In this document: positions 1 through 64,000 of the stretch, one piece after another | Position numbering within the stretch: the stretch's first letter is position 1 | How the letters are laid out: each line of letters starts with the position of its first letter | The notes under the pieces: generated by a model | Database searches by the model: none | Seen by the model: only the letters and a program-made list of their open reading frames with translations | What the model was told of the DNA's origin: nothing | Position numbers and translations under genes: made by a program | NCBI GenBank assembly: GCA_963729715.1 | Contig: CAVSPA010000003.1 | Coordinates: 1-64,000, forward strand | Length of the DNA: 64,000 nt | Direction of reading: 5' to 3' | DNA from: an uncultured delta proteobacterium | GTDB lineage: Bacteria; Desulfobacterota; Syntrophia; Syntrophales; UBA2185

Positions 1-27
1 TATATTGGTACTAATAGTACCAATATA
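1..27. promoter_or_regulatory. 13-bp-arm palindrome, probable AbiEi-type operator
   Basis: TATATTGGTACTA-A-TAGTACCAATATA; near-identical palindrome and downstream flank at 18890-18942, upstream of a minus-strand abiEi. Confidence 0.6.
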
Positions 28-128
28 TGAATGTATTTAAACCAAATGGGATCCTGCAGGAACGAAATGTCTTACAAATCAATTCTTGGAAATATATCCT
101 TGACAGCTATTCCTGAAAAAATGCTTTG

Positions 129-827
129 TTACAATTTCAGATAGTTTTCAATTCTTTCCATGCGGCTCTCAAGAGTATTTTCGAATGGTGTGGTTTTCCG
201 CCGCTTTTTTCCCAATTTATATGTCTCCAAATATAGCCTTTTTTTGCGCAATTCATATTTCTTTTGGAATATCTGACATTTCTTGTTCAGCTCCTCTTGG
301 CGCAACTCCCGCCATCTGCGTGAGTTTTCCAGCTTTTTTTGGCTCAGTTCTTTAAGAAGCTCGCGCCTCCTCTGTTTCTCCAAAAGCATCTCTGTCTTTT
401 TATTTAGTTGTCCTTGGCGTAGCTCCCTCCATTTGTGAGAATTTTCCAGTTTCCTGTTGCTTAATTCTTTGCGAAGTTCCCGATTCTTTTGTTTCTCCAG
501 GAGAAATTCTTTTAGAAAGTAGACCGCGATTTGTTTATAGAAATCATTCCTCACGGTCACGACTGATTCGTCATCGTTGTGATCGAATTCCGCCGGTACT
601 TTGTACCTGTCAAATATATTTTCACCTTGTTCATTAAATTGACTGATTTCTTTCCTCTTGCGGAAGTATTCTTTTATTTGTTTATTCTTAGCCTTCTTTA
701 TGGACCGATATAATTGATGCATATCGGCCCGATCAGTTTCGAGGACATGAAGCCATGCATCTTGAAAAGCATCATTATTCGCAGGACAATATTCATTTAT
801 TATTTTTGATATCTCTTCTACATTCAT
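129..827 (-). CDS. Hypothetical coiled-coil protein with internal repeat
   Basis: 232-aa ORF with GGAGG RBS; repeat ELxKELSxxKLENSxxWRELRQxxLNKK twice; second copy at 23282-24215. Confidence 0.7.
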   Translation of the reverse strand: MNVEEISKIINEYCPANNDAFQDAWLHVLETDRADMHQLYRSIKKAKNKQIKEYFRKRKEISQFNEQGENIFDRYKVPAEFDHNDDESVVTVRNDFYKQIAVYFLKEFLLEKQKNRELRKELSNRKLENSHKWRELRQGQLNKKTEMLLEKQRRRELLKELSQKKLENSRRWRELRQEELNKKCQIFQKKYELRKKRLYLETYKLGKKRRKTTPFENTLESRMERIENYLKL

Positions 828-1064
828 ATTTCCTCCATTGCCAGTCGTATGCTACGGATAGTCAGGTTCTGTTATAATAAAATAATTTGAAACATAAAGA
901 GGTATTTGAAAAGCTATAGATTGAAATTTTATCAAGAGCCATGAAAAAGAATTGCAGAGCAACTGTCAATATAAACATAATATGTCGAATAATTGTCGAC
1001 GTACTATGCTGGATTATGCTGTGGCAATCTATCCATAATGATCAGTAGCATTGAAAGGACAGAA

Positions 1065-1264
1065 ATGTTTGACGGATCCTACGAAGCAAGATGACAACTG
1101 AGGAGTTTGACTATCAAGCCCTTATGGACGGCCTCCGGGAATATGACCGTCCACGTGATAAAATCACGGATTTGCTGAGGCAGGGCGCTATTATACATAT
1201 AAAGAAGGGTATATATGTTTTTGGAGAAAGATACAGACGGTTGCCATTTTCCAGAGAGGTATTG
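1065..1264 (+). pseudogene. 5' fragment of abiEi-like antitoxin gene
   Basis: Close nucleotide match to the start of 24468-25121; frameshift just after ATG and truncated. Confidence 0.8.
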
Positions 1265-1528
1265 ACTTGACAGACACCATCAAAGAAAATCCTGGCATGA
1301 TTATCGGCTACACCGTTCAGTACTGATCATTCATCAAAACCGATAATTACGGATAGAAAGAGAGCACCGCAAAAGCTCAACGGCACGTGGCAGTCTCTCC
1401 CTTGAGTATTTTATTAGGCATTCTTAAAATTAATTCGCTCTTTTGAATATTACTTCAATTAATCTCTTAAAAAAGTCCTTAATTATTTGATGAGTCCGAG
1501 TCCCGTCAAGAAGATTGCGTTGCAAATC

Positions 1529-1969
1529 TTACCTCACAGGATCAATTCTCTCGCTAAAAAGAGCGGATATTTCGGCATTCTTCACCTTCCAATTTTCTTG
1601 CGTTCCAGCCCACAACATTATCGCCGCTTCAAGGCACGAATTTTCAAGATAATTGAAAGCACCAGTCAAGTCCCCTTCGCCATAAACAATCGCGAGCCTT
1701 AAACCTGTCCTCGACCTGTTAAACAAGACTCTAAGTTCTCTGCTGGTTATGCGGTATTCTTCCTCGGTCAAGCCTCTCTTCTTGCCAGTGTACGCGGCAT
1801 CTTTGTCAACATTAAGAATCTGTAGGCGCGTGTAAATATCATCAAAATAATCCGCAACCTCTACTGTAACTTCTGAACGAAGACGCGATTGTTCAGTCAA
1901 GTATAGATATACTACAGAAATAAGTGTGGCAATTACTGCAGCTACGAAGCCTGATAATAGATATTGCAT
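1529..1969 (-). CDS. Hypothetical protein with N-terminal transmembrane helix
   Basis: 146-aa ORF, hydrophobic N-terminus, divergent from abiE operon. Confidence 0.6.
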   Translation of the reverse strand: MQYLLSGFVAAVIATLISVVYLYLTEQSRLRSEVTVEVADYFDDIYTRLQILNVDKDAAYTGKKRGLTEEEYRITSRELRVLFNRSRTGLRLAIVYGEGDLTGAFNYLENSCLEAAIMLWAGTQENWKVKNAEISALFSERIDPVR

Positions 1970-2031
1970 ATATATCGCCTTTAGATCTACGAGGACACTA
2001 TAATCCTTTCCTAGTAGTGAAAGCCTGAATT

Positions 2032-2076
2032 ATCGTATGATATATAACGTCCTCAGGACGTTATATATCATACGAT
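2032..2076. promoter_or_regulatory. Perfect 21-bp inverted repeat (operator 1)
   Basis: ATCGTATGATATATAACGTCC-TCA-GGACGTTATATATCATACGAT. Confidence 0.75.
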
Positions 2077-2144
2077 CTTCAACTTGTCAAGAAAATATTT
2101 GCAAGCGATATCAATTAATGCGTAAGAAAGCACTTGACTAGACT

Positions 2145-2189
2145 TCCATGGTATGTTAAACGTCCTTAGGACGTTTAACATACCATGGA
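2145..2189. promoter_or_regulatory. Perfect 21-bp inverted repeat (operator 2), probable AbiEi autoregulation site
   Basis: TCCATGGTATGTTAAACGTCC-TTA-GGACGTTTAACATACCATGGA directly upstream of abiEi; shares AACGTCCTnAGGACGTT core with operator 1. Confidence 0.75.
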
Positions 2190-2201
2190 GACTGCCGAGT
2201 C

Positions 2202-3101
2202 ATGAATATTAGGAAATCAACTCTTATTTACTTGAGAGACATTGGTCAGCCTGTCATTACCGATTACGACCTCTTCAGGTTTATCTTCAAACTATTTCAT
2301 AAAAAGAGTTTTCAGAACGAGCTGAAGAAAACCAAAGCTCACTCCAACTTTTCACTCCGCAAGAGCATCGAGAGGATCATAAGTGAAATAATCGATATAG
2401 GCATATTAGAGCTTCACAAAGACTTTCCTGTCGGACGGGTTTTTCAAATAATTGCAAACAAGAATTTCGATGCCGGAGATATTGCATGTTCTATTGATCC
2501 GTTCGCCTACATTTCCCATCTCAGTGCCATGACTTTTCATGGTCTTACAGATAGAATTTCTAACACCCTTTTTATATCGAGCCCCGCCCCAACAGAATGG
2601 AAGCAGTATGCTTTAAAAAAAATGAAAAAAGATCTCAAACCCCATTTTCTCAACTACATTAACAGTGAACTTCCCCACTTAGTGAAGATTTCATTTTCCA
2701 AGATTGGCAAATATCCTGTTGTTAGATACTCAACCACTCATTATGGAGCTTATAAACTAATTGAGGGTAGGAAGCAGAGAGTTAGTACAATTGGGCAAAC
2801 ATTCTTGGACATGCTGAGAGAACCAGGGTATTGTGGCGGCATTAGGCATGTAGTTGATGTCTACAAGGAATTTGCTACCGGGTATAGTAATTTGATCTTG
2901 GACGAGATTGACAGGCATGGGAATTTAATTGAAAAGACAAGAGCAGGATATATATTAGAAGATATGTGCGGAATAAATGATAATATAATTAATGAATGGG
3001 CAAAAATTATTCAGCGTGGAGGATCAAGAAAACTGGATCCTTCCGGCCCATACAGTGCAACATATAGTGAACGATGGGCGCTTTCCATAAATCTGGATTG
3101 A
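2202..3101 (+). CDS. abiEi: Type IV TA antitoxin, AbiEi family
   Basis: AYISHLSAMTFHGLT and TFLDML..P.YCGG motifs; directly upstream of nucleotidyltransferase toxin. Confidence 0.8.
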   Translation: MNIRKSTLIYLRDIGQPVITDYDLFRFIFKLFHKKSFQNELKKTKAHSNFSLRKSIERIISEIIDIGILELHKDFPVGRVFQIIANKNFDAGDIACSIDPFAYISHLSAMTFHGLTDRISNTLFISSPAPTEWKQYALKKMKKDLKPHFLNYINSELPHLVKISFSKIGKYPVVRYSTTHYGAYKLIEGRKQRVSTIGQTFLDMLREPGYCGGIRHVVDVYKEFATGYSNLILDEIDRHGNLIEKTRAGYILEDMCGINDNIINEWAKIIQRGGSRKLDPSGPYSATYSERWALSINLD

Positions 3102-3982
3102 AAATGTTATATGTTAACATTGAAGCTTGGGTAAATGAAAACCAAGATGCCTCAGTAAGAGAATTCAGACAAGCAGTTCATACCGTTCTCACGGCGATTA
3201 GCGACTCAGCAAAATTGCGAGACAACATGATCGTCAAAGGCGCAATATTGATCTCCGTCAGATTTCATGGATTAAGATTCACTAAAGATATAGACTTTTC
3301 CACTTCTGAGAAATATCTCATGTTTAATGAAGATGACTTTTTGAGGGAGCTAGCACACAAACTTGCGCTTTCAGTTGAAACTCTAAATTACGGCTTGGAT
3401 TGTAGAATACAACGACATGAATTGAGACCCAACAACAAGGAAGCACTTTATCCAACTCTTATAGTCAATGTCGGGTATGCCTACAAGGGAACACGTAAGC
3501 ACCATAAACTACTCAAAGGACTCTCTCCATCCATACTAAAAATCGATTTTAGCTTTAACGAAACCATATGTCACATCGACTCACTTGAGATTGACCATCA
3601 TAATTTCATAAGAGCGTATACTTTATCCGAACTTGTTGCGGAAAAATACCGAGCAATAATACAACAAGTGCCGCGCAACAGGGCCAGAAGGCAGGATGCT
3701 TATGACATCTTCTGTCTGCTAGCCAACGGACAGCTTGATAGCTCTGATATCAAGAAACAAATTCTTAGTACTTTAACCGCTAAGTCGATATCGAGAGAGT
3801 TGTATGTAAACAGCGATTCCTTGGCCGATCCAGAAATTATACGGCGTTCACGCTCGGACTACGATAATCTGAGATTTGAGATAACTGACGACCTCCCACC
3901 ATTTGATGAATTATACAAAACAGTAAGAGCTTATTACGAATCTTTGCCGTGGAAGAATAATGTATCTTCTAAAGACTGCTGA
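3074..3982 (+). CDS. abiEii: Type IV TA toxin, AbiEii/AbiGii nucleotidyltransferase (start may be slightly downstream)
   Basis: KGA..I, RFTKDIDF, AEKYRA, RRQDAYD motifs. Confidence 0.85.
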   Translation: MGAFHKSGLKMLYVNIEAWVNENQDASVREFRQAVHTVLTAISDSAKLRDNMIVKGAILISVRFHGLRFTKDIDFSTSEKYLMFNEDDFLRELAHKLALSVETLNYGLDCRIQRHELRPNNKEALYPTLIVNVGYAYKGTRKHHKLLKGLSPSILKIDFSFNETICHIDSLEIDHHNFIRAYTLSELVAEKYRAIIQQVPRNRARRQDAYDIFCLLANGQLDSSDIKKQILSTLTAKSISRELYVNSDSLADPEIIRRSRSDYDNLRFEITDDLPPFDELYKTVRAYYESLPWKNNVSSKDC

Positions 3983-4304
3983 AGAGTTTATACCGATCCA
4001 TAGACAGAAAGAAAGAAGACTTCAAGAATTTCAATTGCCGCAGAAGCAATAGGACGACATAGAAAAAAACATGGGCTGCCAAAACTGCCCTAATAAATCA
4101 TTCCATACTTTATATCTTTTCTGGGAAAACAGGACGGCAAAATGAGCGGCTATACAGAAAAGTCCAAGTATGAGTTACAACACCTTCTAACCCAATATCA
4201 GATCTACTCTGAGCCGTACAAAAGCAACGCTGGCCGCCCTATGGAATGTGTGACTTTAAATTATCTATGTGGCAGTCTTACAAACAAAAAAAATCGACTA
4301 GTAC

Positions 4305-4335
4305 TTGGTTAGCAATATGGTTAGCATACTTTTCA
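4305..4335. repeat. 31-bp dispersed repeat with tandem TGGTTAGCA, probable integrase arm-binding sites
   Basis: TTGGTTAGCAATATGGTTAGCATACTTTTCA identical at 16418-16448 and 26147-26177. Confidence 0.75.
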
Positions 4336-4463
4336 AAAATAACGCATGTTTTGCCATATTCACGTCAATAGACATATAAAGCAGCATCTCTAAAAGATGA
4401 ATAGAAATAAATGCTTATATAATCGGAGCTATTTTTCTGTTTAAAGAGAAAACACGTAATTCA

Positions 4464-4521
4464 GGACTCAAAATCCCCCGGACGCAAGTCCATCCCGGTT
4501 CGACCCCGGGCTCCGGCACCA
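4464..4521 (+). repeat. 3' half of tRNA-Leu(CAA), att site
   Basis: Anticodon arm GGA-CTCAAAA-TCC, long variable arm, GGTTCGAC T-loop, ends CACCA; no D-arm or 5' acceptor strand upstream. Confidence 0.8.
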
Positions 4522-4530
4522 GTAATCATC

Positions 4531-4568
4531 AGGGTTTACGGATATCATGGCCGTAAACCCTTTATTTT
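4531..4568 (+). terminator. Intrinsic terminator-like hairpin; target of the group IIC intron
   Basis: AGGGTTTACGG-atatcatgg-CCGTAAACCCT followed by TTATTTT. Confidence 0.75.
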
Positions 4569-4569
4569 G

Positions 4570-6467
<1,898 letters not shown>

Positions 6468-6758
6468 CCGGGTTACGCCGTCCTATAACTCTCAAAGCCC
6501 CGTCATTCGTGGGTTTGCCGACCTCAAATAAGGTATTATACTCTTTTTATATCCTCAATCTAAATGAATCCCCATTGTGAAACCGAGGTGTATTCAATAA
6601 TTATGGTCAAAATTCGGCATCTTTAAGAGTATTACCATTCTCTTAAAAATATCCCGGATTTCTTCGACATTATCTGAAAAATCTTGTATATTGCCGCAAG
6701 CATACACTGTAGTTGTCATCATCACAAATCATACTCTCTTATATTAAGGGAGAAATCC

Positions 6759-7292
6759 ATGAAAAGAATTACAGCCACAGTTTTATCATTCCTGATTCTG
6801 AGTTTCGTTGCGACCACAGCATTTGCTTTTCAAGCTGACATTACGAAGGTCTGCTTCAGTCCCGGTGGCGGCTGCACCGAATCCATAGTCAAAGAGATCA
6901 ATGCTGCAAAATCAGAAATCCTGGTTCAGGCATATTCATTTACATCAGCCCCTATCGCCAAGGCCCTGACAAGCGCTCTCAAGAGAGGTGTCAAAGTGGA
7001 AGCACTACTTGATAAGAGTCAACGGAAAGAAAGATACACATCTGCCACTTTCATATCTAATGCCGGCATCCCTACCTTCACAGATGATAAACACGCCATA
7101 GCCCATAACAAGATCATGATTATTGACAAGGAGATTGTAATCACCGGTTCTTTCAACTTTACCAAAGCTGCTGAGGAGAAGAATGCGGAGAATTTGTTGG
7201 TCATTAAGAATAAAGACCTGGCGAAGATTTACGTGGACAATTGGTATAAACACAGAGAACATTCAGAAGAATATGAGGGAAATAAACAATGA
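6759..7292 (+). CDS. Secreted phospholipase D family nuclease (Nuc-like, single HKD)
   Basis: Signal peptide; [31 protein letters not shown] motifs; RBS before ATG 6759. Confidence 0.9.
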
Positions 7293-7864
7293 AAAAATCA
7301 CTTGGTGCAAAAACGATCATTTATCCTGCTCCGGTGTTAGTGATCGGTTCATACGACAAGAATGGAAACCCCAATGTAATGACCGCAGCATGGGGCGGAA
7401 TATGCTGTTCTTCCCCGCCCTGTGTAACCGTCTCACTGAGAAAGGCCACATATACCTATGCCAGTATCTGTGAACGGAAGGCTTTTACCGTTAATGTCCC
7501 TTCAGAAAAGTATGTCGAAGCGGTCGATTATTTCGGAATCACCTCCGGCAGGAACGAAGACAAGTTCTCAAGAAGTGGATTAACCCCTGTAAAAAGCGAT
7601 CTTGTGGATGCTCCTTATGTCGGGGAATTTCCGTTCATCCTTGAATGCCGGCTCATTCATACGCATGAGATTGGACTTCATACGCAGTTTATTGGAAAGA
7701 TTCTTGATATCAAGGCGGATGAAAACTTCTTGGATGATAAAGGTGCCTTGTCAGTAGAGAAAATCAAACCGATTACCTATACCCCTGAATATGGCTATTA
7801 CTTTGGTCTGGGCAAGGAGCTTGGCAAAGCACATTCCATAGGAAAAAGAATAAGCAAAGAATAG
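7289..7864 (+). CDS. Flavin reductase family protein (flavoredoxin-like)
   Basis: [27 protein letters not shown] motifs. Confidence 0.85.
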
Positions 7865-8036
7865 TCATTATTAGCAGGACAGGGGTTTCACGTAATCATT
7901 AACATATCGCTATAAAGAAAGGTGCAAGATGAAGAAAAGAAATGGAATCATAGTGTAATGAAAGCCTCAAAGAGATCGTTGAACCGGATCACTCCTGCCT
8001 TGTTGTTTGGAATGCTTCCAGGCACGTTCTGGCAGC

Positions 8037-8150
8037 AAATATTTCTGGACCGGAAGGCGCCGTTAATACTTTTTCACCCGCAGTGTAAAAAGAGATTCAA
8101 AATTTTGCCAAGGAGCTTGAGAGAGATCCTTAATTTATGAAAAAAGCAGG
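8037..8150 (+). pseudogene. 3'-end remnant of the 11469-11885 gene
   Basis: Translates NISGPEGAVNTFSPAV*KEIQNFAKELERDP*FMKKAG versus NTSGAEAAFNSFSPAVQREIQDIARELEKDPEFMKKAG. Confidence 0.8.
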
Positions 8151-8172
8151 TTATCTGAAATAAACGGGACGA

Positions 8173-8685
8173 ATGATAATGACGGACCAAAATGACACTG
8201 TATCTGTTGAAGATATTTTAAAAATTCTTACACGTGAGAGATTTCATGCAATATGGGAAGCAGCAAAAGCTGGCAGCACTGCCGAATTGAATGATGAAGA
8301 CAAGAAACTCGCCCAGATCATGCTACAACATCAGGAAGAATTTCATAATCAACTTGAGTTTGCCGATGTTATGTCAGATCATGATTTCGATCCGGAACAT
8401 GAGACCAATCCTTTTCTACACATTCTGTTACACTCGGTTGTTGAAAACCAGCTTGAGCTACGAGATCCGATTGAGGTCTATCAGTTTTATCTATCCATGA
8501 GACGGAAGAAATGCGATCATCATGAGGCTGTTCATCTTGTCAGTGTTGTCTTCGTTTTTTTTCTGTTTGAGACATTGAAATATAAGATACCTTTCGATAA
8601 TGCTGGTTATAGAAATTCTCTGAAAAGACACAGAGACAAGAAGCCTGAGAAGATCATGGCCGCTATGGAAAAAGAGAAAGGTTAA
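8173..8685 (+). CDS. DUF1841-like protein
   Basis: ETNPFLHI.LH.....Q motif, HEA.H. Confidence 0.7.
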   Translation: MIMTDQNDTVSVEDILKILTRERFHAIWEAAKAGSTAELNDEDKKLAQIMLQHQEEFHNQLEFADVMSDHDFDPEHETNPFLHILLHSVVENQLELRDPIEVYQFYLSMRRKKCDHHEAVHLVSVVFVFFLFETLKYKIPFDNAGYRNSLKRHRDKKPEKIMAAMEKEKG

Positions 8686-8808
8686 TATAACGCCCTTTAC
8701 CAGCAACATTCAGAATCTCTTGCCGGTAAAGACATCGGAATAAAACATCATGGGAGCAAATTAGCTCATAGGGATATGCACAAAACCATTTGCACGGAGC
8801 AATTTTAA

Positions 8809-9060
8809 ATGTCCATCCATGTAATTCCAGTCAACAGACTAAGCCAGGAAGCACTACAAGGAGTTATTGAAGAATTTATTTCCAGAGATGGAACTGATTA
8901 TGGTGAAGTAGAAGTTTCCATGGAAACAAAATTCAGACAAGCAAAATACAAACTTGAATCTGGATTAGCAATTCTAATTTTTGATGATGAGGCTGAAACC
9001 ACCAATATATTTTCAAGGGACGACCCTGTGTTAAAAACCCTTCCGGATAATGGGGTGTAA
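8809..9060 (+). CDS. YheU (UPF0270) family protein
   Basis: LS.EAL..VIEEFISRDGTDYG motif. Confidence 0.85.
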   Translation: MSIHVIPVNRLSQEALQGVIEEFISRDGTDYGEVEVSMETKFRQAKYKLESGLAILIFDDEAETTNIFSRDDPVLKTLPDNGV

Positions 9061-9162
9061 TATAAGAAACAGTGGCATATTTTCTTAGTAATCTTAAAAA
9101 TTTCTCGTCAACTTGTCCAGAATTTCTTATAAGAAGATCATCATTTCACCAGGAGGATAAAA

Positions 9163-9348
9163 ATGAAAAACGTAGAGATGAAGGTTGAAAATAATGTCCT
9201 GACCATTCAGGTTGATCTTACAAAAGAATTTGGCCCATCATCATCGGGAAAGACCATAATCATTGCATCAACAGAAGGAAATGTTTCCATTCCTGGAAAT
9301 GAAGAGGCTAAGATAGGACTGAATATATATAAATATCCGAAGAAGTAG
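9163..9348 (+). CDS. Conserved small hypothetical protein
   Basis: AGGAGG RBS; GPSSSGKTIIIASTEGN...IGLNIY. Confidence 0.75.
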   Translation: MKNVEMKVENNVLTIQVDLTKEFGPSSSGKTIIIASTEGNVSIPGNEEAKIGLNIYKYPKK

Positions 9349-9463
9349 CCCAGAGAAAAGATCTGTGGGTAACTGCTGCAGGAACTGGCCAAATCAGATA
9401 CCGACAAATGGATCGGCGGTGTCTGTCTTCGTAGATGATAAACATGCCATAGCTCATAAGAAG

Positions 9464-10039
9464 ATGATCTTTCGACTCACATTAAAACTGGCTAAAAAAA
9501 TCGGAATCGCTCCTTTGCCAGCTATTCCATACGATGATAACAGAAATCCCATACTTGACTGGAACGCACATCTGTTCACAGCGCAGCGCACCCAATATAT
9601 AATTTTGACAAATACCGTATCTCTATACTCCATAGTCATGCAAGGGCGGGGGATTACTAACGACAAGAAGTTTATTCGAGAAGCATTGTCCTGTATGCAC
9701 GACTTTATGATCATCGACGGGAATAAAGTCATGTATGAAAATATCATCGAACCAGAGAGTAAAATAATATATTTTTCTAAGATAGTTGATCGGCGAGTCT
9801 CAGGATCAATGAATGATTTTATATTTCAGGCGAAAATTGATCTTATCGAGGGGCATAAACAGCCATTTGATGTTTCACTTCGGCTGAATGAATCTCCGAT
9901 GTCGTATTTGAACTATAGCCATCCCAGAAATGAATTTCAGAAATTACATTTAACGGAAGAAGAACCATCAACAAATAGGCAGAGAGGAAGTAATATTATT
10001 TATATTAACAGGGTTCGCCCGCCCACAACAAGATCATGA
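9464..10039 (+). CDS. Hypothetical protein (DUF6933-like)
   Basis: MIFRLT.KLAKK..., DWNAHLF, GSMNDF, LN..PM pattern; ATG 9464 preferred because upstream codons are a PLD remnant. Confidence 0.65.
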   Translation: MIFRLTLKLAKKIGIAPLPAIPYDDNRNPILDWNAHLFTAQRTQYIILTNTVSLYSIVMQGRGITNDKKFIREALSCMHDFMIIDGNKVMYENIIEPESKIIYFSKIVDRRVSGSMNDFIFQAKIDLIEGHKQPFDVSLRLNESPMSYLNYSHPRNEFQKLHLTEEEPSTNRQRGSNIIYINRVRPPTTRS

Positions 10040-10191
10040 TCATTTTGCAGGGGTATGGTGAGCACGGAAGGCTTCAATTTGACAAGGAAAAGAATGCGGA
10101 GAATGTATTGGTCATTAAATCTAAGGATCTGGCGAAGATATATCTGGACAACTGGATGAAGCATAAGGAGCATTCTGAGGAGTATGATTGA
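10021..10191 (+). pseudogene. Degenerate 3' half of a PLD nuclease gene (companion piece at 9429-9465)
   Basis: AHNKIMII...EKNAENVLVIKSKDLAKIYLDNWMKHKEHSEEYD* matches C-terminus of 6759-7292. Confidence 0.85.
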
Positions 10192-10236
10192 AGAGCAGAG
10201 AATTGAATCAGCTGTTTGTAAAAGAGAGCAAGTACA

Positions 10237-11136
10237 GTGAGAAATACATTTATCAGATTCAGGCACAAATATTTCACTTTCTTCGTAACGATCCTTTTCA
10301 CACTTACATTTGCTTTTCCCATCCAAGCACTCGAAAATCAGCCAGCAAACAAATCCCCTGAGAAAAAGATTAAAGGAACCATTGTAATGATCCATGGTAT
10401 GTTTGATGGTTCCTGGTGCTGGGACAATTTCAAGAAATACTTTGAGGACAGAGGATACAAATGCATTACACCGACGCTCAGATATCACGATACTCCTCCC
10501 AGTTCTCCTGCAAATCCTAATCTCGGAACCACGAGCATTGTCGATTACGTCAATGACATTGAAAAGGAAATCAAAAGGCTCGATCAGCCCCCCATTATTA
10601 TCGGTCATTCCATGGGTGGTCTTATCTCTCAGGTCCTGGCAAGCCGAGGTCTGGTCAAATCAGCTGTTTTAATAGCACCGGCTGCTCCAAGGGGTATTAA
10701 TGCAATAACATGGTCAGTCATTAAAAGCGCTTGGTACAACAGGGAACGAATGGGGTTGTGGGATGAACCTATATTACCCACTTTTGAAGGAGCGGCATAT
10801 TCATCTTTACAGCTGTTGACGCCTCAAGAGCAGAAGAGGGTCTATAAAAGGTTTTCACATGAATCTGGGAGAGCAGCTTGGGAGATAGGATTCTGGATGT
10901 TTGACGTAAAGAAGGCTACATTTATTGATGCTGAAAAAGTGACCTGTCCCGTATTAATTATCGGCGGGACGGAAGATCGATTGACCCCACCATCTGTCAC
11001 AAGGGAAATTCAGGATAAGTATAAAAAGAACTCCACCTATATTGAATTTAATAATCATGCCCATTGGATTATCGGTGAAGAAGGGTGGGAAACGGTTGCG
11101 GAAGTCATTTATGACTGGTTAAAACGTTTACCATGA
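10237..11136 (+). CDS. Secreted alpha/beta hydrolase
   Basis: IHGM, GHSMGG nucleophile, D and H (HAHW) triad positions; signal peptide. Confidence 0.9.
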   Translation: MRNTFIRFRHKYFTFFVTILFTLTFAFPIQALENQPANKSPEKKIKGTIVMIHGMFDGSWCWDNFKKYFEDRGYKCITPTLRYHDTPPSSPANPNLGTTSIVDYVNDIEKEIKRLDQPPIIIGHSMGGLISQVLASRGLVKSAVLIAPAAPRGINAITWSVIKSAWYNRERMGLWDEPILPTFEGAAYSSLQLLTPQEQKRVYKRFSHESGRAAWEIGFWMFDVKKATFIDAEKVTCPVLIIGGTEDRLTPPSVTREIQDKYKKNSTYIEFNNHAHWIIGEEGWETVAEVIYDWLKRLP

Positions 11137-11160
11137 AAAAGAACAAGGAGGGGATATGTA

Positions 11161-11442
11161 ATGGCTCTGACAAAAATCGATCTTGTTGACATGATCTATA
11201 GTGAATTGGACATACCTAAGAAAGAATGCATCAATCTGGTGGAGAGCTTCTTTGATATTATTAGGGATGAACTTGTCAAGGGTAACGACATCATGATTTC
11301 GGGATTCGGTAGGTGGTCAGTGAAACAGAAGAGACCCAGGCTAGGCCGGAACCCTCACACAGGAGAGCAGATGATCATCGATGCAAGAAGGGTGGTTAAG
11401 TTTAAACCGTCTGTTGTGTTGAGGAATACTATAAACGATTAA
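11161..11442 (+). CDS. Integration host factor alpha-like (HU/IHF) protein
   Basis: MALTK.D, ISGFG, GRNPHTGE motifs. Confidence 0.9.
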   Translation: MALTKIDLVDMIYSELDIPKKECINLVESFFDIIRDELVKGNDIMISGFGRWSVKQKRPRLGRNPHTGEQMIIDARRVVKFKPSVVLRNTIND

Positions 11443-11468
11443 CCCAATTTGTAAAGAGGTGATATGTT

Positions 11469-11885
11469 ATGAAATCCAAATTTTTGATGATATTGGGAGT
11501 TACAATCTTTACATTCATCTTTCTAGCGAACAATACATTTGCACAAGACCAGTCACACGAAGCAGCCATGTCCATGCTGAAAGACTTTTTTGCTGATCCT
11601 GTTGCGAGAGCGGATTACGCGTCAAAAAATCCCGAGGCATTACAGGCTGAACAAAGCCTTTCACAATTTCCGCCAAATATTCAAAAGAGACTTGAAAAGG
11701 TGGTCCTCATGATCATGCAGGAAAGTGGTACAAATGCTACCAAATATGTTGATGCAAAGAATACCTCCGGGGCGGAAGCCGCATTTAATTCTTTTTCACC
11801 TGCAGTACAAAGAGAGATTCAAGATATTGCCAGGGAGCTTGAGAAAGATCCGGAGTTTATGAAAAAAGCAGGTCCTCCAAAATAA
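11469..11885 (+). CDS. Secreted hypothetical protein
   Basis: Signal peptide ending TFA; GAGG RBS. Confidence 0.7.
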   Translation: MKSKFLMILGVTIFTFIFLANNTFAQDQSHEAAMSMLKDFFADPVARADYASKNPEALQAEQSLSQFPPNIQKRLEKVVLMIMQESGTNATKYVDAKNTSGAEAAFNSFSPAVQREIQDIARELEKDPEFMKKAGPPK

Positions 11886-11938
11886 ATGGTTGGACATACT
11901 CTTGGATCAAACGACAGGGCATTAAAGGGAGGAAAGTC

Positions 11939-12700
11939 ATGGAAGCTGAATTTAAGGAGAGATTTTTACAAGACTGGACAAGGTATTTTCCAGGTGCTGA
12001 ATTGCCTATCGGGTTTTATTATTCCGATACGGCCGAACTGAAATTTATGGCCAAACCACCCAAAGGACACCGTTGCATTATTGGAGATTTAGCGAAAGTC
12101 AGGAACGGGAAAACCCTATGCTTTGACACCCATACGATTGGTTGCGGCGGCGGTAAACGATACCTTGGATTCGAGAGCAAACAAGCACCCAATTTTGAAT
12201 ATTTTCTATCTTATGGAATTCCCGGCAAACTGGAAGGAGAAAGGTATAAGAAATCACCGGAACTTGTCAAAGAACATATGAACTACCAGAAGCCGTCAAA
12301 AGCACCCGGAGACTATATTATCTTCAAAAGATGGGATCAGATGGAGGATAGGGATAAGCCTTTGGTGGTTATTTTCTTTGCCCCGCCTGATGTCCTTTCC
12401 GGTCTTTTTACGCTGGCTAATTATGATGAACCGCAGCCCAACGGCGTCATTGCCCCTTTTGGTGCTGGATGTGCATCTATTGTTGATTATCCCTATAAAG
12501 AACTTGAATCTTCTGAGCCCCGTGCCGTGTTAGGCATGTTCGATGTTTCAGCACGCCCCTGCGTTTCATCCAATGTACTGAGCTTTGCTGTTCCCTGGCC
12601 GAAATATGTCCGCATGGTGGATAACATGAAAGAGAGCTTCCTCATCACCAAATCGTGGGATAAAGTAAGACTGAGAATGAAAGATAAGAAATACTCTTAA
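11939..12700 (+). CDS. DUF169 family protein
   Basis: C.GG..YLG, PFGAGC, D.SAR motifs; near-identical copy at 41674. Confidence 0.8.
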   Translation: MEAEFKERFLQDWTRYFPGAELPIGFYYSDTAELKFMAKPPKGHRCIIGDLAKVRNGKTLCFDTHTIGCGGGKRYLGFESKQAPNFEYFLSYGIPGKLEGERYKKSPELVKEHMNYQKPSKAPGDYIIFKRWDQMEDRDKPLVVIFFAPPDVLSGLFTLANYDEPQPNGVIAPFGAGCASIVDYPYKELESSEPRAVLGMFDVSARPCVSSNVLSFAVPWPKYVRMVDNMKESFLITKSWDKVRLRMKDKKYS

Positions 12701-12731
12701 TCAGCTTTATAAGGTTCTGAAGGAGGAACAA

Positions 12732-14195
12732 ATGGCACTAAGAACAAAGGAAGAATATTTCTCAAAGCTAAAAACACTCAACACGCAACTGTACGCATTT
12801 GGAGAAAGGGTGCAGGACTTTACAAATCACCCTTGCTTGAAACCTCCCATCGAAGCAATCGGACTTGTCTATGAATTGGCATCTCAAAAGGAAAATGAAG
12901 ATTTCCTGACGACCCATTCTCCTTTCATCAACGATAAGATAAGCCGTTTCGTCCATATTATGCAGGATCGGGAAGATCTGGGAACGCGCTTTAGACTGGC
13001 CAGATTCATGGTCCATAAACATGGAGCTTGCATCGGTGCCCGTTGTGTAAGCACAGGAGCCGTCAATTCTGTCTTTGCGGGGACCAAAGATGTGGACCAG
13101 GCTTTGGGGACAAATTATCACAGCCGTTTTCTTGAATTTCTAAAGTATATACAGAGCAATGACCTGGCTGTTGCGGGAGCCATGATGGATGTGAAAGGCG
13201 ATAGAAGCCTCAGCCCTGGCGACCAGAAGGATCCGGACATGTATCTTCGTATTGTTGAAAGGAGAGAAAACGGGATTGTCGTCAGAGGAGCCAAATCAAG
13301 TATTTCCGGCGCGGTCATTGCTGACGAGGTTGTAGTTTTACCCTGTACCACCCTGAAACAAGGAGAAGAGGAATATGCTGTCTGCTTTGCCGTCCCATCT
13401 GACACACCTGGATTACTTCACATAGCGGAAGCTCCTGCCTCCAATGCGAGAAGGTTTATTGGCGATGAGATGGATTATGGGAATGCCAAGTACGGCGCGC
13501 ATGGATCGACCCATTTGATCTTTGATGATGTTTTTGTCCCTTGGGACCGGGTGTTTCTATGTGGTGAGAGCAAATATGCCGGCAGTTACGTGAATTACTT
13601 TGCCCTCCTGCAAAGATTAGCCACTTCCGGATGTAAGACAGGTCATAGAGATCTTCTTATCGGCGCTGCCGCGACTGTGGCTGACTATAATGGTTCAGGC
13701 AATGCCAAGCACATCCGCGACAAGTTGACGGATCTTTACTTTCAGAGTGAACTTTCCGCCGGTTGCGCCCTGGCATCCGTTTATACCGCACGAAAGAGCC
13801 CTTCAGGTGTATTTTTCCCCGACTCCCTATATATCAACATCGCCAAGCTTCAGGGCGTTAACTCGATCTGGAACGGGAATTACATCACGGGTGATATTGC
13901 CGGTGGTCTTGTCTGCACTGTCCCTACTGCCAAAGACTTGAAAAACGATCAGATTGGTAAGTTTGTGGAGAAGTACTTCAAAGCCAAAGAAGGGGTTCCA
14001 ACGGAAAATCGTATCAGGATGATGAGGCTTATCGAGTATCTAACTGGACAGGGCTCGGTTGTTCCTATGGAATCAACGCATGGCGCAGGATCTCCTCAGG
14101 CCCAGAAGATCTTCATCCAGCAATCGCTCATGCAAAATATAGATAAATTCAAAAAAGATGCTATGGAAATGGCTGGAATCAAAGAGAAGAAATAA
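12732..14195 (+). CDS. 4-hydroxybutyryl-CoA dehydratase / HpaB family flavoprotein
   Basis: DVKGDRS, GIVVRGAK, FDDVFVPWDRVF, HGAGSPQAQ motifs. Confidence 0.85.
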   Translation: MALRTKEEYFSKLKTLNTQLYAFGERVQDFTNHPCLKPPIEAIGLVYELASQKENEDFLTTHSPFINDKISRFVHIMQDREDLGTRFRLARFMVHKHGACIGARCVSTGAVNSVFAGTKDVDQALGTNYHSRFLEFLKYIQSNDLAVAGAMMDVKGDRSLSPGDQKDPDMYLRIVERRENGIVVRGAKSSISGAVIADEVVVLPCTTLKQGEEEYAVCFAVPSDTPGLLHIAEAPASNARRFIGDEMDYGNAKYGAHGSTHLIFDDVFVPWDRVFLCGESKYAGSYVNYFALLQRLATSGCKTGHRDLLIGAAATVADYNGSGNAKHIRDKLTDLYFQSELSAGCALASVYTARKSPSGVFFPDSLYINIAKLQGVNSIWNGNYITGDIAGGLVCTVPTAKDLKNDQIGKFVEKYFKAKEGVPTENRIRMMRLIEYLTGQGSVVPMESTHGAGSPQAQKIFIQQSLMQNIDKFKKDAMEMAGIKEKK

Positions 14196-14256
14196 GTGCT
14201 GAGAAGCTGAGATCAGAAATTAACCATAGTTCACATAACAGCAAAGGAGGATAGAA

Positions 14257-14823
14257 ATGGATTTCAAAACACTTTTAATAAACAGGCGTGCCATCAGGGA
14301 CTTTCAAAATAATAAGGAAGTGCCTTTATCAGTAATAAAAGAAATCATTCAGGACACATGTCTTGCCCCGACAGCCACTAATCGCCAACCATGCAAGTTT
14401 ATCATTATCCAGAACCGTGATTACATGAAAAAGCTCTCCGATGAAAGTAAGAAGACCCTCCTTTCCGATCTTGAACGGAATCCTGAGTCACCACTGAAAC
14501 AATATGAACCCCGTCTGCGTGACGAGCAATTCAATGTCTTTTACAATGCACCCTGCCTTGTTTATGTCGTCGGTCCCACAGAGGTGCAGTCACTTGACGT
14601 GGATTGTGGTCTTACGGTTGCATATTTTATGTTCTCTGCCACCTCCAGAGGATTGGGAACCTGCTGGATCGGATTAGGGGCTCATATCCGTGACCGAGAG
14701 ATCCTTGATGACATGGGAGTGCCAAAGGATTGTGAAATAGTTGCACCTGTTATTCTTGGTTACCCGACCAGTGTTCCTCCAGCCTCTGAAAGGCACGCTC
14801 CTGATATACTGAAGATTATATGA
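14257..14823 (+). CDS. Nitroreductase family protein
   Basis: RRAIRDF, APTATNRQP, GLGTCWIG; paralogue at 40370. Confidence 0.9.
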   Translation: MDFKTLLINRRAIRDFQNNKEVPLSVIKEIIQDTCLAPTATNRQPCKFIIIQNRDYMKKLSDESKKTLLSDLERNPESPLKQYEPRLRDEQFNVFYNAPCLVYVVGPTEVQSLDVDCGLTVAYFMFSATSRGLGTCWIGLGAHIRDREILDDMGVPKDCEIVAPVILGYPTSVPPASERHAPDILKII

Positions 14824-15392
14824 AGGATACATATCCCATGAGCAGTGATAGAATTCCCTCCAGAGAGGAATGTGATGGACTCATGGTGCAACATTCCATG
14901 CGACCAAACATCGTTGAGCATTCCATTCAGGTAATGCACGTTTCTCTGGCGATAGCAGACAATCTAAAAAATGGTGTAGCAGTGAACAGGGACCTGGTTA
15001 TTGCAGCCGCACTCCTGCACGACATTACCAAGACGAGATCTCTTAAAACAAAGGAGCGACACGATTTATCGGGCGGAGAGCTTCTACGAGAAATTGGATT
15101 TACAAGCATAGCTGAGATTGTGGAGCAGCATGTTGTCTTGCAGAATTTAAATCCGCAGGGAAGGCTTGAGGAGCGGGAGATTATATACTATGCAGACAAG
15201 AGGGTGATGCACAACAAGATAGTGACTATCGATGAGAGGGTGCATGATCTGTTGCAACGATATGGAAATACAGAGGAGATAGAAAGCCTGATAAGTCAAA
15301 ACAAAGACTTGATACGCGCCGTTGAGAGCAAGATCGCCAGCTTTATGAAAATTGACATAAATAGTGCTATTGAGGAAATAAGAGCGATTTAG
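14820..15392 (+). CDS. HD domain metal-dependent phosphohydrolase
   Basis: H...AALLHDI.K...H...G, YADKR. Confidence 0.85.
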   Translation: MKDTYPMSSDRIPSREECDGLMVQHSMRPNIVEHSIQVMHVSLAIADNLKNGVAVNRDLVIAAALLHDITKTRSLKTKERHDLSGGELLREIGFTSIAEIVEQHVVLQNLNPQGRLEEREIIYYADKRVMHNKIVTIDERVHDLLQRYGNTEEIESLISQNKDLIRAVESKIASFMKIDINSAIEEIRAI

Positions 15393-15400
15393 AGCAACCG

Positions 15401-15790
15401 GTGATGAGTAACAAGGAAGATAAAAGACAGTATAAGTTGTGGAAATATTTTGAATGTCAAAGATGCGGAAAATGTTGTCTTGAACTCGGTCTACCTTATA
15501 ACCAAGAATCACTCTTAAATATGTCTACATATCTAAACATTTCCGAAAAAAAGGTTATCGAAAAATATTATGGGGAATTATCGGATGGTTCTAAATGGGA
15601 ATCGAATGACAGGAAAAGAATTCCATGTCCTTTTTTAAAAAGCACTTGTGCGGGATATTATTGTGAAATCTATCCTGCGAGACCAGAGGGCTGCAGAGTG
15701 TATCCTATGGAATCAGTAGGCGGACGATTTTGCCCAAGATGGGAAATTGCAATCTCAAAATTGAAAAAAGAACAGGAAGAAGAAATATAG
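15401..15790 (+). CDS. YkgJ family Cys-cluster protein
   Basis: C..CG.CC, CPFL, C.IYP.RP..C..YP. Confidence 0.85.
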   Translation: MMSNKEDKRQYKLWKYFECQRCGKCCLELGLPYNQESLLNMSTYLNISEKKVIEKYYGELSDGSKWESNDRKRIPCPFLKSTCAGYYCEIYPARPEGCRVYPMESVGGRFCPRWEIAISKLKKEQEEEI

Positions 15791-15853
15791 GAAGGAGCTC
15801 ATCGATATTCAAGATATCCCCAAAACCCAATACCACACAAACTCCGAGACTCT

Positions 15854-16023
15854 TGACGTTAAAAATCGCGTCTGAATATTTAGGGCTCACGGTATGGAGC
15901 CTGCGCACAAGGATTTGGGCTGGCGAAATACCAGTAGTGAGATTTCGAGGTGGTCGAAAGATATTTATTGATCGGCAAGACCTTGAGGATTTCATCCAGA
16001 GAAATAAAGAAACGTACACTTAA
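15854..16023 (+). CDS. Excisionase-like helix-turn-helix protein (start uncertain, possibly 5'-damaged)
   Basis: LT...ASEYLGL......R.I..GEIP..R..GRKIFIDR.DL; next to att site. Confidence 0.7.
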
Positions 16024-16300
16024 AGGTGAAACCTTATATCTGATTTTTATGTCTGCTCGGTGGCAGTCATGGGGCTGACTGGGAAGAAGAAGTGAAACAG
16101 CGAGATAATCGGATCTATAGTCCGCCGCCTCTATGTGCTAAATTTGTGATAGGCCAGACTGTAAACGGCGAGAAAAGACGGAGATCGACGGAGATAGGTA
16201 GAATAAATAGAATTCAATTTTTACCCAATATTTTAAACAGTGGCGTGAAACCAGACCAGTTATCAAGGGTTTAATAACTTACTGTTATTTCATATATTTT

Positions 16301-16358
16301 GGCCTCAAAATACCCCGACCCCACGGTCATCCCGGTTCGATTCCGGGCTCCGGCACCA
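16301..16358 (+). repeat. Second, more degenerate tRNA-Leu 3' fragment, att site
   Basis: CTCAAAAT...CATCCCGGTTCGATTCCGGGCTCCGGCACCA, direct repeat of 4464-4521. Confidence 0.8.
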
Positions 16359-16368
16359 GAATAAAATC

Positions 16369-16404
16369 AAGAGGTTGCTGATGTCAGCAACCTCTTCTTA
16401 TTTT
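16369..16404 (+). terminator. Intrinsic terminator after att
   Basis: AAGAGGTTGCTGA-tg-TCAGCAACCTCTT then T-rich tract. Confidence 0.75.
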
Positions 16405-16405
16405 G

Positions 16406-16648
16406 CTATTTCTGGGCTTGGTTAGCAATATGGTTAGCATACTTTTCAGTAGGACGCGTTATTTTGTTGGAAAAGTGGAGCATTGTCAACTGGTCCGACT
16501 GATTGTGATGTGAGGCCATGGTTAGCGTCTTCTGACTCATCATATCTTTCACGATTGCCGTCGGTGTGCCTCTAGCGTGTAGCCATGTGTCGTACGTGTG
16601 TCGAAGATCATGGATCCTGATCTTTGTATCCAGACTTGCGCGCCGCAA
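16406..16648 (-). pseudogene. C-terminal remnant of a tyrosine integrase
   Basis: RIHDLRHT motif; later H and Y positions degenerate; no N-terminal part. Confidence 0.75.
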
Positions 16649-16726
16649 AGCATTTTTGAAACCGTGTCTCAGATTCTTAAAAGGCTCTCCATTGTCAAGC
16701 CGGAAGAAAACAAAAGGGGACTGCAG

Positions 16727-17326
16727 ATGTCTGCGATAGCTTACCTCAGAGTGTCAACTGACAGCCAGGACATTAATAAACAGCGTCTTGAGGTCCACGA
16801 ATACGCTCGTAAGCACGATTTCAAGATTAAAGAATTCGTTAAGGTTGAGATGTCCTCCCGGAAGGATCCGCAGGCCCGTAGGATCGAGGAATTGACCGGT
16901 AAACTGAAAGCCGGGGATATCCTTGTTGTATCTGAATTATCGCGCCTGGGACGAAGCTTGGTTGAAGTGATCAACCTGGTAGGGCTTCTTAAAAAGAAGG
17001 TCAGGGTGATTGCGATTAAACAGAATTTAGATCTAAAGTGAAACCATGACATGCAAACGAAGATTCTTGTCACATTATTTTCGCTTCTGGCTGGGTTGGA
17101 GCGGGATATTATCTCGGAGAGAACCAGGGCAGCATTACGGGCCTTGAAAGCCGCTGGGAAGACTTTGGGTCGAAAGCCTGGAACGCTGGGAAAGTCGAAG
17201 CTCGACGGAAAAGAAGACCAGATCCGGGAGCTCTTGAAACACCGCGTGGCAAAGTCGGCGATCGCCAGGATCCTTGGAACCAGCCGGCAGAACCTTATAA
17301 ATTTTATGAAAAGCAGAAAGATATAA
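16727..17326 (+). pseudogene. Serine resolvase/invertase with in-frame TGA at 17039-17041
   Basis: AYLRVST..Q, LSRLGRS, ER..ISERT, C-terminal HTH; both ORF halves are in the same frame. Confidence 0.85.
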
Positions 17327-17383
17327 ATTGACATCGATTTGTCAGAATGCTATACATGTATAACTGAAAAAGGAGCATAAGAA

Positions 17384-17608
17384 ATGTTAGCCATAAGACT
17401 TCCCGCCGAAATAGAAGAACGGCTTGACGCATTGGCAAAAGCTACAGGTCGTAGCAAGAGCTTTTACGTCCGAGAGGCGATCATTGAGCACTTAGCAGAT
17501 CTGGAAGACGTGTATCTTGCTGAGAAACGATTAGAAGACCTCCGAGCTGGCCGGAGTCACACCTATACACTAGAGGAAGTGGAGAAACGACTTGGCCTGG
17601 AGGATTGA
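17384..17608 (+). CDS. RHH antitoxin (RelB-like)
   Basis: LAIRLP...RLD.LA..TGRSKS, LEDVYLA; overlaps RelE-type toxin. Confidence 0.85.
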
Positions 17609-17867
17609 GATTGACGCAGCTGCGGAAAAAGACCTTGCTAAGTTAGATAAGCCAATAGCACGACGAATCATCAAGTTTCTGCAAGACAGAGTTGCTGCTC
17701 TGGACGATCCGCGCAGCATTGGCGGAGCCTTACAAGGTGTCCAGTTTGGTGAGTTTTGGAAATACCGAGTCGGCGACTATCGAATAATCTCAAAGATAGA
17801 AGACAAAGCTCTGCTTATCCTGGTTGTACGGATAGGTCATCGTAAAAGAGTTTATCGACGCAAATAA
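17592..17867 (+). CDS. relE: RelE/ParE family toxin
   Basis: [30 protein letters not shown]. Confidence 0.9.
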
Positions 17868-17889
17868 AATATGTGAATGCAAAACAATT

Positions 17890-18056
17890 CCTTTGGGAAG
17901 ATATGCGAGGTCAATATCGACGGAAATGCGTGGGAGATCCCTGACAAAGAAATTAATAGCCGTCCTGCCCTTCAGGGCGCAGACGGACTCTTTGTCGATA
18001 AACGGTAATATTCTCAGGAGCAATTCGGCTTGTCTGAAGTATACGGTGTCAATCAC
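17890..18056 (-). pseudogene. abiEii: Truncated AbiEii toxin gene
   Basis: LKG.TAIN.F..DLPR.SVDIDL motif, then homology ends near the relE 3' end. Confidence 0.75.
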
Positions 18057-18067
18057 GTAGACATTCC

Positions 18068-18730
18068 TTAACGATCAGCGGGAACAGTTATCTGATATTT
18101 CGCATCATACCGGCCATGCAGTATGATCATTCGCTTTCCTTTCCCGAGATCGATTCTCGATAAATCCAGCTTCGACAACCAGGTGTGTTCCCGTCTCTCT
18201 GACATATAAAGGAACAGCCTCTTCACCTTCACAGAGCGGCATATCTCCAATAGCTCCTGGACAATATCAGGACGGAGCGTGACTAGGTTTTCCATGATCA
18301 ATTGAGCTTCTTCGAAGCCGATATCTTTGGGAACCAGGTGAAGCATCTCCATGGCCGCCCGTTCCGGTGCTGAGATAGTAACGCGAAAATCCTTTTCTTT
18401 GAGCTCAGTAAATCCTTCCCGGCTTTCCTTAGGGAAGAGATTCGTGCGTGTCACAACAAACTGAACGTTGTGACGATCTCCTTTGAACCAGGCCGGTAAA
18501 ATCAACTCTCGTGGACCATATAGATAGACCTTATTCTGCTTTGCCGGTAGGTAATGAGCATAACCTTTCCGTTCAAGGGCTGTTTTTCCTCCCGCATGTA
18601 CAGGGAGTCCGAGTTGAGTCTGAAGGGTATAAAGAGCGCCCTGCCACGCGATCTTATCCCCCGAAAGAATATAGGCACCTCTGTCAAGTTTTTCTATCCA
18701 GCCACTCCCTTTATACCTTCTCAGGAGTTC
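18068..18730 (-). pseudogene. abiEi: AbiEi-type antitoxin, 5' part disrupted
   Basis: SAPERA..E, LRP...Q.LL..C.SVKVKRLFLY, LGKGKR; upstream frame continues (WQGALYTLQ, HAGGKTAL) without a clean start. Confidence 0.7.
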
Positions 18731-18973
18731 ATAACTGAAACCACGGGAAGTAAGGTACGAGGTAACGCCTACCGTACCTTTCGGCCATAGATTGATAAGG
18801 CGGTTTATTTTTGTCTTTTTATCGGTATCCGTAGTACCTGAAATGCCACATTTTTAAACTAAAGCCAAAGGATAGTTTAAATATTAATTTAAATTGGTAC
18901 TAATAGTACCAATTTATGAGTGTATTTAAACCAAATGGGATCAGATAAATCTAGGAGTAATGGATGACAGCAT

Positions 18974-19031
18974 GTAAACTATCACCGGCTTTGTTGGTGG
19001 CCTTGAAAATGCTGCAAGCCTATGGACAATG
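18974..19031 (-). repeat. Degenerate right-end fragment of the 192-bp IS200/IS605-like element
   Basis: GTAAACTATCACCGGCTTTGTTGGTGGCCTTGAAAATGCTGCAAGCCTATGGACAATG matches the element end starting at 42708. Confidence 0.8.
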
Positions 19032-19036
19032 AAAGA

Positions 19037-19342
19037 TTATGCCACTCGGATTCTCACACGAGATTCTATTCCCGGCCAGGTAGTTCTCCTGGCAATGCGC
19101 AAATCATAATCCGTTTGCAGATTTAACCAGATCTCAGGAGACACACCGAAATATTTTCCAAGACGCAGCGCGGTATCTGCGGTAATCGCCCGCTTGCCAT
19201 TGATAATCTCGCTGATTCGGCCAGGCGGTACGTCAATGTCCCTGGCCAGTTGATTGATGCTCAAGCCCACGGGCTTCATAAACTCCTCGAAGAGAATCTC
19301 GCCGGGCGGAATGGGATCAAATTTTTCTATCTTTCTATGCAT
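19037..19342 (-). CDS. higA: HigA antitoxin (XRE HTH)
   Basis: PGEIL.EEF, ISEIINGKRAITADTALRL, WLNLQ..YDL. Confidence 0.92.
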   Translation of the reverse strand: MHRKIEKFDPIPPGEILFEEFMKPVGLSINQLARDIDVPPGRISEIINGKRAITADTALRLGKYFGVSPEIWLNLQTDYDLRIARRTTWPGIESRVRIRVA

Positions 19343-19351
19343 ATCAATCTC

Positions 19352-19630
19352 CTAATGGTAATCCGTGATTCCCACATCAAAGGCATTGCCGTCTCGCCAC
19401 TTGAAACAGATTCGCCATTGATCGTTAATACGGATACTATGTTGTCCTTTTCTATCCCCCTTGAGAGTCTCCAATCGGTTGCCTGGAGGCGTTGACAGAT
19501 CGTGGAGTGTTCGTACACTATGAAGATATAAGAGCTTACGTCTCGCTTGCCACTCAATTGATTGGTAGCGGTGCACAGGAGAGTCGTTGAACAGTACTTC
19601 TGTTTCTCTGCATGAAAAGGATTTAATCAT
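19352..19630 (-). CDS. higB: HigB toxin
   Basis: MIKSF, PPGNRLE.LKG.R.GQHSIRINDQWRICF, DYH. Confidence 0.92.
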   Translation of the reverse strand: MIKSFSCRETEVLFNDSPVHRYQSIEWQARRKLLYLHSVRTLHDLSTPPGNRLETLKGDRKGQHSIRINDQWRICFKWRDGNAFDVGITDYH

Positions 19631-19782
19631 AGATGAATTATATTACTCATTACGTAATATGTCAAGCAGAATGATTGCAGAATGATTCAGCGGAATGATT
19701 CAACGAAATAATGTCGGTTTCAAATCAATAAGTAAAAAACGATCATGACCGAACACATAATTGTCGAAAAATGTTTCATACA

Positions 19783-22254
19783 TTATATCTGGTCATGTTC
19801 AAATCTTTCATCATGAAGGCTATATCCCAACGCTCGGTACCCCTTTAGACGTTTTTCATACATGCGTTTCATTACCGGAATCTCCGAATCCACGTAATCG
19901 TAAATGATTACCTCGGTCTTGTTGTAGTGTAAGCGATGGAGACGACCCGCATACTGGGCCAGGGTTCCACGCCAGGAGATCGGCATAGTCAGAAAAAGGG
20001 TGTCGAGACGTGAATCGTCGAATCCCTCTCCAAGATATCTTCCAGTGGCCAGGATTAGTCGTTCTTCATGATCCTGTATAGAAGCTATTTTTTCGGATAT
20101 TTCCTTTCGTTGCCTAGCCCCCATTCCTCCCTTCATCACGATGACATTGCGGGCAAATTTTGAAAATCGTTCAGCCAAGAAGCCCAAGTGCTCCTTCCTC
20201 TCGGTGATCACTATAGGCGATCTTCCTTTTTCCAGTGATTTCAGGACATCATCAAAAATCATTTCATTTCTGTCAGCATCCTGAACCAGAGCCGCATAGA
20301 TGTCTGTGATGGAAGCTTCGTGACCCATAACAGGATGATCATATTTGAAACGCGTTCTCCTGGCGATGACATGATGTGAAAAAGGTCGTTCCACGGCCTG
20401 CTTGCGGGCGCTTACATTGTACCGTACCGGCCCGCACTGCATGAAAATAATTGGATGGTGCCCATCCTTGCGTGCGATTGTAGCGGACAATCCCAGAACG
20501 TACCGCGCTCTGCATCGCCGCAAAATATTTTCGAAGCTACTCGCCGGTACGTGATGGCATTCATCGACAATGACATGACCGTAGTCGGCGACAATATCAT
20601 CCACATCAGAGTTCCTTCCCAAACTCTGAAGAAGTGCAACATCAATGTGCTTCGTTGGGTTGTATTTTCCTTCCCCTATTTTGCCGATTTTGGACGAGTC
20701 TATCTGAAGAAATGAGGATATGCCGGCAATCCATTGGTCCATGAGTTGCCTACGATGAACGAGGATCAAAGTATTAACAGCTCTCTTAGCGAGGATATAA
20801 AGTCCGACGACTGTTTTGCCAAACGCTGTGGTTGCCGACAGAACCCCAGTATCATGAGCGAGAACGGCCTCAGCGGCCTTCTGCTGGTCTGGACTCAGCT
20901 CCCCGGTGAAGTGCACGTTGATAGAAAAGCCGACGGAGCGTTTGTCTTCCATTTGCCAACCGATTCCCCTCGTTTCCAGCGTCGCTGTAAGTTCTGCAAG
21001 GCAACCTCGGGGGAGAGACAGATGATGAGGATAGTCTTCTGCACAAGAGATAATTCGCGGCTTACCGAAAGTGGAAAGTCGCAAAGCCTGTGCCCTGTAG
21101 AACTCGGGGTTCTGAAAGGCGGCGATACGTATCAAGTGATTGATCAGGGATGGCGGCAGCTCTTCTCTGTCAATAAAGAGCTGGTTTCCCTGTGTGATGA
21201 TTACCTTGTCAGGCAAGGGGCCTTTGATAGCCGGAGGCTTTGTCTTTTGGGAGGGGGGCATTTCCCACGGATGTTCTGCCTCTTCTTCCGTGACTGTCGC
21301 TCGAATACCGAGGATACGGCCTCTGCTTGCTCCTTTGGTCACGATGGCTTCGACCTCATGCGGCCTCATCTTCCTTATGCTTGACAAAAAAAGCCACTGA
21401 TCCTCATAAGGGATACCCTGGTCGCTCAGGAAAAGAGAATTGCCCTTGGCTGCAGACATCATCTGAAGCGGAAGGGCGATAAGATTACCGAAGCCACCAC
21501 GAGGCACAGTGTCCTGATTTGGAAAGAGGCGATCGTAAGAGCTGAGGCCGATATCGGGGCGCCTTTCCATAGTTTCCGTGATCAGAAAGGAACCCAATCG
21601 CCTGGCTGAAATCGCCGGAATGGGCTCGGAGAAGAATATCCAGATGTGCCCTCCGTTTCCCGATCGAGATCGTTCGAGTGCCGCAGATATATTCAGTGCA
21701 GTACAGGTATCCATGAAGGCTCCTGCATCCTGCATCCATGTCTTCTTGTCGAAATCAATAGCCAGGAAACAACAGGTTGCATCGGCCAGGAGAGGATAAA
21801 CGCCTATTGTGTGCTCACGGGGAATTCTACCGGATGAGATTTTGCCTTCCCAATGCCTCCTAATGGCTGAATCTGTAAGAGGAAGAAAGGATCTGCCGGG
21901 ACAATCAGAGCATTTGACAGAAGGTTTCCTGCATATTCCGGCGACCCATTCATGCTCGCAGGCTGGCTGATATCCCGATTTCCCAGTCTTTGTGCTCTCC
22001 CATCGACATGCGTAAACATCCTCTCGGCCCCTGAATAGTTGCCGGAATAAAGATGTTTTCTCCTCCAGGGATGATCGCTTCGTGATTACAGGTTTTTCTG
22101 CCACAGGGGAAGAAATACGCCTCTCGGCAAGTTCATCTTTCCTCTTCTTGAGACTTTCGATCTCGCCGCAGAGCGACTTCCTTTCCGATTCGATATCAGA
22201 CAGCCGCTGTTCTGCCTGCCTAATAAGGTTTTCGATTTTTACGATATCATCCAT
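19783..22254 (-). CDS. Fusion of AEP/TOTE-type primase-like domain and SF2 DEAD/DEAH helicase
   Basis: LF.GREDVYA, LAIDFD, ERSRSGNGGH.W, GNLIALPL; TAFGKT, DECHH, SAT, Q..GR..R. Confidence 0.85.
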   Translation of the reverse strand: MDDIVKIENLIRQAEQRLSDIESERKSLCGEIESLKKRKDELAERRISSPVAEKPVITKRSSLEEKTSLFRQLFRGREDVYACRWESTKTGKSGYQPACEHEWVAGICRKPSVKCSDCPGRSFLPLTDSAIRRHWEGKISSGRIPREHTIGVYPLLADATCCFLAIDFDKKTWMQDAGAFMDTCTALNISAALERSRSGNGGHIWIFFSEPIPAISARRLGSFLITETMERRPDIGLSSYDRLFPNQDTVPRGGFGNLIALPLQMMSAAKGNSLFLSDQGIPYEDQWLFLSSIRKMRPHEVEAIVTKGASRGRILGIRATVTEEEAEHPWEMPPSQKTKPPAIKGPLPDKVIITQGNQLFIDREELPPSLINHLIRIAAFQNPEFYRAQALRLSTFGKPRIISCAEDYPHHLSLPRGCLAELTATLETRGIGWQMEDKRSVGFSINVHFTGELSPDQQKAAEAVLAHDTGVLSATTAFGKTVVGLYILAKRAVNTLILVHRRQLMDQWIAGISSFLQIDSSKIGKIGEGKYNPTKHIDVALLQSLGRNSDVDDIVADYGHVIVDECHHVPASSFENILRRCRARYVLGLSATIARKDGHHPIIFMQCGPVRYNVSARKQAVERPFSHHVIARRTRFKYDHPVMGHEASITDIYAALVQDADRNEMIFDDVLKSLEKGRSPIVITERKEHLGFLAERFSKFARNVIVMKGGMGARQRKEISEKIASIQDHEERLILATGRYLGEGFDDSRLDTLFLTMPISWRGTLAQYAGRLHRLHYNKTEVIIYDYVDSEIPVMKRMYEKRLKGYRALGYSLHDERFEHDQI

Positions 22255-22583
22255 ATAAGTTCTTCGAAAGCTGCCTATGTTTTAAGATTCTGAATTGACT
22301 CCACCTAGTCTTATCACCTCTGTAAGCTGCCCAAAGAGTATTTGATCCTTTGCAGTGACTGATGGTGCTTTCTCGATCATGTCATCCGCACATCAAGGAA
22401 CCATGCCTTGTGACCCCACTCTGGGGAAGGAAGCATGCTTTACAGTCCGTCTTTACACCTGTAGAAAAGCTTGAAATTTGTCTTCAACAAATATCAGAAA
22501 ATTCTTTGTTCAAACGGAGACAGCCATCCAGGGCTGTAGTGGAGCCCCATCACCTTTCAAACATGCCGAAACTACTAAAGCCT

Positions 22584-22859
22584 TTACATCCTCTTACCAA
22601 TATCCATATAAACCGATCTCCGATGCCTGATGCCAAGAATCCATACCTCGGACTCGATGACTTTGAAAACAACCCGGTAATCGCCTACCCGGAGCTTCCA
22701 GTAGCCTTTCAGGGTCTTTCGCAGAGGCTCCCCATAGTCATAAGGTGCGTTCTGCAAACGCTCTTCTATGGCCTTTCGGATTCTGTCTCTTGTTCGTTTG
22801 TCGATAAGGGGCAAATCCTCGACGCGAATAGCGGTATGATAGTGCAGCGTAAAAGGCAT
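22584..22859 (-). CDS. RelE/ParE family toxin
   Basis: GEPL...LKGYWKLRVGDYRVVF, I.HR..VY. Confidence 0.88.
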   Translation of the reverse strand: MPFTLHYHTAIRVEDLPLIDKRTRDRIRKAIEERLQNAPYDYGEPLRKTLKGYWKLRVGDYRVVFKVIESEVWILGIRHRRSVYMDIGKRM

Positions 22860-22862
22860 GGG

Positions 22863-23090
22863 TCATTTCCAAACATCTTTATGAGAAAGCGCCTTTTTTT
22901 TGTCGAAGGTCTTCATTCGTGTATCGGCAAAGGCAGCGAGGGCGACATCTTCCCGCAAGTTTAGTGCCTCTCGGATCAAGTCGCGGGCAAGGGTGGACAT
23001 GGAAATGCCTTCGCTGGCTGCAAGGTCATGCAGAGTGCTGTATAGCGGCGCCTCAACAACAATGTTTACTCTCGGATTTTTTGTGGGCAT
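22863..23090 (-). CDS. RHH antitoxin
   Basis: MPTKNPRVN.., S.S...RDLI.EAL...ED; directly upstream of toxin. Confidence 0.8.
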   Translation of the reverse strand: MPTKNPRVNIVVEAPLYSTLHDLAASEGISMSTLARDLIREALNLREDVALAAFADTRMKTFDKKKALSHKDVWK

Positions 23091-23281
23091 GATTTCTTCT
23101 CCTTTTAGGTGAGTGTCACACTTATGATACACTTTTTCAAGTGGAAAATATTCCCTTGAAGTCGGGCATGATTATCAAATGAAAAGGGAAGATGTTACTC
23201 AAGCATAAAGCTTAAAAGGGAAAGCATTCACTCTTTTCCCGCACGGAAGAATAAAGACAGATCCGCAGGAACAGGAGCTTT

Positions 23282-24215
23282 TCACAAATCAATTAGTTGA
23301 AACTTGTTCTTGCCAGTAATTTGTGAAATAATACTTTGTTGTAATTTGAGATAGTTTTCAATTTTTTCCAGGCGGTTCTGAAGTGAATTTTCCAATGGCG
23401 TCGTTGGCTGTTGTTTTTTTTCTAATTTATATGTCTCTAGATCCAGTCTTCTCTTGCGCAATTCATATTTATTCCGGAATATCTGACATTTCTTGTTCAG
23501 CTCCTCTTGGCGCAACTCCCGCCATCTGCGAGAGTTTTCCAGCTTCTTGTGGCTCAGTTCTTTAAGAAGCTCGCGCCTCCTCTGTTTCTCCAAAAGCATC
23601 CCTGTATCTTTATTTAGTTGTCCTTGCCGCAGCTCCCTCCATTTGTGAGAATCTTCCAGTTTCCTGTTGCTTAATTTTTTGCGAAGTTCCCGATTCTTTT
23701 GTTTCTCCAGGAGAAATTCTTTTAGAAAGTAGATCGCAATTTGTTTATAGAAATCATTCCTCACGGTCACGTCTGATTCGTCATCGTTGTGATCGAATTC
23801 TGCCGGTACTTTGTACCTGTCCAATATATTTTCACCTTGTTCATTAAATTGATTGATTTCTTTCTTCTTGCGGAAGTATTCTTTTACTTATCTGTCAAAA
23901 CCACTGACAATGTCAGTGGTGGGGCGTGGGGGCGGAGGCCCCACACCTTCAGTGAACCAACAATGTTGGTGAGGAATGTTTTAGAGTAATCGTTTCAATC
24001 CTTATCAGGCAAGGCGAAGGACATTGTCCGTAGGCTTGCCGCATTTTCAAGGCCACCGACAAGGTCGGTGGTAGTTTACTTGTTTATTCTTAGGCTTCTT
24101 TATGGACCGATATAATCGGTGCATATCGACCCGATCAGTTTCGAGGACATGAAGCCATGCATCTTGAAAAGCATCATTATTCATTTATTATTTTTGATAT
24201 CTCTTCTACATTCAT
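23282..24215 (-). pseudogene. Second copy of the 129-827 gene, interrupted by a 192-bp element and a 14-bp deletion
   Basis: Direct alignment with 129-827 on both sides of the insertion. Confidence 0.85.
23888..24079 (+). mobile_element. 192-bp non-autonomous IS200/IS605-like element (PATE-like)
   Basis: Absent from paralogous gene; subterminal hairpins; ends GGTGGTAGTTTAC; follows TTTAC; second copy 42708-42899. Confidence 0.8.
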
Positions 24216-24364
24216 ATTTCCTGCATCATATGGCTTATGATACGAATAATCAGGTCCTGTTATAATCGGATAAGTTGAAATACAGAGAGGCATTTGGAAA
24301 GTTATAAATTAAAATTTTATCAAGAGCCACGACAAGGAATTGCAGAGTAAACTGTCAATATGAA

Positions 24365-24397
24365 CATAGTATGTCGAATAATTGTCGACATACTATG
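24365..24397. promoter_or_regulatory. Inverted repeat upstream of abiEi
   Basis: CATAGTATGTCGA-ataattg-TCGACATACTATG; degenerate copy near 975-1007. Confidence 0.65.
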
Positions 24398-24467
24398 CTA
24401 GATTATGTTATGAGAATCTGACCGAAATGACCAGTAACATCGAAACAGTAACATCGAAAGGACAGAA

Positions 24468-25121
24468 ATGTTTGACGATCTACGACACAAGATAACAACT
24501 GAGGAGTTTGACTATCAAGCCCTTATAGACGGCCTCCGGGAATATGACCGTCCACGTGATAAGATCACGGATTTGCTGAGGCAGGGCGCCATCGTACGCA
24601 TAAAGAAGGGTATATATATTTTTGGAGAGAGATACAGACGGGTGCCGTTTTCCAGAGAGGTCTTGGCCAACATGATCCACGGGCCTTCCTACATATCTCT
24701 CGATTACGCCTTGCATTACTACGGGATGATTCCGGAACGTGTTGAAGCAGTAACATCGGTTACATGCAACCGGGGCAGGCGCTTTTCTACTCCCGTCGGT
24801 CTTTTCATTTACCGTGGTATTCCCATGAATGCCTATCAGACTGGCATTGATCAAGTGGTACTCGATGGGGGGCGCACATTTTTAATTGCGGTTCCGGAAA
24901 AAGCCCTATCCGACAAGATCCATGATGACCGGGGAACAAGCATTCGAACCCATACGGAGATGAGAACATATCTGCTGGACAACCTGCGGATTGATCCCGA
25001 AAGGCTTGAAAAGCTGGACGCTGGCATCATCTCTCTGATCGCCGAGTGTTACCGCTCCCGGAAGATCCGGCTGGTAAGTGACCTACTTCGTAAGTTGGGT
25101 GGGAGGAAAGACAATGAATGA
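24468..25121 (+). CDS. abiEi: AbiEi-like antitoxin
   Basis: R.KKG.Y, PSYISL..AL..YG.IPE, A.PEKAL.D. Confidence 0.85.
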   Translation: MFDDLRHKITTEEFDYQALIDGLREYDRPRDKITDLLRQGAIVRIKKGIYIFGERYRRVPFSREVLANMIHGPSYISLDYALHYYGMIPERVEAVTSVTCNRGRRFSTPVGLFIYRGIPMNAYQTGIDQVVLDGGRTFLIAVPEKALSDKIHDDRGTSIRTHTEMRTYLLDNLRIDPERLEKLDAGIISLIAECYRSRKIRLVSDLLRKLGGRKDNE

Positions 25122-25980
25122 AGTGATTGCCCACATGCTTGACCGGTATGAGAGTAGAAGTGTAGAGGACTACGTGAGAGCCATTCGAGAGATTCTACAG
25201 GAAATCTCCCTGCTCGGCCTCTGGAGGAGCAAGTTTTTCGAGAAGGCTGCATTTTACGGGGGCACTGCTCTCAGAATTCTTTACGGGATTGACCGTTATT
25301 CCGAAGATCTCGATTTCTCGCTGCTCAAGCCAATGACTGATTTTGATATTTCGCGATATATCAGTGCTCTGGAGCGCGAGGTTCGGTCGTTTGGGTTTCA
25401 GGTGAGTGTGACGGTGAGAGAGAAGAATACGAAAAGTCCGGTGCAGTCGGCTTTTCTGAAAGCTGACACCCTGAATCACTTATTAGTAATAGAAACAGCC
25501 CCGGAAATAGCCAGGCAGATTCCACGTGGACAAGTCATGAAGATTAGAATTGAGGTCGATACTGACCCTCCTATGGGGTTTGATACGGAAAACAAATTTC
25601 TCCTTCAGCCGATACCCTTTTCCGTGAGAACCTTTGTCCTTGCTGACCTGTTTGCCGGCAAGATGCACGCCGTTCTTTGCAGGCAATGGAAGAGTCGCGT
25701 TAAGGGTCGTGATTGGTACGACCTTGTCTGGTTTGTCGCTCATCACCCACAACTTCATCTCGCCCACCTGGAACAGAGGGTGATCCAGAGCAGACATTTA
25801 AAGGAAGGGGAACACCTGAGCAAGGAAGAGTTTTTGTTACGGATATCAAACGCAATTGATAAACTGGATGTAAACCAGATCAAGAAGGAGGTGGAACCTT
25901 TCGTGAAGAACCCCGAAGTCTTGGAAGTCTGGTCTAAGGAGTTCTTTCAGGACGTCGCCAAAAGAATTGTGTTCGTCTGA
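25114..25980 (+). CDS. abiEii: AbiEii nucleotidyltransferase toxin
   Basis: FYGGTALR, RYSEDLDF, GKMHA, KGRDWYDL. Confidence 0.9.
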   Translation: MNEVIAHMLDRYESRSVEDYVRAIREILQEISLLGLWRSKFFEKAAFYGGTALRILYGIDRYSEDLDFSLLKPMTDFDISRYISALEREVRSFGFQVSVTVREKNTKSPVQSAFLKADTLNHLLVIETAPEIARQIPRGQVMKIRIEVDTDPPMGFDTENKFLLQPIPFSVRTFVLADLFAGKMHAVLCRQWKSRVKGRDWYDLVWFVAHHPQLHLAHLEQRVIQSRHLKEGEHLSKEEFLLRISNAIDKLDVNQIKKEVEPFVKNPEVLEVWSKEFFQDVAKRIVFV

Positions 25981-26309
25981 AATCTGTTATAGCAAATATT
26001 TTTTTGGTCAGTGAACCTTGCAGAAAAATGAAATTTCTCGTAAACGGTAACGTGGCTGAAAGAAAAACGGCTGCCGGTTACAGGGATTATTTAAAGTCGT
26101 CCTATTTCTTAGTCAAGATATTATGTATTGCGGGAGATCGTTATTTTTGGTTAGCAATATGGTTAGCATACTTTTCAGAAAAAGCGCACTTTTTGCCGTA
26201 TCCAGATAAATTGGAACACAAAGTGCTATGTGAGAAAGATAAATAAAATTATATAATTATATATCAACAACTATTTATCTATCTCAGAAGAAAACGTGCG
26301 ACATAGGAC

Positions 26310-26910
26310 TCCCAGAGTTTGACAATTCCGGGAATATAAAGGAAACCTCCTATCCGTGAACCGTTCAAAGTTTACGGGGAAGGAGGTTTCAGTTGAACGA
26401 CAGGCAGAGTTTAAGCCATACGTCATGGGAATGCAAGTACCATGTGGTATGGATACCGAAGTATCGGAGGAAAGCGATTTACGAGCAACTGCGGAGATAT
26501 TTGGGGTCAACATTCAGGGACCTCGCGATTCAGAAAGAGAGTCAGGTTATCGAGGGTCATCTTCGAGTTGATCATGTGCATATGTTGATCTCCATTCCGC
26601 CGAAGCATGCGGTAGCGCAAGTGGTTGGTTTCATCAAAGGCAAGAGCGCGATACATATTGCGAGAAACTTTATGGGTCATCGCAAGAATTTCACCGGTCA
26701 GCACTTTTGGGCCAGAGGTTATGAAGTTTCCACCGTTGGCAGAGATGAAGCCACCATTCGAGAATACATCAGAAAACAAGAGCAAGAAGACCGGCGTCTC
26801 GATCAGCTCAACATGTTTGAGGAGTAACCACCTTCAGGTGGTTCAGTAAATTAAATCCGCTTTGAGCGGTTCATACATTCAAGCCTCCGGCTTTGCCGGA
26901 GGTATATGAC
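26310..26910 (+). mobile_element. IS200-like element (tnpA only)
   Basis: Left hairpins from 26310; right end CCTCCGGC-ttt-GCCGGAGG-TATATGAC. Confidence 0.8.
26393..26827 (+). CDS. tnpA: IS200/IS605 Y1 transposase
   Basis: YHVVW.PKYR, DHVH (HUH), KGKS, FWARGY, catalytic YI..Q. Confidence 0.95.
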   Translation: MNDRQSLSHTSWECKYHVVWIPKYRRKAIYEQLRRYLGSTFRDLAIQKESQVIEGHLRVDHVHMLISIPPKHAVAQVVGFIKGKSAIHIARNFMGHRKNFTGQHFWARGYEVSTVGRDEATIREYIRKQEQEDRRLDQLNMFEE

Positions 26911-27146
26911 TGAATACGAGATATAATCGTTAAGCCTTCATGGATAGATAGTGCATTGATAGGTGGAGACCTTTCCAGCAATATCCTTTTTTTCTAAAAA
27001 AAATCTCGCCGAATACAAACACAATTGTCAATTCCGATCATCTGAACAGTTAATTGAATTACAGTTGAAAGGGAGCCGCGAGTTTTCACAAGAAACGAGA
27101 TAAGCCACCCGAAGCCCGCCTGCATGCCGAAGCCGGCTTCCAATAA

Positions 27147-27270
27147 TAATATTCCCTATCGGTAATAATATTGCTGCTTACCGTTGTCTTTATGAATATT
27201 AGTCCCGTACGGGTATATTATGCTTGACAAACTCATAATAGACAATTATTATTCCCGTACGGTAATAATA
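27147..27270. promoter_or_regulatory. Three related palindromic operators upstream of hipBA
   Basis: TATTCCCTATCGGTAATA, TAGTCCCGTACGGGTATA, TATTCCCGTACGGTAATA spaced about 50 bp apart. Confidence 0.65.
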
Positions 27271-27294
27271 TCAAGGCATAAAAAGGGGGTAATC

Positions 27295-27525
27295 TTGGAA
27301 GGAAAAATAAATTCGCCTGCTGATATAGGCATAATGGTGAGAAGAAAAAGGAAGGCAGATGGATTGACACTTATGGATGCTGCTGCGATGTGCAACGTGG
27401 GTTACAGGTTTTTCTCAGATGTGGAGAATGGAAAACCAACCGCTCATATTGGTAAGATCCTTCAAGTTCTGTCTTGCCTTGGGTTGGAGGTGACTATTCT
27501 GCCAAGAGGTTGGAAAAATGAGTAA
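27295..27525 (+). CDS. hipB: HipB-like XRE antitoxin
   Basis: R..RK..GLT...A, ENGKPT HTH; overlaps hipA start; TTG start after GGGGG chosen by inference. Confidence 0.8.
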   Translation: MEGKINSPADIGIMVRRKRKADGLTLMDAAAMCNVGYRFFSDVENGKPTAHIGKILQVLSCLGLEVTILPRGWKNE

Positions 27526-28765
27526 CGCTGCAGTGGGCGATAGGCTTGGTGTCTATTTACACGAAAGACTCGTAGGTTATCTGTGGCTTGACGAACGGCG
27601 AAGATTCATATTTCAATATGATGCGGCATGGGTAGATCGACATGGAAGTATTGCGCTGTCTTTGGCTCTTCCCTTTCAGAGGGAGCCTTACGCGGATGAC
27701 CTGGCCCGTCCCTTTTTCGCCAATCTTCTCCCGGAAGCAGAGATACGGAGAGTTATCGCGCGGCGCCTGGGAATCTCTGAGAAGAATGATTTCATTCTTT
27801 TAAGGAGGATAGGCGGCGAGTGTGCCGGCGCTGTTTCAGTCTTGCCAGAAGGGAATGTGCCCCAAGATACACCGGGATACCGGGAACTTGACGAAAGTGA
27901 ACTTCACAAAATCGTAGCTGAGCTACCGAGAAAGCCATTGATGGCGGGAGAAAGGGGGATTCGGCTGTCCCTGGCGGGAGCGCAGAACAAACTGCCCATA
28001 TACATGGAAAACGACAGGATTTTTCTCGCAACCGGTAATCTTCCGAGCACGCATATTCTAAAGCCGGCCATTCAAGGACTTGAAGGGACTGTGCTGAATG
28101 AGGCCTACTGCATGATTCTCGCTGGAAAGATTGGTCTCCAGGTGCCTGAAGTAACGATCCGCAGAGGCCCTGATACATTATTCATCGTAAAACGCTTTGA
28201 CAGGGAAAGAACACCAGAGGGCAAGGTGGTCCGTCTTCATCAAGAAGATTTTTGCCAGGCTCTCGGAGTTCTTCCAGAACAGAAATATGAAAGCGAGGGT
28301 GGACCGGCGTTGAACCAATGTTTCGATCTAGTAAATAGGTCAAGCATACGCCCTGCAGCGGATAGAATGGCACTCTTACAATGGGTCATATTTAATGTGT
28401 TGATTGGCAATGCGGATGCGCACGCAAAAAACCTTACTATCCTATTGACTGATTCCGGCCCTCGTCTAGCACCATTTTACGACCTTCTTTGCACGAAGGT
28501 TTATGAGAGTCTTACAGACAAGCTGGCAATGAAGATAGGTGGCGAGAGACGACCGGGCTGGCTTCAAGAAAAGCATTGGAAGAAGTTTGCGGATGCTGTT
28601 TCGATAAAACAGAATATTGTCTTAAGAATGCTCTCCGACATGATTCAGAATATTGTACCGAAAGCTGAAGAGTTAGCAGCGGAGTTTTACGATAATTATG
28701 ATACCGAGGGTATTATGGAAAGAATTTGCTCTGTGATACGAAAGAGAGCTCATAAAATCGGATAA
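27518..28765 (+). CDS. hipA: HipA family kinase toxin
   Basis: FF.NLLPE, SLAGAQNK, THILKP, RFDR, HQEDFCQ, GNADAHAKN, LAPFYD. Confidence 0.95.
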   Translation: MSNAAVGDRLGVYLHERLVGYLWLDERRRFIFQYDAAWVDRHGSIALSLALPFQREPYADDLARPFFANLLPEAEIRRVIARRLGISEKNDFILLRRIGGECAGAVSVLPEGNVPQDTPGYRELDESELHKIVAELPRKPLMAGERGIRLSLAGAQNKLPIYMENDRIFLATGNLPSTHILKPAIQGLEGTVLNEAYCMILAGKIGLQVPEVTIRRGPDTLFIVKRFDRERTPEGKVVRLHQEDFCQALGVLPEQKYESEGGPALNQCFDLVNRSSIRPAADRMALLQWVIFNVLIGNADAHAKNLTILLTDSGPRLAPFYDLLCTKVYESLTDKLAMKIGGERRPGWLQEKHWKKFADAVSIKQNIVLRMLSDMIQNIVPKAEELAAEFYDNYDTEGIMERICSVIRKRAHKIG

Positions 28766-29332
28766 TAAGAAACAAAAAAGAAAGTTGGCGCTGTTGGTGA
28801 GAGAGTGCGGAGCTCCCCTCTTTAATAGTGTCATTCATTGCTCTCGCACAGTACGGATTTTATAATTTATAAGAGGGTTATCATGTCGAACGGCTAAATT
28901 CAATATATTGCTTCCTCTTGTTTTTTGAATTTCCATTCTTGATGCAACATTTCAATTGTTTTCGTAATTCAGCTCATTCAATCAACATTTCAATCAGTAA
29001 TCGCTAATATGAGGAAATAAAAAAACATGGCTGATTCTGACCCTGCCTCATAAACACCAATGGATTAATATATACGATTTGTATGGATATTTTTTAAACA
29101 ACTGGATACCAAAAACTGGATACATTTTATCCATCTTTGAGGAAGCTGATCCACTGGCAAAAATGACTATAGTGATAAGCATTTGATATTTCTGGCCTCT
29201 ATCACTTCCCTCTCTTGGTACAGTTCTTGCGACTTACTCACGGGAAAATCATCCGTTGTTAATGTGATTTTATCCAATGCTCCATTAGTAATTGTAACGT
29301 GAAATCTAAGGCAATCGAATTTCGCAAGAAAG

Positions 29333-29521
29333 ATGTTCATGTGGATAATATTTTTGATCGCTATTGGATTGCTAGTCTATTTCATTATTCAGACTCAAAA
29401 AACAAAAGGCCAGGTGCCGACACAAAGTGAAGGTTCTTTGGATATTCTAAAAAAAACCTATGCTAAGAGCGAAATCAACAAAGAAGATTTTGACACGATG
29501 AAGAAAGACTTGGAAAGCTGA
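29333..29521 (+). CDS. SHOCT-domain membrane protein (possibly 5'-truncated)
   Basis: TM helix then LDILK..YA..EI..E.F..MKK.L. Confidence 0.7.
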   Translation: MFMWIIFLIAIGLLVYFIIQTQKTKGQVPTQSEGSLDILKKTYAKSEINKEDFDTMKKDLES

Positions 29522-29622
29522 TGAATCTTAATGTGATCAAAAAGTCAGATGACGAACTTGGGTAAAAATGTGCACAAAAAAATTTCTGAATAATCTCCAG
29601 AGTAAGAGGACAGGTTGCAATT

Positions 29623-30411
29623 ATGAAGAATAGAAGGGTGATAATTATGTGCTCCTTTTTTCTGGTTACAGGCGTTTACATTGGTTCTCTGATACGTGTG
29701 AATTATGACCAAATCAGAGGCTTATTTGTCGTGAAGCATGTTGCGATAAATACGAGAAGTATTGACGAATATGACCCTACAAATACGGAAGCAGACTCCA
29801 GGTATTATTATCAGATTCAAAATCTGGAAAGGGACCAAACAGCACTGGTGTTAATGGACGTTTGGGAAGAGTACTCGGATGCCGGATTTGAGAAACGTGT
29901 AAGAAAAAATATTGAGGAGAGCCTACTTCCCCTTTTGCAGACGGCAAGAATGAATAAACTGCTGATTATTCACGCACCACACAAAAAGAAAATAGACAGT
30001 AATGTCAAACCCGTAAAGGGTGAAGTGAACCTTGACGACGAAAAAGTTTACTCTGCAGCGGCATTTGACACATTGTTGAAGAAAAGAAAGATACACACAC
30101 TGATATATGCTGGCTATGCAACAAATTATTGTGTCATGTTTCGTCCCGAGGGTTTAATCAATATGAAAAGACTGAGATATGATACATTGCTGGTAAGAGA
30201 TGCGACTGTGGCGTCTGAATTTCCAGATACACTCAAAGGTGAATGGATGAAAGTAGCAAGCGTCCATATGATAGAATCGGAGTGGGGGAGATCCACGACA
30301 GTTGAAGATTTTAAAGATGCCTTTTCCGGAATTCCATTCGCACTAAAGATGAGAGAACGGGTGGGTATGAAGAAACCCGTAGCAAAGGTTTTATCCAAGG
30401 GGAGAACATGA
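29623..30411 (+). CDS. Isochorismatase/cysteine hydrolase family protein with membrane anchor
   Basis: TALVLMDVW, LIYAGYATNYCV, LVRDAT. Confidence 0.75.
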   Translation: MKNRRVIIMCSFFLVTGVYIGSLIRVNYDQIRGLFVVKHVAINTRSIDEYDPTNTEADSRYYYQIQNLERDQTALVLMDVWEEYSDAGFEKRVRKNIEESLLPLLQTARMNKLLIIHAPHKKKIDSNVKPVKGEVNLDDEKVYSAAAFDTLLKKRKIHTLIYAGYATNYCVMFRPEGLINMKRLRYDTLLVRDATVASEFPDTLKGEWMKVASVHMIESEWGRSTTVEDFKDAFSGIPFALKMRERVGMKKPVAKVLSKGRT

Positions 30412-30769
30412 TATTTGAGGACATGGACCGTCCCCGGCTATTCAGTGCCCTTGGAGGAAATCTATATGTTGGACCCACCACGCTGATGCTGGTGCTGTCT
30501 TTCTGGGATATCAAAAAGTGCCTTGCCCCCCCAAAAACGGTCCAAATTGCACGAGTCTTTTGGACTGGTGAGTGGCTGCTATAATTGATTTCGTATAAGC
30601 GTCATTCTGTTGCAAAGTTGCAGAATGACGCTTATATCCTTAATGTTCAATCTGCCGAATAATCAATGAGTAAAGACTCATAGGTGAAATAAATAGCACC
30701 TTTTTTATCGCTGCCTTCCTTGTTTATTCCAGTCAAGATATTTCCATAAGTGTTTTTTGGATTTGAAGG

Positions 30770-31680
30770 TATCTTCATAGGCGGTTATCCCCATCAGTTG
30801 TACAACATCCTACCCAACCCTTGTGATTAGAAAGTCGTGTGAAACGCTTTTACCTTGCTTAATTGAGGTTAGGATGCAGACGGGGAGTTATGTATTCTGT
30901 AGTAGGAGGTCGCATAGCGCCAAAATCAAGCGATTGTTAACCATGACCTTCCCTGAGTTGGAACACATTGCCTGTATATTTACCAAATCCATGCTTCGGT
31001 TGCTCTGTCAATATCCTTCTGCTGCTTCGATAAGACAGGCAAAGCGTTCCAAGATAGCCAGGATACTGATACCGGGATCATACGGTAAACAAACGGATAC
31101 ATCGGTTGAGCGTATTGTCAAGGCAGCCGAAACGTCCATAGGAACGTCAAGTTCTGCCAAAGAGATCATTCTCAAACAGAAAGTATCCTTACTGATGCAA
31201 CTGGAGCAGCATCTCCAGGAGCTTACGGATATACTCACCGAACAGTGTAAGGGGAAGATGAGGAGGGATATGGACATCCTTACTTCTATGAGAGGCATAG
31301 GAAAAAAGACGGCCATGAATTTCCTGATTGAGGTAGGACGGGATGTCAAGGAGTTTGAGAGTCACAAAAAGGTGATAGCCATGGCAGGCCTCGATCCAGC
31401 CCTGTACCAGTCAGGGAAGATAGATCGAAAGGGAAAGATTACCAAACGAGGCAACAGGCATCTCAGGCGGGTGATCTGGGTAATGACGACTAAGGTCATC
31501 CAGTTTAACGCTAGATTCAAGAAATATTACCTGAAGCGAAAGCAGGACGGGCTGCCCTACAAGATGGCTGTGCTGGCTACAGCACATAAGCTCATCAGGA
31601 TCATGTTTGCTATGTTGACTAATGAAACTCAATTTAATGAAAGCATGAATTGATGATAGTTGAGTGTACTCAATAGACCT
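30770..31680 (+). pseudogene. IS110-family element lacking the N-terminal DEDD domain (boundaries approximate)
   Basis: GIG, AGLDP..YQSG, KRGN.HLR, A.AHKL.R in 30917-31653; no RuvC-like N-terminus. Confidence 0.8.
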
Positions 31681-31746
31681 GCCTTTCTTGCATTGATGCA
31701 TGATTTCGATGCGTAATGATCATCTCTATCGAGACCCTGATTATTC

Positions 31747-31889
31747 CTAGTGTAGTGCGTCAGAAGTCCCTTTACATAGGATTTCATACCATATTGCAGT
31801 TTGAATTCATCCGACGCAAGCTGGAAGGCAGTTCCAGCTGAGATGCTACACGAAACTTATGTAAAGAAGCGTTGGACGCACTACACTAG
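31747..31889. mobile_element. MITE with terminal inverted repeats bounded by CTAG
   Basis: CTAGTGTAGTGCGTC...CTTTACATA / TATGTAAAG...GACGCACTACACTAG. Confidence 0.75.
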
Positions 31890-32186
31890 GATGCCTACAT
31901 TCATTCATAATCATGAAAGTATAACAATTGGGCATAAGAAGGAGTGCCTGGTTTATGAGTAAAATGCCCACCGCCCCTAATAATACCGGCAAGAAATCCT
32001 TATTGCACTCCTTAATTAACTCTCAAGAATATCTCCGAACTGTGCCCACTAAAATCAAACAGTGACACTCACTATATTTTGTAATATTCAAAAACAATAG
32101 AGGCCTCTATCTCAAAATGTGGTATAAGTATCAAAAGCGGCTCGATATGGACAGGACAGTCTGTGACCATTGATGATAAAATCTGA

Positions 32187-33428
32187 ATGAGAGGTTCCAT
32201 CATGAAAGCAAGAGGAAAAAACACAGTTTATGCGTTAACCCTGCTAATGATTGTTTACTTACTTTTGCCGACATGCATGGCATACGCAGCCCCAGCTGCT
32301 GCCCAGAAGAGTACCCAGCAGACCCAACCTGCGGTAGGCGCAGCAGCGGGCTTGTTGAATCCCAATGCCCCACCTCAAGGCACCATCACCATACCCCCTT
32401 CCAGCAAAGACAACGTCAACTCGTCCACTTGGTATACGGGGACCTACCAGTATATACAATGGACCTGCAGTGGCACCCGCTCCACTCTGGTGGATGTCAC
32501 CCTATGGCAGAACAACCAGCAGGTTGTCGTCATTGGGAAGGGAATAGCCAGCGGGCAAACGGCCTATACCGTTCCCTTGAACATGGCTGCCGGCAGCTAT
32601 GAGCTGCGGGTGACCAGTGACGATGACACCCGGGTAGTGGCCAAGCAGCCGGTCACGGTAGCTCTTACAAGCATTACGATCACAGCTCCCAAACAGAACG
32701 AAATATTGTATTGGGGCGACACCTACACGATCAGATGGACATATACTGGAAATCCGGGACCGTTCAAATTAGGCGTCCTTCAAAACCCTATGTACTATGT
32801 GTATGCGACTTCTGTTACTACAGCTAATGGTCAGGGTAGCGCAGTCTGGCAAATTGACTCCGATCCCATATATATTGTAGGACCAACTGCACCTTCTGGT
32901 CTATTCAATATAACCATCGCAAGTGCAGGCAACGCCAACATTTCCGCAACCTCCGCAGGATTCGGCATTGTCTGCAAGCATAGCTACTGTGGGCAGGGGA
33001 AGTGCACTGATCTGCAGTCTGATGTTTTAAACTGTGGATCATGCGGCCATAACTGCCAATGGACTTTAGGCGGTTTAGGCAGTGTTTATTCTGTGTGCAC
33101 TAACGGTAAGTGCACATGCGGCCCCTATACCATGTGCCAAAATTCGAAAGGCTTTTATTGTGCTGATCTGACGGATGTGAATAACTGTGGATCATGCGGG
33201 AATGTCTGCCCCGGGAACTTTCCATGCATGAATGGCAAATGCGTCTGCCCTTCCCCTAAGGTCGTGTGCGGATGGAAATGCTCCGATCTGACTTCTGACT
33301 CGAATAACTGTGGGAAATGCGGTAATCAATGCACTGCTAACCAAGTCTGCTCTTCTAGTGTTTGTGTGGCAGGGGGGGGGAATTTGTTGCCGGATTTGCA
33401 GTCGGGGCAGCCGTCATCCGTTTATTAA
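32187..33428 (+). CDS. Secreted protein with Ig-like Ser/Thr-rich domains and C-terminal Cys-rich repeats
   Basis: Signal peptide; W.G..Y.I.W twice; C.DL..D..NCG.CG..C three times. Confidence 0.8.
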   Translation: MRGSIMKARGKNTVYALTLLMIVYLLLPTCMAYAAPAAAQKSTQQTQPAVGAAAGLLNPNAPPQGTITIPPSSKDNVNSSTWYTGTYQYIQWTCSGTRSTLVDVTLWQNNQQVVVIGKGIASGQTAYTVPLNMAAGSYELRVTSDDDTRVVAKQPVTVALTSITITAPKQNEILYWGDTYTIRWTYTGNPGPFKLGVLQNPMYYVYATSVTTANGQGSAVWQIDSDPIYIVGPTAPSGLFNITIASAGNANISATSAGFGIVCKHSYCGQGKCTDLQSDVLNCGSCGHNCQWTLGGLGSVYSVCTNGKCTCGPYTMCQNSKGFYCADLTDVNNCGSCGNVCPGNFPCMNGKCVCPSPKVVCGWKCSDLTSDSNNCGKCGNQCTANQVCSSSVCVAGGGNLLPDLQSGQPSSVY

Positions 33429-33895
33429 ACTGGAGAAGGCACCGGATAGGGATAGAAGTCATCCATCAAGTAAATAAAGGGGACGGCTCTATTTGTTGAG
33501 TTAATCTCGTTATTCTTGCATTTGCAGTAATTGGTCTTGCCTCACAAATATCCTGCATTATCTATGCGGCTTATTCACTATTACTATTGTTAATCGTGCA
33601 CTTTCGATTTGTCAACAAGATGAGGACTTGAGGTGGAGACAATAACCGCCGTATTCGATTTTTTCATTGCTCGATCTTGCGCAGTACGGGCTGAAAGGTG
33701 CAAAATCTTGACAGCTTATTCCCCTAGCAGGCAGCCTGCGGCTACCTTCCTCTCCTGAGAGGCAAATTGCCAAATTTGATTTTCATTGTAGAGTTCAAAT
33801 GGGAATCGTGGTAATGGAAAAACCTATACGTTACGTCAGAGATTAAGATTCATAACCCTTGAATATTGTGTGAGGGCATTATAGACCGATAACTG

Positions 33896-33928
33896 AAACC
33901 CCGTTTCTCAAAAAGAGCGGGGGTTTTT
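33896..33928 (+). terminator. Terminator-like hairpin in the leader of 34039
   Basis: AAACCCCGTTTCTC-aaaa-AGAGCGGGGGTTTTT. Confidence 0.5.
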
Positions 33929-34038
33929 GCAAAATAGCCGGAGCGAGGGACGAGAAAATGCCCGAAATGATGACCAAAGTTATTCTCGTTCTCCTTGTAA
34001 TCCAAGAACAGTCTCAACGATTTTGAAAAGGAGAAAAA

Positions 34039-34842
34039 ATGAAGACAAACAGACCCTTCATATTTCTTGCCATATGTCTTTTTGCTTGCTTGGGTGTCAC
34101 GGCTGCTGCATGGTCAGTGGAAACAAAAAGCTCTGTCCAAAGTAAGCAGATCACAGCACCTGCGGCAGGAGCACCCGTAATGACACAAGCGATTAAAGAT
34201 GTTCCACCGCAGGTGATAATTGTAACCCCTGTCGAAGGGGATACCTGGTATGCAAGCGAGACCCGCGACATCCAGTGGAAAACAATAGCTATCCCGGAAG
34301 GCTTCAAGATAAAGATCAGATTTGTGCGGTCCGATAAATCAGAGTACCTCATTGCAGACAACCTTCCGAGGTCGGGCAAATTTTCTTGGAAAATCGATGG
34401 GGGGGCATTTCAAAGCAAGCAAGGTCCAACAGGTTTTTATGGAAGCCTATCTGTACCCGTCGATACCACGGGCAAGCTGACGCTGACGGCTTCTGATGGA
34501 GCAACGAAATACGAAGGGGAAGTCTCTCTTTCCCTTGTCATTCCCAAAGTCAAGATCACGAGCCCCAAAAATGGGGATACATGGCATGTCGGAAAGACGT
34601 ATCTTGTCGCGTGGCAGACTACTGGACCCGCCCTCTCGCCGGTCCAGATAAATATCGTGGCAGGAGGTGGCTTCTCGGTCAACTTCTTGTACTCGACCAA
34701 TATGTCAAACACGGGTCATACCTACATCACCGTTCCGGCGAGTCCTATCCTTGACAATACCACCGATTTCCACTTGGTTATTCTGTCGAGCATAGCTTCA
34801 TTCCCCTATAATGATGAAGTAGCGATCAAAGTAATGAAGTAG
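34039..34842 (+). CDS. Secreted protein with two Ser/Thr-rich Ig-like modules
   Basis: Signal peptide; V.I..P..GDTW......I.W twice. Confidence 0.75.
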   Translation: MKTNRPFIFLAICLFACLGVTAAAWSVETKSSVQSKQITAPAAGAPVMTQAIKDVPPQVIIVTPVEGDTWYASETRDIQWKTIAIPEGFKIKIRFVRSDKSEYLIADNLPRSGKFSWKIDGGAFQSKQGPTGFYGSLSVPVDTTGKLTLTASDGATKYEGEVSLSLVIPKVKITSPKNGDTWHVGKTYLVAWQTTGPALSPVQINIVAGGGFSVNFLYSTNMSNTGHTYITVPASPILDNTTDFHLVILSSIASFPYNDEVAIKVMK

Positions 34843-35057
34843 GTCAATCGTTGCAATAATTTTGAGATTGAATCAAATATTTGTCGTCTGCCGGTTAGGC
34901 ATCCTATCACCCCTTGTGTGGACACTCGGCTCCTTCCTCTTCATTTGACAGAACTTACGGTTACGTATAGATTGCGAATCGTAATCTTCAAATAATCCAA
35001 TAGTTTTAGTAGTGTTAAAACGTACCGAATAAAAGATAAATAATAAAAGGAGCTTTT

Positions 35058-35492
35058 ATGAAGAACACGCTTCATATTACCTGCTGCCTCTCAGTAATTC
35101 TTTGCATTACAACAATGGCAGGAATTGCCAATGCAGCTGGGGCGATACAGGGGGTTGGCAGTGGACAGGCATCTGGTGTCACGTCGTCGACAAACCAGAA
35201 GGATATCTCATCGCAAATTCAGGGATTGCAGGATCAGATTAATGGAATACAACAGGATATTTATGATGCCCAGAAACAGATGCAGCAGCTGTTAGACGAT
35301 TTGAAACAGCTAAGTGACCAGCTGAAGCAGGCACAGAACAGCTTGCAGGCGGAAAAGACCGAACTGCAGGCGTTACAAGCCAACCGTCCCGCACGGTCGA
35401 GCTACGGCACCAAGGACGATAAGGCATTTCAAGATGCTCTTACGGCTTGGAATCAGCAGATGTCTTCGTTGGAGAATCAAATCCAGCTGTAG
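35058..35492 (+). CDS. Secreted coiled-coil protein
   Basis: Signal peptide, Gln-rich heptads; TTGACA-17-TAGATT promoter candidate upstream. Confidence 0.7.
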   Translation: MKNTLHITCCLSVILCITTMAGIANAAGAIQGVGSGQASGVTSSTNQKDISSQIQGLQDQINGIQQDIYDAQKQMQQLLDDLKQLSDQLKQAQNSLQAEKTELQALQANRPARSSYGTKDDKAFQDALTAWNQQMSSLENQIQL

Positions 35493-35727
35493 GTGTAACA
35501 AATACTATCCTTTTTATCTCTTTCTTCCTTGTAGTATTGTTTTTCTAAATCAGCACACCGATACAAGCTTTCACTCGATAATAACCAACAAGCTGACCGT
35601 CTGCCTTAAAAGAAAGCTTAAGTTATTCTTAATTTCTAACGATATCACTAAAACTATATGTGCGACTAAACGGCTGAGGGTGGTATCCGGAGAAAGCGAT
35701 CTACTCGATTCAAAGGGTGTCCGATAA

Positions 35728-36345
35728 ATGCAATGCATTTTACCATTTCTTATTAAATACTCTTATCTCGGGATCTTTGCTGCATTGGGACTCGGCATTC
35801 TGGGTTTACCCATACCTGATGAGACACTAATGGCATTAGCCGGATTTTTGGCTTTTAAGGGAACCCTCAGTTATCCGCAAGCTGTATTGGCGGCATTTGC
35901 AGGGACGATAAGCGGTATTTCAATTGGATATCTTCTGGGAAGGGGCTTTGGGCATCCTTTCTTAGAGAAATATTCAGCCAAATTGAGAATTAATCGTAAA
36001 CACCTTCACAAAACCGAAGAATGGTACAGCAAGTATGGAAAGTTTGCCATATTCATCGGTTATTTTATTCCCGGGGTTCGACATTTAACGGCAGTATTTG
36101 CAGGAATTGCTGTAATGCCTTACAAGGTATTCGCCATATACGCCTTTGCCGGGGGTTTTTTATGGACCGTGACATTTGTGACGATGGGGTATTATCTGGG
36201 TGATAAATGGAAACTTGTTTATACTTATTCATACCGTTATATCCTACCCTTTGCCATCGTAGCCATGGTGATTTTTTTATTGATAAATTTTCTGAGAACA
36301 AACGGTCGTAAACAGAATATGGCTCTCACAAATAAAGAGATGTAA
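35728..36345 (+). CDS. dedA: DedA family membrane protein
   Basis: GLPIPDE....AG, GY.LGR, FIPGVRH. Confidence 0.9.
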   Translation: MQCILPFLIKYSYLGIFAALGLGILGLPIPDETLMALAGFLAFKGTLSYPQAVLAAFAGTISGISIGYLLGRGFGHPFLEKYSAKLRINRKHLHKTEEWYSKYGKFAIFIGYFIPGVRHLTAVFAGIAVMPYKVFAIYAFAGGFLWTVTFVTMGYYLGDKWKLVYTYSYRYILPFAIVAMVIFLLINFLRTNGRKQNMALTNKEM

Positions 36346-36729
36346 CCAAAGTTTAGATTCTTTTTCAGTGAGAATTTGTTTAAGTCGTCCTGAAAGGGAA
36401 ATTTCTCAAGTCTTCCAGTAGATGCAACATTTCTTCAAGGAATCAACAGATGTCATCAGTTTTCAAATCAGATAATTGTTATATAAGAGATGCGCACTTT
36501 TTCCATCGGCTTATTCCTGGCAATTAATAGAAATACATCATATTTAGTGCGTTCTATATTTGCCATCCATCTTTTCATTTTCATAGTGGATTTCAATCAT
36601 AAGTAATGATATTCCTATAAAATAACACCAGATCAAGGAGCTCTCGACATCCATTTTATTGTTGGACTCATAATATACAGGTAACGTCATACCCGATATT
36701 CGTAGCAACCAAGAGGTTTACAAGAAACA

Positions 36730-37443
36730 ATGAAGGCAGACAAGCGCAGACTCCTTATAAATTGGAGCGATACACACTATGATCTCAAGCGATTAATTGA
36801 AAATAACGAGCCATATGATAAGAAAATAGAAAACAACAAAGGCTGGTCGTATGTGACTTTTCTTTCCAAAAAAATCCAGGCAAATAAGATTCCCTTTGAT
36901 ATAGACCGACTGTTGGGGATGGCTAAGGATAACAATTACTACCTTCCCCGTGAGCTTGTCGTTCAGCACAACAAGGTAGTTGTAACTGCTTATCCGGATG
37001 ATGGTGAGTCGCCCGCTTCTCCTCTTCTCGGTCTGTATCTTCTGGTGTCTTTCTATATGGATCGATACAGAGATGTACGGAAATATCCTTCTCACGGATT
37101 TTATGGGAAGTTCGGTGGAATCTATGAAAGACCGGAAAAAGGAAGGGTGCTTGCGATTTATACGGGAAACGATGATGCCCTGCTTTATATTTATGAATCT
37201 ATCGAGAAGCTGATTCCCGAGGTACCGTTGAAAAGAGTCCGATTTGACCTCCATGTTTCCAATGGATTAAGTGCCATTCCTAGGATGCTGCATGGATTCG
37301 ACGATCCAGACTACAGTCGTTCCGGAGCCGGACATTACAAGATAACCGACCCCAATCAATGTGCTGTTCTTCTGAACCAGGCTAGGCATGATTATGGCAG
37401 GTATCCTTTTTATCAAGTGGATACTCGTGTTGAAAATCAATAA
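36730..37443 (+). CDS. Hypothetical protein
   Basis: 237-aa ORF, no motif recognised. Confidence 0.6.
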   Translation: MKADKRRLLINWSDTHYDLKRLIENNEPYDKKIENNKGWSYVTFLSKKIQANKIPFDIDRLLGMAKDNNYYLPRELVVQHNKVVVTAYPDDGESPASPLLGLYLLVSFYMDRYRDVRKYPSHGFYGKFGGIYERPEKGRVLAIYTGNDDALLYIYESIEKLIPEVPLKRVRFDLHVSNGLSAIPRMLHGFDDPDYSRSGAGHYKITDPNQCAVLLNQARHDYGRYPFYQVDTRVENQ

Positions 37444-37675
37444 ATTTGTGAATGGTTTGATCGTATTATCCGTGCTACAGCATCAGCCTGGGGGCCATAA
37501 GGAAAAGAGCGCTTACAAGAGGCAATCCGCACTTCAATTCTAAATCGGAACTTGAGGATAGGTAGTTATTCCGTTTAAAATCAATAAAAAGTTTTGGCTA
37601 TGTTATGCCAAATCAAAAAAATACGTTCTTTGAAAATTTGGTAAGGCCTGGACAATCCATCCCATGTTTGCTATC

Positions 37676-39046
37676 CTAGTTATGGGATGGGGCAGAGACG
37701 ATGATCCCGCACTTAGTGAAGTTATCACTATGGGACACCTTCCGCTCCGTCCTTTTTTTGTATTGCCTCCTTGAAATGGGTGCTTTGTCATCAAAATCCT
37801 GATAGCGGCGGTTTTTATCTTTGACGATTGCCATTTGTTTCTGGACCATTTTCTCTCTATTGTTTACATCAATTTCCGGATCATAGGGCTGGTTGTGTTT
37901 CAGCATGCCATAAATGATGCGCAGGATTTTGTGCATACAGAGCCCGACAGCTGCCATCCCTTTCATACCTTTTTGGGTATGTTCTTTATAGATGCCACGG
38001 ATATGGGTATTTTTAGAAATGGAGGCCATGGTGACCATAAAGAGGATCCGTCGGGGATTTTTTCTTCCCTGTTTGCTCATATGGTACCCGCCAATGTTGT
38101 CACCGCTGATTTTGAACACTGGATGAAGCCCGAAAAAGGACGCCAGTTTCTTCACGGAGGCAAACCTTTCCAGGGCTTGAATCTCGATCATTAATCCGAT
38201 GGCGGAGGCGATCCCTATGCCTTGAAAGGTCATTAGAAGGGCGACTTCCGGAAGAGAACACAGGGCACTCATCTTCTTCTCTTGCGCCTGAATGACCGTT
38301 TTGAGATGAATGATCTGCTCGACTGTATCCACAATAATCTCTTCGGTAATACCATCTGATCTTGAGGCTACAGAACGTTTTGCCTTTTCAATCAGTTCTT
38401 GTGCACGAACGGCGGAGACATGGGGGATAAGGGCCAAAGATTCCGGTATGGCCTCTGAGAGCTTTTGGGCCGTGGGGTAACGTCTCAAAACTTCCAACAG
38501 CCATAAAGGGGACTTCTTTTTACAATATGCCATGATCTCCGGATTTGCAGAGTACAACAAGGACTCCAATTGATTAAACAACAGGGTCTTTTGCTTGGTA
38601 AGCATGTTGAAGAAGCCCCAAAGCTTTCTTAGGCTCCCCCAATAATCTTCCTGTTGGTAAGATACTTTTTCGGGGTGAGAGATCATGTATTTGGCAACAT
38701 CCTGGGCACTGATTTTGTCTGTAATCACCCTTCTGAGGGAAGCCTTGCTGTTGGCATTGACACCAAAGGGATTCAGACGCGCTGACTTCATGTTCAGGGT
38801 TGCCTGGAATTTCATAAGGGTATGTAACCAGTTATTCTCATACCCGCCGGTACTTTCCACGGCTGCAAAGAGCATCCCATCCGGATGTTCCTGGAGGAAT
38901 CGCGATAGGATCTCATAAAGTTTGCAATGGCCATCAAAGGTATCATCCAACTGAAAATTCTGCTCCACGATTTGTTTATGGGCATCGAGGATGACAAAAT
39001 CTGCATAACCTTTGCTGACATCGCCGCCTAAATAATAGTTCTGCAT
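37676..39046 (-). CDS. IS110 family recombinase
   Basis: G.DVSK, ESTGGY, TDKISA (fourth acidic residue appears to be Ser), GIG, GL.P....SG, A....HKILR. Confidence 0.92.
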   Translation of the reverse strand: MQNYYLGGDVSKGYADFVILDAHKQIVEQNFQLDDTFDGHCKLYEILSRFLQEHPDGMLFAAVESTGGYENNWLHTLMKFQATLNMKSARLNPFGVNANSKASLRRVITDKISAQDVAKYMISHPEKVSYQQEDYWGSLRKLWGFFNMLTKQKTLLFNQLESLLYSANPEIMAYCKKKSPLWLLEVLRRYPTAQKLSEAIPESLALIPHVSAVRAQELIEKAKRSVASRSDGITEEIIVDTVEQIIHLKTVIQAQEKKMSALCSLPEVALLMTFQGIGIASAIGLMIEIQALERFASVKKLASFFGLHPVFKISGDNIGGYHMSKQGRKNPRRILFMVTMASISKNTHIRGIYKEHTQKGMKGMAAVGLCMHKILRIIYGMLKHNQPYDPEIDVNNREKMVQKQMAIVKDKNRRYQDFDDKAPISRRQYKKRTERKVSHSDNFTKCGIIVSAPSHN

Positions 39047-39059
39047 GCGGTTTCCTTTC

Positions 39060-39262
39060 TGATAAGATATTTTTTTAAAAATGCCAGGAATCATCAGCCT
39101 TGTTGAATCCGGTGTCTGTGCACCAAGTTATTCCTCGACTTAAACCTGGCGGAAGGAAGATACTTTCAAACGGTCTCGAAGACCAGGGTGCAAACCTTCT
39201 CTTCCGACAAGATACAACAGATTTTACTAAAAGAAAAAGAGCTTTAATAATCTCATCCCTTA
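39060..39262 (-). ncRNA. Putative IS110 bridge RNA
   Basis: Non-coding left end with two stem-loop modules; GGAATAACTT and ACAAG match the reconstructed donor junction. Confidence 0.65.
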
Positions 39263-39342
39263 TCTTTGAATATACAAGGTGTACTCAAACGACTATGGTC
39301 AAAATTCGATATTTTTAAGAGTATTACCATTCTCTTAAAAAT

Positions 39343-39420
39343 CCCCATGCCCTGTGGGGGCACCACGAAGCCATGAAAATAACTTGTTATAGTTTTCGGC
39401 GGTTCTATTTTCGTATTAAT
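39343..39420. mobile_element. 78-bp insertion relative to the paralogous promoter at about 6650
   Basis: Present only in this copy; AAT on both sides; hairpin CCCCA..TGGGG and ATGAAAATA/TATTTTCGT inverted repeat. Confidence 0.6.
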
Positions 39421-39531
39421 ATTCCGGATTTCTTCGACATATTCTGAGAAATCTTGTATATTACCGCAGAAGTATTCGCTTTAGTTGTCATCATCACAAA
39501 TCATACTCTCTTCACATTAAGGGAGAAATCC

Positions 39532-40059
39532 ATGAAAAGAATTACAGCCACAGTTTTATCATTCCTGATTCTGAGTTTCGTTGCGACCACAGCACATGCT
39601 TTTCAAGCTGACATTACGAAGGTCTGCTTCAGTCCCAATGGCGGGTGCACCGAATGCATAGTGAAAGAAATCAATACCGCAAAATCAGAGATTCTGGTCC
39701 AGGCGTATTCATTCACATCAGCACCAATTGCAAAGGCCCTGACAGATGTTTTCAAGAGAGGCGTCAAAGTAGAAGCAATACTTGATAAGAGCCAGCGAAG
39801 AGAAAAATACACAGCAGCCACTTTTATATCTAATGCCGGTATTCCGACCTATATAGATGATAAACACGCCATAGCTCATAACAAGATCATGATTATTGAC
39901 AAGGAAACTGTGATTACAGGGAGCTTTAATTTTACCAAAGCTGCAGAGGAAAAGAATGCGGAGAATTTGTTGGTCATCAAATCTAAAGAACTGGCAAAAG
40001 AGTACATGGACAACTGGCACAAGCATAGAGAACATTCAGAGAAGTACGAGGGAAAATAG
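39532..40059 (+). CDS. Secreted PLD family nuclease, paralogue of 6759
   Basis: HNKIMIID...TGSFNFT; identical signal peptide start. Confidence 0.9.
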   Translation: MKRITATVLSFLILSFVATTAHAFQADITKVCFSPNGGCTECIVKEINTAKSEILVQAYSFTSAPIAKALTDVFKRGVKVEAILDKSQRREKYTAATFISNAGIPTYIDDKHAIAHNKIMIIDKETVITGSFNFTKAAEEKNAENLLVIKSKELAKEYMDNWHKHREHSEKYEGK

Positions 40060-40061
40060 AA

Positions 40062-40367
40062 ATGGCGCTGACTAAAATCGACCTTGTTGACATGATCTAT
40101 AATGAATTGGGCATTCCCAAGAAAGAATGCATCGATCTGGTTGAAAGCTTCTTTGATATTATCAAGGATGAACTCGCCAAGGGTAACGCCTTCATGATCT
40201 CAGGATTCGGCAAGTGGTCAGTGAAACAGAAGAGACCTAGGCTAGGCCGGAACCCTCACACAGGAGAGCAGATTATCATTGATGCAAAAAGGGTGGTTAC
40301 GTTCAAGAGTGCGCCACCGCTGAGATCAGAAATAAACCATGGTTCACATAGCAGCAAAGGAGGATAG
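40062..40367 (+). CDS. IHF alpha-like protein
   Basis: ISGFG, GRNPHTGE; paralogue of 11161. Confidence 0.9.
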   Translation: MALTKIDLVDMIYNELGIPKKECIDLVESFFDIIKDELAKGNAFMISGFGKWSVKQKRPRLGRNPHTGEQIIIDAKRVVTFKSAPPLRSEINHGSHSSKGG

Positions 40368-40369
40368 AA

Positions 40370-40933
40370 ATGGATTTCCAGACACTCTTAATAAACAGGC
40401 GTGCCATCAGGGATTTTCAAAATAAAGAAGTGCCGTTATTAGTAATCAAAGAAATCATTCAGGACACCTGTCTTGCCCCGACAGCCACTAATCGCCAACC
40501 ATGCAAGTTTATCATTATTCGGAACCGTGACTACATTAAAAAACTCTCAGATGAAAGTAAGAAGAACCTTCTTTCGGATCTTGAACGGAACCCTGAGTCA
40601 CCACTGAAACAATATGAACCCCGTCTGCGCGACGAACAATTCAATGTCTTTTATAATGCGCCTTGCCTGGTTTACGTCATCGGTCCCAAGGAGGTGCACT
40701 CACTTGATGTGGATTGTGGCCTTACGGTTGCATATTTTATGTTCTCCGCTACCTCCAGAGGATTGGGAACCTGCTGGATCGGATTAGGGGCTCATATCCG
40801 TGACCGCAAGATCCTTGATGACATGGGAGTCCCTGTGGATTGTCAAATAGTGGCACCTGTTCTTATTGGGTATCCGACCAGTATTCCTCCAGCTTCTGAA
40901 AGGCACGCTCCAGAAATTGTGAAGATTATATGA
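40370..40933 (+). CDS. Nitroreductase family protein
   Basis: Paralogue of 14257. Confidence 0.9.
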   Translation: MDFQTLLINRRAIRDFQNKEVPLLVIKEIIQDTCLAPTATNRQPCKFIIIRNRDYIKKLSDESKKNLLSDLERNPESPLKQYEPRLRDEQFNVFYNAPCLVYVIGPKEVHSLDVDCGLTVAYFMFSATSRGLGTCWIGLGAHIRDRKILDDMGVPVDCQIVAPVLIGYPTSIPPASERHAPEIVKII

Positions 40934-40949
40934 TTAACATCAGAATCAA

Positions 40950-41300
40950 ATGAAAAAGAATTTGAAACTAATACCTGTGTTCGTAGTCATCCTGGGTATT
41001 ATCATCGCCTCCGCCTGCAGCGACAATAAATTGAGCAGACCTTGGGGAATTTCAGATGAAACAATCCATTCGATTGTAAAGTCAGAATTAAAATGCGATG
41101 GAATCAGTATCATCGTTGACAAGGTCGGTGCTCCTCAAACCGTATGTGATCAACTGGGAGGCTGTAATGATTATGCTGATATTCAGGTGGCGATAGAAGG
41201 AGTCTGTGAGGATAAGGGCATTAAGGGATCATATGTTCTTAGACTATACAGGGGCGAGTTGGGTAATTACAGGGGAAAGATGATAAAGAATACCGATTGA
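40950..41300 (+). CDS. Putative lipoprotein
   Basis: Signal peptide with ASAC lipobox. Confidence 0.65.
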   Translation: MKKNLKLIPVFVVILGIIIASACSDNKLSRPWGISDETIHSIVKSELKCDGISIIVDKVGAPQTVCDQLGGCNDYADIQVAIEGVCEDKGIKGSYVLRLYRGELGNYRGKMIKNTD

Positions 41301-41320
41301 AAAAAGCGAAAGTATAGAAA

Positions 41321-41578
41321 ATGCCAGAAAGCGATATTGAATTTGAAGAATTTGAGTGTTCAAAAATAGGTACTGAAGTCACGATTACTCGTCAAGTTTT
41401 CCTTCATAGGAACGCTTTAACAGATAAAGTGAATGGAAGGGCTATAGTAGATATAGATTGTGATCACAACATGGACTGCGGTGTCGGCAAGAGAAATGGG
41501 GACAATACAATTTACGACTGGAATAAGTGTGTTCACCCGGATTTAAGAGAAAGAAATATTCGAAAAGCCAATGAATGA
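41321..41578 (+). CDS. Small Cys-containing hypothetical protein
   Basis: 85-aa ORF in operon context. Confidence 0.55.
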   Translation: MPESDIEFEEFECSKIGTEVTITRQVFLHRNALTDKVNGRAIVDIDCDHNMDCGVGKRNGDNTIYDWNKCVHPDLRERNIRKANE

Positions 41579-41673
41579 ACTTCCCATGAGAAAATCAATT
41601 CTAACCTCAACCATTGTTCTGTTTCTCAGTACACTGCTTGAGGGCTCTTGTGATCCCCAAAAGGAGGAGAGTC

Positions 41674-42438
41674 ATGGACGCTGAATTTAAGGAAAGATTT
41701 TTACAAAACTGGAACAGATATTTTCCCGGTGCTGAATTACCTATCGGGTTTTATTATTCCGATACGGCCGAACTGAAATTTATGGCCAAACCACCCAAAG
41801 GACACCGTTGCATTATTGGAGATTTAGCGAAAGTCAGGAACGGGAAAACCCTATGCTTTGACACCCATACGATTGGTTGCGGCGGCGGTAAACGATACCT
41901 TGGATTCGAGAGCAAACAAGCACCCAATTTTGAATATTTTCTATCTTATGGAATTCCCGGCAAACTGGAAGGAGAAAGGTATAAGAAATCACCGGAACTT
42001 GTCAAAGAACATATGAACTACCAGAAGCCGTCAAAAGCACCCGGAGACTATATTATCTTCAAAAGATGGGATCAGATGGAGGATAGGGATAAGCCTTTGG
42101 TGGTTATTTTCTTTGCCCCACCTGATGTCCTTTCCGGTCTTTTTACGCTGGCTAATTATGATGAACCGCAGCCCAACGGCGTCATTGCCCCTTTTGGTGC
42201 TGGATGTGCATCTATTGTTGATTATCCCTATAAAGAACTTGAATCTTCTGAGCCACGTGCCGTGTTAGGCATGTTTGATGTTTCAGCACGCCCCTGCGTT
42301 TCATCCAATGTACTGAGCTTTGCTGTTCCCTGGCCGAAATATGTCCGCATGGTGGATAACATGAAAGAGAGCTTCCTCATCACCAAATCGTGGGATAAAG
42401 TAAGAATGAGAATGAAAAGAGACAAGGAATGCTCTTAA
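41674..42438 (+). CDS. DUF169 family protein
   Basis: Near-identical to 11939; AGGAGG RBS before ATG 41674. Confidence 0.8.
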   Translation: MDAEFKERFLQNWNRYFPGAELPIGFYYSDTAELKFMAKPPKGHRCIIGDLAKVRNGKTLCFDTHTIGCGGGKRYLGFESKQAPNFEYFLSYGIPGKLEGERYKKSPELVKEHMNYQKPSKAPGDYIIFKRWDQMEDRDKPLVVIFFAPPDVLSGLFTLANYDEPQPNGVIAPFGAGCASIVDYPYKELESSEPRAVLGMFDVSARPCVSSNVLSFAVPWPKYVRMVDNMKESFLITKSWDKVRMRMKRDKECS

Positions 42439-42496
42439 TCATCAATCTCTATAATAAATGATCGAAATAAATTGTTCCGAGATAAGGCGGTAAACA

Positions 42497-42673
42497 ATGG
42501 CCGAAAAATTTGATCCCCAAGAGCTTGTGAGTTTTAGAGAGATGCTTATGACCGAAGTCATCACATCTGAAGCCATCATCAATCTTCTGGATAAAAAAGG
42601 CAGCATTAGCAAGCTGGAACTTATGAAAGAGATGAAACGTGTTCAGGCATCCATGACTAAGGGTGAAAAGTGA
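42497..42673 (+). CDS. 58-aa protein missing from the ORF track, homologue of 54212-54433
   Basis: MAEKFDPQELVSFREMLMTEVITSEAIINLLDKKGSISKLELMKEMKRVQASMTKGEK. Confidence 0.75.
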   Translation: MAEKFDPQELVSFREMLMTEVITSEAIINLLDKKGSISKLELMKEMKRVQASMTKGEK

Positions 42674-42707
42674 TTAAACCACCTGGAGAGTTAAAAGTCA
42701 CATTTCA

Positions 42708-42899
42708 GTAAACTACCACCGACCTTGTCGGTGGCCTTTAAAATGCGGCAAGCCTACGGACAATGTCCTTCGCCTTGCCTGATAAGGGTTGAAACGGCTA
42801 TTCTAAAATATTGTTCACCAACATTGTTGGTTCACTGAAGGTGTGGGGCCTCCGCCCCCACGCCCCACCACTGACATTGTCAGTGGTTTTGACAGATAA
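42708..42899 (-). mobile_element. Second copy of the 192-bp IS200/IS605-like element
   Basis: Reverse complement of 23888-24079 with differences mainly in the central AT-rich part; follows TTTAT on the minus strand. Confidence 0.8.
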
Positions 42900-42914
42900 A
42901 TAAAGGAGAGAAAT

Positions 42915-43205
42915 ATGGCAGACAAACCCGATCCGAAGCAACCCGCACAGATTCAGATTAATACCGTTGATGAAATATCGAGAGGCAGATACAGAAATTT
43001 GATGCTGGTATCACATAGCCCGGAAGAGTTCATGCTTGACTGGCTCTTAAACTCACCCAATGGCACTCACTTGGTTTCAAGAATAATATTAAGTCCGGGC
43101 AATGTGAAGAGAGCGATCGAAGCCCTAACGATAAACCTGAAACAGTATGAAGATAAATTCGGGACTGTGAAACTAATTGATCCGGGAGAGCAGAAGGTTC
43201 ATTAA
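42915..43205 (+). CDS. DUF3467-like protein
   Basis: G.Y.N...V.HS.EEF.LD, SRII.SP..VK....AL..N...YE..FG. Confidence 0.8.
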   Translation: MADKPDPKQPAQIQINTVDEISRGRYRNLMLVSHSPEEFMLDWLLNSPNGTHLVSRIILSPGNVKRAIEALTINLKQYEDKFGTVKLIDPGEQKVH

Positions 43206-43559
43206 CGTAATATGAGAAAGAATTGCAAAGAATGAAATCCTGTCTTAACCAGAAAGGAACGGGAGAATCGACTGCAGAGAAAAATGAAAGAGAAATGTAA
43301 ATTGTTGAGATAATCGGATCAATAGTTTGCCGCTCCATACCCCGGCGCACGCGTTATTTGTTTGTTACGGGCCGACTCCTCGCACGATCATATCTCTTCC
43401 TTATGCCCTTATGTGCCCTGAACCATACTTGAGTTTACAGCCATTGTCATATCGAGTCGTGATTATTGACTTCACCTACCTATACGTAACATAATCTGAT
43501 TTCGCTATTGATATTAATGTGTTAAGTTGTGTTTAAGATCTCATAGTTTTGTTCTTTCG

Positions 43560-44453
43560 TCAAGGATTATCTGGGTTGCAAGCCGTTCGTTGCATGATCA
43601 CCTCCATGGCTTTAAAGTAATCTCTCTGTACTTTGATGTTTGATACACGGCAGTATCGTTGTGTCGTTCTGATTGAGTTGTGTCCCAGGAGATCCTGGAT
43701 GGTGGAGAGATCAGTGTCGGCGTTCAACATCTGTGTGGCCATCGTGTGCCGTAAATGATGACAGGATATTTTTAAACCCGTCCTGCGGGCATAATATTCC
43801 ATACGCTTCTGGATACCGCGAATGGAGATGGGCTGCCCGGTGAGAGGCCCTTTCTCTACCAGAAAAACTTTTTTTACTTTATTGGCCGGTCTCACCCTTA
43901 TGTATTCCAGGAGTACACGGAGGGCGTCGTTGCTGATATAGACGATCCGGTCCTTGGCGCCCTTGCCATCCTGAATGAGTAACGTTCTGCGTTTAATATC
44001 TATGCTGCCGAGAGAAAGATGGGCAACTTCTTCCACCCGTAATCCGCACCGCAGCATGAGCATGAACATGGCGTGATCCCGGCGCCCCTTCAGGTTTTGA
44101 AAGAGAACCTCTATCTGTTCTTCCTTCAGGTGCCTGGGAAGTGAACGGGGGAGCTTCATGATATTCGGCTTTCTCACGGGATTGATAACATGGATTCCTT
44201 CCTCCTCAGATAGATAGTGGTAAAACTGGCAGACAGTGTTCAGGTAGCAGTTGATCGTCTTCGGCCTTAACCTCCTGCCGAGCAGGTAGTCAGTATACTC
44301 CCCGATTTTCCTGTAAGTGACGTCTTCTATAGGCACGTCAAGCCAGAGAACAAAGTGTCTCAGACCGTGTAAATAGCTCTTAATGGAATTAGGCGAGACG
44401 TTCCTCCTCTTCAGGAATCGTCTGTACCTGATGATCGAATCGGTAACGGTCAT
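43560..44453 (-). CDS. Tyrosine recombinase (XerC/D-like)
   Basis: CGLRVEE, GKG.K, HHLRH, LGH, TQRY. Confidence 0.92.
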   Translation of the reverse strand: MTVTDSIIRYRRFLKRRNVSPNSIKSYLHGLRHFVLWLDVPIEDVTYRKIGEYTDYLLGRRLRPKTINCYLNTVCQFYHYLSEEEGIHVINPVRKPNIMKLPRSLPRHLKEEQIEVLFQNLKGRRDHAMFMLMLRCGLRVEEVAHLSLGSIDIKRRTLLIQDGKGAKDRIVYISNDALRVLLEYIRVRPANKVKKVFLVEKGPLTGQPISIRGIQKRMEYYARRTGLKISCHHLRHTMATQMLNADTDLSTIQDLLGHNSIRTTQRYCRVSNIKVQRDYFKAMEVIMQRTACNPDNP

Positions 44454-45544
44454 CTGCCTTCCCCCCTTTCTATGATCGACATGGCCCTGAAGTATTCTTC
44501 CTCTCTTGTCTTGTCGGTGAGCCTTGCATAGCGCCGCGTCACGTCCAGGGAACTGTGTCCCATCAGCGGCTGAAGATGTTCGATACGCATGCCGGCGTTT
44601 AACAGCTCGCTGGCAAAGGTGTGACGAAGTGCATGCAGGGAATACCCCTTATGAGTGAGACCGGCTTTCGTGAGACACCGTTCAAAGATAAGGTAGGCCG
44701 TGCTGTAGGACATGCTCTTCGTGCCCGTGGCGTAAAAGAGAAACTCCTTTTGAGGGTCTCTCATTTTGAGCCATGCCTTCAAAGCGCTCAGCGCATCATC
44801 GCTTAAATACACAACCCGCCCCAGCCGGTTCTTCTCGCCTTCATAAATATCAATCTTGCGGTCCCTCAGGTGGAGATCATGTATCTTTGTATTGAGCAGT
44901 TCGCCGATCCTCATCCCCGTCCGTAAAAGAACCATAATCATGGCACGGTCTTTCGGATTGTCGATAACGGAAAGTAGTTGCTTAACATCGTCGGGGTCCA
45001 TGGCTCTCGGTAATGTCTCGGGCTTTTTCAGACGAATCCGTCTCGCCAGAACAGCCGCACCGACAACCCCGGCGTCCATCGCATAGCCCAAAAAGGCGTT
45101 GACGCAGTGCAGTCTCGTACGCACCGTCGAGATCTTCATGCCCCGGTCCTGCTCATGTTCGATGAACGCTTCAATGTCATTCTTGCTGATCTCCTCCAAA
45201 CGTGTCTTCCCCGCAGCCCTGACGCCTTTCAGAAAGTCGTGAATGGCATTAAGGGCACTCTCATATGTCCTCGGCCGGAAGTTCCGCCGGTACATGCCCC
45301 GGATATACTCCTCAACATGCCCTTTGCCTGGCAGTTCCCAGCCTGCGAGGCGATCCAATGCCCGGCGAAGGGCTTTCGCCTCCTGCGTGTATTCAGGATA
45401 AAATACCTTCCCTGATTTTCCTCTATAGATCTCGGGTAAAATAACGGGGGGGAGAAACCCTGCATCCAGATCGCTGCTTCCAAAATCTGCCAGGGGTTCT
45501 TTCTCTGATGTGATACTGCAATTTTCTGTGGTCATCTGGTCCAT
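44450..45544 (-). CDS. Tyrosine recombinase (XerC/D-like)
   Basis: TGMRIGE, EKN, HALRH, MGH, RRY; ATGA overlap with partner. Confidence 0.92.
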   Translation of the reverse strand: MDQMTTENCSITSEKEPLADFGSSDLDAGFLPPVILPEIYRGKSGKVFYPEYTQEAKALRRALDRLAGWELPGKGHVEEYIRGMYRRNFRPRTYESALNAIHDFLKGVRAAGKTRLEEISKNDIEAFIEHEQDRGMKISTVRTRLHCVNAFLGYAMDAGVVGAAVLARRIRLKKPETLPRAMDPDDVKQLLSVIDNPKDRAMIMVLLRTGMRIGELLNTKIHDLHLRDRKIDIYEGEKNRLGRVVYLSDDALSALKAWLKMRDPQKEFLFYATGTKSMSYSTAYLIFERCLTKAGLTHKGYSLHALRHTFASELLNAGMRIEHLQPLMGHSSLDVTRRYARLTDKTREEEYFRAMSIIERGEGR

Positions 45545-45699
45545 CGCTATCTCCTTTCCTTTAATTCAATAGGAAATACAGATAGATGATGACCATCAGA
45601 ACATTAACTGTCAATCATCATTTTGTTACGTATAGCATCCTCAAGTCCTCAATTCATGTAATGGGATTATACCGATGATTACGACTTGAAATGCTCAAA

Positions 45700-45740
45700 C
45701 AAAAAAAGGCAAAGCCAATTTGACTATGCCTTTTGTTTTA
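45700..45740. terminator. Probable bidirectional terminator
   Basis: AAAAAAAGGCA...TGCCTTTTGTTTT downstream of acyl-CoA dehydrogenase. Confidence 0.5.
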
Positions 45741-45802
45741 AAGATTTTGAACGGCGCCGTTCCCCTGAGACACAGCCGAGGTCGCATCTACGCGGTGTCG
45801 GT

Positions 45803-47053
45803 TTATTCGTAGATGATCTCGTCGTCGGCGTCCGCTTCCTTGGCGTCGCGTTCGAACTCCCGGGCAAGGCGCGCGGCTTTCGTCTTGAAGAATTCCCTAT
45901 ACCACTCATGGGCGGTGATCACGGACATAACCTCGCTGGTGCCAGTCCAGATCGACGCCAGCCGCACATCGCGGGAGATGCGTTCGATGGGGAAGACATT
46001 GGTATAACCGATGCCACCCATAACCTGCATGGCGTTGTGAACCACCTTTTGGCACGATTCTGTGATGAATTTTTTCGATTCCGAAACCATCCTGCGGACT
46101 CGGTTCATCTCGACGCCTGAGTCCACGGCCCGGGCCGTGACATAGGCCATGGAGCGGGCGGCGTCGAGCAGCATGACCGCTTCGGCGATCTGGAAACTTA
46201 CCCCCTCGAACTGGGCGATGACCTGCCCGAAGGCCTTCCGGCGCGACGTATAGTTCGTCGCGATGTCCAGAGCCGGACGGGCCGCCCCGATGGTCATGGA
46301 CGCCGCACCGAGGCGTTCCGGGATCATCATCGTGTTGAAGACGTCATAGGCGCCGTTGATCTTGCCAATGACGTTTTCCTTGGGGACCTTCGCATCCTTG
46401 AAGACTAAGCGAGCCGTGCCGCCGCCGCGGCAGCCCATGAGACCGTAGAGATACTTAGTCTCGACGCCGGGGCCACGGTCAACGATCAGGGCGGTCAGGC
46501 TGTCCTGGGATTTGGCGGCAGGATCGAAATTGGTCCGCGCATAGAGCATGAAATAATCGGCCCCTTCGCCGCCGACGATGAAACGTTTCTGGCCGTTGAC
46601 GAGAAAATGATCCCCCCGGTCCTCGGCCTTGGTCGCAGCGCCGAAGAAATCCGAGCCGCCGCGCGGTTCCGTCAGGCATTCAGCGGCGAAGAGTTCCCCC
46701 CGCAGGAGGGGTTTGACGTATTTTTCTTTCTGACCCTCCGTACCGTGGAGGATGATGGCGTCGCAGACCAGCTCGGCGCCGACGCCGAAGACGCAGGCAA
46801 ATTCGTATCCCAAGGTGCCGATCTCCTCCATGAGCATGCACGTCGTCACCCAGTCCATATCTCGGCCACCCCATTGTTTCGGGTAGCGGCAACCCAGGAG
46901 GTTGCGCCGGCCCGCTTCGGCGAGGAACTCTTTTGGAAACTTGATCGTGTCCGTGTCCATATCCAAGATCATCTGCCGCGGCACCCACTTCACGAGCTCC
47001 CGGGCCTCGTCCCTGATCTTCAATTGTTCTTTCGTCAGCATGTAGTCAAACAT
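45803..47053 (-). CDS. Acyl-CoA dehydrogenase
   Basis: LTEPRGGSD, NGQKRFI, R.AFG, QVMGG.GY, IWTGTSE. Confidence 0.95.
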   Translation of the reverse strand: MFDYMLTKEQLKIRDEARELVKWVPRQMILDMDTDTIKFPKEFLAEAGRRNLLGCRYPKQWGGRDMDWVTTCMLMEEIGTLGYEFACVFGVGAELVCDAIILHGTEGQKEKYVKPLLRGELFAAECLTEPRGGSDFFGAATKAEDRGDHFLVNGQKRFIVGGEGADYFMLYARTNFDPAAKSQDSLTALIVDRGPGVETKYLYGLMGCRGGGTARLVFKDAKVPKENVIGKINGAYDVFNTMMIPERLGAASMTIGAARPALDIATNYTSRRKAFGQVIAQFEGVSFQIAEAVMLLDAARSMAYVTARAVDSGVEMNRVRRMVSESKKFITESCQKVVHNAMQVMGGIGYTNVFPIERISRDVRLASIWTGTSEVMSVITAHEWYREFFKTKAARLAREFERDAKEADADDEIIYE

Positions 47054-47495
47054 AACGAACTCCTTTTCAGTGGTTGTTGTTTTTAAGTCACCTTATCCCC
47101 AAAAGAATTATTATATGGAAGCCGTTTCTATTTATATCCAATTGTAACATAAAACAAAAGGGTAAAATAGAAAGATCAAGACTTCAACAAGGAAGGACTG
47201 TGTGTTTTTCTTTTAGACTTACCAGGGCAAACCTTTTTGTTGGCTTCACAAAGTGTGTTACTTACCTTATGGGTGATAGCAAGGCTTACCGCTCGTAATC
47301 TCCCAGCCATAGTATATTCTATATCCCCTAAAAATAACTTGACAATCTACCAGCTAATCTTTAAGCATAAAATTACATAGATATTTTCCGCCACTTGATT
47401 GACGACCAGAGGCATCTGCACAGGTAGTTCCGAGCTATAATGGTATATCCTCTCTGAGGCACGAACGGCACCACTTTCAAAAAAGGTCATCAGAG

Positions 47496-50400
47496 ATGCA
47501 ATGTCCCAAATGCCAATTTGAAAATTCTGCTTCTGCTCGGTTCTGTGTCGAGTGCGGTGGCAAGCTGGAAATCGTATGCGCGAATTGCGGCACGAATAAT
47601 TATCCGAGTCACAAGTTCTGCAGCGACTGCGGGCTCGTATTAGTCACCATCTCGGGTCCTTCCTCTAAAGATTTGTCCTTCGATGAGAAACTCCAGAAAA
47701 TCCAGAAGTACCTCCCCAAAGGCATTACAGATAAGATCCTCTCCCAGCGTGACAAGATAGAAGGTGAACGAAAACAAGTAACTGTCATGTTCTGCGACAT
47801 GAAAGGCTTTACTCCCCTTGCTGATAAACTCGGTCCTGAAGAGCTGTATGGCATGATGGATCAGGTCTACGAGATCCTCATCAAAAAAGTTCATGACTAC
47901 GAAGGGACGGTCAACGAGATGACCGGTGACGGGGTTATGGCCTTATTTGGAGCCCCTATAGCACTTGAGGATGCCCCACAGCGAGCCATAAGATCTGCCA
48001 TGGCAATCCACCGGGAGATGACAAGGTTCAATGAGAAGGTAAGACAGGAAAAGGGAGATATACCACACCTCAAGATGAGAGTTGGTATCCATACGGGCCC
48101 TGTAGTGGTAGGTACCCTTGGAAACGACTTGAGAGTAGAGTTCAAGGCAGTCGGGGATACCGTCAATCTGGCCTCCCGTATGGAATCCCTTGCCGAACCC
48201 GGAACAACCTATGTTTCTGATGATACCTTCAAGCTTACCGAAGGCCTGTTCCGTTTTGAGGCCTTGGGAGAAAAAGATATCAGGGGAAAGAGGAAGCCCC
48301 TTAAAGTCTACCAGGTCATCGCCCCCAGCAGCAGAAGAACCAGATTCGACGTGAGTGCGGAAAGGGGTCTGACGCCATTTGTGGGAAGGGAAAGAGAACT
48401 GGAGCTCCTGTTAGATGGCTTTGAACGATCCAAGGAAGGCAGAGGCCAGGCTATCTCCATCATATCCGATGCAGGCATCGGTAAATCAAGACTCCTCTAT
48501 GAGTTCCGAAAGGCCGTGACCAATGAATGTGTAACCTTCCTTGAAGGGAGATGCCTATCCTACAGCCGCAATGTGGCCTACCATCCTGTAGTCGATGTAT
48601 TGAAGGCAAACTTCGATATTCAGGATAACGATACTGACCAGGAGATAAGAGAAAAGGTCACGAGATTATTAAAAGCTATCCGTGTAGATGAAGCCTCAAC
48701 ACTCCCCTATCTATTAGAGCTTCTTTCTGTGAAAGAGAGCGGTATTGACAAGATCCCCATGAGTCCCGAAGCCATAAGGGACAGAACATTAGAAGCACTC
48801 AAAAGAATCGTCCTCAAGGGATCGGAAATCCGACCTCTCATAATGGCAATAGAAGACCTCCATTGGCTGGATAGGAGTTCCGAGGATACCTTCAAATATC
48901 TGCTGGAAAGCATCTCAGCAGCGGGAGTATTGCTCATCTTCACCTACAGACCTGAGTTTATCCATACCTGGGGGAGCCGCTCCTATCATAGCCAGGTCAC
49001 GCTAAACAAACTCTCCAACCGCGAATCCCTCGCTATGGCAAACTGCATACTTGGCACCCCTAATATTGACAGAGAACTGGAAGAGCTGATCCTGCAAAAG
49101 ACAGAGGGTATCCCTTTCTTCCTTGAGGAGTTCATAAAGTCCCTGAAAGATCTCAAGGTCATCGAGAGAAAGAACAATACATATCAGTTGTCAAAGAACG
49201 TCCAGAAGCTCACTATCCCTTCCACGATCCAGGATGTGATCATGGCACGGGTGGACAACCTTCCCGAGGGAGCAAGGGAAGTCCTGAGAACAGGTTCTGT
49301 CATCGAGAGAGAGTTCAGCTATGATCTCATCCAGAAGATAACAGGCCTTCCCGAAAAAGAGCTGCTCTCCGACCTCTCTATATTGAAAGATTCCGAACTC
49401 GTCTTTGAAAGAGGCATCTACCCGGATTCTGCCTGCATCTTTAAGCACGCTCTCACAAGAGAGGTGGTCTACGATTCCATTTTGACAAAGAAGAAAAGAC
49501 AGCTCCACGAAAAGATCGCCCGAACAATGGAAGACATCTATAAAGAAGATATCTGTTACCACTATGGTGTTCTGGCCGATCATTGCATTGCGAGTGAGAA
49601 TTACGAGAAGGGGGCGGAGTATGCGAGGTTGGAAGCAAAGAGATTCCAGAAGGCTGCTTCATTCAGAGATGCCATTGAGTATGCGAAGAAGAGCGTGCAG
49701 AGCTGGGAAAAGCTGCCCCAGACGGAAGCAATACAGAAAAAAATCATTGATGCAAGGATAACGCTTGCGAATTATTATTTAAATATGAATTTCCATTCTC
49801 ATGCAAGAGAGGCCGTTGAACCTATTCTTGATTTGGCTTTGACGTTAAATTATCGAAAAAGACTTCCTGCAATATACACATCAATCGGGCTTTATTATCT
49901 CTGGGTTGAAGAGGACAGACATAAAGGACTTACATTTATTGACAAGGCAACTACAATTGCAGAAGAGGTTGAAGACTATCTTTCATGGTGGGCTGCACTC
50001 TATCAATCAGGTACTTTCCTGCCCTTCATTTCGGAATTCAAAGATGCCCACAAACGTCTTAAACGATGTCTAGATTTTAGCCTATCGGCAAACCATAAAA
50101 TGGGAATAGCATTTTCCAAAATTTCTATTTCTGTGTGCTATCAGGTTGAGGGAAAGACGAATCCTGCTCATCAATTTGCTCAGGAAACATTGGAACTAGC
50201 AAAAGAAACAGGCGATGCCTTTATCAAAGGAATGGCATACGCTAATTATGGTACGTCTTGTTATTACAAAGGATTATTTGATGAGGCAAAAACCCATTTT
50301 TCAGAATTTACTTCTTCATATGAAAAGTCGGCCCCCATTTCTTGGATTGTATGGGCTTATGCAAGCTTGGGATTATTGCATATTGATTTGGGAGAATATG

Positions 50401-50864
50401 ACGATGCAGTGAGCTGTTATAAAAAAATAATTTCAATCATGGAAGACGTCAGTTTTATGCCTTCCATAATTAAACATTATCAATTATGCTTGGTAAGAGC
50501 TAAAGTGTTAAGACATCATAGTGATATAGAATTAAATGAATTATTTGGATTCCATCAAAATAATAAATTCAAGTTTTGTGAAGGCTGGATGGCCCGTAAT
50601 ATAGGAGATGTCCTGTTAAATATGGACGATAATCACTTTTCTGATGCAGCGGTCTGGTTTCAGAAGGCAATCGAAGCAGACACGAGAAACGGAGTGAGGT
50701 GGCAGTTAGCGAGTGATCATGCCTCTTATGCCGACTGGTTCAGGAGGAAAGGTGACAGGCTTAAGGCTAGGGAAAATTTCCAGAAGGCCATTAACATCTT
50801 CGAAGAAGGAGGTGCCGATGGTTGGGTGAATCGAATTCAGAAGTCCCTGGCGGAACTTGCCTGA
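47496..50864 (+). CDS. Double zinc ribbon - class III cyclase - AAA/STAND ATPase - TPR protein
   Basis: CxxC pairs; VMFCD..GF, GDG.MALF, GDTVN.ASR; GIGKSRL; IEDLHW; TPR-like helical C-terminus. Confidence 0.92.
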   Translation: MQCPKCQFENSASARFCVECGGKLEIVCANCGTNNYPSHKFCSDCGLVLVTISGPSSKDLSFDEKLQKIQKYLPKGITDKILSQRDKIEGERKQVTVMFCDMKGFTPLADKLGPEELYGMMDQVYEILIKKVHDYEGTVNEMTGDGVMALFGAPIALEDAPQRAIRSAMAIHREMTRFNEKVRQEKGDIPHLKMRVGIHTGPVVVGTLGNDLRVEFKAVGDTVNLASRMESLAEPGTTYVSDDTFKLTEGLFRFEALGEKDIRGKRKPLKVYQVIAPSSRRTRFDVSAERGLTPFVGRERELELLLDGFERSKEGRGQAISIISDAGIGKSRLLYEFRKAVTNECVTFLEGRCLSYSRNVAYHPVVDVLKANFDIQDNDTDQEIREKVTRLLKAIRVDEASTLPYLLELLSVKESGIDKIPMSPEAIRDRTLEALKRIVLKGSEIRPLIMAIEDLHWLDRSSEDTFKYLLESISAAGVLLIFTYRPEFIHTWGSRSYHSQVTLNKLSNRESLAMANCILGTPNIDRELEELILQKTEGIPFFLEEFIKSLKDLKVIERKNNTYQLSKNVQKLTIPSTIQDVIMARVDNLPEGAREVLRTGSVIEREFSYDLIQKITGLPEKELLSDLSILKDSELVFERGIYPDSACIFKHALTREVVYDSILTKKKRQLHEKIARTMEDIYKEDICYHYGVLADHCIASENYEKGAEYARLEAKRFQKAASFRDAIEYAKKSVQSWEKLPQTEAIQKKIIDARITLANYYLNMNFHSHAREAVEPILDLALTLNYRKRLPAIYTSIGLYYLWVEEDRHKGLTFIDKATTIAEEVEDYLSWWAALYQSGTFLPFISEFKDAHKRLKRCLDFSLSANHKMGIAFSKISISVCYQVEGKTNPAHQFAQETLELAKETGDAFIKGMAYANYGTSCYYKGLFDEAKTHFSEFTSSYEKSAPISWIVWAYASLGLLHIDLGEYDDAVSCYKKIISIMEDVSFMPSIIKHYQLCLVRAKVLRHHSDIELNELFGFHQNNKFKFCEGWMARNIGDVLLNMDDNHFSDAAVWFQKAIEADTRNGVRWQLASDHASYADWFRRKGDRLKARENFQKAINIFEEGGADGWVNRIQKSLAELA

Positions 50865-52465
50865 TAAAGCTGCCCGCCACGATCGTCCCTATCTTTCCGC
50901 GTCCCCACCCGCTCCGAGTAGCGCCTCAGCAGGAGATCTTCCTGCAACAGTTCCGTGCCACTGCGTCCGATGTAAAATTCCTCTTCCACCTTCTGAATCA
51001 TCTCGAGATAATTAGAACGAGCAATTTCCCTTACCACGAGCCTTTGGACCAGATTATTCCCCAGTCTCTTAAACACCGGCATGATTTTTCCGCGTCTTCC
51101 AAGAATCCTGACGGCATCAGTGAAAGAGGTAGCTTCCAGATTAAATTCCATGATCTTCTTTTGGAGGGCGGATGGCTTCATATGTTTGGGGTAGAATATT
51201 ACAAATTCGCCATTACAGTAATCGATGACTGCCCGTCCAAAATGGGCAAATTCATCCCAAAGAAAATAGCGGTGCGCAGGCATAAACTGATCCGGTGATT
51301 CGGGTATCTGACTTAATGGAGAGACCCTCCATTTTTCGATTCCCGTCTCGTTGATAAAGTGACGGATTCTCTCGAACGTGTCTAAATCATCTGTGTCATA
51401 TCCCACAATAAATAGGCCCGTTATCGCAAACCCATGTTCATGAAATACATCCATGGCCTTTCTGTTAGTATCGGAAGACGTTTTCTTCCTAAAATCACGC
51501 AGGGTCCGGTCATTTACAGACTCTATCCCGACACTCAGACTGGACACCCCCGCCTGCCTCATGACTTCGAGCAACTTCCGATCCTCACAGATATCGGCCC
51601 GCACTAGGAGACTCACTTTTATCGGGGTTTTAATTCTGGCAAGGGCCTCGAAAAACATATGCGATCCTTTGTCAAAGGGCAAAGCTGCCGTTGGATCCTC
51701 GAACATCACTCTGCGAATACTTGACCTCGCAATGTGTTCCTGGAGATACGCAATGGCACTTTCGATACTGCGCCTCCGATAGCCATTTCCTTGCGAAATA
51801 CGCGACGTGGGACAAAAGGAGCAGTTGTACGGACATCCCCTGGTGCCCTGAAACATAAGGAGGGGCAACATTTTGTTCTGCAGGATCCAGACAAGCGGAA
51901 GGTGCCTGAAGATAAACCCCTGAACAGTCTCGTCATAGCCAACAACCAGAGAAAGATCGGGTATGTTGTCAAAAGACTCACAAACCTGATTCTTAGCGAG
52001 AGAGGCATTGAAGGTGTGCCCAGTTTCATTTCCTTCCGAATCAAGGGTCCTTAGAAGCTGGAGGAAAGCCTCCTCAGATTCACCGCGCAGTGTGTAATCG
52101 AAAAACGGAGAAACCCGTGATTCGCCGCCGAAAGTAATATGTTCTCCCCCAAGTACCGTGACTACCCGGCGGCCAAGCTTTTCAGCCTCGCTCTTAACAG
52201 CGGCCACGATCTCTTCGGCTCTGGGCATTGCCGCACTCTTACAGGAAAAGCCAATTACATCAAAATCCCGAGCAAGCTCTTGAGGCGATACCCGAAGGCG
52301 GAGTTCTTCATTGAAAAGCCGGACAAAATATCCTGCCTCCCGCGTCACGGAAGCTACCTGCAAAGGTCCATACCGCTGCGTCCAGAGCGCACCTGTGAGG
52401 AAGAATAAATTCTTCGCCGGTACCACAATAGCAACGCGAAGCCTCGGAGACAAACCGTCATTCAT
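50837..52465 (-). CDS. B12-binding radical SAM protein
   Basis: GGEH; RGCPYNCSFC; GIES; F.VG...D. Confidence 0.9.
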   Translation of the reverse strand: MNDGLSPRLRVAIVVPAKNLFFLTGALWTQRYGPLQVASVTREAGYFVRLFNEELRLRVSPQELARDFDVIGFSCKSAAMPRAEEIVAAVKSEAEKLGRRVVTVLGGEHITFGGESRVSPFFDYTLRGESEEAFLQLLRTLDSEGNETGHTFNASLAKNQVCESFDNIPDLSLVVGYDETVQGFIFRHLPLVWILQNKMLPLLMFQGTRGCPYNCSFCPTSRISQGNGYRRRSIESAIAYLQEHIARSSIRRVMFEDPTAALPFDKGSHMFFEALARIKTPIKVSLLVRADICEDRKLLEVMRQAGVSSLSVGIESVNDRTLRDFRKKTSSDTNRKAMDVFHEHGFAITGLFIVGYDTDDLDTFERIRHFINETGIEKWRVSPLSQIPESPDQFMPAHRYFLWDEFAHFGRAVIDYCNGEFVIFYPKHMKPSALQKKIMEFNLEATSFTDAVRILGRRGKIMPVFKRLGNNLVQRLVVREIARSNYLEMIQKVEEEFYIGRSGTELLQEDLLLRRYSERVGTRKDRDDRGGQLYQASSARDF

Positions 52466-52550
52466 TCAGAATCAGACCATTCCGTGGGAAGACTGCCCTA
52501 AATATTTGCTTACACTTTTCCGGCTGTAAATTATCAGCATTTAATAAAGA

Positions 52551-53882
52551 TCAGTAGAGGAATTTTTGTGGGTTTAGTGAGCAAAAGCGCTCCTTGTCCT
52601 GTCCCGTGAAATGCTTTGTTTGGACGAAAGTACTGAGGTAGTCGTTGTATGAATCGACCCGCGCGAGGCAGATCATAAAATCCGATCCGAAGAGGATCTT
52701 GTTTTTGAGATCGTAATTCAACTCTTTGGATTTTATCTCGATTAACTGCTTCAAATTCTTGTAATCTTTGTCTCTAAATTCATCGTATGAAAAATCCGTG
52801 TAAACGTTGTCGTAAGTCGCGATGAGCTTCAAAACAATATCGGCCCACGATTTTTGACTATAGGAAAATAAACCCTTCTGTTTACCCATGTGTGCGAGGT
52901 TCAGTTTCAGCATGTGATATTTTTTTTCGCTCAGGACTTTGCACCATTTCTCTGGCGAAGAACGTCGTTGAGTAGCGAGCATTGAGTCGACCATGAAGCC
53001 GCCGTTGTTGCAATGCGTTGTTATGGGAATTTTCTTTTCACAGCAGAACCCGTACAGGAACTCCACCTTGTTCTTTTCTTTGTGACTTATCGGCCAAGGA
53101 TCGAACCCAAGAGGGGGATAGACTTTGACGCCTGCAAAAAAATTACTGCCCATTTCATCGATGTTCCCGGTAAACTTGCCCATGTTCTCACGAAGGGCGG
53201 TTTCATTTCCCGCGTAATTGCCGAAATATTTGTTGAGCAATTGTTCCAGTTCCTGGTATTCGTACCACTGGGGATTTAACCCAAGAAAGGGATAAATTTC
53301 GAACATGCCGTCGGGATTCTTCCTGACATATGTTCTTATACCGTTGAATAGATCTGTAACCTGTTGGGCGATTGGCTTGCGGATCGGCTCGGACCCATAT
53401 GGCAAAAGCTCACTAATAATATTCTTCAATCCGAAGTCAATCACCAGCGGCGCAAGAACGATTCTGTTATATTCCACGCCATTTATATCTATCTTTCCGT
53501 TATATTCTTTTCTTAGTACTTTCTCGGTGAGAAGAAAATAATTTCCCAAATCGTTTTCCATGAGAGCCAAAAGATTTAGGTGGCGCTTGAAGAGCCTGAC
53601 AAACAAGTCAACAAAAAGACCGGAAAATCTTGAAGGATATGTCAAGTGCAGGGTGAATATGAAAAAGACAAAAATTATCAAGGCAACCGGTAGAGAAACT
53701 GCAGAAGGCTTAAAGAAAGAATATGATAGACATAAAACAATTAAGACGAAAACTGACAAAAGGGGAAAAGCATGGTCCCGAATGTACCTCTTAATGAATG
53801 CGCTGAGGTCCGGATGACTCAGGTTGAAAGCATGCATGTGTACATCGTAAAATTTTTTTCCGCTTTTCTCTTTCATTGTCAA
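52551..53882 (-). CDS. Amidohydrolase family protein with TM insert
   Basis: DVHMH, GVKVYPPLG, THC, AHMG, FGSDF. Confidence 0.85.
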   Translation of the reverse strand: MTMKEKSGKKFYDVHMHAFNLSHPDLSAFIKRYIRDHAFPLLSVFVLIVLCLSYSFFKPSAVSLPVALIIFVFFIFTLHLTYPSRFSGLFVDLFVRLFKRHLNLLALMENDLGNYFLLTEKVLRKEYNGKIDINGVEYNRIVLAPLVIDFGLKNIISELLPYGSEPIRKPIAQQVTDLFNGIRTYVRKNPDGMFEIYPFLGLNPQWYEYQELEQLLNKYFGNYAGNETALRENMGKFTGNIDEMGSNFFAGVKVYPPLGFDPWPISHKEKNKVEFLYGFCCEKKIPITTHCNNGGFMVDSMLATQRRSSPEKWCKVLSEKKYHMLKLNLAHMGKQKGLFSYSQKSWADIVLKLIATYDNVYTDFSYDEFRDKDYKNLKQLIEIKSKELNYDLKNKILFGSDFMICLARVDSYNDYLSTFVQTKHFTGQDKERFCSLNPQKFLY

Positions 53883-54211
53883 TTCGTTGCCTCATCCCTT
53901 GATGAGGCATTCTTTTAATAAGCGAACATAGTTTAATACATTGCTCCCCCATCAAGAGGTCTGTCCCGTTACCCGCCTGACGGAATGCCTATCAATATAT
54001 AAAACAGAAGAACACTGAATCTGTGAGATAGTTAGAGAGTAATTTCGTGTGAGGGTTATAGATGCCCCGAGGGATTTCAAGAATACTCTTTTGTTAACAG
54101 GAAGGAGCATCCTATCGACTGTAAGATAGAGGACAATTTGATGAAAATCAAGGAGAAAATGAGGAGACTCTGGCATATTTCACACAGTCTCAGGATTACA
54201 GTCAGTAAGGA

Positions 54212-54433
54212 TTATCCTTTGAAAAAGTAGATATCAGACATAGTCGTCAGGTACTTGATGCAATGATTATGCATGGCTGCCTGCACTTTCCTGATCTCTT
54301 CCAATAATTCTCGCTTGCTGACAATACCTTTCTTATCAAGAATATTGATGAGGACTTCGGATTGAATTACTTCGGACATGAGTAGCTCTTTTAGGTCAAC
54401 CGTCTCTTTCTTATCAGGTTCTTTGGCCATCAT
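54212..54433 (-). CDS. Small hypothetical protein, homologue of 42497-42673
   Basis: ELLMSEVIQSE.LIN.LDKKG..SK.EL..E. Confidence 0.65.
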   Translation of the reverse strand: MMAKEPDKKETVDLKELLMSEVIQSEVLINILDKKGIVSKRELLEEIRKVQAAMHNHCIKYLTTMSDIYFFKG

Positions 54434-55202
54434 TTCTCTTTTGCAAATTCAGCCAGTCGTAAACATATTGAGCGATCTCCTCCCATCCTCGTTCACCAAT
54501 AACCCAATGACTGTGGTTCGGAAATTCTTTGAATGTGGAAACGGCCCCGTATTTATTAGCTGTCTTTCTCACCACGGAAGACGGTGTAATGCGATCTTCT
54601 GATCCTGCGATAACCAACACCGGACAGGTCACCTTCGATTCATCCACAAATGTGGCCTTCCTCGGATCAAATAACCAGAACCCTATCTCAGCCGCAGCCC
54701 GTCCGGACTCATACACGAAATGCCGATATGCCTCTCTCTGTTCCTCTTCTGATAATAAGTGCATCATGGAATATACCGCTTCATCAAACGTCTGCCTCAT
54801 GGGATTCTTCCAGAATCCCCACTTAGTTAGAACACTCCAGAAGCTCTTGATGACGGAGAATCTTAAAGCAAGAACGCCGCGGGGTGATGCGGGGGTCAGA
54901 AGGACGAGCGACTGCGCAAGTCCCCTGCTCCCGAGAAGTTGAGCGAGCAGACCACCCATGGAATGACCCATAAGAATGGGTGAGGAGTCGAGTTGCTTAA
55001 TTTCTCTTTCAAGATCACCGGCATAATCGAGGACGCTCGTGGTTCCGAGCTGTCGGCGAGGATCAGATTGGGGATCAACGTCATGATATCGCAAGTTTGG
55101 TGTTACACAGCGATATCCTCTGCTCTCGAAGAACTGTTTATAGTATCTCCAGTCCCAGTCATTCCCCCACATGCCGTGGATCATCATGATTGTCTGCTGC
55201 AC
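54414..55202 (-). CDS. Alpha/beta hydrolase, paralogue of 10237
   Basis: IHGM, GHSMGG, ESGRAA.EIGFW, HSHW. Confidence 0.9.
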   Translation of the reverse strand: MQQTIMMIHGMWGNDWDWRYYKQFFESRGYRCVTPNLRYHDVDPQSDPRRQLGTTSVLDYAGDLEREIKQLDSSPILMGHSMGGLLAQLLGSRGLAQSLVLLTPASPRGVLALRFSVIKSFWSVLTKWGFWKNPMRQTFDEAVYSMMHLLSEEEQREAYRHFVYESGRAAAEIGFWLFDPRKATFVDESKVTCPVLVIAGSEDRITPSSVVRKTANKYGAVSTFKEFPNHSHWVIGERGWEEIAQYVYDWLNLQKRNDGQRT

Positions 55203-55732
55203 TTATCCACCCTCTCTAATATTTCCCAGAATGTTCCTTGTGCACGTAAGTCGATTTCGTAAAGGAAGAAGAGCACGACGACGTGGTAGTAGTTTTCTCA
55301 GAAATTGAAATCGAGAAACTTCTGGAGGTTCAGATGATATATCGTAACAAATGTTACTTCGTATTTCTGAGAATGCAATACAAAACAATGCTAGAAAAAT
55401 ACTATAAAAAATATGATGAAATATTAATGTGTGAGAGTCAGAACTTGACTTTACTAACAGTGTGAAGATTAAGAAGTACTTCCTGTTAATTGTTAATTGA
55501 CGGATATTGGAGAATATGCAATATTTCAATTGGTAATGACTACCTCTACCCGTTATTTATGTTATGCGCCACGAATGCTGACGTGGGAATCGCTTCAATT
55601 AATAAACACCACTTTTTTTATCAATTCCAGATATCATCTCAAACCAGTTGTGGAAATGAATTAAGAAAAAAATCTGTTTCAATGAAGCTCAAAAAGGCAA
55701 AACATAATTTGCCGGGAAGAAGGCCTCTAATT

Positions 55733-56854
55733 ATGTGGAACTGGAAATGCATATTGGCGGCGGGATTGCTGGTGATTCTCGCCTGCACTCTTTCGTGCGG
55801 GCCCTACCGTGATGTCCAGGATTTGCCATGTACGGGTACAGGGGAAAAGCCTCAAAAATGCATTGTGGATATGCACTGCCATGTTGCCGGCATCGGCGCG
55901 GGTGGAAGCGGATGCTTTATCTCCCATGAGTTTCAGAAGAATTGGCGCTTCTGGTTGAGGGGTTTTGGAGTTTCCGAGCGGGAATTATGGGAAAAGGGTG
56001 ACGGCCTGGTGGTGGATCGTCTATCCGAGTTGCTCTACCGAAGTGACTTCGTTGAGAAGGCTGTTGTTCTGGCACTGGATGGTGTGGTGACTGATGGTTT
56101 GCTTGATACATCTCGAACCCAGGTCTATGTTCCCAATGAGTTTGTGGCAGACGCTGTGGACAGGGTGGCTAAGGACAAGAAGAACCTGCTTTTCGGAGCT
56201 TCCGTGAACCCGTACAGAAAGGATGCTCTTAATCGCCTGGTTTTAGCAAAGAGGAGAGGTGCCGTCCTCGTGAAGTGGGTTCCCTCAATCATGAATATCG
56301 ATCCAAGTGATCCTAAGATTAAACCTTTCTACAAAAAACTGGTCGAGCTCAATCTTCCACTGCTGACTCATACCGGAAAAGAGAATTCATTGCCCCACAC
56401 GAATGACGAGCTTTCTGACCCCGAGAGATTGCGCCTGCCTTTAAGCATGGGTGTGAAGGTTATTGCGGCACATATCGCTTCAACCGGATCCTATCAGGGC
56501 GAGTGCAGCACCGACCGGCTCGTACGGGTGATGAAGGACTACCCCGATACACTGTACTCAGATATCTCCTCGCTTACGCAGTTGGACAAGCCGGGATACA
56601 TGAAAGATGCCCTGACCCGGCCGGAATTTTCAGGCAAGTTATTTTATGGTTCGGACTTTCCCCTGATTAACATGCCCCTTCTCGTATCGCCAGTGTATCA
56701 GATCTACAGGCTGACCCCATGGCAGATCATATCCATAATCTCTAATATAAACAATCCATGGGACAGGGACGTCAAAATCAAGCAGGCTTTGGGTACTCCT
56801 GCAGATTTATTTGCCCGATCCAGGGAATTCCTCAAGAGCAGGCCCGTTTATTGA
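55733..56854 (+). CDS. Amidohydrolase family lipoprotein (start 55682 or 55733)
   Basis: LSC lipobox; DMHCH, HTG.E, AAH, YGSDFP. Confidence 0.85.
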   Translation: MWNWKCILAAGLLVILACTLSCGPYRDVQDLPCTGTGEKPQKCIVDMHCHVAGIGAGGSGCFISHEFQKNWRFWLRGFGVSERELWEKGDGLVVDRLSELLYRSDFVEKAVVLALDGVVTDGLLDTSRTQVYVPNEFVADAVDRVAKDKKNLLFGASVNPYRKDALNRLVLAKRRGAVLVKWVPSIMNIDPSDPKIKPFYKKLVELNLPLLTHTGKENSLPHTNDELSDPERLRLPLSMGVKVIAAHIASTGSYQGECSTDRLVRVMKDYPDTLYSDISSLTQLDKPGYMKDALTRPEFSGKLFYGSDFPLINMPLLVSPVYQIYRLTPWQIISIISNINNPWDRDVKIKQALGTPADLFARSREFLKSRPVY

Positions 56855-57483
56855 AGATTACGATCTTCCTTCAAGCCGAGTTCTATTTTCATATGCTATT
56901 TGCTCATAAAGCCTTATATGGAGAATCGAAAAATAGAGCAAAGAAAAAAGAGAAGACTTCTAAAATGTATTACATGTCATAGGGTATTTCCCCTGTAAAT
57001 AAAAACCTAATAAGTTGATATTATCAAACTCACCATAAAGGTGTCGGCAAGTCTATTTTGATTATTTTTTGTGAGGGCTGGCCGTCATGAATGTTTCGCT
57101 TGTAATGGTGAGCGGAAGAGTTTCATTGATCATTGGTTCTCAAATTCGAGCCGATATCGGTGCCGGCAGACATATACCTGCGGGAATTGTTCATCAATGA
57201 TACTGTTTCGATTGAAACAGGCACTAATATCTGTTTGAACGATTCATTGCAGGCACTCTCCGTTAGTACAAGCTATACCGCGGCCATAATCATGGCATTG
57301 TAAGTCAGTCAATTTAGCGAGATGTTTCTTGCCGTCCCCTTTGTTTCCCATGAATTAAGTATTCCAAGAATCCCGACTACTTATCTGCAATGGAAAATTC
57401 ATTTGGGAATTAATGATTATACTTTGAAATATTAAATAAAGAAGGCAGGGCCTTTGAAACTTCATTGATGATTCATGAAAATC

Positions 57484-57626
57484 AAACCCTGGATACCCCG
57501 TGCGGAAGCACGGGGAGGAAAGGGTTTCCGTTCTTTAGGAATTGAGTATCATAAGCATGAAGAAAAGCTCCCAAACAGTTAGATTTTGAGTTTTAATGCC
57601 CCGTGCGGAAGCACGGGGTTCTTTAC
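57484..57626 (+). mobile_element. REP/PATE-like element with two identical hairpins
   Basis: CCCCGTGC-GGAA-GCACGGGG at 57496 and 57599; second followed by TTCTTTAC. Confidence 0.6.
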
Positions 57627-57633
57627 TTAAAAT

Positions 57634-57790
57634 AAAAAAAGGGTGGATGGTAAAAGGAGGGAAGAAGGAACCATCCACCCGCTCGCTATATAGACTGAAA
57701 GGGATCAAGAATGCTGACCCCCTCTCAGAATCTCTGGGAAGGGGTCGATGGATGGCAAAGGAGGGAAGGGACACCATCCATCGATCTCAA
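57634..57790 (-). ncRNA. Candidate sRNA or 3' UTR with two anti-SD-loop hairpins and terminator
   Basis: Hairpins 57745-57784 and 57641-57680 share GGATGG...CTTCCCTCCTTT...CCATCC on the minus strand; U-tract follows. Confidence 0.45.
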
Positions 57791-57805
57791 AGAATACATG
57801 TATGG

Positions 57806-58039
57806 CTAAGTCTCATCAGTAAAAAAGTCGGGAAGAAAAAATGCTACACTTTGGTCGTCGAACTTTAATTCGCTTTCTTTTTTTTCCTGGGTTTGTTCTT
57901 TCGCTGCCGTTTGTTCTATACTGCCGCCTTTTTCTTCCGATATGAAAAAATTATATACAAACCCAAATTCTGGATGATGTGACAGCGTCTCTTCCTGATG
58001 ACTGTTCTCCGAGTTAGGTTCTTTATCCTCCTTTACCAT
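57806..58039 (-). CDS. Small acidic hypothetical protein
   Basis: 77-aa ORF, purine-rich upstream. Confidence 0.45.
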   Translation of the reverse strand: MVKEDKEPNSENSHQEETLSHHPEFGFVYNFFISEEKGGSIEQTAAKEQTQEKKESELKFDDQSVAFFLPDFFTDET

Positions 58040-58671
58040 TTTTCTTCTTCTATAAAAGTACTATAAACACGGAGAAACCCCTGAGACTTACCTTTCATTA
58101 ATCTTATAGATTACTCCTAAAGGTTTCTTCCAGCCTGCAGAGGTTTCTTCACTCTGGATTAACTGTTTTGCAAAACGAATGCCAATCTGAGGCTGACGGT
58201 CTGTAAATGCTTTATCGGATAATTGAAATATATAAAATTATCTATAGATACAACTAACTACGAATATTATTAATAGGAATTCCATTGAGTAATATTGCAG
58301 CAGAATAATGAATCAACACCATCCGTAATTCTAAAATCGTGCGATTGTCACACGACTAGAAGCGTCAAATGTGATATGGATACGCCAGAAGCGTAGGTTC
58401 CAGCATATGTGCATATATGGCACGTAACGTGCGTCAAACGCACATCAATATACCCGCTGTACGCAGGAATAAGCGGAGTGTCCGCACAAGGGGCAGTAGA
58501 GTTGGCAGCAAACCGGAAGATGGCAATTTGCAGTTGTTCAGTACACAAATCCTTAAAATCATTATACACTGATGAGTGAAGATTACAGGTTGAAAGAGAT
58601 TGTCCACTTGGGATGAAAAATGCCCTCTATCGCAGAGCATAAGGGGAAAACAGCGGTTTTTTCACCGCGGG

Positions 58672-60756
58672 CTATTTGGAATAAAATCCTTTTCCTTCTT
58701 CAGCCAGTTTGGCAAGAAGAGGTGAAGGTGTCCAATACTCTGCGCCGACTATGCCTTTATATTTCAGAATTGCTTCGTAAATCTTTTTTAATCCCACCTG
58801 GTCAGCGTAGAACATGGGACCGCCCAGATATACAGGGAATCCGTAGCCGTAAATCCAGACGACATCAATATCCAGAGGCCGCGCTGCTATCCCCTCCTCC
58901 AGAATTTTTGCTCCTTCATTGATCATCGAATAAATAGCACGCTCCAGTATCTCCTGATCGGTAATCGCGCGTCTTTTGATACCGACTTCCTGAGAGTGCT
59001 TAACGATCAGCTCCTCAATCAGCGGATCGGGAGTGGCGTTGCGCTTATCGTCGTATTTGTAAAATCCGGCGCCGGTCTTCTGACCATAGCGTCCCATCCC
59101 GCAGATTTTATCGAGGATAGTGTTTGCTTTTTCTCTCGGAGTAAGCTGATCAAACTTGGCCTTACGGTTGCGCCAGCCGATATCCAACCCGGCCATATCA
59201 CCCATAGCATACGGTCCCATCGGGAAACCGAAATCGTAAATCACCTTGTCTATCTGTTGGGGGAGTGCTCCTTCTTCCAGCATGAAGCCGCACTCGCGGC
59301 TGCGCTTAGCCAACATCCGGTTGCCGACAAAGCCATCGCATACGCCTACCAGAACGGGAACTTTGCCGATCTTTTTCCCGATCTTCATAGCAGTTGTATA
59401 GACTTCGGGAGCGGTTTTGGTGCCGCGCACGTTTTCCAGAAGCTTCATCACATTGGCCGGACTGAAGAAATGCATGCCCATGACATCCTGCGGTCTTTTG
59501 GTTGTGGCGGCTATTTCGTCAACATTGAGGTAAGATGTATTTGAAGCGAGTATCGCGCCCGGTTTACATACGGCTTCGAGCTTGGCGAAAACATCTTTCT
59601 TCACAGCCATATCTTCAAACACAGCTTCGATGACCAGATCAACATCCTTCAAGTCTTCATAGGACAGAGTCGGTTTAATGAGCGCCATACGCCGATCCAT
59701 GACTTCCTGTTTGATAGAGCCCTTAGCGACTGTGTTGGCATAGTTTTTACGGATAATGCCGAGGCCCTTATCCGAGAATTCCTGTTTGACTTCCAGAAGC
59801 ACAACCGGGATGCCGGCGTTAACAAAGCTCATGGCGATTCCGCCGCCCATGGTTCCCGCACCAACAACGCCCACTGATCTGATCTCGCGGGTCGGGTAGT
59901 CATCAAGTAATCCGGGGATGCGGACGACTTCACGTTCGGAGAAAAAGACGTGCCGCTGAGCTCTGGATTGCAAAGAATCCTTCAATTCCAAGAATAATTC
60001 CCGCTCTCGCTTCATTCCTTCACTGAAGGATAATTTAGTTGCGGCTTCGACGGCCTTGATGCACTGGAAAGGAGCGAGAAAACCACGCTGTCTTCTGGCA
60101 ATGCTCTTGGTGTATTCATCAAAAACAGCCGGATTGTCGACTTTTGCCGTTAGCGTGCTGACTTTGCGGATGGGACGTTTTTCATCGATTATTTTCTGGG
60201 CGAAAGCCAGAGCCGCTGCTTTCAAATCGCCGCCAACTACTTCATCGATGATCCCCAGGGACTGGGCTTTAGCCGCGGTAATCGGCGAGCCTGATACAAT
60301 CATCTCTAATGCCGCCTGCACACCCGCCAAGCGGGGTAACCGCTGTGTTCCGCCTGCACCGGGTAGAAGCCCGAGCTTTACTTCCGGCAGTCCCATTTTT
60401 GCGCTGGCCAGCGCAATGCGGAAATGACAGCCAAGGGAGACTTCGAGCCCACCCCCCAGAGCTGTTCCGTGAATCGCTGCGATGACCGGCTTCGGAGAAT
60501 CTTCGATAAATTGGACGAGGTCAGGTAAAAACGGCTTCAGCGGCGGTTTGCCGAGTTCGCGGATATCAGCGCCGGCGATAAATGTGCGTTCCTCACATAT
60601 AATCACCATGGCTTTTACGTCTTCATCAGCTATGCCCTTTTCCACACTGGATTCTATTCCGGCGCGAACTGCTTGGGAAAGCGCGTTTACCGGCGGATTA
60701 TTAACCGAAATAATTCCTATACTCCCCTGCTTGGAAAAAGTAACATTCTCTGGCAT
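58672..60756 (-). CDS. Enoyl-CoA hydratase / 3-hydroxyacyl-CoA dehydrogenase multifunctional enzyme
   Basis: [36 protein letters not shown]. Confidence 0.95.
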
Positions 60757-60814
60757 ATAATTCTCCCTAATTTCTTTTTGATTTATGGTATCGGATTTTA
60801 ACATAGTTCTGAGA

Positions 60815-62677
60815 TCAGGCAGAAAATGATTCTTGTACCATTTCGAGTGGCGTCTTATCGGCCAGTACAATGCATTTGCATCTTGCCCCTACTGCAGGAA
60901 GAACATTGGCGGCAAAATACTTTGCCGAAGCAACCTTCCCCAGGTAAAATGCGGCTTCTGAACTGTTCCGGGCCGGATTGTGGGCCGTTTCATCATCCGT
61001 CCCCGCCTCTTTATACAGAGCGTCCAGCTTCTCCTGTGCAATACCTGCAGCCTGCAATAGCTTCCATCCAATTACAAGATCTCCCATTATCATCAGGAAA
61101 GGCCGAGCATTCAATATGGGAAGGATATAATTAGGACCTTTTCCCCACTCGGCGAACGACTTCGTGAGGCTACCTACTGCTGTGAGGACTTCTTCAAGAT
61201 GACTGGCATATGGCTCCAGTTCATCGCGTGATTTAATTTTTTGGATTGTGCCAGTAATTTCCCTGAAGAGATTGATTAAATTGCGCCCTTTATTCTGTCC
61301 CAGCTTTCTGCCTACGAGGTCGAGAGATTGGATATAGTTAGTCCCCTCGTAGATGGTGGCGATCTTGGAATCCCTCAGATACTGCTCCATGGGATATTCG
61401 CTGCAATAGCCGTAGCCGCCGAATATATCTATGCCAAACGTGCATACCTCTACAGCTTTGTCAGAGCAGTAAGCCTTGCTGATAGGGGTTAGGAGCTCAA
61501 CGAATCCATTCATTTTCTCCCGCTCCTCTTCGCTTGCCGCAATGCGCTCCATATCGATGCAATATGCGATAAAATAGTTCAATGCCCGCATGCCCTCAAC
61601 ATGTGCCTTCATCCAAAGCAGGGAGCGCCTGATATCCGGATGATCGATAATGGCGATAGCCGGCGCCGCCGGATTATTCCAATCCTCAATTCTTCTGGAT
61701 TGAACCCTTTCTTTGGCATATTGCACCGCATGTTCATAGCTGACGCTTGCCAAATCCAGCCCCTGCATACCTGTGCTGAGCCTGGCTCTATTCACCAATC
61801 GGAACATGACCTTCATACCTTCACGCTCATTCCCTAAAAGCTCACCGATGCAATTTCCGTTTTCACCGAAATTCAGTGTCGCGGTTGCGGAACCCTTGAT
61901 TCCCATCTTGTGTTCGATGTTGCCGGTAATCACATCATTAAAGTTTCCGAGGCTCCCGTCACTATTCACCCTGTACTTGGGCACGATGAAGATGGAGATG
62001 CCCTTTGTGCCCGGAGGATCGCCTTCGATTCTCGCGAGCACGGGATGGACGATCTGTTTGGTCAGATCGTGGTCTCCTGAGGAGATAAAGCACTTTGTGC
62101 CGGTGATGCTGAAAGTGCCGTCGGGCAGTCGTCTGGCGCTCGTCCTTAAATTGCCCACGTCGGTACCCGCACCGGGCTCGGTCAGGCACATGGTGCCGGA
62201 CCACTCGCCTGAGAACATCCTAGCGGCATATTTTCTGATTTGCTCCTCCTTTCCAAATGTCCCAATCAATGTGGCAGCGCCCGCGGTAAGGCCGGGATAC
62301 ATCAAAAAGGCGTAATTTGCGGCGCCGAAAAGTTCAGAGCAGGCGACGCCAATCGAAATCGGCAATCCCTGCCCGCCCAGCTCAGGAGGGGCAATAGAAG
62401 AGATCCAGCCGGACTCGCAGTACTTCCTGTAGGGCTCATGATAACATCTTGGAGCGTAGGTCTTGCCGTCTTTAAAAACAGCGGGCTCCTGCTTGTCTCC
62501 CATCTCGTAGGTCGGAAGGATCTCTTCCACCGCAAACTTCTCGGCCTCTCCAAGTATCATATCCGCTACCTCGCGGGAGAATTCTTTATACCTATCCGAA
62601 GCAAACAGCCTTTCAATTCCGTTCTGCTCATAGAGGACGAACTTCTGATCTCTTGTGTTCACCAGACCATTTCCCAT
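60815..62677 (-). CDS. Acyl-CoA dehydrogenase (long form)
   Basis: MCLTEPGAGTD, GTK.FIS, EHKMGI, GGYGY, IYEGT. Confidence 0.95.
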   Translation of the reverse strand: MGNGLVNTRDQKFVLYEQNGIERLFASDRYKEFSREVADMILGEAEKFAVEEILPTYEMGDKQEPAVFKDGKTYAPRCYHEPYRKYCESGWISSIAPPELGGQGLPISIGVACSELFGAANYAFLMYPGLTAGAATLIGTFGKEEQIRKYAARMFSGEWSGTMCLTEPGAGTDVGNLRTSARRLPDGTFSITGTKCFISSGDHDLTKQIVHPVLARIEGDPPGTKGISIFIVPKYRVNSDGSLGNFNDVITGNIEHKMGIKGSATATLNFGENGNCIGELLGNEREGMKVMFRLVNRARLSTGMQGLDLASVSYEHAVQYAKERVQSRRIEDWNNPAAPAIAIIDHPDIRRSLLWMKAHVEGMRALNYFIAYCIDMERIAASEEEREKMNGFVELLTPISKAYCSDKAVEVCTFGIDIFGGYGYCSEYPMEQYLRDSKIATIYEGTNYIQSLDLVGRKLGQNKGRNLINLFREITGTIQKIKSRDELEPYASHLEEVLTAVGSLTKSFAEWGKGPNYILPILNARPFLMIMGDLVIGWKLLQAAGIAQEKLDALYKEAGTDDETAHNPARNSSEAAFYLGKVASAKYFAANVLPAVGARCKCIVLADKTPLEMVQESFSA

Positions 62678-64000
62678 ATATCATTCCTTTCAGGGTTGTA
62701 GTTGATTCAGCGCTTTTATGTTTTGTCTGTTCCGTTTGCGTCAATTCCTTCCGTAACTCCTTCTTCAATACTTTCCCAACTCTGCTGATCGGGAATTCAT
62801 TCTTAAAAATGATCTGCCGGATTTTCTTATACGGTGCAACGTTCCGGGCGCAGTAGTCGAGTAATTCCTCGGCCGTAGTTCCCCCTCCCTCTCTTAAAAC
62901 AACGAAAGCAACCGGTATCTCACCTGCTTCCGTATCCGGTCGGCCTACTACTGCACATTGCTGGACAGCCGGGTGCCTGGCCATAATTTCTTCCAAATCC
63001 CTTGCGTAAACATTATATCCCTTGTAGATAAACATGTCCTTTTTCCGGTCGACAATGTAAACATACCCATCTTTATCTTCCCGCGCAATGTCACCTGTAT
63101 ACAGCCATCCATGACGCAACACCATTTTCGTCTCCTCAGGCTTTTTCCAGTACCCTTGCATCACTTGAGGCCCCTTGATGCATAGCTCTCCAGCCTCCCC
63201 CTGTGGCAATTCTTTCGTTCCCGTGTCGAGGTCAACAATTTTGATTTCCACGTCGGCAAGGGGTAAACCGATTGATCCAGCTTTCACACCTTCCCGGCTC
63301 GGTGGATTATAGTTGCTGCCCATAGTGCATTCTGTCAGACCATAGGTCTCCATGACAACGCCCGGGAATATTTTAAGCATCTGTTTTATAACCGGAATGG
63401 GAAGCGGCGCGGCGCCGGATGTAACAAGCCGGATGGAAGAAAGATCATATTTTTTAAGATCAGGATGACTTACCAAAGGGATAAAAAGCTGAGGGGCTCC
63501 ACCAATGCTGGTTGCTTCATATTTCTCGATAGCCTGAAGATACTGGGCTGGGTCGAAGCGTGGAAAGACTACCATAGTATCTCCCCCATAAATTCGCAAG
63601 TTCAGGTAGCCGATCGTCCCCATCGCATGAGACCAGGGGACCACAATCAGGGCTCTTTCCTTTCCAAAGCGGGTTGGATGCTCCTCTTCTTGGTCACCCT
63701 TCATGCGCACGACTCCCAGGATTCCGTCTTTATAGGTAACATCGCCGCCCCTGATCCACTGAGAGCTTTGGAGTACATTCGCCACAACGTTAAAATGAGT
63801 AAGCATCACCCCTTTGGAGATCCCAGTAGTGCCGCCGGTATAAGCGAGGTGAGCCAAATCCTTCTTTGGCTCAATCTTCACCTCCGGAGGTTTTGGTTCA
63901 TGGGACTTAATCAAGGTATTGAAATCGAATGTGCCTGGAATTTCTTTCTTTACGAGTGGAGGTCGAATGGCTGTTAGCAGGGGCGGAAAAACATCGGGGA
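62628..64000 (-). CDS. Long-chain acyl-CoA ligase, 5' end outside the window
   Basis: YTGGTTG.SKG, YGLTE, GWLYTGD, DRKKD. Confidence 0.92.
   Translation of the reverse strand, partial: PDVFPPLLTAIRPPLVKKEIPGTFDFNTLIKSHEPKPPEVKIEPKKDLAHLAYTGGTTGISKGVMLTHFNVVANVLQSSQWIRGGDVTYKDGILGVVRMKGDQEEEHPTRFGKERALIVVPWSHAMGTIGYLNLRIYGGDTMVVFPRFDPAQYLQAIEKYEATSIGGAPQLFIPLVSHPDLKKYDLSSIRLVTSGAAPLPIPVIKQMLKIFPGVVMETYGLTECTMGSNYNPPSREGVKAGSIGLPLADVEIKIVDLDTGTKELPQGEAGELCIKGPQVMQGYWKKPEETKMVLRHGWLYTGDIAREDKDGYVYIVDRKKDMFIYKGYNVYARDLEEIMARHPAVQQCAVVGRPDTEAGEIPVAFVVLREGGGTTAEELLDYCARNVAPYKKIRQIIFKNEFPISRVGKVLKKELRKELTQTEQTKHKSAESTTTLKGMIYGKWSGEHKRSEVRPL

Follow-up and report, generated by a model that had tools for sequence, protein, structure and literature searches.

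We analyzed a 64,000-nucleotide stretch of DNA (hereafter the window) from genome G000, in which operons headed by a PLD-family nuclease gene carry variable cargo. On balance, the sequence evidence makes it probable that such an array starts at a site used for crossover by a ~205-aa tyrosine recombinase and forms an interchangeable block of tRNA-integrated, slot-ordered islands, while the genes within it would be reshuffled by homologous and microhomology recombination. The islands studied are those of Syntrophales relatives, which are peat and sediment bacteria, and sites and recombinase genes were counted in a class sample of 301 genomes.

Organization of the PLD arrays

The window contains two co-oriented arrays, as the initial annotation described. 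Array 1 is a series of co-oriented genes on the + strand from PLD (ATG at 6759) to an HTH_17 frame ending at 16023. Array 2 extends on the + strand from PLD at 39532 to DUF3467 at 43205, and contains PLD, IHF, nitroreductase, 116-aa and 85-aa ORFs, DUF169, a 58-aa backbone ORF, a 200-bp repeat (42707–42904) and DUF3467. The features of array 1 and its flanks are as follows.

4464–4522 (+): att scar to the left of array 1, left over from the 3′ half of tRNA-Leu(CAA); 90% to nt 30–87 of the intact tRNA (C5:21958–22044)
4570–6467 (+): complete group II intron, RT/maturase at 4996–6396; Rfam D1–D4, Intron_gpII; RVT_1 and GIIM
6586–6618 (+): type-A upstream flank of the site, starting at an AGGTG junction
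6619–6650 (strand-neutral): palindromic 11-6-11 site, core TTACCA at 6632–6637; predicted crossover site
6664–6692 (+): sigma-70 promoter by prediction, conserved among PLD-clade loci
6759–7292 (+): PLD-family Nuc-like nuclease; PLDc_2, PDB 1byr E 2e-29
7289–7864 (+): flavin reductase-like cargo; 99% to the C9 copy
8038–8167 (+): 3′ stub of the 11469 gene, DUF1841 leader; 81%, E 7e-28
8173–9348 (+): cargo, DUF1841 (8173–8685), UPF0270 (8809–9060) and 61-aa ORF (9163–9348)
9427–9468 (+): piece from within PLD that runs up to the start codon of DUF6933; 86–93% to PLD nt 318–359, in many arrays
9464–10039 (+): DUF6933 cargo
10021–10193 (+): 3′ half of PLD, decayed; 4 other loci also have the DUF6933-PLD′ unit
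10237–11136 (+): alpha/beta hydrolase cargo
11161–11442 (+): IHF-alpha-like backbone gene, after a ~20-bp eroded PLD-end-like ribosome-binding site
11469–14195 (+): cargo block, 138-aa ORF (11469–11885), DUF169 (11939–12700) and HpaB-family (12732–14195); colinear with G003:C20, 94%
14206–14255 (+): IHF-type 3′ end serving as nitroreductase leader; 94% over 49 bp, same junction in 3 relatives
14257–15790 (+): cargo, nitroreductase (14257–14823), HD protein (14820–15392) and CxxCxxCC protein (15404–15790)
15730–16023 (+): HTH_17 (excisionase-like) reading frame
16102–16300 (+): att-proximal island end, opening with the right-end motif
16301–16359 (+): att scar on the right side of array 1, again left over from the 3′ half of tRNA-Leu(CAA)

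Array 2 and other elements of the window are listed below.

39311–39342 (strand-neutral): second palindromic site, core TTACCA; type-A flank from 39277
39343–39406 (strand-neutral): REP-like insert that separates the array 2 promoter from the site
43211–43333 (+): HD-gene 3′ stub (43211–43250) and truncated att-proximal end, motif at 43307
43480–45635 (−): element encoding two tyrosine recombinases and bounded by terminal inverted repeats; its insertion point is a GTAGGTG junction
54212–55243 (−): array remnant with PLD-end stub, alpha/beta hydrolase and 58-aa backbone ORF homolog; 91% to L015

The internal PLD piece at 9427–9468, the HD-gene stub, the tRNA-Leu remnants flanking array 1 and the palindromic site within the left end are additions to the initial annotation. 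DUF6933 is thus flanked by two PLD pieces. The AGGTG junction at the start of the type-A flank is also targeted by a two-integrase element (L085) and by another intron (L016); the element at 43480–45635 is a separate mobile element.

The left ends of the two arrays (6586–6650 and 39277–39342) are 88% identical, and shared genes are 86% (leader plus PLD), 88% (IHF), 91% (nitroreductase) and 97% (DUF169) identical. The promoter is likewise shared: the sigma-70 prediction (10/12 matches, which alone is not above chance) is conserved across PLD-clade loci. Gene order differs between the arrays, and it is shuffled across Syntrophales relatives rather than fixed. The PLD nuclease has 177 aa, one HKD motif and a hydrophobic N-terminus, and is in these respects like the Nuc/NucT-type single-HKD nucleases of PDB 1byr and 6ehi; it differs in scoring below the NCBIfam NucT cut-offs and in heading a cargo operon. 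The last codons of the PLD gene double as ribosome-binding site for the gene that follows. A sister clade lies inside an F-type tra operon (L020, L027), and a related IHF array of G071, which has no PLD, has an Endonuclease_NS gene.

Assembly chimerism among near-identical repeats would be a most improbable source of this shuffling. All genomes are metagenome-assembled, contamination of G000 is 6.5%, and no contig of the independent runs spans the whole array; against this, array copies differ by 3–25%, and the same junctions recur in different species. Furthermore, several window junctions are bridged in independent runs, which show new gene orders as well; the junction of the stub at 8038–8167, for example, is bridged by contigs from runs X2 and X4. 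Because independent runs bridge window junctions and relatives carry the same junctions, the arrays are not an assembly artefact.

Stubs and joints within arrays

The gene stubs that had been noted near 8037 (11469 gene), 10021 (PLD), 14206 (IHF) and 55216 (PLD) were all present; the last is a short remnant of ~35 bp (~55243–55205), but its junction matches that of L015, and in L012 an intact PLD directly precedes the same hydrolase. A strict 3′-stub bias did not hold, with 11 3′ versus 6 5′ stubs at independent junctions (p = 0.33). Note that the stub script returned 38 rows, of which 15 were dropped (13 with a chimeric query starting inside IHF, 1 with another chimeric query and 1 beside an N gap). 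Stubs range from ~190 down to ~20 bp, vary in polarity and are inherited between genomes. Joints lie at microhomologies or short repeats and at ribosome-binding sites.

Two proposals of the initial annotation, recombination among sibling islands and exchange at backbone gene ends, gained support here. Identity to the C9 copy rises from 75–91% in PLD to 96–100% at the PLD end, and a 96–100% conversion tract between the two window arrays lies in DUF169. The stubs are likely scars of ordinary recombination, and what operates inside arrays is likely homology-anchored illegitimate recombination among tRNA islands. For this we adopted the model of Vibrio cholerae T6SS effector-immunity arrays, which, in the account of PMC9711863, arise from homology-facilitated illegitimate recombination with one crossover in a conserved upstream gene and a second that needs no homology, so that orphan pieces stay behind in the array. 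In PLD arrays, shared backbone genes (PLD, IHF) would anchor one homologous crossover, the second would fall at a microhomology, and deletion plus selection would wear down the leftovers until only the end carrying the next gene's ribosome-binding site persists. The arrays differ from the T6SS case as presented there in that cargo is metabolic or unknown, the anchors are nuclease and IHF genes, and there is no effector-immunity selection. Taken alone, the stub arrays exemplify operon accretion clearly but in an ordinary form.

Integrons consist of intI-attI-Pc-attC cassettes, and a dedicated integron-like device, capturing single genes at backbone gene ends, had been proposed for the arrays. 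Many joints do coincide exactly with a start or stop codon, and PLD is directly followed by at least six different genes, yet we consider such a device quite unlikely given the variable length and polarity of the inherited stubs, and since array spacers share no motif beyond the ribosome-binding site/ATG. As initially stated, no integron integrase (TIGR02249 over cut-off in 0/5 genomes, the best G000 match being a short Xer-like stretch) and no attC above chance was found (a simple attC scan gave none in array 1 and one weak candidate in array 2). PLD arrays resemble integrons in promoter-proximal cargo accretion, variable order and, in some loci, a recombinase gene beside the terminal site; they differ in lacking IntI over cut-off and attC and in having multi-gene units of 2–16 kb.

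The capture of 5′-truncated cDNAs by the adjacent RT, also suggested earlier, has next to no probability. The RT adjoins array 1, 3′ stubs outnumber 5′ stubs, and another intron lies at the left end in L016. However, the RT belongs to a group II intron that is complete and whose 4 exact-ended copies in the genome, that of the window included, sit behind terminator-like stems, only one of them beside an array; most arrays have no RT upstream, and the stub bias is not significant. The RT at 4996 is presumably of a class IIC-like type that targets positions behind terminators, judging from its flanks. The intron is a passenger, outside the array system.

tRNA scars at the island ends

Array 1 is flanked by repeats of a tRNA 3′ half (4464–4522 and 16301–16359), as in tRNA-targeting islands. 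No PF00589 match was found between the two remnants; the cognate integrase is at C5:21353, beside the intact tRNA-Leu. The motif reported as the common right end has just two occurrences in the genome, at 16102 and 43307, but it is the start of an att-proximal island end, whose homologs lead into remnants of tRNA-Lys (C10), tRNA-Lys (L017) and tRNA-SeC (L032). Being part of this end, it was rejected as a partner recombination site. A right-end tRNA remnant was present in 5/12 arrays with sequence there. The islands resemble tycheposons, described in 10.1101/2020.12.28.424599 as tRNA-targeting integrative elements with tandem partial tRNAs, in having an integrase located at a tRNA, tandem elements separated by partial tRNA scars, primase/helicase modules and cargo; internal ordered sites were not encountered in the description consulted.

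A palindromic 11-6-11 site at the left end

The site in the left end follows the pattern TTTAAGA-N12-TCTTAAA, with 14 exact copies in G000. Spacers of 12 bp gave 15 matches (≤1 mismatch), whereas 10, 11, 13 and 14 bp gave 1–2 matches, and the reversed pattern gave 0 copies. The pattern was carried by 44/301 class genomes, and sites cluster in mobile islands; the TTACCA pattern was not found in IMG/VR, and the window arrays have no second palindromic site at their right end. Among 124 sites, homology broke at the site in all 97 non-identical homologous flank pairs, none being homologous on both sides; note that 82 of these non-independent pairs are from the TTACCA class, the class searched for. 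The core was the same in 92/97 pairs, mostly of one class, and 5 pairs link different cores. At TTACCA sites, upstream and downstream flank types combine freely, and the right-arm variant tracks the downstream flank (13/17 vs 0/13, p 2e-5) more than the upstream flank (p 0.07). A site-specific system probably exists one level above the genes, with the left end acting as a recombination-type site through which the array would move in one piece.

Alternatively, the palindrome could serve purely as an operator, whether of the small recombinase or of some other regulator, with apparent breakpoints marking the end of a conserved promoter region. Its position 30–40 bp before the PLD promoter and 113–150 bp before the recombinase gene (see below) fits this, as do the long homologies at sites, all of which lie downstream. 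We regard this as unlikely, because some sites are followed by reverse-strand genes or empty slots, core classes are few and in fixed order, and the core is where flank types and arm variants are exchanged.

A candidate recombinase

The candidate enzyme for the crossover site is a ~205-aa tyrosine recombinase (L010:3343–3963). A site lies 113–150 bp upstream of its gene in 5/10 close copies, and 113–138 bp upstream in 3/3 copies of the distant G343. Recombinase-bearing genomes numbered 4/301 in the class, all 4 with sites (p 4e-4). The gene was not found in G000, in 40/44 site-bearing class genomes (at most 10 candidates per genome being scored), in PLSDB plasmids or in IMG/VR. Several copies are broken, the G618 copy had no site in the 440 bp of upstream sequence present, and a 42% homolog in G397 had none. 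PF00589 matches the G343 copy, NCBIfam Xer-like matches are below cut-offs, and the R-K-HxxR-H-Y residues were read by eye in the homologs; a single-sequence AlphaFold model (pLDDT 41) was unusable. Judged on sequence, this recombinase likely swaps whole gene blocks at palindromic sites; because G000 lacks it, it would have to act in trans there.

Other tyrosine recombinases (YRs) were rejected: a 200-aa YR after TCAGTA (only 2/61 genomes); the 279-aa three-copy YR of G000 (15/61 genomes, including the site-free G014, G016, G018, G020, G037, G045, G053 and G059), which also starts at GTAGGTG junctions instead of sites; a 224–233-aa family (site nearby in 1/6 loci); and the two-integrase element, which has its own terminal repeats.

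Recombination of pdif-like sites by host XerC/XerD would account for activity without the small recombinase. In Acinetobacter Rep_3 plasmids, PMC13141974 reports that modules invert or excise at pdif sites only if the 6-bp spacers are identical or nearly so, a need that fits the core matching seen here. Both systems, as far as that source describes pdif, have modules bounded by 11-6-11 tyrosine-recombinase-type sites and include empty modules; XerC/D-like genes are present, and one arm variant is one base off the XerD arm of an Acinetobacter pdif (PMC13141974 Table 1). On the other hand, the lineage has its own dif at C4:260908–260932, at the GC-skew maximum (38/41 genomes, single in all but one), with asymmetric arms that match module-site arms at 7/11 positions at best. 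A first dif candidate (C4:679919) was not conserved (3/26 genomes). Relative to pdif modules in that account, the present sites are symmetric, which host dif is not, mostly share one orientation instead of alternating C/D, lie in chromosomal tRNA islands with a conserved core order, and track their own ~205-aa recombinase gene. Host XerC/XerD is accordingly an improbable agent, and we retain the small recombinase.

Ordered cores and refilled slots

Along islands, cores follow the order TGTATG/TGGGTC > TGCATA > CGTCAA > TACGCA > TTACCA > TCAGTA in 35/42 adjacent pairs, against a maximum of 28 in 300 refitted shuffles, rare cores being left out of the test; the order is broken in the other 7/42. 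It was reproduced out of sample in G071, G141 and G015, and at G000:C5. Adjacent sites were co-oriented by core in 39/42 pairs and thus do not alternate in orientation. Between sites lie multi-gene blocks of 2–16 kb with their own promoters; slots carry defence (R-M, McrBC, GmrSD, OLD, TIR) or metabolic genes, or nothing. Specifically, one and the same methylmalonyl-CoA mutase block occupies slot TTACCA > TCAGTA in both G000:C4 and G008:C90; in L052 and L073 this slot is empty, with 57 bp between the sites. There was a single case of a block exchanged on both sides.

In the mechanism we propose, the small recombinase, acting in trans in G000, would join sites with matching cores, and a pair of crossovers with a co-resident or an incoming island would swap the block between core i and core i+1. 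Direct repeats of the same core would give gain or loss, and inverted repeats inversion.

Significance

Turnover of defence and other cargo at fixed island hotspots is usually ascribed to homologous recombination in the flanks. We tentatively raise, with less confidence than the block reading above, a natural form of cassette exchange: one small Desulfobacterota tyrosine recombinase may use mutually incompatible sites addressed by 6-bp cores to maintain an ordered set of defence and metabolic slots in genomic islands, so that slots would be refilled independently and the PLD-IHF operon would be one gene-accreting plug-in. No description of this site/slot system was found in main texts of the open-access literature. 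With named sites, address-like cores and a candidate enzyme, slot-wise exchange is amenable to study with a 205-aa protein and 28-bp substrates. If true, the sites would offer a ready orthogonal set for genome engineering, and dif-module-like shuffling would no longer be confined to Xer, since anaerobic syntrophs would have a recombinase dedicated to it.

Gene order in PLD-headed arrays

Self-comparison and Pfam assignment of the window, the opening stretch of contig C3 in a metagenome-assembled genome of 3.76 Mb (G000), bore out what the initial annotation had described: two arrays with common genes in differing order, and four stubs of array genes. The following features are discussed here.

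4570-6467, complete group II intron
6586-16128, array 1, headed by a PLD-nuclease gene
39277-43333, array 2, headed by a PLD-nuclease gene

Elsewhere in the same genome, contig C9 ends in a third copy of PLD-flavin reductase, and C17 in a piece of HpaB-IHF. PLD matches were found in 42 of 61 relatives, and seven of the ten same-genus genomes carry 3-8 of them each, as complete copies and fragments. The 40 loci obtained from relatives draw on a common gene pool in variable rather than fixed order; directly after PLD stand IHF, flavin reductase, hydrolase, DUF169, a 58-aa ORF or unique genes. Contigs from four independent runs extend across several of the window's junctions, no contig covering the whole array, and independent runs add further orders (PLD end to nitroreductase leader, promoter to IHF, and HpaB to IHF). 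Runs containing part of an array were sediment, soil and peat metagenomes. Records with the left-end motif are labelled as Syntrophales/Syntrophaceae or uncultured deltaproteobacteria, with one exception, an archaeal bin.

One array without PLD (L152:2751-5906, on contig C4 of genome G071), behind a palindromic site with the core CGTCAA, combines IHF and the 58-aa ORF with helix-hairpin-helix and Endonuclease_NS genes; the array backbone may be an operon for handling extracellular DNA. A sister PLD clade sits within an F-type tra operon (TraN, TraW, TraU, TrbC, TraF; L020:604-8479 and L027), a possible origin of the PLD nuclease.

Stubs and joints inside arrays

Integron-like capture biased towards 3′ stubs had been proposed for these arrays. 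Inside them, attC sites were not above chance, IntI was absent, and the only words common to the spacers were ribosome-binding-site/ATG, all of which argues against such capture. Of 38 rows obtained when 36 array regions were searched systematically for stubs, 15 were removed as artefacts; the remainder comprised 18 3′ versus 5 5′ rows, or 11 versus 5 independent junctions, becoming 11 versus 6 (p = 0.33) when a PLD 5′ piece of locus L034 was added. Thus, 3′ stubs are the commoner kind, but the bias is mild and 5′ stubs are present too. Many stubs are inherited, with DUF6933 joined to a 3′ stub of PLD at five loci and HpaB joined to one of IHF at four. In the window, an internal PLD piece (9427-9468) precedes DUF6933 and the PLD 3′ half follows it, an arrangement to be expected from insertion of DUF6933 into a PLD gene. 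The last codons of PLD, like the end of IHF, provide the following gene with its ribosome-binding site, and PLD stubs range from ~190 down to ~20 bp, suggesting that stubs were eroded down to this signal.

Short repeats occur at joints where both forms exist, such as 10 bp in L075, where leader and PLD meet, and 3 bp at the joint of nitroreductase loss in L015. Recombination among sibling islands, also put forward initially, is visible as homologous exchange in the identity profiles: DUF169 of arrays 1 and 2 is 96-100% identical internally versus 68-90% along the 5′ edge; between array 1 and the C9 copy, identity climbs from 75-91% within PLD to 96-100% at the PLD end. These joints and exchange tracts fit homology-facilitated illegitimate recombination, the model proposed for Vibrio T6SS arrays (PMC9711863). 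On the other hand, cDNA capture by the adjacent reverse transcriptase was not upheld, since this enzyme belongs to the complete group II intron, whose three further copies in G000 all lie behind terminator-like stems or U-tracts, none adjoining an array. The intron is a passenger, and the stub arrays are ordinary accretion.

A palindromic site at the left end

Left-end loci from pattern scans (14 from genomes and 26 from metagenomes) revealed a palindrome, TTTAAGA-NNN-(6 bp)-NNN-TCTTAAA, which precedes the PLD promoter at some loci and unrelated DNA at others; we refer to its central 6 bp as the core. G000 holds 14 exact copies, with a spacer of 12 only, versus 0 in shuffled and reversed controls. 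The site was present in 8 of 10 same-genus genomes, absent from the complete genome G005 in the same-genus scan, and present in 44 of the 301 class genomes scanned.

Of the pairs formed by 124 distinct sites, 97 had one flank of at least 250 bp in common (75-99.9% identity), and none of the 97 had both. The core was the same within one mismatch in 92 of the 97 pairs, 82 of the 97 being of the TTACCA class, the class searched for; in the other 15 it was common in 10 and different in 5, two of these owing to an empty slot, that is, an interval between consecutive sites. Flank types were assigned by a fuzzy classifier that merged most of type C into type B; those upstream and those downstream of 42 TTACCA sites were freely combined, and the right-arm variant went with the downstream flank.

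Ordered chains, slots and islands

Within islands, sites form chains at 2-16 kb spacing, as in the tRNA-Arg island C5:95835-150375, which reads TGTATG (degenerate), TGCATA, CGTCAA, TACGCA, TCAGTA. A single core order fits 35 of 42 adjacent pairs (23 chains), compared with 28 for the best of 300 shuffles of the labels, each refitted for order and orientation, in a test that covered kindred genomes and left out the rare cores TGTGCG, TGGGCC, CACACA, TGCAAA, TGAGTA, CACTCA, CGGCAA and TGCCAC, a degenerate TGCATA in L063, and the chains G003:C38, G010:C171 and L083. Of the seven pairs outside this order, two repeat a core, three are inverted and two are reversed. Chains found later agree with the order (G071:C4 and G141:C29, from other families; G015:C168; G015:C96), and the G092 chain has other cores. 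Slot cargo includes type I R-M, McrBC, GmrSD, Eco57I, OLD, TIR and CHAT-TPR genes (80 selected proteins); other slots hold PLD arrays or just 31 bp, and a methylmalonyl-CoA mutase block occupies the same slot in two species whose outer flanks are unrelated.

Array 1 has a tRNA-Leu(CAA) 3′ remnant on either side. The right-end motif opens a ~200-bp segment common to C10, L017 and L032, running into remnants of tRNA-Lys in the first two and tRNA-SeC in the third. A tRNA remnant marks the right end in 5 of 12 arrays with right-hand sequence (array 1, C9, L013, L017, L032) and is lacking in array 2, L009, L010, L011, L012, L015 and L016. Judging from these segments and right ends, PLD operons often form the far end of tandem-stacked tRNA islands; such stacking is described for other tRNA-integrating elements (10.1101/2020.12.28.424599). 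Contig C9 of G000 carries four tRNA-Glu 3′ remnants (4187, 29278, 42690, 94618) in a long tandem island stack that ends in the PLD-flavin reductase copy. Window 16301-26300 is a decayed tRNA-Leu island with an integrase fragment, a split resolvase, an AEP primase-helicase and ParE, HigB and AbiE toxin-antitoxin pairs, its right att apparently interrupted by IS200.

Other repeats and junctions

Many flanks open with a second junction word, GTAGGTG (window 43473-43479; L085; L016; L149-L151), at a distance of 36-47 bp from the palindrome. This word is where a two-integrase element, a group II intron and, with its 5′ end, the unit of a 279-aa tyrosine recombinase present in three copies start or insert; these junctions may be a separate cassette system. 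An element bounded by 16-bp terminal inverted repeats, carrying two tyrosine recombinases in tandem, occurs at window 43480-45635 and G000:C6:~110140-112280, with identical proteins in both places; a RIT has three genes (PMC3414803), and this element is not one. A MITE-like 200-bp repeat (window 42707-42904, also 23880-24080) has 13 further full-length copies in G000. A REP-like palindrome (39343-39406) adjoins a site with IS110 nearby (37676-39094), a pairing repeated at C4:660828. The palindromes, perfect or nearly so, that precede AbiEi-type genes (window 1-53, 18890-18942, 2032-2076 and 2145-2189) are probably operators.

A candidate recombinase

Five candidate recombinase families were compared, and only one, of ~205 aa, tracked the site. 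A copy of this recombinase gene stands at G008:C68:31845-32462. It occurs in 4 of 301 class genomes, all four with sites, and in three of 401 phylum genomes. In G343, the site lies 113-138 bp upstream of all three recombinase copies, accounting for three of only four matches in 6.5 Mb. Among ten copies with at least 59% identity, five have a site within 150 bp and four have one 2.4-8 kb upstream, two of these being degenerate; the G618 copy has none in the available 440 bp. At E ≤ 1e-40 the family extends to 533 homologs, whose annotations go no further than integrase or Xer-like. Because the recombinase was not found in G000, it would have to act on the sites there in trans, or to have done so in the past.

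The chromosomal dif of Syntrophales (G000:C4:260908-260932; found in 38 of 41 genomes) differs from the module sites, which are therefore not pdif by membership, yet appear to work as pdif sites do (PMC13141974). The arrays and the site system are real, and for the latter we propose, from sequence comparison, a variant of dif-module-like shuffling. No description of such a site system was found in the open-access literature searched. The present analysis addresses the order of the cores, a candidate for the cognate enzyme, and where PLD arrays fit among the sites.
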